A stretch of DNA of 56,730 nucleotides, taken from NCBI GenBank assembly GCA_013815795.1, contig JACDFK010000001.1, positions 1 to 56,730 of the forward strand, read 5' to 3'. The notes below the pieces were generated by a model, which did no database searches, was not told the DNA's origin, and saw nothing but the letters and a program-made list of their open reading frames with translations. This DNA is from Candidatus Babelota bacterium (GTDB lineage: Bacteria; Babelota; Babeliae; Babelales; Babelaceae). Shown one piece after another: positions 1 through 56,730 of the stretch (position 1 is its first letter; every line of letters begins with the position of its first letter). Made by a program: the position numbers and the translations under genes.

Positions 1-8193: not shown

Positions 8194-9231
8194 CTAAAAA
8201 ACAGTACAAAAATGAGGAAGAATATAAGGAGTTTCACGAAGGGGACTCTGTGCTTGTAAAACATTATAAATAATATCAAGTGAAAGATCTTCTGAACCTT
8301 GAGGCATAAGATCATTTACTTTACCATACACTTCTTCGCCCGGCAAAGTATTGAGTATATCACTTCTAATGGGCCAACAATGATCGCCTCCGGCAATAAG
8401 TACAATATCTAAATGACTATTGGACTGATGTAATTGAAGAATCCGGGCATAGGCATTAAAATCAAAAAAAGGCGAATAACAGTCTATTAAGCATTGAAAA
8501 AACCTATCTTTTGTCATTTTATCCCATCCCCACACTTCGGAATAGATGCTTTTACTAGAGGTGATATCAATATCCATCATTTTTAAAAAATCACCATACC
8601 TAATAAAACCCTTTTTTGCTGAACCTATTGCACAATTATACACAGTCTCTATATATTCTTTTTCTTTTTTATTATCGATCACAAGCATAAGATTTCCGTA
8701 GGTCTTATAAGCCAATTTTTTTTGATTTTTAAAGTCATCTAACAGATCCTTGAATTCTATAGATGTTCGCCACCATCCTTCTCCTTCAAAGCTCAGAAAA
8801 AGATCTTTTTGTGCTAGCTCACTCTCTTTAGAAAGCAGTATAGATACTACAGCGATATAAAGCTTTCGAACTTCTATACTTTCCGCTTGTGCTTGCTCTA
8901 AAGGCTCAGTAACATTCGATACCCACTTATCAAGCGTACATAGTATACTCCACTTACGATTTTTTATTTGATCGATAGTCGATTCTGAAAGTATATGAAT
9001 GCGCCGGTCAGTGTTTTTTTCACGATCTAACAAAGCTTTGAATGCCATTTTTAACTGTTCAAAATCTCTTTTATCTCCTACTATATGCATATCATGGAAT
9101 ACAATAAGTCTATTGTCTTTGGGCAGTTCGGCGACCGCTGTCGTAATAATGACAGCAAGCAGTGAAGTTGCATAAAGAATAAAACCTAGAAAAAAAGGAA
9201 CTGAACAACAGTAATTTATGAAAGACTCCAA
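8194..9231 (-). CDS. Hypothetical membrane-anchored protein; start uncertain
   Basis: Long ORF with one N-terminal hydrophobic helix (VPFFLGFILYATSLLAVIITTAVA). The only start is a TTG directly after a stop, with no obvious RBS. Overlapping ORF 9110..9313 in another frame could join at a T7 run. No family recognised with confidence. Confidence 0.5.
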   Translation of the reverse strand: MESFINYCCSVPFFLGFILYATSLLAVIITTAVAELPKDNRLIVFHDMHIVGDKRDFEQLKMAFKALLDREKNTDRRIHILSESTIDQIKNRKWSILCTLDKWVSNVTEPLEQAQAESIEVRKLYIAVVSILLSKESELAQKDLFLSFEGEGWWRTSIEFKDLLDDFKNQKKLAYKTYGNLMLVIDNKKEKEYIETVYNCAIGSAKKGFIRYGDFLKMMDIDITSSKSIYSEVWGWDKMTKDRFFQCLIDCYSPFFDFNAYARILQLHQSNSHLDIVLIAGGDHCWPIRSDILNTLPGEEVYGKVNDLMPQGSEDLSLDIIYNVLQAQSPLRETPYILPHFCTVF

Positions 9232-9786
9232 CTACAGGCAATAAATATACAACAGTTTTCACCATACAAAATAAAAACACATAACTTTTTAAGAATCCTT
9301 TCAATTTAATCAAAACCTAAAATGAGTTTTTTTAAAAAGCTGCTTTTCTCCAGTCCCTCATTCTCTAAAAAATCTATTATAAATTTTCATTCATATCTCT
9401 AAAAGGATTTCGCAAGTCAAAACATAAGCATTTACTCATCTGTCTGTGTCAAGCTTTTTGCAAGTGCAAGGACCCCCATCGAAATAATAAGCAGATGTAA
9501 TAAGTTTCAAACTATTTGATTATACATAAAAATCATTCAAGCAAAGACTTCGTATTCAAGTCCTAATCTGTTTACTATACATAGTATCTTATTCTTTGTT
9601 TTTCGCTAGAGCCCTTTCATGCATATCTCATACAGGAAGAACAAATAATACTTATACCTACAGAGAAGTTACAGCAGTAATTCCTTGCCAAATGTTACAA
9701 TAAAAATTACACTGAAATAAAATATTTTTTTACTAAAGCATAAATGGTCTCAAAATTTTAAAATTTCTTGTTCCTAAGATATGAGT

Positions 9787-10439
9787 TTAGTTGGAATGCC
9801 CTTTTAATCTCAATAAGCGTTTGTTGGAAACAATATCCGATAGCCCTACTGCCCCTGAATGATACCCGAAAAGAACGGTCTTCTCATAAAAATTAAATGC
9901 TGGAGAAGTAACTGGATTTTCTTGCTTTTTGGTTAATTCTACTACCTTTCTCCTGATAAAGCATCCCATAAACAAACTCTCCCTTTAGTTGAGCCCGAGA
10001 AAATCATGCTTCCCGCTGAACTAAATGCCGCTGAACAGATAGAACTAGAATGCCATTTCAACTCTATCAACTAATCTCCAGCGAGAGCATTCCATACGCA
10101 GATCACTCCCTGAGATGACCCGTAAGAAGTTTTGTTCCGTTTGGACTAAATGCTAGGGACTCGATCTCTCCCTCATCATCCTATCTGTAACAGTTGCAAC
10201 CCTGTTACAAGATCCCACAAACAAGCTGTTTTATCTTTAGATCAGGTAAAAAGGTTCTCCATGTAAAAAAGAAAATCATCGCCTTCACGGATCATCGTTA
10301 GGTGTTTTTCTTGAAATGTTTGAGGAGCGTAGTCACTTTCTTCAAGAATACGCCCTTTTTGATTCATGCAAGGAGCATACTCCATCATTGAAGCTATAAA
10401 GATACATGTACAAAAAAATAGTTTTTTATTTAAATCTAC
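9787..10439 (-). pseudogene. Decayed paralogue of the adjacent WD40 gene 10473..12056
   Basis: Minus-strand fragment VDLNKKLFFCTCIFIASMMEYAPCMNQKGRILEESDYAPQTFQEKHLTMIREGDDFLFY aligns to MMHINKNLFFCIGILLVSMVQCIKGMDEKWDIFEKSEHTTQVLLGKHLSITREGEDFVFY, but the ATG is lost. KTVLFGYHSGAVGLSDIVSNKRLLRLKGHSN aligns to QLVLFGYKDGIISLCNIEKKKCLLKLKGHNG. There are several stops and frameshifts in between. Confidence 0.6.
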
Positions 10440-10472
10440 AAAATATAATCCTACTTTTAGTCAAAAACAATT

Positions 10473-12056
10473 TTAAAGCAAGGAACAAAGACCATAATAA
10501 GGACGATAATCTATAGGATCAATCTCTCCATCAAAATCTAAATCGAGAAGGTGATCTTCAGAAAGCGGTTTATTTTGTTTTAGATCAATTGAATCAACGG
10601 GGGGAGTAAAAACGATAGTAATCGAATCCCATTTCATTACATATTCTTGAACGAAATCCGGCAATCCGTTCAATATCTCATATTCTATAGAATCCTTGAA
10701 ATTATTAACACGGAATCTCCCTTTACTTCTACCTTCGAGTGCTTTAGTAAAAAACCAAACCTGATAGGGGTTAGAGTTATTTCTTATCCAATCAGTTGCT
10801 TCACAAGAAGACAAACCCCATAAATAAGCTACCCCTTCATAAGATCCTAAGAGAATTTTTTTCCCGTCGAAACTAAAAGCCACTGAGTGAACCCCGTTGC
10901 AGTCAGCCTTTAATTTTAAAAGTTGGAGACCCGTTGAAGAATCCCATAAACGGGCTGTATCCTCCCCCCAAGAACAGGAAAGAATCGTGGTACTATCAGG
11001 GCTAAACGCTAATGATATAACCATTCCGTTATGGCCCTTTAATTTTAATAAACACTTTTTCTTTTCAATATTACATAAACTAATAATTCCATCCTTATAA
11101 CCAAAAAGAACCAGTTGACGATCCGGACTAAATGCCACTGCCGAAATAAAATCCTTCTGAGTTCCTTTTAATTTAAACCCTAATAGTTCTCTCGTTTTTG
11201 CCACATGGAATACAGATACATTACCTTCAGATGTACCAAAAAAAATTTTTGCTCCATCTAAACTAAAAACGGCTGAACAAATACGGCCCCCATTAAAATG
11301 GAAGCACAACAAGCTTTGTCCTGTTACAGCGTCCCATACACTAACTATCCCCTCCAAAGATCCGGTAACAACGGTCGATCCACATGTGCTAAATGCCACC
11401 GACTGAATTCCTCCGACGTCTCCCTCTTGGGGTTCTTCCTCTACGTGCAAAAGCTGTTCTCCCGTTGACAAACTCCACAATCGAGCTGTTGTATCATCGG
11501 AACCTGTAAGAAGAGAATCTCCATCAGGGCTAAAAATTACGCAAGGTACAGATTGTGAATGTTGATCAAACTTAAACAACTGTTGTCCTGATTCTATATT
11601 CCATACACTTACAGTTTTGTCATATGACGCCATGGCCATTTTTTCCCCATTGGGGCTAAAGGCCACTGCTTTAATCAGATCAGTATGCCCCTTAAAAGTT
11701 TTAAGATATTCGAAATTAGAATCTAAGGTATGTCCAAGCATTAAAAGCGTAATATATCGCTTAATATCAGGCGGAAGAATTTTGAAATACATAAGCGTAA
11801 GTATAGTAGCACAATTGGAATAACTAACATGAGTAACTACCACGCAATCCTTATCCAGTCCTTTTATTACTTCCTTATAAAAAACAAAATCTTCGCCTTC
11901 ACGAGTAATACTAAGGTGCTTACCCAAGAGTACTTGTGTAGTATGTTCACTTTTTTCAAAGATATCCCACTTTTCATCCATGCCTTTGATACATTGAACC
12001 ATTGAAACTAGAAGAATACCTATACAAAAAAATAAATTTTTATTTATATGCATCAT
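10473..12056 (-). CDS. Three-module WD40 protein: leader, N-module, beta-propeller, conserved C-terminal module
   Basis: Leader LFFCIGILLVSMVQCIKG. N-module ...ILPPDIKRYITLLMLGHTLDSNFEYLKTFKGH. Multiple WD40 units. C-terminal module CEATDWIRNN..QVWFFTKA...LPDFVQEYVMKWDSITIV is shared with 50577..52151 and 52310..53917. Confidence 0.85.
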   Translation of the reverse strand: MMHINKNLFFCIGILLVSMVQCIKGMDEKWDIFEKSEHTTQVLLGKHLSITREGEDFVFYKEVIKGLDKDCVVVTHVSYSNCATILTLMYFKILPPDIKRYITLLMLGHTLDSNFEYLKTFKGHTDLIKAVAFSPNGEKMAMASYDKTVSVWNIESGQQLFKFDQHSQSVPCVIFSPDGDSLLTGSDDTTARLWSLSTGEQLLHVEEEPQEGDVGGIQSVAFSTCGSTVVTGSLEGIVSVWDAVTGQSLLCFHFNGGRICSAVFSLDGAKIFFGTSEGNVSVFHVAKTRELLGFKLKGTQKDFISAVAFSPDRQLVLFGYKDGIISLCNIEKKKCLLKLKGHNGMVISLAFSPDSTTILSCSWGEDTARLWDSSTGLQLLKLKADCNGVHSVAFSFDGKKILLGSYEGVAYLWGLSSCEATDWIRNNSNPYQVWFFTKALEGRSKGRFRVNNFKDSIEYEILNGLPDFVQEYVMKWDSITIVFTPPVDSIDLKQNKPLSEDHLLDLDFDGEIDPIDYRPYYGLCSLL

Positions 12057-12062
12057 GTAACC

Positions 12063-13208
12063 TTATAAAAATGGATTATAATAATTCGATTCAATCTCTT
12101 CTACAAAAGCTTCACTATATCCCTGGGCTTGCAAAAAAGCATACGCATCTAACGCTGCCTTAATACCATTTCCCGAAGCTACACCTGCCTGCTTATACAC
12201 TTTATCAGATACATCTCCTGCAGTAAAAATCCCCGGAATACTGGTTTGCTGATCATGCGGCCCCGCTACTATATACCCTTCTTTATCGGTAGCTATCCAC
12301 CTTTTAAAGATATCTGAATTCGGGTGATGCCCAATAGCAAGAAAGACTCCATCTGTTGAAAGAGCTGTATGAGTATTTTCTCGTGTATTAACTATTTTTA
12401 CACCCGTTACAGAAGTACCATTTCCTACAATTTCTTCTACGGTGGTGTTATATAACATAGTAATCTTTTGTGACCCTTTTAAGCGGTCTTGCATTGCAGG
12501 AGCAGCTCGTAATGCAGGCCCTCTTACAAGCATAGTAACAGAATCAGCATAAGAAGTAAGATACGTAGCCTCTTCCACAGCCGAGTCACCACCTCCCACT
12601 ACTACCACTTTCTGATCTTTATAAAAAGGGGCATCACATACAGCACATGTAGAAACTCCTCCCTGGCCCCAATAGGTTTTTTCACCGGGAGTATCAAGAC
12701 TATCACTTAAAAAACGGGGCTTTGCCCCGGTTGCTATAATAACTGTCAATGCATGAATTTCCTCGCCAGATTCTGTTCTTAAAAGAAAAGGCCATTGAGA
12801 AAAATCAACCTCTACAATGGTATCACTCACGCATACTGCGCCAAATGACTCTGCCTGTTTTCTCATTCTCTCAATAAGCTCCGATCCAAGAAGCTTAGGG
12901 GCTCCCGGTAAATTTTCTACATACGAAGTTTCAGTTAACTGCCCCCCAGGATTTCTTCCTTCAAAAACTATAGTCCGTACGGCAGCTCGTGCCCCATATA
13001 AGGCCGCACTAAGGCCCGCCGGCCCTGAACCAATAACTACTATTGGAATCAGATTTTTTACCTGAGAAACCTTTTTCCTATCAAAAACTAATGGTGTATG
13101 ATGACCGCCCGTTTCTTTTGTGAAATCAATAGCCTCCAGAGGCTGTTCCAGAAGAGAGCAAAAAAAATATGAAAAAACGATTAACCAGCTATAATAGGAA
13201 CAATGCAT
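12063..13208 (-). CDS. trxB: Thioredoxin-disulfide reductase with a ~55-aa hydrophobic N-terminal extension
   Basis: FAD site VVIGSGPAGLSAALYGARA, redox centre CAVCDA, NADPH site VVVVGGGDSAVEEATYL, GD motif FTAGDV. AAGAGG upstream favours the ATG at 13208. No alternative start lies close to the FAD motif. Confidence 0.88.
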   Translation of the reverse strand: MHCSYYSWLIVFSYFFCSLLEQPLEAIDFTKETGGHHTPLVFDRKKVSQVKNLIPIVVIGSGPAGLSAALYGARAAVRTIVFEGRNPGGQLTETSYVENLPGAPKLLGSELIERMRKQAESFGAVCVSDTIVEVDFSQWPFLLRTESGEEIHALTVIIATGAKPRFLSDSLDTPGEKTYWGQGGVSTCAVCDAPFYKDQKVVVVGGGDSAVEEATYLTSYADSVTMLVRGPALRAAPAMQDRLKGSQKITMLYNTTVEEIVGNGTSVTGVKIVNTRENTHTALSTDGVFLAIGHHPNSDIFKRWIATDKEGYIVAGPHDQQTSIPGIFTAGDVSDKVYKQAGVASGNGIKAALDAYAFLQAQGYSEAFVEEIESNYYNPFL

Positions 13209-13413
13209 CACTATAACCTCTTATTTTTTTACGGGATTTTTCTTAAAGACAGTTTAATTTTTACCATACTTCAAGCGTATCATAACGCATTGGTTTGCCA
13301 AGGGCTTGTTTTTCTAAATGTAAGTCTTCAGCTCATCTAGTAGCTCTATGAAAATGCTCTATAACAAAAGAGTAGAATCTCCTAAATCATTACGGTGTGA
13401 TTACCACCTAGAG

Positions 13414-14508
13414 TTATGAATTGACAAGCACATAGTAGGTATGAGATAACCTATATTTTCTGCCTTTATTTGATAAATTTGTAATTTCTAGAAAACCATT
13501 CCTTACCCATAAAGCACACAACGCAGTACTCGTACGCGGTTTAAATCCGAAAAGTTCACCTATCTGACGGCTTGTAATAACCTCAAAAGACTCAAATAAT
13601 ACCAGAGCTTTACGTTGTCGAAGATCAAGCTGCTTGATAAGCCCGCTTTGATCTGATGAACCTTCGCAAGCGGCTCTCGTCATACGCTCTACTATGTATT
13701 CACAAGAATAAGCCATCCCCTCTAGAAAATATTCGATCCATGTGGTGATGTCTGCTTCAGCACGCCCTAAATAATAGTTATGTGATTCACCTTTATTAAG
13801 TGCTTCATAATAGGCGCCCAGATTTCGTGCATAATATTCTTCTAATGAATATATCCCCTTTAAATCATAGCCCCCAAGATGTAGAATTAACGTAGTAATG
13901 AGACGAGCCGTTCTTCCATTTCCATCATAGTAAGGATGGATAGTCGCAAACTGATAATGAGCTATTGCAGCGATAAGGGGACAGGGCAACTCATTATCTT
14001 TATTAATCCAATCGATCATAGATGACATAAGATCGTGTACATCTTGAGCTTCAGGCGGTAAATAAACAATAGCTTTGGTTTTACCATCTCTAATAACATT
14101 TTGTCCATCTCTATACTCTGTAGACTTTACCTTTGTTTTTCCATTTCCCATTAATAAAGCGTGAAGAGTCTTAATCATTTTTTCAGTCAATGGTGTGCCT
14201 GACGCAGCCCAGCACTCTACCTTCGTAAAAGCAGCATAATAACCTCTTACTTCCCGTTCATCGCGCTCTCTACCAGGAAAATGGCCTTCATGCTTTAATA
14301 CCAGTTCAACCTGATTAGAATCAAGCCTATTTCCCTCGATGGCGGTAGAATAATGAGTTGTATAAAATCGGGCGGTCTCCCTTAAAGAACTAAGAACTAG
14401 CGGCGTTAAAGGAGCATGTAAAACTTTCTCTTTTGAAGCTTCAATTCTCAAAAGGCAACTCACTATTCTGGGTGTTATTATATACTGGGGTTTAAATTTT
14501 GTCGGCAT
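13414..14508 (-). CDS. Fic-domain protein (class II architecture) with a C-terminal winged-helix-like region
   Basis: Fic motif HPYYDGNGRTAR fits HxFx(D/E)GNGRxxR with F to Y. An upstream inhibitory-helix motif S-TAI-E-G fits (S/T)xxxE(G/N). The C-terminal ~80 aa are wHTH-like (ITSRQIGELFGFKPRTSTALCALWVRNGFL). Confidence 0.88.
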   Translation of the reverse strand: MPTKFKPQYIITPRIVSCLLRIEASKEKVLHAPLTPLVLSSLRETARFYTTHYSTAIEGNRLDSNQVELVLKHEGHFPGRERDEREVRGYYAAFTKVECWAASGTPLTEKMIKTLHALLMGNGKTKVKSTEYRDGQNVIRDGKTKAIVYLPPEAQDVHDLMSSMIDWINKDNELPCPLIAAIAHYQFATIHPYYDGNGRTARLITTLILHLGGYDLKGIYSLEEYYARNLGAYYEALNKGESHNYYLGRAEADITTWIEYFLEGMAYSCEYIVERMTRAACEGSSDQSGLIKQLDLRQRKALVLFESFEVITSRQIGELFGFKPRTSTALCALWVRNGFLEITNLSNKGRKYRLSHTYYVLVNS

Positions 14509-14546
14509 AAGAATGACCCCCTATTATGTAGTGTTCTTTCTAATAG

Positions 14547-14746
14547 TATGCTGATAAAATGCCGATAAATCAAATACAGTAAGCTTTAAAATTTAACTAT
14601 TAACTCATGCATACATTATCCAGCCTGATCGATTCAAGCAATAGACATGCGTCTTCGACTCAAGTTTCTAATAATTTTTATCGGCATAATAACGGCATAT
14701 TATCGGCATATTTTCCTTTAATGATATGCCGATAATATGCCATTAA
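14547..14746. promoter_or_regulatory. Array of seven 11-bp TATGCCGATAA / TTATCGGCATA motifs in the fic upstream region
   Basis: Copies at 14547-14557 (tatgctgataa), 14558-14568 (aatgccgataa), 14678-14688 (ttatcggcata), 14689-14699 (ataacggcata), 14700-14710 (ttatcggcata), 14725-14735 (tatgccgataa) and 14736-14746 (tatgccattaa). Copies within each block abut at an exact 11-bp period. The fic start region (ttgtcggcata, 14499-14509) is an eighth related copy. Confidence 0.6.
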
Positions 14747-14899
14747 TTAAAAACGGTGTGGCTTGAATTGAGTAAATATTTAGCAGAACAGCACATAAAG
14801 CACTTTATGTGCTAACCTTTTAAAATAAAGTGTAAACAAATAAAATCTAACTAATCGTCTGCCCGACAATAAGAGTTTTTAGCACGCCCTATTTTTTTA

Positions 14900-17131
14900 T
14901 TACCTAATCCATTCTGTCCCGTTTTTAAAGATCACCCCAATGTCTCTAATCTGCTCTTCCTTAAATCTATTATCCTCTATCAAAAGCTTTTTAAGATTAA
15001 AGAGCTTTACAATTTCATGGGGAATTTCTTCCAAATTATTATTACTTATATCGAGCGATCTTAAAAAGAAAAGTTTTCCTATGTGACGAGGAACTGATAG
15101 AAGATTATTTCCCCGAAGATAGAGCCACTCAAGCATGCTAAGATCTCCAATAAATGAAGGAACTTCGGTTAAAAAATTATTACTCAAATCTAGTGATTCG
15201 AGTTCTTGAAAATACCTTATTACAGCAGGAACAGTAGTAAATTTATTTGCATGAAGATCAAGCTTTCTAAGATGGGAAAGACCGGCAAACTCATCTGGCA
15301 AAGCAATCAACCTATTATTACCTACATACAAATCTTTAAGATCAGTCAGCAAGCTAAGGCTTTTAGGCAGATCAGATAAACTATTACGGGTTACAGAAAG
15401 CATCCTGAGCGACGAAAGTGTTCCCAAGCTTTCTGGTAAAAATCTAAGAGCGTTATTATCTAAAAAAAGCTTTTCAAGATGTGTCATATTTTTGATAGCA
15501 TCAGGTATCTCTTCTAAAGAACATCCATTTAAATGCAACTCTTCAAGGTTTATATACGTACAAAGAGCAGGAGGAAATTCTTTTAAAGGATTATAGGAGA
15601 GACTTAGTGACTGAAGACCATCAAGCTTACATTCTAAAGAAATATCAGAAAACTTATTTCCCGCAAGATCTAGCCACAAAAGTTTTCTGAGTTTCGAAAG
15701 AGATGAGGGGATCGTATGTAAACTGTTATAAGCACACGAAAAATAGGTAAGTGCGGGTAAGCTTGAAACTACCGGGGGAATCTCATTAAAACTGTTAGCG
15801 TCTAATTGAAGATATGCAAGCTTTTTTAAAGTATCAAGCTCTTGTGGAAGCTCCTTAAGGTTATTATAAGAAAAATTGAGCTCCGTGAGATTTTCCAACG
15901 TACCTAGTTCCGGACAAACAGAAGCTAGCTGACTGTCAGTGCACGCGAAAATTTTTAATTGTCTTAAAAGAGCGATCTCAGGTGGAAGCTCGGTAAAGTA
16001 TACGTTGCTCAAAAATAAAATTTCAAGGGATGGTAACGTATAAAGCGCCTGAGGGAAATGGGTGAATTTAATTTTCTTAAGAGAAAAAAGTTTTAAATCT
16101 GTAAGTGCCGAGATTTCCACAGGAAGATCGGTAAGGGGATTATCCTCTAGAACCAGAAGGTGCAGATGAACAAGGTCTCTAATAGAAGAAGGAATTTCAA
16201 CAAACCTGTTCGCCGCAAGTGAAAGCTCACTTAGTTGAATCAAATGGGATATCTCTACAAATGAAGAAAGTTTATTATGAGGTACAAACAAACTTCTTAA
16301 ATGATCTGAAAGATTGACCAGAGATTGAGGCAACTCTTCCAGCTCATTATTATCTAATGCAAGCATTATCAAAGAAGAGAGCTGCCCAATAGTATCAGGA
16401 AGATGTTTTAACCGATTATTGCATGCTCGAAGAATGCTCAATTTACTCAACAATCCGATCTCCTGAGGAATCTCGGTTAAGCGATTGTTCGATACATCCA
16501 AATAGCCAAGATTACTAAGGTTACCGATTTCTGAAGGTAAACCTTCCAAATAGTTTTTTGCTAAGTGAAGCGTAGTAAGACCTCTTAAATTTCCTATAAA
16601 AGAAGGAAGTTCAGAAAGACCTGTATCGGTAAGGAAAAGCAGTTCCAAGGAAAAAAGAGATGCAAGGGCATCTATATCTACCAGTCTATTACCTGTCAAA
16701 TCAAGGGTTTTAATGCCAGAAAGATGTGCGATAACTTCCGGTACAACCGTAAACTCATTATCGCCTAACCTCAAGACTTTAAGATTTTTTAGAACCCCTA
16801 TTTCCTGAGGAAGATCACTTAACCGATTGTCTTCAAGATGAAGCTCTTTAAGATTTTCTAGAGAACCTATACTTTTAGGAAGAACCTTAAAATCATTTCT
16901 CGAAAGATCAAGCACTAAGGAAGGAACTTCCTTTAGAGTAACAATGTTGTCGAGATAGCTGACTCTCATCATTCCCAGATCCACTGACTCACTTAATCCT
17001 TGCCCCCTTAAATCTAAATGAAAATCTCCACGTGTTTCAAAAACCTTAGGCACCTGATCTCCCCTTTTTAGGGAAGGCCATGTACGATGGCCTCGCCATT
17101 GTGGTCCATATTTTCTGTAGATATATGACAT
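14900..17131 (-). CDS. Eukaryote-like leucine-rich repeat (LRR) protein, ~28 repeats of ~23 aa
   Basis: Near-continuous L-x-x-L-x-x-L-x-L-x-x-N-x-L-x-x-(L/I)P-x-x-I-G-x-L units from about residue 70 to the C-terminus. No N-terminal signal sequence. Confidence 0.9.
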   Translation of the reverse strand: MSYIYRKYGPQWRGHRTWPSLKRGDQVPKVFETRGDFHLDLRGQGLSESVDLGMMRVSYLDNIVTLKEVPSLVLDLSRNDFKVLPKSIGSLENLKELHLEDNRLSDLPQEIGVLKNLKVLRLGDNEFTVVPEVIAHLSGIKTLDLTGNRLVDIDALASLFSLELLFLTDTGLSELPSFIGNLRGLTTLHLAKNYLEGLPSEIGNLSNLGYLDVSNNRLTEIPQEIGLLSKLSILRACNNRLKHLPDTIGQLSSLIMLALDNNELEELPQSLVNLSDHLRSLFVPHNKLSSFVEISHLIQLSELSLAANRFVEIPSSIRDLVHLHLLVLEDNPLTDLPVEISALTDLKLFSLKKIKFTHFPQALYTLPSLEILFLSNVYFTELPPEIALLRQLKIFACTDSQLASVCPELGTLENLTELNFSYNNLKELPQELDTLKKLAYLQLDANSFNEIPPVVSSLPALTYFSCAYNSLHTIPSSLSKLRKLLWLDLAGNKFSDISLECKLDGLQSLSLSYNPLKEFPPALCTYINLEELHLNGCSLEEIPDAIKNMTHLEKLFLDNNALRFLPESLGTLSSLRMLSVTRNSLSDLPKSLSLLTDLKDLYVGNNRLIALPDEFAGLSHLRKLDLHANKFTTVPAVIRYFQELESLDLSNNFLTEVPSFIGDLSMLEWLYLRGNNLLSVPRHIGKLFFLRSLDISNNNLEEIPHEIVKLFNLKKLLIEDNRFKEEQIRDIGVIFKNGTEWIR

Positions 17132-17175
17132 AGAAGACTCCTATTTTTATCGTAACAGAGTTTTTAAGTCATGAG

Positions 17176-18585
17176 TTAAGGCAAAATCTCACCAGAGCCG
17201 ATAACTTCATTTCTCTTAACAGCCTTTTCATACCGCAAACCAAGAACATAGGCAACTAAAAACCAGAATGAAATAACTAAACCAAAAAACACCGATTGAA
17301 CCCCTAGAAGAGCGGTTCCTACTAAGCCGTCAGTATACATATTAAATGAGGAAGCACAGGTCTTTGAAAACTTAACCCCTACTCCATCAATCCATGATTT
17401 CGATTTAAACTGTACCTCTTTTACGGTAGGAATATATAAACTTTCCCGCAAAGGCGCCGCAAAAGCATAGTTTACTGATCGTGTAACAACAAACGCAAAT
17501 ATCGCGGATGAATAGGAAGGATAGAGAACAAATACTATCATAGCAAGACCGGTTGCTGCAGGTATTAATAAGAGAGAACGCCGCTCGCCTAAATAAGAGA
17601 TAAGTGCTCGAGTGCCAAACGTTACTACAAAAAAGGCTACTAAATGTACAAGAAGTGCCTGCCATAAAAGAAAAGCGGTAAATTCCGAGAGCGTATTTGA
17701 CACATGCTTTCCAAAAATAATATTTTCAACCTTCAACGCCTGGCTTATAAGCTCAAAGAAAAAGCTCATTCCAAAAATCCCCATAACGTACGGATATTTA
17801 AACAGCATCACAAGACCAGAAAACATACTATGCACCACCGTAAACCCCTCATCTTTGTGCGTTGCATGACGAATCTTTTGAAGTTTATAACCGGCTTCAT
17901 ACCCATGCAGCTCTTTCTGGGGAACCTTTGTAACTAAATAATAGATTATTAAAGGAACAAAACAGAGAGCTATCGATGAAAGGGCAAGTATAATCTGCAA
18001 ATTAGCCACGTCCGAAAACAGACCACTTCTTAAGAGCACCCATGCTCCGCCTGCCGCAATAATTCCGCCTAACTTAGAACCTGCAATAATAACGGTATAG
18101 TTATTTTTTGCAGAAGAAGGAGCGGTCATCGAGTTTGCAAATGCCCAAAAAACGCTCACTACCAAGGGAGCATATCCTTCAATGAAAAAATAAAAAAACC
18201 ATCCAAAAAGACGGTAAGGACTACTGACGACATTGGGTAAACCGATATCCTTATGCCCTAAAAAATAGACAAAAACAAATCCTAAAATGCCATAAAAAAG
18301 AGCATATATATATAAAAGATAATGTCGACGTAATAAGTCAACTAACCGAGAATGAAAGAAAATGGCCGGAACCAATATAAACATGGAAGCAATCTTTGCA
18401 TATGCTAAAAATCTTCTGTCAGAACCCACAATCGTTGAAAATACTGCATCCTTAAGCTCACGAGTAACAGTATAAGCTCCAATTACAAAGAAAAATGCAA
18501 TAGCTAAGAGAGCAACCTTAAGCAACTCGTGACGCTCAACCTCAAAAAGAAAACCAACAACTCGCTTAAATCTCGATTTCATCAA
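17176..18585 (-). CDS. TLC-family nucleotide (ATP/ADP-type) translocase, divergent paralogue 1
   Basis: Polytopic membrane protein. The N-terminal HELLKVALLAIAFFFVIGAYTVTRELKDAVFSTIVG follows the TLC pattern E..KF......F.I...Y..LR..KD. Conserved IPT-x-(K/E)-(D/E)V-x-FKSK-(S/A)WID block. Confidence 0.85.
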   Translation of the reverse strand: MMKSRFKRVVGFLFEVERHELLKVALLAIAFFFVIGAYTVTRELKDAVFSTIVGSDRRFLAYAKIASMFILVPAIFFHSRLVDLLRRHYLLYIYALFYGILGFVFVYFLGHKDIGLPNVVSSPYRLFGWFFYFFIEGYAPLVVSVFWAFANSMTAPSSAKNNYTVIIAGSKLGGIIAAGGAWVLLRSGLFSDVANLQIILALSSIALCFVPLIIYYLVTKVPQKELHGYEAGYKLQKIRHATHKDEGFTVVHSMFSGLVMLFKYPYVMGIFGMSFFFELISQALKVENIIFGKHVSNTLSEFTAFLLWQALLVHLVAFFVVTFGTRALISYLGERRSLLLIPAATGLAMIVFVLYPSYSSAIFAFVVTRSVNYAFAAPLRESLYIPTVKEVQFKSKSWIDGVGVKFSKTCASSFNMYTDGLVGTALLGVQSVFFGLVISFWFLVAYVLGLRYEKAVKRNEVIGSGEILP

Positions 18586-18617
18586 TAACTCCCGAAAGCT
18601 TAACTCTATCTTTATAA

Positions 18618-18654
18618 ATCAGGCCTTTCTCAAATAATTTGAGAAAGGCCTGAT
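18618..18654. terminator. Perfect 17-bp stem / 3-nt loop hairpin between NTT paralogues 2 and 1
   Basis: atcaggcctttctcaaa-taa-tttgagaaaggcctgat. A T7 run follows on the plus strand and TTATAAAG on the minus strand, so it is probably a bidirectional or minus-strand terminator. Confidence 0.55.
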
Positions 18655-18681
18655 TTTTTTCACTTTAAATATATCGCTGAA

Positions 18682-20115
18682 CTAACATACTACTTTGTTA
18701 GCATCCACTGCTTTCTGATAGGTTCTTCCAAGATAGAGTGCTACAACTATCCATACAGCAATAATACCAAAGAAAAGGTAACTACTTATAGCCATATGAT
18801 AGAAAGTTCCCTTATCAAGGTTGACGTCAAACATATTCTTTTTGGCGAACGTTTCGTTTAACTTACCATTTGCTCCCCACTCAGGGCCATTTGAAATCAT
18901 AAGTGACTTATGATAATCGTTCAACGCTGAGCCAGATGCCTTCGATCCACGTGATCCAAAACTATCGATCCATGCTTGTGATTTAAAACGAACATCCTTT
19001 GTTGTAGGAATATATAACTGTTTCATTGAAGGGCTATTAAGCGCATAGTTTATCGCTTTTGATGCTACCATCAACCAGAAGAATGGTTTTAAAGCTGGAT
19101 AAAACTTAAATACACCTATTGCCAAACCAACAACGATAGGCATTAAAGTTAATGAAGTCGTTAAGCCTAATCTTCTTTGAATGTTACTAATACCAAACAA
19201 GAGACACAGGAATGTTGCAAGATTTGCATAAAAAGCATAAGAGCCTAAATAAGCAGATTTAACAACAGGATCTAATACCTGTGCTTGAACCATCATTTTG
19301 AAATAGTAATCAAATACCGTTACGATAAATTCATAGAAAAAGATAACTCCTAAAATACCTAGAAGATAAGGTTGCTTAAGCATAAGTGTAAGTCCTTCAA
19401 AGAACCCAGGCTCAGCTTCAGCAGTTTCATGCCCTTTTTCTACAAATCCAACCATCTGCTCTTTAGCAACATTCGATCTGAAGAACATAACCATAGGAAT
19501 AATTAAGAAGGTTAAGAGTCCAGAAAGAAGTACTACCCACGCGTTACTTACGCCAAAATGTAAAGGTATACCGGTTAATAACAGGGGCCCGAGCATTCCT
19601 CCTATCTGTCCAATCATAACAACAACTGAGAATCCTTTTTTACCAGATTCCGCGGTAGTAATATCGGTGGCAAACGCCCAGAAAAGAGCTACAAAAAGAG
19701 ATCCAAAACTTTCTACAAACACGTACCATACCCAGCCAAGGATACGTGAAGGATCTGCATGGACATTCGCAAGACCAATATTAGAGTCGAACATAAATCC
19801 AGCAAGAACCAGCGTCACAAGACCATAGCCTATACTTAAAACATAGAACAGTACATGCCGAGGCAGCATTTCAACAAGTTTGCTATAGATCATAACAAGG
19901 GGAAAAACAACAAGAAGTGAGAGCATCTTAGCTCGCGGTTGATAGGAACCACCAACGATGTCTTGGAAAAGGGCATCTTTCATAGGACGTAATGTCCAGT
20001 AGATTCCAATTATAAGGCCAAAAATAAGTCCTAAAAGTAAAAACTTTTTCAACTCTTCCGCATCAAAATCGCCAAATAATACTCTTAAAAAATCTTTAAC
20101 TTTTGAAGGCACCAT
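18682..20115 (-). CDS. TLC-family nucleotide (ATP/ADP-type) translocase, paralogue 2
   Basis: EELKKFLLLGLIFGLIIGIYWTLRPMKDALFQDIVG, about 12 hydrophobic segments, WAFATD motif, YIPTTKDVRFKSQAWID block. Confidence 0.88.
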   Translation of the reverse strand: MVPSKVKDFLRVLFGDFDAEELKKFLLLGLIFGLIIGIYWTLRPMKDALFQDIVGGSYQPRAKMLSLLVVFPLVMIYSKLVEMLPRHVLFYVLSIGYGLVTLVLAGFMFDSNIGLANVHADPSRILGWVWYVFVESFGSLFVALFWAFATDITTAESGKKGFSVVVMIGQIGGMLGPLLLTGIPLHFGVSNAWVVLLSGLLTFLIIPMVMFFRSNVAKEQMVGFVEKGHETAEAEPGFFEGLTLMLKQPYLLGILGVIFFYEFIVTVFDYYFKMMVQAQVLDPVVKSAYLGSYAFYANLATFLCLLFGISNIQRRLGLTTSLTLMPIVVGLAIGVFKFYPALKPFFWLMVASKAINYALNSPSMKQLYIPTTKDVRFKSQAWIDSFGSRGSKASGSALNDYHKSLMISNGPEWGANGKLNETFAKKNMFDVNLDKGTFYHMAISSYLFFGIIAVWIVVALYLGRTYQKAVDANKVVC

Positions 20116-20402
20116 ACAGTAATCCTTAATGTATTAAATTTTCATATATACCTATAGAGGGTCAACGTCAGGCGCTTTGTCGCGCGTTTTTTGATTTTTT
20201 TTACATCATAGAGCAATCTCCCTCATAGTAGGTAGGCACACTTTTCTTTCTAAAAAAGTTAACTCCCCTATTATATCTTTTTTAAATAAGTATAGCCACT
20301 AAAAAAACCAAATCCCCGCAAGAATACAACATAAATTCAATAATACACGCTTAAAACCCTCAAGAAAAAGCCACTTTCTTCTGCATAGTATAGATTATTT
20401 AA

Positions 20403-21716
20403 TTAACAGACTACTGTATTTGAATCGACCGATTTTTTATACGTTTTACCTACATAAAGAGCAACAACAATCCACAACAGAATGCTACCACCTAAAAGAA
20501 AGCTACTGTTATTCAGAGAAGACAAACCTGCCAATCCCGGCCCAAAAACTTCTATCCATGCTTGAGATTTGAAATGCACATCGCTTGAAGTAGGAACATA
20601 TAATTGACGTAGAGCGGATCTATAAAGCATCTGTGCTATCGCCTGGGATAGTACCATTAACCAAAACAGTAGGTTCGTTTGAGCATGATACTTAAACGCC
20701 AGAGCTACCAACCCGAAAAGTAACGGCATGAAAACGAGCAAAGCGGGAACTGCTCTCCATCTTCGAAGGATAATTATACCAAAAAGAAAACAGAGAAATA
20801 TTCCTATATTTACATAAAAAGCATAGGACCCTATATAAGATATCCTCTCAAAGGGCGCAGGAAATTGTGTTCGAGCTAATGTTCTGAAATAACTACTAAG
20901 CTCCGTCCCAATGAGCCCCTGAAAAAAGAAAATTCCTAAGATACCTATAAGATAGGGTTGAGTAAGTATAAGCGTAAGTCCTTTAAAAATTCCCGGTTCG
21001 CCTGCAGGGGTATCAGCTCTTTTTTCAGTAAAACCAATCATCTGTTCGGGTGAAACCCGTGCTTTAAGAACCCTCACAAGAGGAACAATTAAAAACATCA
21101 AAAGCCCAGAAAAAATAAATATCCACGCATTACTTATCACATTAAAATGCATACCAAAGCGTAGCGATAAGTTAGTTACCAAAAGAGGCACAAACGTTCT
21201 TCCGAGCACTCCAACCATCAGTACCACTAAAAATCCTTTTTCAGCCGACTTTGGTGTCGTACTATCGGTCGCGAATGCCCAAAAAAGAGCAACAAACAGA
21301 GATCCAAAACTTTGTATAAACACGTACAACACCCATCCCAGCATATGAGAAGGATCTGCCTGTCCGTTAGCAAAATCCCTAGGGAGGTAAAACACCAAAC
21401 CAGCAATAACTAATGAGGTAAAACCATAGACTATACTCAAAACAGAGAACAGTGCTTCTCGGGATAATTTCTCCACAAGTTTACTATATATCAGAACTAA
21501 GGGGATCATACTTATCAAAGAGATAATTTGGGCTCGTTGGATAAACTCCCCCCCTACAATGTCTTTAAAAAGGACATCTCTAACAATAGCAAGTGCCGCA
21601 TAGATACCGATTATATGACCTAGCACAACTCCCAAAAGCAGAAACTTTTTTAATTCTTCTCGATTAAAATCACCAAAGAGTTGTGTGAAAATATATTTAG
21701 TATACTGAAAAGCCAT
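20403..21716 (-). CDS. TLC-family nucleotide translocase, paralogue 3; close copy of paralogue 2 with a C-terminal internal deletion
   Basis: Collinear with 18682..20115 (EELKKFLLLG..., WAFATD, YVPTSSDVHFKSQAWIE, both end in VVC). It lacks ~45 aa before the last hydrophobic segment. Confidence 0.8.
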   Translation of the reverse strand: MAFQYTKYIFTQLFGDFNREELKKFLLLGVVLGHIIGIYAALAIVRDVLFKDIVGGEFIQRAQIISLISMIPLVLIYSKLVEKLSREALFSVLSIVYGFTSLVIAGLVFYLPRDFANGQADPSHMLGWVLYVFIQSFGSLFVALFWAFATDSTTPKSAEKGFLVVLMVGVLGRTFVPLLVTNLSLRFGMHFNVISNAWIFIFSGLLMFLIVPLVRVLKARVSPEQMIGFTEKRADTPAGEPGIFKGLTLILTQPYLIGILGIFFFQGLIGTELSSYFRTLARTQFPAPFERISYIGSYAFYVNIGIFLCFLFGIIILRRWRAVPALLVFMPLLFGLVALAFKYHAQTNLLFWLMVLSQAIAQMLYRSALRQLYVPTSSDVHFKSQAWIEVFGPGLAGLSSLNNSSFLLGGSILLWIVVALYVGKTYKKSVDSNTVVC

Positions 21717-21773
21717 ATAATACCCCTTACGTTATTAAATTTTTTATACAGACGTCGACCTGGAAGGAAAAAA

Positions 21774-21792
21774 GCCCGCCGTCTTTGCAGGC
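21774..21792 (-). terminator. Intrinsic-terminator-like hairpin plus T6 inside the 5' region of NTT paralogue 3
   Basis: The minus strand reads GCCTGC-aaagacg-GCGGGC followed by TTTTTTCC, 58 nt upstream of the ATG at 21716. No minus-strand gene lies upstream of it. Confidence 0.45.
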
Positions 21793-22144
21793 TATTGTCA
21801 ACCTATATAACCATTAAAGACATACTTCGTGCAAGAGATTCTTGCACGAAGTAATCCCTGTTCTATTACCACCTTACAGATCATCCTACATGATGAACTC
21901 TTCAACACAGTTTAAGAGTATAATCCTTAACAGAGCTTTCTGTTTCGTAAATTTTTGAATGTCTTAAAAGAAAATATAATTTCGCGCCCTTGGTAAAGCT
22001 CTTATGAAGCTTCCTGTAAAAGAGAACGGGTCTCTTTTACAAACCGGAAAATTAACGGTAATGGATTTAATTATAAAATATGTTATAATTAAAATAGTTA
22101 ATAATTTTAATCTAACTTTTGAAAAAATCATAAAAAGGACTTCT

Positions 22145-23065
22145 ATGAAAAAAATTCTCCTTCTTTCTTTACTTGGATTACCTACCATACCCGTAGTAGG
22201 TATGGAAAATCAAAAAGAAATACAAATCAGCGATGATTGTGGTTTCATTAATAGTCCTTTTGCTTTTCTTATACATTATGCACCTCTATTAAAAGCATTA
22301 AATAAGAGAGAAACTATCTCTAAAGAAGAGATAAGAAATCTATTGAAAGATGGCAAAAAAGTAATCGTGGCAGCTTTAGAAAAAATGGATTTTTCAATTA
22401 TAGAAAACATCGATTTTGATACCATAGAAGTAAGTTCAAATAAAACTTGTGCAAGCGATTCGCAGATTTATCTTAAAGAATCTGACATTGGTTCCCGGAT
22501 GGGCCTTAAATACCAGCTGTTATTTCTTGCTTTTGATAATCTAGAACTCGAGGAAGCAAGGGAATTAATTAAAGATATAGCTCTTATGGATCAAGAACTA
22601 TATATACGTCTTTGCGATACTGTTGAGCCTTGGTTTTGGGAAGATTATAAAAAATCTCTGCTATCTGAGAAACAAGCAGAAGAAAGAGATAATGCTCTTA
22701 TAGACCAAGAACTTTTTATGATTTTGAAACCGGATTGTCAAGAAAAACCCCAAGGGCCACTGCCATGGGAAGCCTATGAAATACCTCTTTTAAAAGAAGC
22801 GCTCGCTAAAGAGCTGCTTTTAACGTCCTACCAAGCACCTATTTTTTCAGTATTAGATATACTCATCATAAAATTACAAGAATTATCACGAACACCGGAA
22901 AATAACAGTCCTAAAGTTGAAGAACTGTATTGTTTTCTTGCATGGCTTGCAGAGAACGGAATAAAGGATAGTATAAAAGGTAGAGAACTGGGTAGAACAG
23001 CTATTGAACAGGCAAAAAGCGAGGGTCTTACCGATCTAGCTAAATACTTAGAATTTCTATTTTAA
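22145..23065 (+). CDS. Hypothetical secreted alpha-helical protein with an internal repeat
   Basis: AAAGGA precedes the ATG at 22145, and MKKILLLSLLGLPTIPVVG is signal-like (the track start 22004 is probably too long). Internal repeat ALMDQELYIRL...PWFWEDY...LL-E versus ALIDQELFMIL...PLPWEAY...LL-E. Confidence 0.6.
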   Translation: MKKILLLSLLGLPTIPVVGMENQKEIQISDDCGFINSPFAFLIHYAPLLKALNKRETISKEEIRNLLKDGKKVIVAALEKMDFSIIENIDFDTIEVSSNKTCASDSQIYLKESDIGSRMGLKYQLLFLAFDNLELEEARELIKDIALMDQELYIRLCDTVEPWFWEDYKKSLLSEKQAEERDNALIDQELFMILKPDCQEKPQGPLPWEAYEIPLLKEALAKELLLTSYQAPIFSVLDILIIKLQELSRTPENNSPKVEELYCFLAWLAENGIKDSIKGRELGRTAIEQAKSEGLTDLAKYLEFLF

Positions 23066-23639
23066 ATCAGTGATTTTTCACACAAAAAAACATACCTCAA
23101 AGAAAGGGCTTAGAGTTCTCGCTTCAAGCCCTTTCCTCATCTGTTACTCCTATTTCTAAAGTTTCCTTAGCAGCTTTACTAGCACCCTACAGTGTATCTA
23201 CTTCTTCTCAAGAGATTTTAGCCCTCATCTAATAAAAGGCCCCCCTATTTTTCATCACCTGCTCATAAAACTTTCATGAGATTCATCTAGAAACAGCCCG
23301 TTTATAACACCTGTACTGTCACTTTAAAAAAGAAGATATATCTATCACTAAAAACCTTTGGTGGTTCAATGATCTATCTTCAATAAGCAAAAAAAGTTCT
23401 CATTTTCACCCTATTTTTTTATCCTATGAAGCCACTTAAAAAGGAGAGAGCCCCTGGGATCCTATACAGATTGAGTGACTTATGCTAAAATAATGTTAGT
23501 CTTTTTTAGAAGGATTTTCATTAAAAGATCTTTTGTAAAACTCTTTTAATGAAAGATACCGCTAAAAAATACAAAGAAAAAATACTTGCTCCCTAGAAGG
23601 AAACTAGGATAGAATGGTTTATACAACCACATACTACTA

Positions 23640-26126
23640 ATGAGGCACCTAATGATTGATAATGAAAACAATAATGAGTCGACAACGCTCGCGCTTTTAC
23701 CCCTAAAAAACGTTGTTATTTTACCAAAAAGTATTATACCAATAATAGTAGGCCGAGCATCATCTATTGCTGCAGTTGAATATTCACTTCGACATAACAA
23801 GGCGATTTTTATTACCGCACAGATCCATCCTGATATTGAACATCCGACAGAAAAAGATGTTTTTGTACATGGGACCCGATCAACAATTCTGCAGGTAATG
23901 CGTATGCCTAAAGGCACACTTAAAATACTTGTAGAAGGCATCTGTCGCTCAAAAATTGTTAAGAGCGAATTAGTGGAAAATTTTATAACGGTTGAAATCG
24001 AAGATCTTCCTACTACTAGTCTTGAAAAAACTATTGAACTAGAAGCTCTCTGGAGACAACTTAAGTCTCTCTACGGCGCTTATGCACAGCTTAATACCAA
24101 AATTCCACTGGATCTTATGACCTCTACCAAGAGCAGTGAAGACATGGATAATATTGTCGATACATTGGCTGTTCATTTAAATCTTTCCTTCGAAGAGCGT
24201 CAAGAGATTCTTGAAGTACCCGATCTTAAAGAACGTATTGTAAAATTATGCGCATTTCTTCAACGTGAAATAGATATTTTAGAAACTGAAGAGCGTATCA
24301 GAGGAAGTATTCAAAAGCAGGTCGAGAAAAACCAAAGAGAATATTATCTGACTGAACAGATGAAAGCTATCCAAAAAGAGCTCGGTCGTGATGATGTCCA
24401 ATCCGATCTTTCTCACATACGCTCAAAGCTTAAGAGTTTGGGATTAAGTCCCGAAGCTCATGATAAGGTTGAAAAAGAGCTCAGAAGACTTGAACAGATG
24501 CCTCCACTCTCACAAGAAGCGGTAGTCAGTAGAAACTATATTGACTGGATCATCTCTATGCCATGGACTAAGGTATCGAAAGACTCAATTAGCCTTGAAC
24601 AAGCCGAAATTATCCTTAATAAAAGCCATGCAGGCCTCAAAAAACCAAAAGAACGCATTATCGAGTTCCTTGCTGCTAAAAAGTTCTCTAAAACGCTTGA
24701 ACGGTCACCAATTATCTGCCTAATCGGGCCCCCAGGTGTAGGAAAAACATCGCTTGGCCAGTCGATTGCTGAAAGTCTAGGCCGCGAATTTGTACGTATT
24801 TCTTTGGGTGGACTTAAAGATGAAGCAGAGATACGTGGACATAGAAGAACCTATATTGGAGCTATGCCCGGTAAAATCATTCAGGCTATGAGAAAAGCAA
24901 AAACCTCAAATCCTGTGATACTTTTAGATGAAATAGATAAGATGTCGAGCGACTTTCACGGAGATCCTTCTTCGGCGCTTCTTGAGGTACTCGATCCCGA
25001 ACAAAACAAAACATTTGTCGATCATTTTCTAGAAGTAGAATACGATCTTTCGAAAGTAATGTTTATTGCAACAGCAAATCTTTCTGATGGAATCCCTTAT
25101 GCTTTGTATGATCGTATGGAACGAATAATCCTTTCCGGGTATACCGAAGCTGAAAAAGCTGAAATCGCTCGTTCATTCCTTATTCCTAAAAATCTTAAGG
25201 AATATAGTCTTAAACGTACTCAGTTTAAACTTCCTGATGATATTCTTAAAAAAATTATTAGCGACTATACAAAAGAGGCTGGCGTACGCCAAATTGAACG
25301 CATTATTGCTAAATTAATGAGAAAAACTATTCAGATCCTTTTAAAAGATCCGACGGTAAAAAACGTCACTATTACCAATGAACTCTTAAAAGAATGGCTT
25401 GGCCATCCTCGCTATAGAAGAACAGTATTAGAAAGAGGACCTGAAAGAATTGGACTGGTAACTGGTCTTGCATGGACAGAAGTTGGTGGAGACGTTCTTG
25501 AAATAGAGGTAATTGTTTTACCAGGAAAAGGAGCCTTGACACTTACAGGGCAGTTGGGCGATGTTATGCAAGAGTCAGCTCATGCTGCATTAAGCTACAT
25601 TCGTTCACGTGCTGAAAGCTTAGGTCTTAAAGAGTCATTTTACGCATCAAAAGACATTCACATTCACATTCCCGAAGGGGCTACTCCAAAAGATGGCCCC
25701 TCTGCAGGGATAACCATGTGTTTAGCACTCGTATCTGCTCTCACTAAAAATCCTACTCGGGGAGATGTGGCAATGACCGGTGAGATAACCTTGCGAGGAC
25801 GAGTACTTGCAATTGGTGGGCTCAAAGAAAAACTTCTTGCAGCACGCCAATATGGGATAAAAATAGTACTCATACCTGAAGAAAACCGGGGCGATGTTGA
25901 AGAGATTCTTAAAGATATCGGTACCCAAGACCATCTGAATATTATTTTTGTAACCCATATGGATGAAGTACTAAAACTTGCTTTAGAAAAAAATCCTTTT
26001 GTTCATTCTCTAGAAAAAAATAAAGCTTCCGCTGAAGATGAAGCGGACACTACCAAAGAAACCTCCAGTAAGGAAGCAAAGCCGACTAAAACTCGAGCGC
26101 CTAAAAAAGAAAAGAAATCTGAGTAA
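23640..26126 (+). CDS. lon: ATP-dependent Lon protease
   Basis: LON N-domain, Walker [10 protein letters not shown], Walker B ILLDEIDK, protease Ser motif [11 protein letters not shown], and downstream AIGGLKEK (catalytic Lys region). Confidence 0.95.
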
Positions 26127-26144
26127 TTCTTATTTCAGTTAGCT

Positions 26145-26197
26145 AAAACATCAAAAAGAGCGAGTAAAATAATTTTACTCGCTCTTTTTGATGTTTT
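26145..26197 (+). terminator. Rho-independent terminator of lon
   Basis: Long perfect inverted repeat aaaacatcaaaaagagcgagtaaaat / attttactcgctctttttgatgtttt, 19 nt after the lon stop, ending in a T-run. Confidence 0.7.
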
Positions 26198-26522
26198 AGA
26201 CCATAACACCTGATAATAAACCTATAATAGTAGTATCAGGCTTACTTATAAACTCGCTTTACTTAGCCATTTTTGCAGTACTCCTTTTAAAAACAACACA
26301 AGCGTTTTTCTAAAAGCCCCCTAGTAATCTATAAAGTAGAAAATCGTAATAAGACAGTATGCTCTCTTTGTTTTACCAGTGAGCACTCTACTCGGGAATA
26401 AGACCAACAATTTGATTAAAATCGAAAAAAAGACAATACTTTTGTTTTAAGAAAAGCTTAATTAGTGGTCCTAAAAAGCCGTTTTTTTATATTACACATT
26501 TACATAACAGTATGGTAAAAGT

Positions 26523-27036
26523 ATGAATAGTTTAAAAAAACTAGCGATATCCTTCTTAGTCCTAAAATTGTTACATTCAAATCTTCACGGTATGAATCAA
26601 TTATTAGAAGAAAGTACATCTAAAAACATTACCTTAAGGTCTGGAAAACTAAGAAATTACTCATACGAGCAGTTTCTTAGTTTTCTCTCTACCTCCTACA
26701 CAGGGATCATTAGAAATCGATCAACCTACAAACATAGAGTATCTCCCTTATTCAGATTACTATCTTAATAATCTCCTTATGTTTCTTTATCTGGAAAGAG
26801 CTCCTGTAAAAATAAGGCAGTATATTGCGTGTCTCCTGCTTGGAAATACGTTAGACCTTAATTTTCAACTTTACAAAACATTCAATCATACAGGTCCAGC
26901 ACAAGAAGTTCATTTCGACCTTAAAAACAGATGTATCCATCTAGAATTGAAAGATACATTAACGAACCAAAAAAAATCGGTCATTGTAGAAATTCTAACA
27001 AAACAAGAACTGTCCCTCTTTCCATCAGTAACATAA
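26523..27036 (+). pseudogene. Truncated, frameshifted copy of the three-module WD40 family; leader and N-module only
   Basis: MNSLKKLAISFLVLKLLHSNLHGMNQLLEESTSKNITL parallels MNFHKKSRFFILFSILQISVLQGMDNPLEKIEKTQDENITV. The second frame gives YLNNLLMFLYLERAPVKIRQYIACLLLGNTLDLNFQLYKTF, parallel to ...ILPPDIKRYITLLMLGHTLDSNFEYLKTF. No WD40 repeats or C-module follow. Confidence 0.55.
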
Positions 27037-27521
27037 AAAATATCGACTCTAAAAAAAGAATTAATCCGTACGATATGTAGATGACCCGTAACCCTTGAAC
27101 CGTACTTGACAACCCTATTATTATAAACTTAAAAAATGGATTTACAGATGAAAATTTTCTACACTACACTGCTCTCTTTAGTCGCTCTAAGCAGCATACT
27201 AACGACAAATTCAATCAGTCAAAAAGAAACGTCAAACGATGATGACCACACTATACCTTATAATAGATTTTAACAAAAAATACCATCTCCATAAACCGAA
27301 ATTTAACTTTACGGTAGGCCTGTGTTTTAACAGTAAAACCGTGTAGCAATACTGTAAAAGTGAATAAAAGGCGCTGGACTCTACAAAGATAAAGAATTTA
27401 ATCATCAGAAAAAAGTTATGAGCAGTAGTTAAAAGCTTAAAGTAATTCTTCGCGGGAAGCAGACTTTTTGTTAAGAAAATAAGAAAGGAGAGAGTGGAGT
27501 ACACACCCTCTCCTCATCATT

Positions 27522-29246
27522 TTATGGTTGAGTATTAAGATTTGCGAACTTTTGATTAAGATCACCAGTTGGCTTACTTTCAGAAATTATCCAATCAACG
27601 AGTGGAGTAGTAACCGGTATACCTACATAGTTAACGGCGTTATTTGCAAAGGCTGTATTTTTTACAAATGAGTTATTACTCGTATAGTTATCTTGAACAC
27701 CAGCATCAGATGAATCTGTTCCGTTATGTTCAATAACATTGTTTTTAAAGCTACCTGGTGTAGGAAGAACTCCGCCCGTTTCTTCTAACAAAATACCAAA
27801 ATGTGTATTTCCCTTAGAGATAGAATTTAAAAGAGTGCTACTATTAGCATTTCTAAATCTAAATCCAGCGGTTAGATTGTTTTGAGCTAAACAACCATCA
27901 ATTACTACTTCTTGAGGAATTCCATTATCAAAAATAGGATCTATAGGAGAAAGCTGCGTTAGTAGCGGCTCTACATCTAATCCATATGCTCTTCCTGTAG
28001 CACTTACATTTCCGGTACTTTCACACTTAACAAACGAAATGCCTGTTCCTTCTTGTGCCCCTGCACCATAGAATATTCCAGCAACTGATGACAAAGGACT
28101 ATCCCCTGAACAATCAAATACCTTCGAGTTACTTACCACGACGTTTTTTGAGGAACGGACATCAATACCATGAGCTACTCCCGTTACACTGTGATTAACA
28201 GCTCTGGTAACGAAACAGTTGTTGATAGAGGTATCAATAGTTGATAATGCACCAATTCCAATAGAACCACGCTGTATAATCTCAACTCCGCCTATATCTT
28301 CTACTCGTTCAACGTACGAATCAGAAACTTCTGCACTCGCTATCCCGTCTAGAAGAATCCCTGTGCCACCTTTTCTGTGAATAATAGTAGTTGCTTGATG
28401 ATTTGATATTCTTACCGTACGGCCATCGTTTAGAGAAATACCACGAGCAGTAGCTTGAGATGAACTAATGATAGAACTAATACTATCTTCTACGATAAGG
28501 CCATCAACAGAAGCACCGCCAATACCTACCGCGATTACATCTACATTTTGTCCTGAAATTGGATCGAAAACTGGTCCTTCTGATGAAAATACTTCAAGGA
28601 ATAAACATTCTTTAACTCTCACCACCGATATCCTTGATCCAGGAGCTTCAAAGCCACCTAACCCAAGACCACCAGCTAAAAAGCCTCGAGAGTTTGATTG
28701 AAAACCATCTTGAACTGAATAAGGAGAATGTCCGCGGCTACCACAGTTCAACACATTCATAGCTTCAAAAGAAACTTCACGACACCCTTGAGATACCCAG
28801 AGACCTAGGGCTCCAAAGTTTTCAACAAATCCATTTCTAATCTCAACAATTCGTTGATTTTGAGATACAAATACACCAACGTTATTCTTTTTATCATTAA
28901 CCTGAATAAGTCTTTTTCCATTAAGATCAAGTGTTACATTTGATGCACTTATAGTAATTGCATGAGTAGCATCGGTAAAAGGTGAAAACTGAATATCTTC
29001 TGCAAGACAGTATTGACCCGGTTCATCAATTATAAGTCCATGTGTACCTATTGTCGATTGACAAATAAGACGCACACTTGAGGAGCAGCTGCGAATAGGT
29101 TTATTTTTTGACCATCTTTTACTAGTTGAAGACTTAGTATTTTTAAACTGTTCTGTTTTGGTATTAAAACCCTTTATGGTGTTTTCCGCTACTACTGTTT
29201 GTGCGGCCACTAACAATAACAAAGAAAAATAGTTCATCACTTTCAT
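27522..29246 (-). CDS. Secreted protein with probable right-handed parallel beta-helix repeats
   Basis: AAGGGG precedes the ATG at 29246, and MKVMNYFSLLLLVAAQTVVA is signal-like (track start 29324 is probably too long). Recurrent Gly/Asn/Val-rich ~22-25 aa segments (e.g. SNVTLDLNG, IVEIRNGFVENF, VVVSNSKVFDCSG, VVIDGCLAQNN) suggest a pectate-lyase-like fold. The fold call is by eye only. Confidence 0.55.
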   Translation of the reverse strand: MKVMNYFSLLLLVAAQTVVAENTIKGFNTKTEQFKNTKSSTSKRWSKNKPIRSCSSSVRLICQSTIGTHGLIIDEPGQYCLAEDIQFSPFTDATHAITISASNVTLDLNGKRLIQVNDKKNNVGVFVSQNQRIVEIRNGFVENFGALGLWVSQGCREVSFEAMNVLNCGSRGHSPYSVQDGFQSNSRGFLAGGLGLGGFEAPGSRISVVRVKECLFLEVFSSEGPVFDPISGQNVDVIAVGIGGASVDGLIVEDSISSIISSSQATARGISLNDGRTVRISNHQATTIIHRKGGTGILLDGIASAEVSDSYVERVEDIGGVEIIQRGSIGIGALSTIDTSINNCFVTRAVNHSVTGVAHGIDVRSSKNVVVSNSKVFDCSGDSPLSSVAGIFYGAGAQEGTGISFVKCESTGNVSATGRAYGLDVEPLLTQLSPIDPIFDNGIPQEVVIDGCLAQNNLTAGFRFRNANSSTLLNSISKGNTHFGILLEETGGVLPTPGSFKNNVIEHNGTDSSDAGVQDNYTSNNSFVKNTAFANNAVNYVGIPVTTPLVDWIISESKPTGDLNQKFANLNTQP

Positions 29247-29883
29247 ACACACCCCTTTATTTGCCCAAAAACCGATATAACACTGTTTTTGAATGTACAC
29301 TATACACTTACCTAGATTGAGCATAAATTATTACAGCTCTCCGGATCAATAATAGGCAACATTATGAATCGATCAAAAAATAACAGAGTAAAAAAAGGCA
29401 AACCATGCCTTTCTAGATCCTCTATCAGACTCCTACAAGACTTACCGGACAGCCCACTTATACTCTACTCACCCATTTCCCTCTTGCGGTGCTTACTCCC
29501 CTCTATGAATGCTAATTACTAAGAAGCACCATGATACTCTCTGCGTTACCATACACAATAAAAAGAATACCAAGTATATACTCAGCTCCCTTAGAAAAAT
29601 AAAAAACATACTTTAAAACTACTACTCTATCGCCCTAAAAAGCATCTGTTATAAGGTATCTGTAAAGCTTATAAAAAAGAAGCGCTCGAAACTTTTTTTT
29701 AAACTAATAAAAAATTAATTATACGCTCTTGTAAGTGATTTAGGGAATATACCCTTAGACAAGCGACTTTAAACGCATTTCTTTTATGAGTTGCCATCCC
29801 ACCAGTTCTTATGGGCTTGTACAAAGTGCCTCTTTGATTTACACTAAGGGACATGTAGTATTACACTTTACCTGAGGAGATTT

Positions 29884-30303
29884 ATGAAGTTTCGTAGCCT
29901 ACTTTCATTAAGCATGGTGCTTTTGCTTATGCCCTGCTGCCACGTATGTCGAAAAGGAACCACCACCTGTTATAGAGAAATCTGTGATAGAAAAACCTGC
30001 TGCACAAGCGCCGTGGTTTCTACACCATGTTGTACACAATCACCTATAAATTCCCAGATTCAACAAGACCCCCTCTTAGAAGAAACTACCTTGCCTTCAC
30101 AAGCGTTAACTGAAGTAGAAGAAATCATAGAGGAAGATGAAATGAATGATCCGGATTTAGTAGATATAGATGAAGAACCTCTAGACATCTCTCCAAAAAT
30201 CCCTCTGGATAAAGAATTGACTGATGAAAAACCTCAAGGAACCTCTAAAGAAATCGTTCTTGATAAAGAGTCCCTTGACGATGAACCTCTCGAGGTAGAA
30301 TAA
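29884..30303 (+). CDS. Hypothetical leader-bearing protein: Cys-rich N-part and acidic repetitive tail
   Basis: GGAG precedes the ATG. Leader MKFRSLLSLSMVLLLMPCC. Ten Cys within ~40 aa, then D/E-rich DEEPLD / DKELTD / DKESLDDEPLE repeats. It ends 2 nt before recJ. Confidence 0.5.
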   Translation: MKFRSLLSLSMVLLLMPCCHVCRKGTTTCYREICDRKTCCTSAVVSTPCCTQSPINSQIQQDPLLEETTLPSQALTEVEEIIEEDEMNDPDLVDIDEEPLDISPKIPLDKELTDEKPQGTSKEIVLDKESLDDEPLEVE

Positions 30304-30305
30304 AC

Positions 30306-32018
30306 GTGGCCGGTGCAAAATACGTATGGAGACTGCCTGAACCTTCGAGTCAGGCAGTCTTACAACTTGCCGCTTCTTATAATTTATCTCTTCCTGTTAT
30401 GCAAACCTTGGCTTCACGGGGTTTAACTACAAAAGAAGAATTGGATTCCTATTTATTTAGTACTTTTGAACGGGATGTTGCCCATCCAGGCCTCTTAAAA
30501 GATGCAGAGAAAGCGATTACTCGAATTTTACGTGCTATACAAAAGAAGGAAAAAATTCTCATTTGCGGTGATTATGACGTAGATGGAATCACTTCTTCTG
30601 CTATGATAATGACCTGCCTCCTTCCTTTGCACGCAGATATTAACTTCTTCCTTCCTAACCGAATTAAGGATGGCTATGGACTTTCTGCTAAAATAGTACA
30701 GCGCGCTGCTCAAAACGGATATTCGGTTATTATAACAGTAGACAATGGTATAACATCTTTTGAAGCAGGTCTTGAAGCACAAAGGCTGGGAATCGATCTG
30801 ATTATTACCGACCACCATAAGCCTCATGACCATGTTCCTGTATCGTATGCTATCGTTAATCCACACCAAGATACCTGCCTTTACCCTTACAAAAAACTTG
30901 CAGGTGTAGGAGTTACGTTTAAGCTCATGACTCTCTTATATGAGCAGCTTAAAAAAAAACTTCCCGATAAAGTGTATGAGCTTATGCTCCTAGGAACGGT
31001 AGCAGATGTTGTTCCACTTACCGGAGAAAATCGTTTTTGGGTACGACACGGCCTTTCTCTTATAAACAATGAAGAAAGTCTTGCCTTTCGTATTTTAAAG
31101 CTCAATATGCGCTCTTCTAAAACACAGCTTTCCTCAACCGACATTGGATTCTCTATTGCACCTCAGCTGAACGCTTTAGGACGATTAGAGGATGCACGGC
31201 AAGGGGTTTTTTTTCTTATTGGAACCGATGAAGAAAAAGTAGCTCATATTGGAACGGTACTTCGAGAACTTAATGAAGCACGAAAAACTATTGAAAAAGC
31301 GGTTTTTAATGATGTCGATGCTATCATTCGCTCAAAAAAAATAGATGTCACTCAAGAACGGCTCATTCTGGCAACGTCCCATAGTTGGCAACCGGGAGTT
31401 ATTGGACTTGTAGCATCACGACTTGTTCATGCGTATAATCGCCCTACCATACTTCTTTCTATTGATCGGCAATCGCAAGCAAAAGGATCATGCCGATCGA
31501 TTTCGGGTCTTAATATGTTTGAACTTCTTCAAGAACATAAAGACCTACTCACCTCCTTTGGCGGACACGCTCAAGCAGCAGGTCTTTCATTACCCGTAGA
31601 GCGCGTACCTTTACTCAAAGAGAGAATCGAAGCAACGCTTGCTCGGACACTTCCTTTTATGGAGCCAAAACCGGGCCTTACACTCGATGCTGAAATAACA
31701 CTTCCAGAAGTAAATAAAAAACTTATTAATGATCTACAGTATCTAGAACCTTTTGGTAATGAGAACCCTCAACCGGTCTTTTATCTAAAACAGGTAAGTC
31801 TCGTGGAGCAGCCTCAACTACTAAAGGACGCCCATGTAAAATGCTTAGTTTTTTCAGAAGGGATTATTAAGCCGGTAATTTTTTTTAATAGGCCTGACCT
31901 TTTTTCTCTTCTATCAACCCGTATGAATGAAGGGGTATCATTAGCAGTTCAAGCAAGTGAGAATCATTTTAATGGAAAAATATCTATAGAGCTTCAAGGA
32001 TTGGATGTAGCTTTATGA
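30306..32018 (+). CDS. recJ: Single-stranded-DNA-specific exonuclease RecJ
   Basis: DHH-family motifs DYDVDGITS, ITVDNG, ITDHH; DHHA1 motif FGGHAQAAG. GTG start. Confidence 0.9.
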   Translation: MAGAKYVWRLPEPSSQAVLQLAASYNLSLPVMQTLASRGLTTKEELDSYLFSTFERDVAHPGLLKDAEKAITRILRAIQKKEKILICGDYDVDGITSSAMIMTCLLPLHADINFFLPNRIKDGYGLSAKIVQRAAQNGYSVIITVDNGITSFEAGLEAQRLGIDLIITDHHKPHDHVPVSYAIVNPHQDTCLYPYKKLAGVGVTFKLMTLLYEQLKKKLPDKVYELMLLGTVADVVPLTGENRFWVRHGLSLINNEESLAFRILKLNMRSSKTQLSSTDIGFSIAPQLNALGRLEDARQGVFFLIGTDEEKVAHIGTVLRELNEARKTIEKAVFNDVDAIIRSKKIDVTQERLILATSHSWQPGVIGLVASRLVHAYNRPTILLSIDRQSQAKGSCRSISGLNMFELLQEHKDLLTSFGGHAQAAGLSLPVERVPLLKERIEATLARTLPFMEPKPGLTLDAEITLPEVNKKLINDLQYLEPFGNENPQPVFYLKQVSLVEQPQLLKDAHVKCLVFSEGIIKPVIFFNRPDLFSLLSTRMNEGVSLAVQASENHFNGKISIELQGLDVAL

Positions 32019-32686
32019 TAATAACTATCGATGGACCAATGGCAAGTGGTAAATCTACAGTAGCCCGCTTGCTTGCTGAGCAGACAAAAAGCTTCTATAT
32101 TAATTCAGGCCTCCTTTTTCGAGCACTAGCCTTTCTACTCTTAGAAAAAAGAGTTCAACCTGAAAGTATACTACATGACCTACCCGCTCTTACTCAGTTT
32201 GTGAAAGAGTGTCTTTTTTACTCCTATAATCCAAAAACAGGTCCCGTGGTAAGCTATAAAAACCTGATTATAACTCCTTTTTTAAAAACATCAGCGGTAA
32301 GTTCCGCCGCATCGATTCTTGCCACCGAAAGCACGGTACGCCAGGTCTTTTTAACCTATCAACGAACATTAGCTGAAAATCATGATGTTGTTGCCGATGG
32401 ACGAGACTGCGGAACGGTAGTTTTCCCCGCTGCATCATTCAAATTTTTTATAACTGCTCATGTAACAGTCAGAGCACAACGGTTTCAACAGGATAAAGAA
32501 CGTCACAACGTTGCCCTTTCCCTGGAAGAAAGCATCGCTCTAGTACATGAACGGGATACACGCGATTCTATGCGAATATATGCGCCCTTAAAACCGTCCT
32601 CTGATTCCTGCATCCTTGACAACTCTTCGTTGACTATTCAAGAAACACTCGACTGTATACTTTCACTCATAGATTTTCAAAAATAG
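32015..32686 (+). CDS. cmk: Cytidylate kinase
   Basis: P-loop ITIDGPMASGKST, GRD motif (ADGRDCGTVVFP). The start overlaps the recJ stop (ATGA). Confidence 0.88.
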   Translation: MIITIDGPMASGKSTVARLLAEQTKSFYINSGLLFRALAFLLLEKRVQPESILHDLPALTQFVKECLFYSYNPKTGPVVSYKNLIITPFLKTSAVSSAASILATESTVRQVFLTYQRTLAENHDVVADGRDCGTVVFPAASFKFFITAHVTVRAQRFQQDKERHNVALSLEESIALVHERDTRDSMRIYAPLKPSSDSCILDNSSLTIQETLDCILSLIDFQK

Positions 32687-32707
32687 CTCAAAAAGGGTCT
32701 ATCCGCT

Positions 32708-32795
32708 CATTATGAGCACTGAAAAGCAAACGTTTTTGCTGTCTTCTAACAAACTCTCCGAAGAACTATTTACTTACCATTCTAAATAATATTAG
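32708..32795 (+). repeat. Direct repeat copy 1 (~88 bp) flanking the methyltransferase cassette
   Basis: cattatgagcactgaaaagcaaacgtttttgctgtc...ccattctaaataatattag recurs at 34018-34104, with most positions identical by eye. Confidence 0.7.
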
Positions 32796-32873
32796 ATTAA
32801 AAAAGTGGTTATTATGTACAGTTAAAAGAATCTCTACGCTGGTATGTTATTAGATTTTATACAAAGGGAAATC

Positions 32874-33710
32874 ATGATCAAAAAATATATGTTCCTACTT
32901 CTGAGCTTATTAGGAATCCAAAGTTTTTCTAATGCAGACGTAACCTGTCCCGTCTGTGAAAAGAAATACGAGAAATTTATCGGGTCAGTTCACAATACAC
33001 GTCCTCACTGCGCATGTCCCAACTGTTATTCACTAGAAAGACACCGCCATTTTTGGCTTTTCTTAAAAACAAATCACCCTGAAATCTTTTCAGGAAATAT
33101 TACTCTTTTACACTGGGCCCCCGAAAAAATGCTCAGCAAAAAATTAAGCAGTATACCTACCATAAACTATATTGGTGGAGACCTTACACCTTCAGAAAAA
33201 AGCTGGTGCTCCGTTCGACAGTTAGATATCACTCAGATCGACCTACCAAAAAATTCTATAGATGTGATGATCTGTAGTCATGTCCTTGAGCATGTATCTG
33301 AAGATACAAAAGCTCTTCAAGAAACGATGAGAATACTAAAACCCGGAGGCTGGGCACTCTTTATGTTTCCACTCTATCACAATCTTGACAAAACCTATGA
33401 AAATTCAACCATAACCACTCCTCAGGGACGGGCAATAGCCTTCGATCATCCTGAACATGTACGTAAATATGGATGGGACGTTCTTAAGAAAATGAAAGCT
33501 ATAGGATTTGCCGTAGAGGTACACCTTTTAAAAGATCTCTCTTCTCAGGATCGTCTTACCTACGGGCTAGGCAAAACTGGTGATGAAAAGGATAATTTTA
33601 ATAATGCTCGTCGAGGAGCAGATATAATTGTCTGCAAAAAGCCTCTATTGAAAAAACCTATGATAAAAAAACCTACAATAAAAAAGCCTCTATTAAAAAA
33701 AGCAGCTTAA
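32874..33710 (+). CDS. Class I SAM-dependent methyltransferase with N-terminal Cys-pair/ERHR module and C-terminal KKPxx repeats
   Basis: CPVCEKKY...CACPNCYSLERHRHFWLFL, then a methyltransferase core (VMICSHVLEHV, ILKPGGWALF). Tail KKPLL-KKPMI-KKPTI-KKPLL-KKAA. Start at 32874 (AAGGGAA upstream) or 32844. Confidence 0.8.
   Translation: MIKKYMFLLLSLLGIQSFSNADVTCPVCEKKYEKFIGSVHNTRPHCACPNCYSLERHRHFWLFLKTNHPEIFSGNITLLHWAPEKMLSKKLSSIPTINYIGGDLTPSEKSWCSVRQLDITQIDLPKNSIDVMICSHVLEHVSEDTKALQETMRILKPGGWALFMFPLYHNLDKTYENSTITTPQGRAIAFDHPEHVRKYGWDVLKKMKAIGFAVEVHLLKDLSSQDRLTYGLGKTGDEKDNFNNARRGADIIVCKKPLLKKPMIKKPTIKKPLLKKAA
33636..33710 (+). repeat. 15-bp tandem repeat (about 5 units) encoding the KKPxx tail of the methyltransferase
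   Basis: aaaaagcctctattg / aaaaaacctatgata / aaaaaacctacaata / aaaaagcctctatta / aaaaaagcagcttaa. Confidence 0.75.
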
Positions 33711-33789
33711 AAAAAATAATTTTTCCCTCTACCACTTGTAGACGATTAACAAAACACTAATCGAAAAAAAGATCTTCAAAGGCGTAAAA

Positions 33790-33840
33790 ACGTCTCAGAT
33801 TTAAAGGGTATTTCGTGAAGGCCCTTTAAATCTGAGACGT
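33790..33840. repeat. Perfect 19-bp inverted repeat at the junction of the methyltransferase cassette and the recJ fragment
   Basis: acgtctcagatttaaaggg (33790-33808) and ccctttaaatctgagacgt (33822-33840). An A-run follows on the plus strand and TTTT on the minus strand. Confidence 0.6.
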
Positions 33841-33846
33841 AAAAAA

Positions 33847-34015
33847 TCGGTTATTATAACGACAGACAATAGAATAACATCTTTCAAAGCTGGTCTAAAA
33901 GACAACGGCTGATAATTGATCTTATTATTACCGATCACCATAAGACTCATGACCATATTCCTGTATCGTATATAATCGTTAATACACACCAAGATGCCTG
34001 TCTTTACCTTTACAA
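33847..34015 (+). pseudogene. Duplicated internal fragment of recJ (copy of 30723..30893) with stops
   Basis: tcggttattataac...attattaccgatcaccataag.ctcatgaccat.ttcctgtatcgtat...ctttacc.ttacaaa is collinear with the recJ region encoding VIITVDNG...ITDHHKPH. The copy contains in-frame TGA and TAA codons. Confidence 0.75.
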
Positions 34016-34017
34016 AT

Positions 34018-34104
34018 CATTATGATCGCTGCAAAGCAGAGCTTTTTGCTGTCAGCAACACACTTTCCCAAGAACTCTTTACTTTCCATTCTAAATAATA
34101 CTAG
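34018..34104 (+). repeat. Direct repeat copy 2 (~87 bp), homologous to the sequence just downstream of cmk
   Basis: cattatgatcgctgcaaagcagagctttttgctgtc...ccattctaaataatactag; see 32708-32795. Confidence 0.7.
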
Positions 34105-34743
34105 TGGGTACGTTTTTTTTACGCTTAATACTTTCTCGGGCTTATTCTGAATTCTTCAATTTATATTTCTTACATTTGAACTGAAAGATAGCATACGAAA
34201 GAAAGGCAATATATATGGTTTTCTTGAAGATATTTTTTACGTAATTAGCAATCAGCAAGTACTTATGTTACTTTGCTATCCGTAAAAATTTTCACTGTCC
34301 AATCGGTGGCTATATTCACGAACATGGTTGCGAACTGCCATTTTGTCCATTACTAATCTGATATACAATAAGAGTAGATCAATCTTTTCTAATGCATTTT
34401 CGGAAATAACATATACTGCTTCAACCTGCCAGAGAACCATTCTGTTCCACAGGATTTTTTACCCTGCAGCATCTGTTTGTTTATCATTAAAATCAGTAAA
34501 GCCCACATTTTATTAAAAATCAACACAGATCTTTCAGGATATTTGTGAAAGTCCCCATCATGGTAACGGAAAAATTAAGGTAATCATCCGGGTCGCCAAA
34601 AGAGGTATCATTTTTAAGTAGATAAGACATGGTTGATAGACGAACTTATTACTAAAGACAGCTATTATTTATTTTCTCGGCCCTCTCCCTTTGAGATAAA
34701 CTGCTCATTTCTCACCTTAGAGAATTTTTTTTCAGGAAACAGA

Positions 34744-34785
34744 ACAAAAGCTCTCTTAGCCTTAAAAGGCTAAGAGAGCTTTTGT
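34744..34785 (-). terminator. 18-bp perfect stem-loop downstream of the small secreted protein gene
   Basis: acaaaagctctcttagcc-ttaaaa-ggctaagagagcttttgt, 36 nt after the stop at 34822. The trailing sequence is only moderately T-rich. Confidence 0.5.
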
Positions 34786-34821
34786 TTCATATCTTACGAG
34801 TGGGTGTTTAGAAAAGTATTA

Positions 34822-35421
34822 TTAGTCTAATATAAATGATTGACCTTTTCTTTTTAAAAATGCCCCTTTTTTCTTGTACCGTATAATATCATTTTTACTC
34901 ACGATATTGGCATCTGGATAACCGGCTTCCGTTACTCCTTTATCATTCGATTGAGGCCTGAGGCCTTCTTTATCCAATGCAACATAGATCGACTTACCAG
35001 GTTTAAAATGGTATATAAAAGATGGTTCCTCAGGTCCTACAACTTGCCATCCTTCGAAATAACTTTCTGTTCCTGCTCCCGATGCTGCTGCCCGACTAGG
35101 AGGAACTGCTCCGATTACTCCCGGAGACTTTTTAGCCCATATGAAGAGGACTGTAGGTTTATCGATTGCGATTCGCTGGCTGTAATCATTGTCTAGTATA
35201 GTTTTACCCAAGACTGTTCGTGCAGGGTCTACTGAGGCGTCAAATTCGTTTCCTAGAGGACCGCCCGTAGCGTTCACCATATAAATTCTAATGGCATTCT
35301 CCGTTCTATTAATAATATCAAATCCCGGGTTTTTTTCAGTACCTACTTGTGAGGCTGAGGCATTAAAGGCCATTCCAATGAAAAAGCTTAGAGCTAAAAG
35401 GGATTGTGTTAGTTTTTTCAT
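34822..35421 (-). CDS. Small secreted protein, member A of a three-member paralogous family
   Basis: Signal peptide MKKLTQSLLALSFFIGMAFNASA. Shares the blocks (F/I)-x-I-x-N-x-x-x-x-x-I, hydrophobic-(I/L/V)W, F-x-x-G-x-(S/T)-(I/L)Y(V/L) and LRP with 44740..45267 and 45371..45946. Confidence 0.65.
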   Translation of the reverse strand: MKKLTQSLLALSFFIGMAFNASASQVGTEKNPGFDIINRTENAIRIYMVNATGGPLGNEFDASVDPARTVLGKTILDNDYSQRIAIDKPTVLFIWAKKSPGVIGAVPPSRAAASGAGTESYFEGWQVVGPEEPSFIYHFKPGKSIYVALDKEGLRPQSNDKGVTEAGYPDANIVSKNDIIRYKKKGAFLKRKGQSFILD

Positions 35422-35599
35422 AAATATCTCCTTGATACATTAACTAGGGTTAAAATTCTCTTTATTTAATAATATATCATAAGAAATATTAAATTTGCAA
35501 TAATAATTTTATTTAATTTTTTATAATTTCCAAATAACTAGATAATAGTTGTAAAACAGGTCGAATAAATTTTCACAGACAACTTTACCAAGAGCGGGA

Positions 35600-36135
35600 T
35601 TTCTTTATTTGAGAGACTGAGCGCTCTTTTTTAAGAGCTACAAACACTATTCCATCTGGCATAACCCCAGGAAAAACCATTTCTATTCCTCTTCTCAACC
35701 TGCGAAATGAGCGTCTTCTCGTCTTCTTTAGTAGTTGTACGAAATTTAATTGAGAGGCTCATTCTGGTTTTGTTGACTGATAGGGGGCATTTTAGCCTTT
35801 CACTCCTCATGTTTTAGTGAAAGTTTGACCTTGTTGATTATCCCTCATCTTAAAATAATATCCTGAGACTGAAAAGACAATGTCTGTAAGGCCTTGAAAA
35901 ACGGCAAGAATATTTTCTGTTAAATTTCATAAACATGCAGTGTAGCCATCTAATCCTGTAAGAATAATTTCACCCCCGGGACTATAAGCGAGCCTCAGAC
36001 GGAGTTTTTATGGCTAGAAAGTACAGTAATAAAATCACCTCTTAAGTCCAAGCCGTGGGCTGTCTGATCATCTGAGACACACAAAAACTGGTACCGTATT
36101 TTATACAGTACTCACTACTACTCTAGAAAATACAG
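35600..36135 (-). pseudogene. Heavily decayed WD40 gene relic; approximate limits
   Basis: Minus-strand fragments VSDDQTAHGLDLRGDFITVLSSHKNSV-stop, AYSPGGEIILTGLDGYTACL-stop and NILAVFQGLTDIVFSVS carry the WD40 pattern (GH..V.S.A.SP.G..ILTG..D.TA.LW). They sit in different frames and are broken by stops. Confidence 0.45.
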
Positions 36136-36265
36136 ATGAATCTTAAAAGAGCATCTCCGTAACTTCCCGTTGAAAATCTTCATTCTGATAAAAATAGATC
36201 CGCAATTCTCTAAAGCACTCCTCATACACTCTTTAAAAGCATTACACTTCTACCTAGTTTTGGTC

Positions 36266-37771
36266 TTACTGTTTTTTCTTTAATGTAGGAAATAAGATAA
36301 CCTCTTTGATAGAAGGGGTATTAGTAAGTACCATAACCAACCTATCGATCCCTATACCTACACCAACAGCCGGAGGTAGTCCATATTCTAATGCCCGTAT
36401 AAAATCTGTATCATAATGGTGCGCCTCTTCATCTCCCGCTGCATGAGCGGCTACCTGCTCTTGAAACCGTGAAGCTTGATCAAAGGGATCATTTAACTCA
36501 TTATAGCTATTTGCAAGCTCCATTCCAGCAATAAAGAACTCATACCGCGGTGCTTGCGAAGGATTTTCTGGGTCTCTTTTTGTTAAGGGTGAAACCTCGA
36601 GCGGTAGTCCATAGACAAACGTAGGCTGTATAAGCTTTGACTCGACTAAAGCATCAAAAAGAGCATACACCTTCTCTCCAAGAGAGTGGCCCTTTGTCGT
36701 AACACCATGAGTCCGCAACGTCGTATCGATTTTTTCCTCAGTAAGATCTTCTGTACCTATACCGGCGTACTCAATTACCGCATTATGCACAGATATTCGC
36801 TTAAAAGGAGAACCAAAATCGAGTACGCTTTCAGCATACGATACTTCTAAAAGACCACACACAGCTTGCACTATAGTTCGAAGCATATCTTCCACAAAAT
36901 CCATACTAAAATGGTAGTCCTTATACGCAGTATAGAACTCGAGCATAGTAAATTCCGGATTATGCTTTGTAGAAATCCCTTCGTTACGGAAATTTCTATT
37001 TATTTCATATACGCGCTCGAAACCGCCTACTAATAAGCGCTTTAAATAAAGCTCCGGAGCAATACGTAAATAAAAGTCAGAATGCAACGCATTATGATGA
37101 GTAATGAAAGGCTTAGCTGCAGCTCCCCCAGCAATAGGATGAAGCATAGGAGTCTCTACTTCAAGATATCCATGAGAATGTAAATAAGATCTCATCTGAG
37201 TAATAATAAGACTTCTTTTTACAAATCGATCTCGGGAAGCCTCGCTCGTCATAAGATCAAGATATCGTTGTCGATACTTTACTTCAATATCTTGCAGTCC
37301 ATGAAATTTTTCAGGCAAAGGATATAAACATTTACTCAGCAAGAGATAACTCACTACTTTAAGAGTAATTTCTCCTGTTTTAGTCCTGAAAACAGTTCCT
37401 CGTACAAAAAGAATATCGCCAAGGTCGATCAGTTTTTCAAACTGCTCAAAGCGCTCAGTTCCCACTACATCATTTCTAATATACAGCTGAATTTTTCCCG
37501 CACCATCATGAAGCTGAGCAAATGCGGTTTTACCATGAAGGCGTATCGCCATTAATCGTCCCGCAAGGCAATAGGACCGTTCTTCACCTTCGACAAATTC
37601 TTCAATAACTTTCGTGCTCTGTGCTGTAATTTCTTCAGGTGGTTGAGGCCACGGATCAATACCTAATGCGCGTAACTTTTCAACTTTTTCAAGCCGAATA
37701 CGATGTTCAGCAGACTCGTGTTCTTCGGGCCTCTCCTCGATCTGTCCCGCTGATTTGATTAGTTTTTCCAT
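36266..37771 (-). CDS. lysS: Lysine--tRNA ligase, class II
   Basis: OB-fold N-domain, class II motifs (YLRIAPELYLKRL, FRNEGIS, GIGIDRLVM). AAGGAG lies upstream of the ATG. Confidence 0.95.
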   Translation of the reverse strand: MEKLIKSAGQIEERPEEHESAEHRIRLEKVEKLRALGIDPWPQPPEEITAQSTKVIEEFVEGEERSYCLAGRLMAIRLHGKTAFAQLHDGAGKIQLYIRNDVVGTERFEQFEKLIDLGDILFVRGTVFRTKTGEITLKVVSYLLLSKCLYPLPEKFHGLQDIEVKYRQRYLDLMTSEASRDRFVKRSLIITQMRSYLHSHGYLEVETPMLHPIAGGAAAKPFITHHNALHSDFYLRIAPELYLKRLLVGGFERVYEINRNFRNEGISTKHNPEFTMLEFYTAYKDYHFSMDFVEDMLRTIVQAVCGLLEVSYAESVLDFGSPFKRISVHNAVIEYAGIGTEDLTEEKIDTTLRTHGVTTKGHSLGEKVYALFDALVESKLIQPTFVYGLPLEVSPLTKRDPENPSQAPRYEFFIAGMELANSYNELNDPFDQASRFQEQVAAHAAGDEEAHHYDTDFIRALEYGLPPAVGVGIGIDRLVMVLTNTPSIKEVILFPTLKKKQ

Positions 37772-38048
37772 GGAAGCTCCTTACGTAACAATTTTTGTAA
37801 TTTTTTTTTAATCCAATACCGGGAATGTACCGTTAAAAGGGATATCTTATACATAAGCTCTTTTTAAAAAGACACTACATCTCATGCCACACCTTCTTAC
37901 TCGCGTCTTGACCATTAACTTTATCGCTTCACAGAAGGGCTTCCATAGAGATCGAGGTGACTTTAACCTGTACCGGCTTACTAATCATAGAGCACATTTT
38001 TCTATCAGAGACTTATTTTAACTATAGCGGTTTCATCTGAGTGAAATC

Positions 38049-38077
38049 GTCACAGAGCGACATTGTCACAGAGCGAC
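38049..38077. repeat. Tandem direct repeat GTCACAGAGCGAC x2 (16-bp period) in the lysS / S9-peptidase divergent intergenic region
   Basis: gtcacagagcgac at 38049-38061 and 38065-38077, both perfect. Confidence 0.55.
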
Positions 38078-38285
38078 TTTGAACTACCCAAAGAATTGGA
38101 ACACCGTAACGAAACTGTGTATCCCAGCCTATGCTTAGATGGTACCATCTAATGCTATTTTTTGCAAGATTAATAATTTCGCTATACACTTACTGCTGTG
38201 ATGTATTATAGAGAGTAGGGAAGCTACTCCACCGCCGTTTTTTGACTTCAGGCGTACATATTTTCCTATTCGAAAGAATAATACG

Positions 38286-40208
38286 ATGAAAAAATATCTA
38301 CTTTTATTCACTAGTTGCCTGTTTTTCATTGCACTCTCTTTAAAAACGAGAGAAATAACGCCCTTAATACCTCGTAAAGCATTCTTTGGAAACGCTCAAC
38401 AGCTAGCAGTAACTATTTCCCCTGATGGAAAGTATCTGGCATATCTTGCACGTATACGTCCCGAAGATGAGACCAGCCCTTTAACTATTTGGATACAAGA
38501 AATAACTACTTCACAAAAAAAGCCACTGATCACCTCTCATAGTAAATCTATCTGGCTTTACTACTGGGCTCCCGATAGCTCAAGAATACTCTATCTTGAA
38601 GATACGGATGGTGACGAAAACTGGCAGTTATATGGAATAGAGAGAGAAACGCTGCATACCATCAACTACACTCCCTTTGAGAAGTGCCAAACTCGTATTA
38701 TAGAAATAAATTCGGAGGACCCTTCAACTATTGCTATTGCACTTAATAAAGATGATCCTCAGTTACACGATATTTATATCTTAAATCTGCATACAGGAAC
38801 ATTGCGTCTCACCTGCAAAAACCCGGGAAATATCTCGCACTGGGCCTTAGATAAAAACTTGAGAGTACGTGCTGCACTCAAAGAGACCGTTGACGGAGGA
38901 AAAGAGCTTCTTATCACCACCGATACAAAAGGAACGATATGGAAAACCGTACGCACGTATAATGCTGAAGACAGCCAAAATGGCTGCTCTCTTTTGTGTT
39001 ACTCCTCAAAAAAGAACTGCTTATATCTTCTTGAATCAAAAGGATACAATACGACACGACTCGTTTCTTTTTCTCTACGAACAAAAGAAATAACGATTAT
39101 TATGCAAGATCCTTCCTATGATATAACAAACGCTTTTATGAGCTCTCTTACGGAAGAAATAGAAGCAATCACCTGCGAACGAGAGAAGTTAGAATGGCAG
39201 TTTATAGAATCGGGCGTCTACGAAAGACTTTACAAAGCTGTTTCTCGTAAGTACCCAGGAACCATCCAGATAGAAAGCTCCGACGCCACCGAAAAACAGT
39301 TCGTAGTTTCTGTTGAAAAGGACGTGAGCCCTCTCTGTTATTATCTCTACGATGATATAAAAAACTCCGTTATAGAACTTTGTAAAGCACGCCCCTGCCT
39401 CAAGGAAAATGCACTGTGTCCCACCGAGCCAATCTCTTTAGAAAGCAGAGATGGACTGATGCTCTACGGTTATCTTACAGTACCCCGGGGTAAAAAAAAC
39501 GCTATTCCTATGGTTCTTCTGGTACATGATGGCCCCTGGCGTAGGGTACGATGGAGATATAACGCTATAACTCAATGGCTAGCTAATAGAGGGTATGCGG
39601 TACTTGATATTAATTACAGAGGATCCACTGGCTATGGAAAAAAATTTATGAATGCAGGAAATAAAGAATGGGGAGGCGCTATGCAAGATGACCTTCTTGA
39701 TGCCGTAGCGTGGGCTATAAAAAAAGGCATTGCAGATCAGAGCAAAATCGCTATTTTTGGCGGATCTTATGGAGGCTACGCTGCTCTTGCGGGAGCTGCA
39801 TTTACACCCGACGTATTTTGTTGCGCTATTGATCTGGTTGGCATAAGTAACCTTATAAGTTTTTTGAATTCGATACCTCCCTACTGGAATGTATATCGAG
39901 CCAAGCTCTATAATGCTATCGGAAACCCGGACAATGAAAAAGCTTTTTTGGAATCCCGCTCACCCCTTTTTAAAGCAGATGCGATAAAAATCCCTATTTT
40001 GATAGCTCAAGGAGCACAAGATCCTCGCGTAAAACAGGAAGAGTCTGAACAGATAATAGCGGTACTAAAAAAAAGAGGCATTCCTCACACGTACCTTCTT
40101 TTTAATGACGAAGGACATGTTTTTACGAATGCCTCTAATAAATTAAAGCTCTATGCAACAGCTGAAGAGTTTCTCTCAAAATTCTTAGGGGGACGCTGCG
40201 AGCCCTGA
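38286..40208 (+). CDS. Secreted S9-family serine peptidase (prolyl oligopeptidase / dipeptidyl aminopeptidase type)
   Basis: Signal-like MKKYLLLFTSCLFFIALSL, an N-terminal propeller-like region, and an alpha/beta hydrolase C-domain with nucleophile GGSYGGY, QGAQDPRV (Asp) and DEGHVF (His). Confidence 0.88.
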   Translation: MKKYLLLFTSCLFFIALSLKTREITPLIPRKAFFGNAQQLAVTISPDGKYLAYLARIRPEDETSPLTIWIQEITTSQKKPLITSHSKSIWLYYWAPDSSRILYLEDTDGDENWQLYGIERETLHTINYTPFEKCQTRIIEINSEDPSTIAIALNKDDPQLHDIYILNLHTGTLRLTCKNPGNISHWALDKNLRVRAALKETVDGGKELLITTDTKGTIWKTVRTYNAEDSQNGCSLLCYSSKKNCLYLLESKGYNTTRLVSFSLRTKEITIIMQDPSYDITNAFMSSLTEEIEAITCEREKLEWQFIESGVYERLYKAVSRKYPGTIQIESSDATEKQFVVSVEKDVSPLCYYLYDDIKNSVIELCKARPCLKENALCPTEPISLESRDGLMLYGYLTVPRGKKNAIPMVLLVHDGPWRRVRWRYNAITQWLANRGYAVLDINYRGSTGYGKKFMNAGNKEWGGAMQDDLLDAVAWAIKKGIADQSKIAIFGGSYGGYAALAGAAFTPDVFCCAIDLVGISNLISFLNSIPPYWNVYRAKLYNAIGNPDNEKAFLESRSPLFKADAIKIPILIAQGAQDPRVKQEESEQIIAVLKKRGIPHTYLLFNDEGHVFTNASNKLKLYATAEEFLSKFLGGRCEP

Positions 40209-40921
40209 GCATCTGTGTAGCACTGCTCTACATGATCCCAATTTACCACATTCCACCACTGATCTATATAGTCAGGACGCCTATTGTGGAACTTTAAATA
40301 ATACGCATGTTCCCATACATCAAGGCATAGTAAGGGAATCATTCCGCGTGAAAACGGTGTATCTTGATTTGCGGTAGTAATAATAGCACATGACCCATCT
40401 TTTTGTAACACGAGCCACGCATAACCACTCCCGAAAACGCTTTTAGCAGCAGTCGAAAACGCGGTTTTAAATGAATCAAAATCAGAGAAATGCTTTGTAA
40501 GCAGAGCCTCTACAACTGGAGTGGGTTTTCGAGAACTACAGGGAGTCATACATAACCAAAAGAAAGAATGATTATAATGACCACCAGCATTATTAAGGAT
40601 TTTGGTTCTCAAAGCCCGAGGAATTTTCAGGGGATCACTCAAAAGTTTCTCAAGAGGTATCTTCGCTACACGAGGTTTCCCTTTAAGGACAGCATTAAGC
40701 TCATCAACATATTTTTGGTGATGTTTGGTATAATGAGTCTCCATAGTCTTTACATCAATATAAGGTTCTAAAGAAGCATATCTATAACCAAGCTGAGGTA
40801 ATTCATAAGGGTATCCTTTTGCTAGAGGGGTTTTACTGCTCTTTTCTTGACAAGCCGTTTCCCAACAAAACGCGACAAAAACAGTACTTATAAGAACTGT
40901 TACATAAGAACGATTATTCAC
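40151..40921 (-). CDS. Fe/Mn-family superoxide dismutase (Mn-type signature) with N-terminal signal-like extension
   Basis: Leader MNNRSYVTVLISTVFVAFCWETAC plus a ~20-aa linker. SOD core HYTKHHQKYV, NNAGGHYNHSFFW, DVWEHAYYLKFHNRRPDYI. The 3' end overlaps the convergent peptidase gene by 58 nt. Confidence 0.85.
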   Translation of the reverse strand: MNNRSYVTVLISTVFVAFCWETACQEKSSKTPLAKGYPYELPQLGYRYASLEPYIDVKTMETHYTKHHQKYVDELNAVLKGKPRVAKIPLEKLLSDPLKIPRALRTKILNNAGGHYNHSFFWLCMTPCSSRKPTPVVEALLTKHFSDFDSFKTAFSTAAKSVFGSGYAWLVLQKDGSCAIITTANQDTPFSRGMIPLLCLDVWEHAYYLKFHNRRPDYIDQWWNVVNWDHVEQCYTDAQGSQRPPKNFERNSSAVA

Positions 40922-40931
40922 TAGTTTCTCC

Positions 40932-41540
40932 TTACCCTACAAGAGAGCGATATTTTTCTTCGACTATCTCCCAATTAATTACATGCCACCAGGCAGCTAT
41001 ATAGTCGACTCGTTTATTTTGATATTTTAAATAATAGGCATGCTCCCAGACATCAAGACCGAGAATAGGCATCATTGATTCAGAAAGAGGACTATCTTGA
41101 TTAGCGGTAGAATGTATAACGAGGTTGCCCTTTGTATCAAAGGAAAGCCATGCCCACCCGCTGCCAAAGCGAGATTTAGCAGCATTTGAGAACTCCTCCT
41201 TAAAAGCATCAATACTTTTAAAGGAAGAAAGAACTGCTTCCTTTACTCTACCACGAGGTTCCCCTCCACGCGCATTCAAAAACTCCCAAAACAAAGAATG
41301 ATTATAATGGCCTCCCCCATTGTTTCGAATAGCAGTTCGAACAGACTCCGGAACCGTCTCTATATTTTTTAGAAGATCTTCCAATGATTGTGCTTGGAGG
41401 TGCGGATGATCTTTTAAAGCTGCATTCAGCTCATCAATATATTTTTGATGATGTTTGGTATAATGAATTTCCATGGTTTTTGCATCGATGTAAGGTTCTA
41501 AGGCATCGAAAGCGTACGGGAGTTTTGGTAACGTGTACAT
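40932..41540 (-). CDS. sodA: Fe/Mn-family superoxide dismutase (Mn-type signature), cytoplasmic form
   Basis: MYTLPKLPYAFDALEPYID, HYTKHHQKYI, NNGGGHYNHSLFW, DVWEHAYYLKYQNKRVDYI. No leader. Confidence 0.9.
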   Translation of the reverse strand: MYTLPKLPYAFDALEPYIDAKTMEIHYTKHHQKYIDELNAALKDHPHLQAQSLEDLLKNIETVPESVRTAIRNNGGGHYNHSLFWEFLNARGGEPRGRVKEAVLSSFKSIDAFKEEFSNAAKSRFGSGWAWLSFDTKGNLVIHSTANQDSPLSESMMPILGLDVWEHAYYLKYQNKRVDYIAAWWHVINWEIVEEKYRSLVG

Positions 41541-41543
41541 AGT

Positions 41544-41849
41544 CTACCTTCCTGGTAATAAATATATTATTTCATTTTCATAAGCCATCTGAAGCTCTTT
41601 GCGAGCAATACTCTCTTTATAAAAAGGATTATTTTTTCGATCAGCGAGCTCTCGAGAAAGTGCATTTACCTCTCCTTCAGTGCGCTTAATCTCCTCAATC
41701 AGATTACTATTTTGACGTTGAGCACTTTTTAAAGCTTGTAAACCACCCGGCCCAATAAGATAAAAAAAGGTCACCACAATAATTTCAGCCCCTAAAAAAA
41801 ACTGAAAAGTCATTCGCTTAAGCTCTTTCACGAGTCCCTTTCTTTGCAC
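41544..41849 (-). CDS. ftsB: Septum formation initiator (FtsB/DivIC-like) protein
   Basis: Single TM (FFLGAEIIVVTFFYLIGPGG), then a coiled coil (QNSNLIEEIKRTEGEVNALSRELADRK) and a C-terminal YKESIARKELQMAYENEIIY motif. The real start may be the internal MTFQFF (41813). Confidence 0.7.
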   Translation of the reverse strand: MQRKGLVKELKRMTFQFFLGAEIIVVTFFYLIGPGGLQALKSAQRQNSNLIEEIKRTEGEVNALSRELADRKNNPFYKESIARKELQMAYENEIIYLLPGR

Positions 41850-42082
41850 ATATACGATCTAAAAAAACGCAATATCTTTACTATATAAACAATAAGAGCG
41901 AGTTGCAAGGAAAAAACAGCAAAAAAGGAAGTAATCTTCCTCTCGTAGGCGACTCTCGCAGAGGTGCCTTTAAAAACTAGTAAAAAAGAAACAGAAGGAA
42001 TTTTCTGAGGTCTCTGACACATCTAATAAGAACTACTCTCTGTTCTATCAACCAAAGCATCAAACCAACCTATTTTGTGTAT

Positions 42083-43306
42083 TTACCTACTCAGTTTTAT
42101 TGAGAGTCCCTCTACCACAAGAGAGCGAGCTTGTGCGTTCTCTATACTCATAAGGGTTCTATAGTCTTCTGTGCCAGGCTGTATCCTAAAAGGGTCTCCT
42201 GCACTTTTTGCTCTATAGGCCCTTAAGATAAGCGAAGCTTGAGGTCCTGTAACAAACTCTCTTAACCATTTCAATGATTCTAAGCTTTTGTCCCATACTT
42301 TAATTGTTTCGTCGTCACCTACGGTATACAGCTTCTTCCCATCCAGACTAAAGGAAACAGAATGCACTGCCGCTGTGTGTCCATACAACGTTTTAAGCCT
42401 CGCGCCCGATCGTACATCCCACAGTTTTACAGTCCCATCTTTCGATGCGGTAGCCAACTGTTTTCCATCAGGACTAAATTCAACTGCCACCACACTATCC
42501 ATATGACCACCAAGAGTTATACGCTCAGTACCCGTTTCAGTATCCCATATTTTTGCGGTAGTATCATACGAACCTGTTGCAATACTTTTCCCATCCGGGC
42601 TAAACGCAATCGACAGCACACTTTGAGCATGTCCTGCAAAAGTTTTAAGTTCGTTTCCCGAGTCTACATCCCATAAGAGAGCTGTTGTATCCCACGATCC
42701 GGTGGCCAGTTGGGTCCCGTCGGGACTAAATGCAACTGCATTTATAGCACCTCTGTGTCCCTGAAGTGTGGTAAGTCTATCTCCTAATTGAGCATCCCAC
42801 AGTAGTACTGCTCCACCCCATGATCCTGTTGCAATGAGTGTTCCCTCTTTATTAAAGGCCAGTGCCAATACATCGCTTGTGGGGGCTCTTAGTGGCGCCA
42901 GTTCTGTAAAGGATTTCAGATTCCAGAGCTGCACTGAAGGAAAAATAGCAATTTTATTTCCATCCACGCTAAAAACAGTTCTACGCCCACCTCCCTCGTG
43001 GACTTGAAAAGTGTGCACCGTATTTCCACTTACCAGATCAATAAGGCTCAAGCTTTCATCCCCTCTTATTGAAAATATCTTATGATTAGGACTGAGTGCA
43101 ACTAAGCGGCTAAAAGTAGTAAAGGTTTTTAGAGGATATATATTTTTCTTAAGGTATGAGAGCACCTCATCAATACTCTTAACCGCTATTTCATGCTGAA
43201 TATCAGCGGGTAGATCTTTTTGACGAGGACAATACTGCATTGCCTCTGCTAGAAAACCAGAAAGCATAAGTACCAGATAAGCTACGTGAGTTATTCTCTT
43301 ATCCAC
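42083..43306 (-). CDS. WD40 repeat protein with hydrophobic leader, subfamily B copy 1
   Basis: GTG start with AAGGAG 8 nt upstream. Leader VAYLVLMLSGFLAEA. N-terminal ~100 aa parallel to 43522..44553. Seven WD40 units, plus a C-terminal helical tail. Confidence 0.85.
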   Translation of the reverse strand: MDKRITHVAYLVLMLSGFLAEAMQYCPRQKDLPADIQHEIAVKSIDEVLSYLKKNIYPLKTFTTFSRLVALSPNHKIFSIRGDESLSLIDLVSGNTVHTFQVHEGGGRRTVFSVDGNKIAIFPSVQLWNLKSFTELAPLRAPTSDVLALAFNKEGTLIATGSWGGAVLLWDAQLGDRLTTLQGHRGAINAVAFSPDGTQLATGSWDTTALLWDVDSGNELKTFAGHAQSVLSIAFSPDGKSIATGSYDTTAKIWDTETGTERITLGGHMDSVVAVEFSPDGKQLATASKDGTVKLWDVRSGARLKTLYGHTAAVHSVSFSLDGKKLYTVGDDETIKVWDKSLESLKWLREFVTGPQASLILRAYRAKSAGDPFRIQPGTEDYRTLMSIENAQARSLVVEGLSIKLSR

Positions 43307-43521
43307 CGCTTTTTCTCCTTATATCCCTTGTACCGTTAAGGGCTTATCACTAGTTCATACGTTCATACAAAATATAGAAAACAGAGCTCACCTAAAAAAA
43401 GATATAGATACCAACACCGTAGATTCTTTAAACCGTAGTTTCTTTAATCTGAGAAGATGGATTAAAACGTCCCCTTTGTTCGAAATTTTGAGCATACTGA
43501 CCTCTTTAATAAGGCTGACTA

Positions 43522-44553
43522 TCATGAGTTTACATTCCATACTCGGATTGTCTCATCCTTTGAGGCGGTATAAAGGGTCTGTCCATCGGCACTAAAAGAA
43601 ACCGAGAGGATCGTATCTGTATGTCCTTGAAAAGTTTTAAGTTCAGAACCGGATTCGGGGTCCCACACTTTTGCAGTCTTATCTGCTGAACCAGTAGCTA
43701 CTTTTTCACCATCAGGACTAAATGCAACGGCCCTCACAGGTTTAGTGTGTCTGCTGAGAGTCCTAAGTTCAGCACCAGATTCAGTATCCCATACTTTTGC
43801 TGTACCATCTTCAGAACCGGTAATGAGTCTTTTGCCATCCGGGCTGAATGCCACTGCCACGACTGCTTTTGTATGTTTTTGTAAAACTCTAAGTTCAGCA
43901 CCAGTTTCTGTATTCCACAGACGTGCTGTTTCGTCAAAAGATCCCGTAGCTATTTTTCTACCATCGAGGCTAAATGCACTCGCCACCACAGGCCCCACAT
44001 GTCCCACACTCGTTCGAAGTTCTTTGCCCGATTGAGTATCCCATAGTTTTACCGCTCCATCCAAAGAGCCCGTAACCATACTTCTGCCATCAGGGCTAAA
44101 TGCAAGAGTCTTTACATTCGCGGTGGGGGACCGCAACATGGTTAGTTCACCACCAGATTTTATTGACCATACTTTTACAGATGGTACTATTCCTACTTTT
44201 TTCCCATCCAAACTAAATATAGCTGAGGAGATACCTGGTCCATATACAGGAAAAAGCTGTAACTTATTTCCGCTTAGAAGATCAACCACGGTAGCATTTT
44301 TGTCTCCCACGGTAATAAAACTGGTTTTATCCGGACTTACTACCGCTACACGACTATAGGTATTAAAAACTTTTGAGGACTGTATACTTTTATCAGGATA
44401 TGATACTACTTCAACTATATTTTTTATAGATTGAGCATTCTTACCTAGAATTTCTTCATTAGGCTTCTGCTGAGCAGCTCCTAGAGTGCACACATACAGC
44501 ATAGCCCCCGCAAAGAAAGAACCATACCTTAAAGATCTACTATTTCTATACAC
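43522..44553 (-). CDS. WD40 repeat protein with hydrophobic leader, subfamily B copy 2
   Basis: GTG start. Leader GSFFAGAMLYVCTLGAA. VVSYPDKSIQSSKVFNTYSRVAVVSPDK parallels VLSYLKKNIYPLKTFTTFSRLVALSPNH in the neighbouring gene. WD40 units GH..PV.AVAFSPDG..(I/V)(A/I)TGS.D.TAK(V/L)WD. Confidence 0.85.
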   Translation of the reverse strand: MYRNSRSLRYGSFFAGAMLYVCTLGAAQQKPNEEILGKNAQSIKNIVEVVSYPDKSIQSSKVFNTYSRVAVVSPDKTSFITVGDKNATVVDLLSGNKLQLFPVYGPGISSAIFSLDGKKVGIVPSVKVWSIKSGGELTMLRSPTANVKTLAFSPDGRSMVTGSLDGAVKLWDTQSGKELRTSVGHVGPVVASAFSLDGRKIATGSFDETARLWNTETGAELRVLQKHTKAVVAVAFSPDGKRLITGSEDGTAKVWDTESGAELRTLSRHTKPVRAVAFSPDGEKVATGSADKTAKVWDPESGSELKTFQGHTDTILSVSFSADGQTLYTASKDETIRVWNVNS

Positions 44554-44691
44554 AACTTCCTTTGTTTATACTTTATTTCGATTAACTGCTCCTACGTGTG
44601 ACACCATCTCCCGCACAAAGCATGAAACCAGTTTTAGATACATCGTTTAAAAGAAACATACCCCTGCCATTAATTTTTATACATAAAAATT

Positions 44692-44736
44692 CTTTATAAA
44701 GGCGCTGATGCCATAAGCTCCAGCGCCTTTATAAAG
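44692..44736 (-). terminator. Rho-independent terminator after the small secreted protein gene 44740..45267
   Basis: Perfect 16-bp stem ctttataaaggcgctg / cagcgcctttataaag with a 13-nt loop. On the minus strand it is followed by AATTTTTAT. Confidence 0.6.
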
Positions 44737-44739
44737 TCC

Positions 44740-45267
44740 TTATTTTACAGACTTAATGTCTTCAGACTCAACATTATTTTTCAGACTAAAATTAGACTGA
44801 GTTTTTTTCATGAGTCCCATAAGAGGTCCTGTCTCTGGCCTTACATTCTGTGATGAATCGACTGTGACATAGATAGTTTTGCCTTTGGTAAAACTAAACA
44901 CTTTATCCGGATCAGGATTGAAACCCCACTCTTTATTAAAGCTTAAGAATCCTTTAGGCTTAAAATCCTGTGGTTCAGTAAACCACAGTGCTAATATGGT
45001 GTCTTTACCTAAATCAGCAGTGTAGTATTTAGCTACAGAAGTTCCCGAAATTGGTCTAGAAGTAAATAACGATGAAGATTCGTTACCGTTCTGTATCGCA
45101 TACCATATCTGTTTTCCGCTTTTATTATATATTTCGATACCAAAGTCACCCGCCTTTGAATATTCATAGGATTTCTTGTGTGATCCGGTACGTTCAGTAA
45201 TTGCCGCATGTACCATTGAACTTGCCATAAGACATAACGCAATATGCATGCTAATCATTTTTTTCAT
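44740..45267 (-). CDS. Small secreted protein, family member B
   Basis: Signal peptide MKKMISMHIALCLMASSMVHAA. Blocks FGIEIYNKSGKQIWYAIQNG, ILALWFTEP, VFSFTKGKTIYVTVD, VRPETG, SLKNNVESEDI. Confidence 0.65.
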   Translation of the reverse strand: MKKMISMHIALCLMASSMVHAAITERTGSHKKSYEYSKAGDFGIEIYNKSGKQIWYAIQNGNESSSLFTSRPISGTSVAKYYTADLGKDTILALWFTEPQDFKPKGFLSFNKEWGFNPDPDKVFSFTKGKTIYVTVDSSQNVRPETGPLMGLMKKTQSNFSLKNNVESEDIKSVK

Positions 45268-45370
45268 ATGTTTCCTTTATTTATAAGTAATAAGCCTCTT
45301 CACTTTTAAAAGTACCGAGGCACTTCCTGTATGTATAGTTTTATAGCTAGACTCCGTAAAGTCATAAAGC

Positions 45371-45946
45371 TTACTTTCCCGTTAATCTCGCAACGATTTC
45401 TTTATTTTCCGTACTTGAAGGCACAAAAATATCTTTAGCAGGAATATTCTTTTTAAGACTTAGACCAGATTCAGTTTTACCAAATCCTCCAAATATTCCA
45501 CCTAAACGACCTTTAGTTGGACGTAAAAGAGCATCACCAGATGGATCCCAGGTAAGATACAGGGTACTACCGGTTGAAAAACTATACACTCTATCAGGTT
45601 TTTGTAATCTATCGCCGGTCGGTTCAGAATACCATACAAAAAGATAGGTGCGCTTACTAATATCGATCGCGAAGTTTTTCTTGTATGACAGTTTTTCTCC
45701 TTTACGCAGCCCTTCTGATTTGCTTACGGGGCTCTTAGCATCTCCATTGAAAACCTGGAACCAAATAAGGTCTTTTCCACGGTTTCCTAATTCAAATCCA
45801 ACATTAAAGCCTTTTTCTCCATAGACTGTTGCATCTGCGGGATCGAACGTTACAGACTTTAAGGTTGTTGCTTCAGCTACAGGTGCAGCGTTTACGCCAA
45901 GACCTACAGATAATAAACTCAGCACGCATGCTACTATTTTCTTCAT
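45371..45946 (-). CDS. Small secreted protein, family member C
   Basis: AAGGAG upstream. Signal peptide MKKIVACVLSLLSVGLGVNAA. Blocks VGFELGNRGKDLIWFQVFNG, YLFVWYSEP, VYSFSTGSTLYLTWD, LRPTKG, SLKKNIPAKDI. Confidence 0.65.
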   Translation of the reverse strand: MKKIVACVLSLLSVGLGVNAAPVAEATTLKSVTFDPADATVYGEKGFNVGFELGNRGKDLIWFQVFNGDAKSPVSKSEGLRKGEKLSYKKNFAIDISKRTYLFVWYSEPTGDRLQKPDRVYSFSTGSTLYLTWDPSGDALLRPTKGRLGGIFGGFGKTESGLSLKKNIPAKDIFVPSSTENKEIVARLTGK

Positions 45947-46592
45947 AAAACTCCTTATATGTTTTTATTAATTTTACCTAAAACGAACATTTTTTTTAGA
46001 AAGTGAACTTTTTCTATACATCCTCCTCCACTATTTTCATCTTTTTTGATACTTTATATACATTAACCGTTTCAATAAAAGTGAGTTTTCTCACTACGCT
46101 TGTCCCCTTTATCTGTATGAAAAAGTTCTCTATGCCTGCTCATAGAGCTTTTCTAGACAAGAAGGAGCCTTTTCCACTTATTCAAGAACCACCACGTAGG
46201 TACTCCACTGATGTATGTAAGATACAGTGACACACCTTTTCTTAAAATTTTTCTTCAATGCCGTTTCTAACTCTTTACCTTTTACGTGGTAGTGAGAACT
46301 TAAAACGGCCCTACCTTATTTTTTTTGCAGAGGTTCATATATTTATTTAATATTATTGCATATTAGAAAATTATAAGTCAACATTAGGCTCTTTTTTGTA
46401 AAAAAATTACTATACGAATCCTACCAAAAGTGCGAAAATAGCTTGTGTCTTCATCCTTAATCACCAAAAAAATCTTTCCGCAGAAAAGATTAACACTTGA
46501 GGAGCGTCAAAACCTTCGTGCTCTATGCATTTAAATTCAGTTGAAAAAAATCGGTGAAAGGATAATACTGGAAGTTCGAAAGGAATACCCCC

Positions 46593-47357
46593 ATGAATAC
46601 GTATAGTTTATATAGTTTATATGGTACTTTATGCACAGAGTTTTTCGATCTTGATAAACCTACCCCGCCCCCACTCGAATATGAGTTTTATAAGAACTAC
46701 GTTGAACAAGCCCCGGGAGAGATCCTTGAACCTATGTGCGGTACAGGTCGTTACTTAATCCCGCTGTGCGAAAGCGGCTTTAATGTTCACGGATTTGATG
46801 CATCTACGCACATGCTCAATGCACTCAGAACGAAATGTGCACAAAAGGGGCTCTCACCTAAGGTATGGCATGATTTTATCGATACGGTAAGAACCAATCT
46901 CCTCTATTCGCTTATTTTTATTCCTGATAGCTCATTTGTTCTCTTTCTTACCAATGAAGAGATTATTCGATCATTGCAAAAACTATATTCCCTCTTGAAG
47001 CCTGGCGGAATATTTGTTTTTGATGTTGAAACAATCTATGCAGCACCTTCTAAAATAGGGCTATGGCAAGGAAAAGCACATACACGTCCCGATGGAAGTT
47101 TTATTCTACTTAACACCCTTCCTCTTGCGCTTGAAGATGATAAAGCAACCGTTATTTGCCGCTATGAGCTGTGTGATAAAGGATCTGTTATTAAAACAGA
47201 AATAGAATATTTCAAAATTAAACTCTATAGGCCGGGTGAGATGATGGCACTACTGGAAAAAATAGGTTTTAGCTCTATAAAAGAGATAAAAGCATTCGAT
47301 CCTCATAAAATTCCCTCTGCTCAAGACTATACTATTGTGTATGAATGCATAAAATAG
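46593..47357 (+). CDS. Class I SAM-dependent methyltransferase
   Basis: Motif I ILEPMCGTGRYLIPL, motif post-I HGFDAS, LLKPGGIFVFD. Confidence 0.8.
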   Translation: MNTYSLYSLYGTLCTEFFDLDKPTPPPLEYEFYKNYVEQAPGEILEPMCGTGRYLIPLCESGFNVHGFDASTHMLNALRTKCAQKGLSPKVWHDFIDTVRTNLLYSLIFIPDSSFVLFLTNEEIIRSLQKLYSLLKPGGIFVFDVETIYAAPSKIGLWQGKAHTRPDGSFILLNTLPLALEDDKATVICRYELCDKGSVIKTEIEYFKIKLYRPGEMMALLEKIGFSSIKEIKAFDPHKIPSAQDYTIVYECIK

Positions 47358-47524
47358 AAAATGAAAAAATGGTCCCCTGCAGCTCCCCTTTTTTACCATA
47401 CACTCTATGTATATAAAAAAGCATCTCCTTAAACAGGCCGATACCATAATTTTTTTCATATTCTTCACACCTTCTTCTAAAAAAAGCTATGATGTCCGGG
47501 ATACTTATAAAGAAAGTGCTCCCT

Positions 47525-48922
47525 ATGAAATGTATTACTCCTAGTATATGTATACTAATGGTATTTTTTTTCTCTTCACTGTACACGACCAGTATTCCCC
47601 TTCAAGAGGACTGGCATCAGACCTTTACGAGCGTTTTTACTACCTTAAAGAAAGAATCCTACCTTCCTACCATAAACAGACCTTCAATGATCAAAGCACT
47701 GAACGCATTTGTACACAGCATAGATGAACATTCGTCCGTTTTAGAGCCTGAAGAATATAAAGAGCTTATTCATACGACCTCAGGCGGTCTTTTCCGCACG
47801 GGAATCACTTTAGGGCCTAAAAAACCTACTGACGATTTCCTTATGATTCTTAAAGTAGAAAAAGGAAGTCCCGCATCACGGGCAGGTATTCAACGATACG
47901 ATAAGATAAAAGCTATCGACTCACTACCGGTTATTTCTTCTTCTTTAGAGGACAACATTGCACGCCTCTCAGGTGCTCACTGCTCCTCAACAGTTACCCT
48001 TTTGATTGCTCGAGAACATCAAGAGAATTTTAGCTGTACGATCAACCGTAGTTTCATCCCAAAGAAAGTCTGCTGTGGTTACTTTCTCCCTCACCATTCG
48101 ATACTCTATTGTGCTCTTACGCTTTTTACACAACAAACATCGATACAGCTAGAAACCCTACTTAGGCACGCGCATGAAAAAAAGGTCAAAGGAATTATCA
48201 TAGATCTACGAAATAATGGTGGGGGACTACTGAAAGCTGCTCTTGAGTGTACTGCACTTTTTGTAGATAAAGGAAGCCTCATCGTTTCTACAAAAAATCT
48301 TCACGGAAGCCCTCTCGTTCAGTATCGAACCGAGCGTGATCCTCTCTCTGTAACAGTTCCTATTATCCTTCTGGTAAATCAACATACCGCCTCTTCAGCA
48401 GAGATTTTCGCTCAATCGTTAAAACTCTCTGCACAGAAAAAGAATCAAAAAACTTTTGTAAGTATTGTCGGGACCCCTACACGAGGAAAAGGATCGATAC
48501 AAGAGATAAAACAGATAAATGAGAACTGTGCTCTCAAAATAACCACTGCACGTTACTATATGGCTGATGGGTCCTCCCTCCATAACAAAGGGATCATACC
48601 CGATTTTATTATAAAGGAATATGAGAAATTAAGCCCCGAAGTTCAACGTATTCAAGAGCTTTTTCAAGAAAAAAAAACCTCGCAACGATCTTTCTCTCTA
48701 CAAAAAAAGAAAACTGCCCCTGAGTTTGAGAAAAAGCCTGCCCACAAGGAGACTTTATTAAAAAATGATCCTCAATGTGCCTGCGCTTGCACTCTTATTA
48801 CATTGTTCTCTCATGCAAAAACACATACCCCTTATCTTGTTGGGTCGTACCGTACTACGCTTTCCTGGCTCCAATCGCATTATGTGGTTCCCACAGATCT
48901 TATCCTTATAAAAACGGGCTAA
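47525..48922 (+). CDS. ctp: C-terminal processing (tail-specific, S41) peptidase with PDZ domain
   Basis: Leader MKCITPSICILMVFFFSSLYT. PDZ region GITLGPKK...VEKGSPASRAGIQRYDKIKAID. S41 core IIDLRNNGGG, NQHTASSAEIFAQSLK (Ser), TRGKGSIQ (Lys). The track start 47489 is possible, but 47525 gives a better leader. Confidence 0.85.
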   Translation: MKCITPSICILMVFFFSSLYTTSIPLQEDWHQTFTSVFTTLKKESYLPTINRPSMIKALNAFVHSIDEHSSVLEPEEYKELIHTTSGGLFRTGITLGPKKPTDDFLMILKVEKGSPASRAGIQRYDKIKAIDSLPVISSSLEDNIARLSGAHCSSTVTLLIAREHQENFSCTINRSFIPKKVCCGYFLPHHSILYCALTLFTQQTSIQLETLLRHAHEKKVKGIIIDLRNNGGGLLKAALECTALFVDKGSLIVSTKNLHGSPLVQYRTERDPLSVTVPIILLVNQHTASSAEIFAQSLKLSAQKKNQKTFVSIVGTPTRGKGSIQEIKQINENCALKITTARYYMADGSSLHNKGIIPDFIIKEYEKLSPEVQRIQELFQEKKTSQRSFSLQKKKTAPEFEKKPAHKETLLKNDPQCACACTLITLFSHAKTHTPYLVGSYRTTLSWLQSHYVVPTDLILIKTG

Positions 48923-49100
48923 TAGAATATATGTCACAAAAGCTTATACTGAAACTACTTTTTTCAATAAGACCCACCCTAAAACAGGTTATTCAGGCTT
49001 TACAAGGTAAGTTCATATGAAGCCGCCTAGAAATCAAAGCATCTCACTCTTTCACTACCATACACCTTTACACACGAGAAAGCGTTATCGTCTTTTCAAT

Positions 49101-49174
49101 AATGTAACTATATGTAAAGTATACATTGCATATAGTTACATTATTTGATAAACTGACTTTACATATAGTTACAT
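49101..49174. promoter_or_regulatory. Three copies of ATGTAACTATATG / CATATAGTTACAT (an inverted pair plus a third copy) just upstream of the ATPase gene
   Basis: aatgtaactatatg (49101-49114), catatagttacatt (49129-49142), acatatagttacat (49161-49174). The last copy ends 18 nt before the ATG. Confidence 0.45.
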
Positions 49175-49192
49175 ATCTTTAAAGGGGCCTGA

Positions 49193-50359
49193 ATGCTTAT
49201 ACAGCGTATTTTTTGGAAAAAACTCATTGAAGAGGCGTGGCAAGAAAAAAACATTCTATGGCTTATGGGGGTACGACGCATTGGTAAAACAAGCCTTTGT
49301 CAGAGCTTAGAAAATATTCATTACTTTGACTGTGAAAGGCCCCGAGTACGTCAGCTTTTTACAGATCCAGAAGAATTTTTAGAAAGTCAAAAAGGAAATC
49401 GCATTGCCCTTGATGAAATTCATAGACTTGATAATCCTTCTGAAGTTCTTAAATTAGCAGCAGATCACTATCCTACTATAAAAATTGTGGCTACAGGTTC
49501 TTCCACATTAGGCGCCAGTGCTAAATTCAAAGATACTTTAACAGGGAGAAAACGAGAAATCTGGTTGACCCCTTTATTGCTAGAAGAAATGGACTATTTT
49601 GGGAGCTCCAATATTAGGCATAGATTTTTATATGGGGGATTTCCATCTTTTTTTGAAAAAAAACAGTTACCGGAACCCGATTTTCAAGAATGGATCGATG
49701 CATACTGGGCAAAAGATATTCAAGAACTTTTCAATGTAGCAAAAAGAGCTGCTTTTCAGAAGTTTACCGAACTGCTTCTTAGTAATAGCGGAGGCATGTT
49801 TGAAGCAAGCAAATTTACCGCTCCTTGTGAAGTGAGCAGACAAACTATCCTCAATTATCTTCATGTATTAGAAGAAACCTTTGTGGTACATATAGTAAAA
49901 CCCTATTCAATGCATAGGCCTACTGAAATTGTTAAAGCGCCCAAAGTTTACGGATTTGATACAGGATTTGTCAATTATGCTAAGGGACGAAGTGAACTAC
50001 GCACAGAAGATACCGGTTTTATGTGGGAGCACTGTATTCTCAATGAACTTCAGGGCCATTTGCAAACCCGTTCAATTAATTATTGGCGGAATAAACGTGA
50101 TAATGAAATCGATTTTGTTATTAATAACAGAGTTAAAAACGCTCTTACCGCTATCGAATGCAAATTTAATAGCTCTCCCGATGACGCCCGGTTCACCGAT
50201 ACTGGAAAAAATTTTGAAGCTTTTCGCACCCATTATCCTACGGGCGATAATATAGTGGTTTCCCACAATATAGATACACCCTTTACACGACGCTACAAAA
50301 ATATAACTATTGTTTTTGTAAACAGTAAAGACCTTATTAAAAAATTACGTTCTTTGTAA
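49193..50359 (+). CDS. AAA-type ATPase with DUF4143-like C-terminal domain
   Basis: Walker A GVRRIGKTSL, Walker B IALDEIHRL, and the common AAA_14 + DUF4143 layout (GGFP, WIDAYWAKDI, KVYGFDTGF, EIDFVI). Confidence 0.85.
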   Translation: MLIQRIFWKKLIEEAWQEKNILWLMGVRRIGKTSLCQSLENIHYFDCERPRVRQLFTDPEEFLESQKGNRIALDEIHRLDNPSEVLKLAADHYPTIKIVATGSSTLGASAKFKDTLTGRKREIWLTPLLLEEMDYFGSSNIRHRFLYGGFPSFFEKKQLPEPDFQEWIDAYWAKDIQELFNVAKRAAFQKFTELLLSNSGGMFEASKFTAPCEVSRQTILNYLHVLEETFVVHIVKPYSMHRPTEIVKAPKVYGFDTGFVNYAKGRSELRTEDTGFMWEHCILNELQGHLQTRSINYWRNKRDNEIDFVINNRVKNALTAIECKFNSSPDDARFTDTGKNFEAFRTHYPTGDNIVVSHNIDTPFTRRYKNITIVFVNSKDLIKKLRSL

Positions 50360-50576
50360 TACTCAAGGTATTTCTCGTACATGCACACTTAGAAAAGGCA
50401 CTAGGTACTCTCAAACTATTTTTCCACCAAAAATAACACTTTTATTTAATGGAATAAACGACATTCTACTTACTTAAAAACGTAATGCCATTGAAAAAAT
50501 AGTTGATAATTCTTTATTATTATAAACAATGACACCACAAAAAGGTGTGAGTTTAAAATTATCTAGGAACAATTGT

Positions 50577-52151
50577 ATGAATTACTTTAAAAAAATAAGG
50601 ACGGGTATCATACCCCTCTTATTCTTGAGCTTTTCAGTTCACTGCATGCACATTTGCCATCACTCTAGTAAAGAGGTCTTACACAATACATGTACCAGGC
50701 TCTATCCCCAACAGGAATTACTCTTTGAAAAAACCATGATAGATACACTTTCAAAAGAAAAAGTAACCAGAAGATTAGGCACCCTTTCAAGTCCACCTAC
50801 TTACATGTTCAATTTACTACAATTTATCCGCCACAGCAGAAAAATTCTTCCTTTAGACATACACGTGGTAATCGCCCACCTCCTTACTCGTTTAGTTTTA
50901 GGAAATGCATTAGACTACAATTTCGAACTTTCAGAAGAGCTAATCAAGTTTAAGACCCCTATTGAAACCATAACCTTTAGCCCTGATACAAAAACTGTCC
51001 TTATTACCTCAGATAATTTCACCACGTTTCTATGGGATATTGAAAAAAAAACAGAACTGTTATACCTAAATCCTAAAAAATTCGCTTATCAGATAGATTC
51101 GCCTCGCTTTAATCAAAACGGGAAAACAGTCTATATATCGACCCTGAATAGCATTTCTATACTAGATATAGCGACCGGACATCTTGTGAAAAAAGTAGAT
51201 CTTCTTCCCGGCCTTTCTAGCGTTACAGCTCTCAGCCCCGATGGTCGAACTCTCCTGTCCTTATTACATAACAGAAACCCCCAATCGTTGCTCCTAGGAT
51301 CACTCAAAGACCCTCGAATTATCGATATAATAACTAACGAACGGTTTTTTCTCCAAGGACATAAAAAGATTGTGTTATCAGCAGTATTTAGCCCCTGCGG
51401 GAAAATGATTCTTACGGGATCCTTTGATGGAATAGCACGATTATGGGACAGTTTAACGGGAAATTTTATTAAAGAGTTCACAGGAGAACGATCTGGCATC
51501 GATTCTGGTATTTCGCTCGTAGCATTTAGTCCATGTGGGGAAAAAATTTTTACGGGTCCACACTTCAAAAAAGATTTAACACGTACTATTTGTATGTGGA
51601 GCGTTCTTGCAGGGGACTATTTATTAGAACTAAATCTACACCATGAAGAGCCACTCTCAGCCGCTGTTGGCCCCAATGGAAAAACGATTCTTACGGTATC
51701 TTATCAGTCACTACGATTATGGGACATCACAAATGGAAATCAACTCGCTGCTTTAAAAATAGATCCTCTGAACTGTTATTCTTTTCCCTATAGCTTTGTC
51801 TATAGCTCTGATAGAGATGCTTTTCTTGTGGGAGTGCCTAAAGATTCTTCTATTTATACATGGAGTATGATTCCTTGCGATGCAAGTAACTGGATCTTAC
51901 ATAAAACCAATCTTTCACAGGCATGGCTTATTACACAAGCAGCAGATGCAAAAAGAAAAACAGGATCCTTTATCATGAATGAACAAAGTCTTGAACATGA
52001 ACTATTTCAACAACTACCACAGTATGTACAAGAATATGTAATACACTGGTATTCACTGTCTATCATTCCACAAGGCATCGAATTACTTGAAAATAGAGAT
52101 ACATCTTGGAATAAAGGGAACCATGAGCTGTGCTGTTACCTTGTACCATAA
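50577..52151 (+). CDS. Three-module WD40 protein, tandem copy 1
   Basis: Leader MNYFKKIRTGIIPLLFLSFSVHC. N-module NLLQFIRHSRKILPLDIHVVIAHLLTRLVLGNALDYNF. Degenerate and canonical WD40 units (AVFSPCGKMILTGSFDGIARLWD). C-module CDASNWILHKTNLSQAWLITQAA...EHELFQQLPQYVQEYVIHWYSLSIIP. Confidence 0.8.
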   Translation: MNYFKKIRTGIIPLLFLSFSVHCMHICHHSSKEVLHNTCTRLYPQQELLFEKTMIDTLSKEKVTRRLGTLSSPPTYMFNLLQFIRHSRKILPLDIHVVIAHLLTRLVLGNALDYNFELSEELIKFKTPIETITFSPDTKTVLITSDNFTTFLWDIEKKTELLYLNPKKFAYQIDSPRFNQNGKTVYISTLNSISILDIATGHLVKKVDLLPGLSSVTALSPDGRTLLSLLHNRNPQSLLLGSLKDPRIIDIITNERFFLQGHKKIVLSAVFSPCGKMILTGSFDGIARLWDSLTGNFIKEFTGERSGIDSGISLVAFSPCGEKIFTGPHFKKDLTRTICMWSVLAGDYLLELNLHHEEPLSAAVGPNGKTILTVSYQSLRLWDITNGNQLAALKIDPLNCYSFPYSFVYSSDRDAFLVGVPKDSSIYTWSMIPCDASNWILHKTNLSQAWLITQAADAKRKTGSFIMNEQSLEHELFQQLPQYVQEYVIHWYSLSIIPQGIELLENRDTSWNKGNHELCCYLVP

Positions 52152-52309
52152 TTAAAAAATAGTATGGTCAAGCAGCTATAATGCTTCGCCTAGACTACTA
52201 ATTTCTAAAGAGTATCCTTTGTAAAATCATTGGAAATACACTACCATAAGTAATGACACATAGACAAAAACTTTAATTTTAAAACTAGACAAAACCAAAG
52301 AGTAATAGT

Positions 52310-53917
52310 ATGAATTTTCATAAAAAAAGCAGATTTTTTATACTATTTTCAATCCTGCAGATCTCAGTGCTTCAGGGCATGGATAACCCGCTTGAAAAAA
52401 TAGAAAAAACTCAAGACGAAAATATCACAGTGTATTGCCAAGGACAAGATTTACTATTTCGTAAAACGATACTAGATGAACTTTCACAAGAAACAGCTAC
52501 GATCAAAATAGGCAAAATTTCAGAGAGCTATCTGCTAAATTTATTACAGTTTAACACCTGCACTAGAGAAATTCTCCCTTTGGAAATCAGATATACTATT
52601 GCCATTATACTTACTCGTGTAGTGCTTGGAAATGCTGTGGACTATAACTGCCAGATCGCTGAAAATTTAATCACGTTTGATGACCCTATCCTTTCGATAG
52701 CCTTAAGCTCTGATGCAAAAACTGCTCTTATTCAATCTGATGAGTTCACGCTGACTCTCTGGGATATAGCATTAAAAGTACCAGTTTTATATCTAGAGAA
52801 AACGGATCAACCTTTTTCTTCACCGAAATTTAATTCTGAGGGCACAATAATTTCGGCCTCTTCTAGAGGGGAGTTCTTCTTATGGGACAGCGAGACAGGG
52901 AAACAACTCTCTTCTCCCGACAGCTGTGAAAAAATAGTAAGCCCTGGTGGCAAAATTTTACTAAAAATTCCCCGTGAATGTAAAAACTTTGAAAAAAAAT
53001 TCCCCAAGAAAGGTGCTACGCTCGTTGATCTTACCACACAAGAACTTTTATTTGTTCTTGAAGAAGATAAACCTTTAGTAGAAGCCTGGTTATTTCCCTC
53101 ACTCAAAAATACCATCAACGTAGATTCAGCAGCTTTTAGCCCCAACGGAGAAATCCTTGTTACAGTATCTTATTGGAGACGTTACGGAAGCACTTTTCGA
53201 GTGTGGGATGTTCATACAGGAACTCTTCTAAAAAAGTTTACGCAAACTAAGAGGATAGTATCGATAACATTTGGAGCCGACAGTGAAACTATTCTTACAG
53301 GGGGTGGTGATGGCATAGCGCGCGTATGGAATATTTTGTCCGGCCAACAATTAGTAGTATTGCCACATTGTAATGAAAGTGACATTAAGTCGGCATTGTG
53401 GAGCCCTGATGGAGGAACTATCCTTACGGTATCTTATAAAGACGAAGATTTTCAAACGTATCAAAATTACCATACTGAGGCTCAACAGATGATACATCTC
53501 TGGGATTCAACAACAGGGCATCAACTGTCTTTATTAGAAGTAGATCCTCGCTATTCCTATTGCGTGGCTTATAATCTCGAAACTGAGAACATACTTATTG
53601 GATCTACTAAAGATTCTAGCATCTTCATGTGGAAGATGATTCCTTGTAAAGCGAGCGACTGGATTTTGAACAAGATATCACTGATTCAAGCGTGGCTTAT
53701 TACAAAAGCAGCATATTCAAAAAGAACCACCGGATCTTTCGCCATAGCGGAAAATAGTATTGAACATGAACTGTTTATGCAGCTACCCGATTACGTTCAA
53801 GAATATGTAATACGGTGGTATTCACTCTCTATTATTCCCAAAAGCATACAGTTACCTGAAATTGAAAATATGTATTTGGATAAAGAGACGCATGAGCTTT
53901 CTTGTTGCTTACAATAG
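52310..53917 (+). CDS. Three-module WD40 protein, tandem copy 2
   Basis: Leader MNFHKKSRFFILFSILQISVLQG. N-module NLLQFNTCTREILPLEIRYTIAIILTRVVLGNAVDYNC. WD40 units (TILTGGGDGIARVWN). C-module CKASDWILNKISLIQAWLITKAA...EHELFMQLPDYVQEYVIRWYSLSIIP. Confidence 0.85.
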   Translation: MNFHKKSRFFILFSILQISVLQGMDNPLEKIEKTQDENITVYCQGQDLLFRKTILDELSQETATIKIGKISESYLLNLLQFNTCTREILPLEIRYTIAIILTRVVLGNAVDYNCQIAENLITFDDPILSIALSSDAKTALIQSDEFTLTLWDIALKVPVLYLEKTDQPFSSPKFNSEGTIISASSRGEFFLWDSETGKQLSSPDSCEKIVSPGGKILLKIPRECKNFEKKFPKKGATLVDLTTQELLFVLEEDKPLVEAWLFPSLKNTINVDSAAFSPNGEILVTVSYWRRYGSTFRVWDVHTGTLLKKFTQTKRIVSITFGADSETILTGGGDGIARVWNILSGQQLVVLPHCNESDIKSALWSPDGGTILTVSYKDEDFQTYQNYHTEAQQMIHLWDSTTGHQLSLLEVDPRYSYCVAYNLETENILIGSTKDSSIFMWKMIPCKASDWILNKISLIQAWLITKAAYSKRTTGSFAIAENSIEHELFMQLPDYVQEYVIRWYSLSIIPKSIQLPEIENMYLDKETHELSCCLQ

Positions 53918-54398
53918 AAGTAACCGCTCATAAGAAAAATTATCGATAAGTCGGCTGCTTAAATCTATTACTCAAAAAACTTCCAAGGGAAAATTCTAGA
54001 AAAATAAATGGAAATGTGTCTTATAAACACTCCCCGCCCACTGGCCTTAGAATAAGAAATCCGCTGAAGAAAAAAAATAAGCCTCTACAAGGGACATAGC
54101 ATACCTATTTAATACTACTACCACTAGCGAGCAAAGACTAATGAGAGAATCCTATAACAGGAGCACTACAGTCTTGCGTAGAAAACTTACTAGTTTTTCG
54201 GTAATATTTTTACCTTGTATAGCTTATTCGACCAGTTCTTACAATAGCTAATCAACTAACATTATCATGCTTTTGTATACGTGAAACTCCTTAAGAGGTA
54301 TCATCAATACTACCTCTTTATTCTAAAAGCTTGCTTTACTTCACCTGTTTTTGTAGTCTGTATTTTATATAAATCACCCTTTACTTAATGGAGCCACT

Positions 54399-54581
54399 AT
54401 GATTCAATTTGTAGTCTTATTTTTAGCGGTAGCAGTGATCGCTGGATTATTGGGATTTTCAGGCGTAGCGTTCGTATCTGTAGAGATGGCACGTATGGTA
54501 TTCTTTATCTTTCTGGCCTTATTCGCACTGTCCTTTATAGCATATCTAGTTAGAGGTAAAGGTAAACCTCCATTAAGATAA
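54399..54581 (+). CDS. UPF0391/DUF1328-family small membrane protein
   Basis: 60 aa with two hydrophobic helices and the family pattern LF..(V/I)A.IAGLLGF.G.A......A...FF.FL.LF..S. Confidence 0.8.
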   Translation: MIQFVVLFLAVAVIAGLLGFSGVAFVSVEMARMVFFIFLALFALSFIAYLVRGKGKPPLR

Positions 54582-55024
54582 GATCCACCTAAGAGATCTA
54601 ATGATTAAAAAGTCAGTCATCTCCGAGTAAAGACAGAAACATCTAACTATTAAATGTTTTAATTTTTTCTCTCAGATGACTACTTTACTAAAAATAGTTC
54701 CCTTTCAACTTCCTATTAGCACTTATCTAGCCGATTAGACAAAATGCTCTATACGCCTTATTACTTATGCCCTTTACCTCAGCTTTTTCGTGACTCAAGC
54801 TATTTTTTTAACTCATTAACCAATAATAGCAGAACCGAAAATAAAATAAAAAGAACTGAAATTTCATTGTCATATATAAAACTCTATACTATCTCCTTAA
54901 TAACCAATATAATGTACCTGTGAAAAATAGTACTCGCCTAAAAAACTATAAAAAAATATTTAATCATATCTAAAATCGCATGAGTATATACTTTAATAAT
55001 CGTTGAGATAATGATGTAATAGTG

Positions 55025-55059
55025 TTACACTTTTTTATTATTATACTATATAGTGGAGG
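55025..55059 (+). promoter_or_regulatory. Candidate sigma70-type promoter, palindromic operator and RBS of the RHH/RelE operon
   Basis: TTACAC (55025-55030), a 16-nt spacer, TATATA (55047-55052). A perfect 10-bp palindrome ACTATATAGT (55045-55054) overlaps the -10. GGAGG (55055-55059) lies 8 nt before the ATG. Confidence 0.35.
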
Positions 55060-55067
55060 TATAGCTC

Positions 55068-56730: not shown

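Follow-up and report, generated by a model that had tools for sequence, protein, structure and literature searches.

Genes A, B and C of the 56,730-nucleotide stretch of DNA analysed here (the window) belong to a lineage-restricted family and come from a bacterium of the Dependentiae (Babeliales), an obligate intracellular parasite of protists. Judged from their sequences, their products are probably exported, host-directed WD40 effectors that host enzymes would anchor to host membranes by a lipid. All three share a hydrophobic leader, an N-module, a seven-blade WD40 propeller and a C-module of ~70 aa, and the family layout includes a fifth part that was absent from the preliminary description of this DNA, a variable linker with a CaaX-type tetrapeptide at its end (Table 1). 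As this tetrapeptide, found in many though not all members, is a lipid-anchor signal of eukaryotic type, the family probably acts on host membranes. The Dependentiae, a phylum of protist parasites, are widespread and almost entirely uncultured. To our knowledge, what has been learnt of the proteins with which they manipulate their hosts amounts to no more than counts of ankyrin, WD40 or LRR repeats, and they apparently have neither the type III nor the type IV injection systems that are the routes of known prenylated effectors. Host prenylation of a Sec-exported protein would offer a concrete localisation mechanism and, if true, would extend the paradigm of AnkB and LegG1 to another phylum and another route of secretion.

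A family restricted to Dependentiae

An exhaustive profile search with the C-module returned only 34 matches among 1.84 billion representative proteins, one of them a low-complexity artefact, and every match bearing an organism name came from a 'Candidatus Dependentiae bacterium'. The family is thus not ubiquitous in free-living bacteria. The LysS encoded in the window shows 61-63% identity to named matches, all from 'Candidatus Babeliales bacterium', and up to 74% to its closest matches. The window also holds three TLC-type nucleotide transporter genes and, with LysS placed near Babeliales, its source is taken to be an obligately intracellular bacterium. The multi-module family of WD40 proteins with leaders is genuine, as had been proposed. 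No secretion-system genes were found in the window. The same description had called such proteins unusual for bacteria, which holds for bacteria in general and fails for the Dependentiae, where leader-bearing eukaryote-like repeat proteins are the rule. Signal peptides are found on 44% of CDS and on 78% of ankyrin proteins in Chromulinavorax, for which Sec export, outer-membrane vesicles and replication in the host cytoplasm have been described (PMC6561590). Type II secretion components are conserved across the phylum (PMC4776705), and TM6 genomes have been described as encoding WD40, F-box, LRR and TPR proteins (PMC4776705, PMC6561590).

The claimed layout of the three genes proved real: all three open reading frames were recovered at the coordinates given earlier, and each encodes a leader, an N-module, a propeller and a C-module. 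N- and C-modules also occur together in ~17 further N-complete proteins of other assemblies, and the shared layout is therefore not a chance arrangement. For gene A, a longer reading frame starting at 50529 was considered and disfavoured. The ATG at 50577 is preferred because an AGGAA Shine-Dalgarno-like site lies 8-12 nt in front of it, with a promoter-like site at 50491-50520, and because it lines up with the MNFHKK start of gene B.

Table 1 Features of the WD40 genes and their relics in the window.
Feature	Residues	Position	Strand	Remark
Gene A	524 aa	50577..52151	+	
Gene A leader	aa1-23	50577-50645	+	
Gene A N-module	aa24-125	50646-50951	+	
Gene A propeller	aa126-429	50952-51863	+	degenerate WD40
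Gene A C-module	aa430-499	51864-52073	+	
Gene A tail	aa500-524	52074-52148	+	ends HELCCYLVP, no canonical CaaX box
Gene B	535 aa	52310..53917	+	
Gene B leader	aa1-23	52310-52378	+	ends VLQG|MD
Gene B N-module	aa24-123	52379-52678	+	
Gene B propeller	aa124-441	52679-53632	+	degenerate WD40
Gene B C-module	aa442-511	53633-53842	+	
Gene B tail	aa512-535	53843-53914	+	YLDKETHELSCCLQ
Gene B CaaX box		53903..53914	+	CCLQ; Cys at -4, a2 Leu, X Gln; farnesyltransferase type (specificity: PMC10320760)
Gene C	527 aa	10473..12056	-	
Gene C leader	aa1-25	11982-12056	-	ends CIKG|MD
Gene C N-module	aa26-120	11697-11981	-	
Gene C propeller	aa121-413	10818-11696	-	canonical seven-blade WD40
Gene C C-module	aa414-484	10605-10817	-	
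Gene C linker and CaaX box		10476-10604	-	acidic linker
Gene C CaaX box		10476-10487	-	CSLL; X Leu, geranylgeranyl type
Decayed copy adjoining gene C		9793..10433	-	fragments match leader/N-terminus of C (aa4-70) and WD40 blades
N-module relic		26677..26916	+	helix-LP-helix part and propeller start
Short WD40 relic		35864..35992	-	
Separate WD40 gene		428..1498	-	leader; no N- or C-module
CaaX box of 428..1498		431-442	-	CSIQ, at gene end
Distant relative		42083..43306	-	leader (LAEA|MQ), canonical WD40 propeller; no CaaX box
WD40 gene		43522..44553	-	leader; ends at propeller; no C-module, no CaaX box

The count of six intact and three decayed WD40 genes in the window, with a hydrophobic leader on each of the six, was likewise confirmed. 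The gene at 428..1498 has a tail (LDKDTVELACSIQ) homologous to that of gene B, and the distant relative at 42083..43306 carries the short N motif LPADIQHEI and a divergent C-module-like end. IS and toxin-antitoxin genes adjoin the relics and tandem copies of the family.

Leaders and propellers

In a Kyte-Doolittle scan, A, B, C and the three other WD40 genes each showed one N-terminal hydrophobic segment preceded by K/R, with no further hydrophobic segment in A, B and C. This fits the usual signal-peptide pattern of a basic n-region, an h-region of 10-16 hydrophobic residues and no further transmembrane segment. The start codons of the leaders, unlike the internal Met codons, are preceded by Shine-Dalgarno-like sites. 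Cleavage sites were judged by eye; a recurrent leader end, [ILV]-x-[G/C/S]|M-[DENQ], conforms to the -3/-1 rule in 19 members, and n-region, h-region and -3/-1 residues would all fit signal peptidase I. The conserved Met at +1 of the putative cleavage site is atypical; other exported proteins encoded in the window have canonical AxA sites.

All three proteins score above the Pfam gathering cut-off of 27 bits for the WD40 repeat PF00400 (E-value and score: A 2.9e-19, 69.1 bits; B 3.1e-12, 46.9 bits; C 1.6e-45, 152.1 bits). Recognisable repeats number one in A, two in B and six in C, so that blades are degenerate in A and B, as had been proposed; seven W-D/S/N strand-C ends were counted by eye in gene C. 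Three-way alignment gave identities (A-B, A-C and B-C, respectively) of 45, 29 and 27% for the N-module, 38, 31 and 31% for the propeller and 72.5, 38 and 43% for the C-module, which bears out the claim that the C-module is better conserved than the propellers and makes it the best conserved region.

Two modules outside known domain families

Neither module matched anything in Pfam or NCBIfam, among PDB sequences or among PDB and BFVD folds, in keeping with the earlier failure to place them in a domain family. The C-module is predicted with confidence (pLDDT 94.1, pTM 0.78) to be a compact alpha-alpha-beta-alpha-alpha-beta domain of 65-70 aa with an invariant Leu/Met-Pro turn; Pro never varies in this turn, and the Leu/Met before it is conserved. 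An ankyrin protein with a leader (P0026) carries two copies of the C-module, which is therefore an autonomous domain. For the N-module the model is only moderate (pLDDT 75, pTM 0.40) and suggests a blade-like beta-meander followed by helix-LP-helix; its top Foldseek matches are single propeller blades. The N-module is thus probably not wholly "non-WD", as both modules had been called, its beta part resembling a single blade. The family thus offers two orphan domains, one of which has a confidently predicted fold without structural neighbour and recurs on a second repeat scaffold. Such reuse makes the C-module a functional handle for finding the targeted host pathway.

C-terminal CaaX boxes

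Cys occupies position -4 in 14 of 35 family members, against a Cys frequency of 2.0% (binomial 3e-15, with members treated as independent though they are phylogenetically related). All 14 have I, L, V or M at a2, X is Q in 11 and L, H and C in one each, and 11 follow C-[SCP]-[ILVM]-Q. The motif is kept although linkers vary from ~6 to 125 aa, and it is also found on the otherwise unrelated WD40 gene at 428..1498. Cys is missing from -4 in the other 21 members, of which some are cut off by a contig end and others stop directly behind the C-module. According to published rules, a2 should lack D/E/K/R, with I/L/M/V favoured, and X is Q/S/M/A/C for farnesyltransferase (FTase), which favours Q, or L/F for geranylgeranyltransferase-I (PMC10320760). 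By position, a2 and X, CCLQ of B and CSLL of C are candidate host prenylation sites. The CCYLVP end of gene A lacks Cys at -4, and Pro at X is restrictive for FTase. The C-module had been proposed as a localisation tag, a role for which the CaaX box at the extreme C-terminus is instead the most obvious signal. No link between Dependentiae and prenylation was found in a literature search. We know of no experimentally established precedent for a protein with both a Sec leader and a cytosol-dependent CaaX box, and the prenylated effectors known to us travel as type III or IV substrates and have no Sec leader.

Proposed mode of action and alternative explanations

The Sec-type leader would take the proteins across the inner membrane and be cleaved before Met. 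Exit from the cell might then occur via type II secretion or outer-membrane vesicles, which the literature documents or proposes as routes for Dependentiae, bacteria that replicate in the host cytoplasm. Once in the host cytosol, the CaaX boxes of B and C could be prenylated by host farnesyl- or geranylgeranyl-transferase, as motif and precedent suggest, and the prenyl group would hold the protein, by way of its flexible linker, at the cytosolic face of host membranes. The seven-blade propeller, whose blades diverge fastest, would bind the host target. Both modules flank the closure blade of the propeller and are therefore expected side by side; as the constant part of the family, they most likely serve together as a docking or adaptor unit that binds one shared partner. 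Gene A, which lost or never had a canonical CaaX box, may encode a soluble or differently targeted paralogue.

A wider reading, which we regard as rather unlikely, is that the leader with its Met end, the C-module and the CaaX tail form a Dependentiae-specific effector cassette for varied scaffolds (WD40, and ankyrin in P0026), with the C-module as an adaptor of new fold and the Met +1 N-terminus adapted to the host. Within such a cassette the C-module may bring a single conserved machine of the host, such as ubiquitin or cullin-RING components, to a platform anchored by the prenyl group. The Met +1 may yield a eukaryote-like Met-Asp/Glu N-terminus that escapes the host Arg/N-degron pathway or is N-acetylated by a NatB-type enzyme. 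If true, these would be the first Sec-exported bacterial proteins built for completion by two host co- or post-translational systems. Independently of this reading, a leader with Met +1, a C-module and a CxxQ end make a simple signature with which Dependentiae genomes could be mined for effectors.

Alternatively, the proteins could mimic E3-ligase substrate receptors, with one or both modules docking host Skp1 or Elongin C-cullin and the propeller delivering proteins for ubiquitination at the membrane, which we regard as unlikely. The N-module motif LP-x-[D/E]-[I/V]-x3-I...L lies directly N-terminal to the propeller, as the small helical Leu-Pro module does in FBXW proteins, and S-L-E-H-x-L-F..LP..V-Q-x-Y-L of the C-module lies C-terminal to it, as in WSB SOCS-box proteins. 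A constant adaptor with variable repeats, found here on an ankyrin scaffold as well, matches the F-box, ankyrin and CaaX layout of AnkB (PMC2916131), and poxvirus ANK/F-box proteins follow the same logic, at least as they are cited in PMC6561590; F-box proteins have also been reported from TM6 genomes (PMC4776705). Membership of either domain class nevertheless failed in Pfam, PDB profile and Foldseek searches. Isolated N-modules had no F-box or F-box-like match in Pfam (PF00646, PF12937, PRANC) and 36 C-modules no SOCS-box match (PF07525), even at E <= 10. Profiles of the two modules found no F-box or SOCS-box chain among 177,635 PDB sequences, the N-module giving only chance matches to glycine receptor, and Foldseek returned no F-box or SOCS-box structure. 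The N-module shares with the F-box only LP-x-[DE]-[IV], with too few residues after LP for a three-helix F-box, and the C-module is predicted to have two beta strands, which neither box has.

It is even less probable that these are envelope proteins of the bacterium itself, with a propeller in a housekeeping or surface role and a C-terminal Cys serving as disulphide, sorting tag or bacterial lipidation site. The Sec-type leaders would suit such a role, periplasmic propellers such as TolB and BamB are known in bacteria, and Cys-containing C-terminal sorting tags exist in other phyla (MYXO-CTERM; PMC11980579). The housekeeping models, however, gave no confident match: TolB (TIGR02800; cut-off 343) scored 12.3 bits for A and 19.3 bits for C, BamB (TIGR03300; cut-off 285) scored 12 bits for C, and neither model matched gene B. 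The Cys stands exactly at -4 with an aliphatic a2 and Q or L at X, and no transmembrane or basic segment follows it, unlike in known bacterial C-terminal sorting tags. Birth-and-death evolution (relics and tandem copies beside IS and toxin-antitoxin genes) and extreme lineage restriction are typical of effectors rather than housekeeping proteins and thus count against an envelope role.

Very improbable is a ubiquitin-binding function, in which helix-Leu-Pro-helix of the C-module, and perhaps the N-module, would resemble the UBM of DNA polymerase iota and Rev1 and bind ubiquitin or ubiquitinated cargo at host membranes: the C-module profile has its top PDB sequence match in the Pol iota UBM (2kwv; EGVDQEVFKQLPADIQE against nSlEheifkslPdyVQe), 2mbb of the same entry type is also among the matches, and the conserved Leu/Met-Pro and the LPADIQHEI motif of the distant relative would fit, but the match covers only 17 residues at E = 0.3, Pfam gave no UBM match, Foldseek recovered no UBM structure, and the motif sits inside a larger alpha/beta domain with conserved residues mostly in the hydrophobic core.

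Comparison with known systems

Host-directed, lipid-anchored effectors of this kind would have their nearest parallels in Legionella pneumophila. LegG1/PieG are likewise beta-propeller repeat proteins with a CaaX end from an intracellular bacterium of amoebae, and host prenylation places them on host or pathogen-vacuole membranes (PMC7157520). They differ in having an RCC1 rather than a WD40 propeller, in being type IV (Icm/Dot) substrates without a Sec leader, in lacking N- and C-modules and in coming from a different phylum, with no detectable sequence relationship. AnkB likewise joins a small adaptor domain and a CaaX tail to a eukaryote-like repeat scaffold, and its farnesylated CVLC tail anchors it to host membranes, a precedent for host prenylation (PMC2916131). 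Its adaptor is a bona fide F-box, however, its scaffold ankyrin instead of WD40, and it is secreted by a type IV system. The eukaryote-like ankyrin, WD40 and LRR proteins of Babela, Chromulinavorax and TM6 MAGs belong to the same phylum and general class; accounts of them mention no N-module, C-module, Met(+1) leader end or CaaX tail (PMC6561590, PMC4776705).

The G-protein beta-gamma dimer offers an analogy of layout only, with no specific sequence similarity; the WD40_Gbeta Pfam model hit gene C far below its cut-off (E 2e-25). In that dimer a C-terminal CaaX prenyl group keeps a seven-blade WD40 propeller on the cytosolic face of the membrane, and short helices lie beside the propeller. The prenyl group is there carried by a separate subunit, and G-gamma is an extended two-helix protein, whereas the C-module is predicted to be a compact alpha/beta domain.

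Architecture and conservation of the three genes

The open reading frames of the tandem genes A and B and the distant gene C are present as the preliminary description had it, and each part of the layout it proposed (hydrophobic leader, N-module, WD40 propeller and a C-module of about 70 aa) was confirmed, although it had overlooked the CaaX-type tail. An alternative, longer reading frame of A begins at 50529. The ATG at 50577 is preferred as its start, since AGGAA lies 8-12 nt upstream, a promoter-like TTGAAA-18-TATTAT precedes the gene at 50491-50520, and the N-termini of A (MNYFKK) and B (MNFHKK) align. A promoter and terminator scan around the A-B pair remained at background level.

Each of the three proteins has a single N-terminal hydrophobic segment behind basic residues and no second one. 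WD40 repeats were found by Pfam in all three, with one individually recognisable in A, two in B and six in C, so that A and B have degenerate propeller blades, as had been claimed. Region-wise identity also bears out the claim that the C-module is more conserved than the propellers: A and B are 72.5% identical in the C-module vs 38% in the propeller. Corresponding values for A-C and B-C are 38% and 43% in the C-module and 31% for both in the propeller, while the N-module gives 45% (A-B), 29% (A-C) and 27% (B-C). The earlier count for the window is also correct: six WD40 genes are intact, all with a leader, and three survive as relics.

Positions of genes and other features in the window
Feature	Position	Strand	Description
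Gene A	50577..52151	+	WD40 gene of the family
Gene B	52310..53917	+	WD40 gene of the family
Gene C	10473..12056	-	WD40 gene of the family
Module-less WD40 gene	428..1498	-	leader-bearing, canonical WD40, no N- or C-module
Distant relative	42083..43306		short N motif LPADIQHEI, divergent C-module-like end
WD40-gene relics	9793-10433, 26677-26916, 35864-35992
Hydrophobic ORF	8194..9231	-	345 aa, strongly hydrophobic N-terminus
Intergenic frame	46000..46230	+	stop-to-stop frame
Orphan ORF	22004..23065	+	outside the family
Flavoprotein gene	12063..13211	-	thioredoxin-reductase-like, hydrophobic N-terminal extension
Nucleotide transporters	17176..21716	-	three tandem, divergent TLC/NTT-type genes
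Superoxide dismutases	40151..40921, 40932..41540	-	tandem Fe/Mn type
RNA genes	5036..5227	-	bacterial small SRP RNA (50 bits) and tRNA-Ser(GGA), between dnaX and rpsB
Small secreted paralogues	34822..35421, 44740..45267, 45371..45946	-	175-199 aa, canonical AxA signal peptides
Region downstream of B	54399..56626		small membrane-protein ORF, RelB/ParE-type toxin-antitoxin pair (55068..55555), DDE_Tnp_1_3 transposase fragments

Distribution of the family

When 1.84 billion representative proteins were searched exhaustively by HMMER with a C-module profile, only 34 matched at E <= 1e-3, and one of these is a low-complexity artefact. Exhaustive HMMER was needed, as word-index homology searches with C-module profiles gave nothing or a single fragment. 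All C-module relatives with NCBI names are labelled 'Candidatus Dependentiae bacterium'. A full-length alignment scan of GTDB species genomes recovered only generic WD40 loci (Poribacteria, Actinomycetota and others), the pattern P[DQ][YF]VQEYV being too narrow for known Dependentiae members, so that this outcome does not speak for absence. Two JGI metagenome scans yielded no relatives.

The N-module is present in nearly all C-module family members with a complete N-terminus, and this co-occurrence indicates that the three-module layout is a conserved architecture and not a local coincidence. One relative from a Logan assembly (P0026) combines a leader of the family type and two tandem C-modules with ankyrin repeats (Ank_2, E 6.7e-16) in place of WD40. 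The C-module is thus autonomous and portable, and not tied to WD40 propellers.

C-terminal CaaX tails

The product of B ends in ...YLDKETHELSCCLQ and that of C in ...YGLCSLL. Cys stands exactly at position -4, as in the eukaryote-type prenylation signal known as the CaaX box, in 14 of 35 family members (CSIQ three times, CSLQ twice, and CSVQ, CCLQ, CCVQ, CCIQ, CCMQ, CPMQ, CSLL, CRIH and CLIC once each), an excess over the 2.0% Cys frequency with a binomial p of 3e-15 if each member counts as independent, an assumption that holds only in part. C-module and Cys are joined by a linker whose length ranges from ~6 to ~125 residues and which is otherwise unconserved, and yet the motif is kept. Judged by sequence, these tetrapeptides are textbook CaaX boxes and putative prenylation sites. 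A Leu at the X position points to geranylgeranyltransferase-I. In a saturation screen of yeast farnesyltransferase, Q at X was positive, I, L, M or V at a2 were favourable, and P, K or R at X were restrictive (PMC10320760).

The module-less WD40 gene, otherwise unrelated to the family, ends in ...LDKDTVELACSIQ, carries the CaaX box CSIQ and has a tail homologous to that of B, so that the putative prenylation tail is an element in its own right that has been shuffled. The product of A ends in ...HELCCYLVP, with no Cys at -4 and Pro as the last residue. A frameshift origin of this odd tail was rejected, as alignment of the A and B tail DNA shows no simple frameshift by which a CaaX box would be restored; the most fitting view of A is that of a paralogue lacking a canonical lipid anchor. 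The hydrophobic ORF, which has no Pfam or NCBIfam match, ends in ...LPHFCTVF, a CaaX-like end with X = Phe (geranylgeranyl type), and may encode another host-lipidated effector, and the intergenic frame ending in ...FLDKKEPFPLIQEPPRRYSTDVCKIQ may be the CaaX-tail relic of a decayed effector gene.

Leaders

Shine-Dalgarno-like sequences lie ahead of the leader start codons and none lies ahead of the internal Met, so the leaders are translated. On the grounds of these sites and of an n/h/c pattern conserved across divergent members, the idea was rejected that the internal Met is the true start and the leader an annotation artefact. Some database homologues (P0009 and P0018) have their annotated start exactly at the leader-end Met; P0009 also occurs in an extended form, P0036.

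In 19 family members the leader closes with [ILV..]-x-[G/C/S/P]-Met-[D/E/N/Q/K]. A near-invariant Met, usually followed by D, E, N or Q, stands behind the predicted signal-peptidase site in A, B, C, the module-less WD40 gene, the distant relative and 19 database relatives. Such an end agrees with the -3/-1 rule for cleavage by signal peptidase I, with an unusual Met at +1; other exported proteins in the window have ordinary sites, with AxA before A or S. For leaders ending in Cys-Met, a lipoprotein signal was rejected, as the residues preceding Cys (H, W, Q, F, N) are unlike a lipobox. Speculatively, the Met-Asp/Glu N-terminus left after cleavage would be eukaryote-like and stabilising in the host cytosol, and would evade the host N-degron pathway. 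When translated from the internal Met47, the orphan ORF carries the leader MKKILLLSLLGLPTIPVVG ahead of MENQKE, ending in VVG before ME. Its likeness to the leader end of the WD40 family suggests a leader class for effectors in common.

Predicted folds of the modules

Pfam and NCBIfam searches with the isolated modules, including 36 C-modules taken singly, at E <= 10 gave no consistent family for the N- or C-module, and profile searches of both against PDB sequences gave nothing better than E 0.3. An AlphaFold2 model of the C-module from a 36-sequence alignment (pLDDT 94.1, pTM 0.78) predicts helices at 6-14, 17-33, 43-49 and 53-62 and strands at 36-39 and 65-68, with an invariant Leu/Met-Pro turn ahead of the last helix. 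Foldseek matches of this model reached at best E 0.79 in the PDB and 0.5 in BFVD, with TM <= 0.48.

The N-module model is of moderate confidence (pLDDT 75) and consists of a four-stranded beta-meander, a helix, Leu-Pro and a long helix. Its best Foldseek matches in the PDB are single WD40 blades (WDR41, Hsv2, nucleoporins; E 0.2-0.7, ~44 residues, rmsd ~2 Å). The module, earlier labelled 'non-WD', thus probably begins with a degenerate extra propeller blade. An hhalign comparison of N- and C-module aligned a 13-column LP motif only, at 17% probability, and permits no claim of internal duplication. In C, the end of the last repeat, ...AYLWGLSS, directly joins the C-module, and the N-module ends in ...NFEYLKTFKGH. 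As the N-terminal strand completes the last blade in WD40 topology, we infer that the two modules emerge from one common closure blade and should lie side by side.

Possible roles in the host

The favoured course is that the proteins would be exported by Sec with cleavage of the leader, released through type II secretion or outer-membrane vesicles, and would so reach the host cytosol, where host enzymes could farnesylate B and geranylgeranylate C. The proteins would then be anchored on the cytosolic side of host membranes, the fast-evolving propeller capturing a target and the constant N/C unit docking to a common partner. Export, release and access to the cytosol are plausible by analogy with other Dependentiae. 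In Chromulinavorax destructans, signal peptides occur on 44% of CDS and on 78% of 98 ankyrin proteins, Sec is named as the export route, outer-membrane vesicles were seen, and the cells multiply within the cytoplasm of the host (PMC6561590). Components of the type II secretion system have been conserved throughout the TM6 genomes, gspD being present in two copies (PMC4776705). Host prenylation is established for the bacterial effector AnkB (PMC2916131) and likewise for LegG1 and PieG, which are RCC1-propeller effectors (PMC7157520).

Alternatively, the proteins could mimic an F-box- or SOCS-like E3 substrate receptor. This is attractive by analogy, and the N-module motif LP-x-[D/E]-[I/V]-x3-I resembles F-box helix 1; however, Pfam, PDB profile searches and Foldseek identified neither an F-box in the N-module nor a SOCS box in the C-module, which makes such mimicry unlikely. 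Slightly less likely again is that these are envelope proteins of the bacterium itself, with the Cys put to bacterial use: the leader would be compatible, but the exact CaaX geometry would go unaccounted for, and neither the TolB/BamB scores nor the effector-like birth-and-death pattern beside IS and toxin-antitoxin genes fits. That the C-module is a UBM-like ubiquitin binder is improbable, the best match of its profile among PDB sequences, the ubiquitin-binding motif of DNA polymerase iota (E 0.3 over only 17 residues; EGVDQEVFKQLPADIQE vs nSlEheifkslPdyVQe), being a weak sequence lead and not a result.

Signal-peptide-bearing eukaryote-like repeat proteins in Dependentiae and CaaX-anchored effectors in Legionella are already known. 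The family here pairs its predicted CaaX signal, new for Dependentiae, with a Sec leader in place of a type III/IV signal. A literature search found no paper tying Dependentiae or TM6 to CaaX or prenylation. Also new are the family itself, the conserved Met(+1) leader end, and two orphan domains, one of them with a confident predicted fold, no structural neighbour and reuse on an ankyrin scaffold.

Gene neighbourhood

Besides housekeeping genes (rpsB, der, dnaX, lon, recJ, cmk, lysS and two sodA), the window encodes three tandem TLC-type nucleotide transporters, a Fic protein and an LRR protein of 743 aa. Such a gene set is that of an intracellular bacterium living as an energy parasite. Relatives of the window's LysS are 60-74% identical, and the named ones are all 'Candidatus Babeliales bacterium'. 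The toxin-antitoxin pair and transposase fragments near B place the tandem pair in a mobile, decaying neighbourhood. The flavoprotein gene, downstream of C in forward coordinates with a 6-bp gap, is possibly co-transcribed with it.

The three transporter genes match Pfam TLC at E 1e-12 to 2e-19 and score well below the NCBIfam superfamily cut-off, which suggests an expanded and fast-evolving set. One of the tandem superoxide dismutases starts with a hydrophobic leader and is presumably an exported protein; the other lacks a leader. An Rfam scan detected the tRNA-Ser and SRP RNA and nothing else, and rpsB is long (339 aa), with a partial match to the 'sunset domain' S2 variant. The small secreted paralogues have no Pfam match and are 22-32% identical; with the motifs W..EP, Y.F..G.(T/S)(I/L)Y(V/L) and LRP in common, they form, by their sequences, an orphan secreted family.
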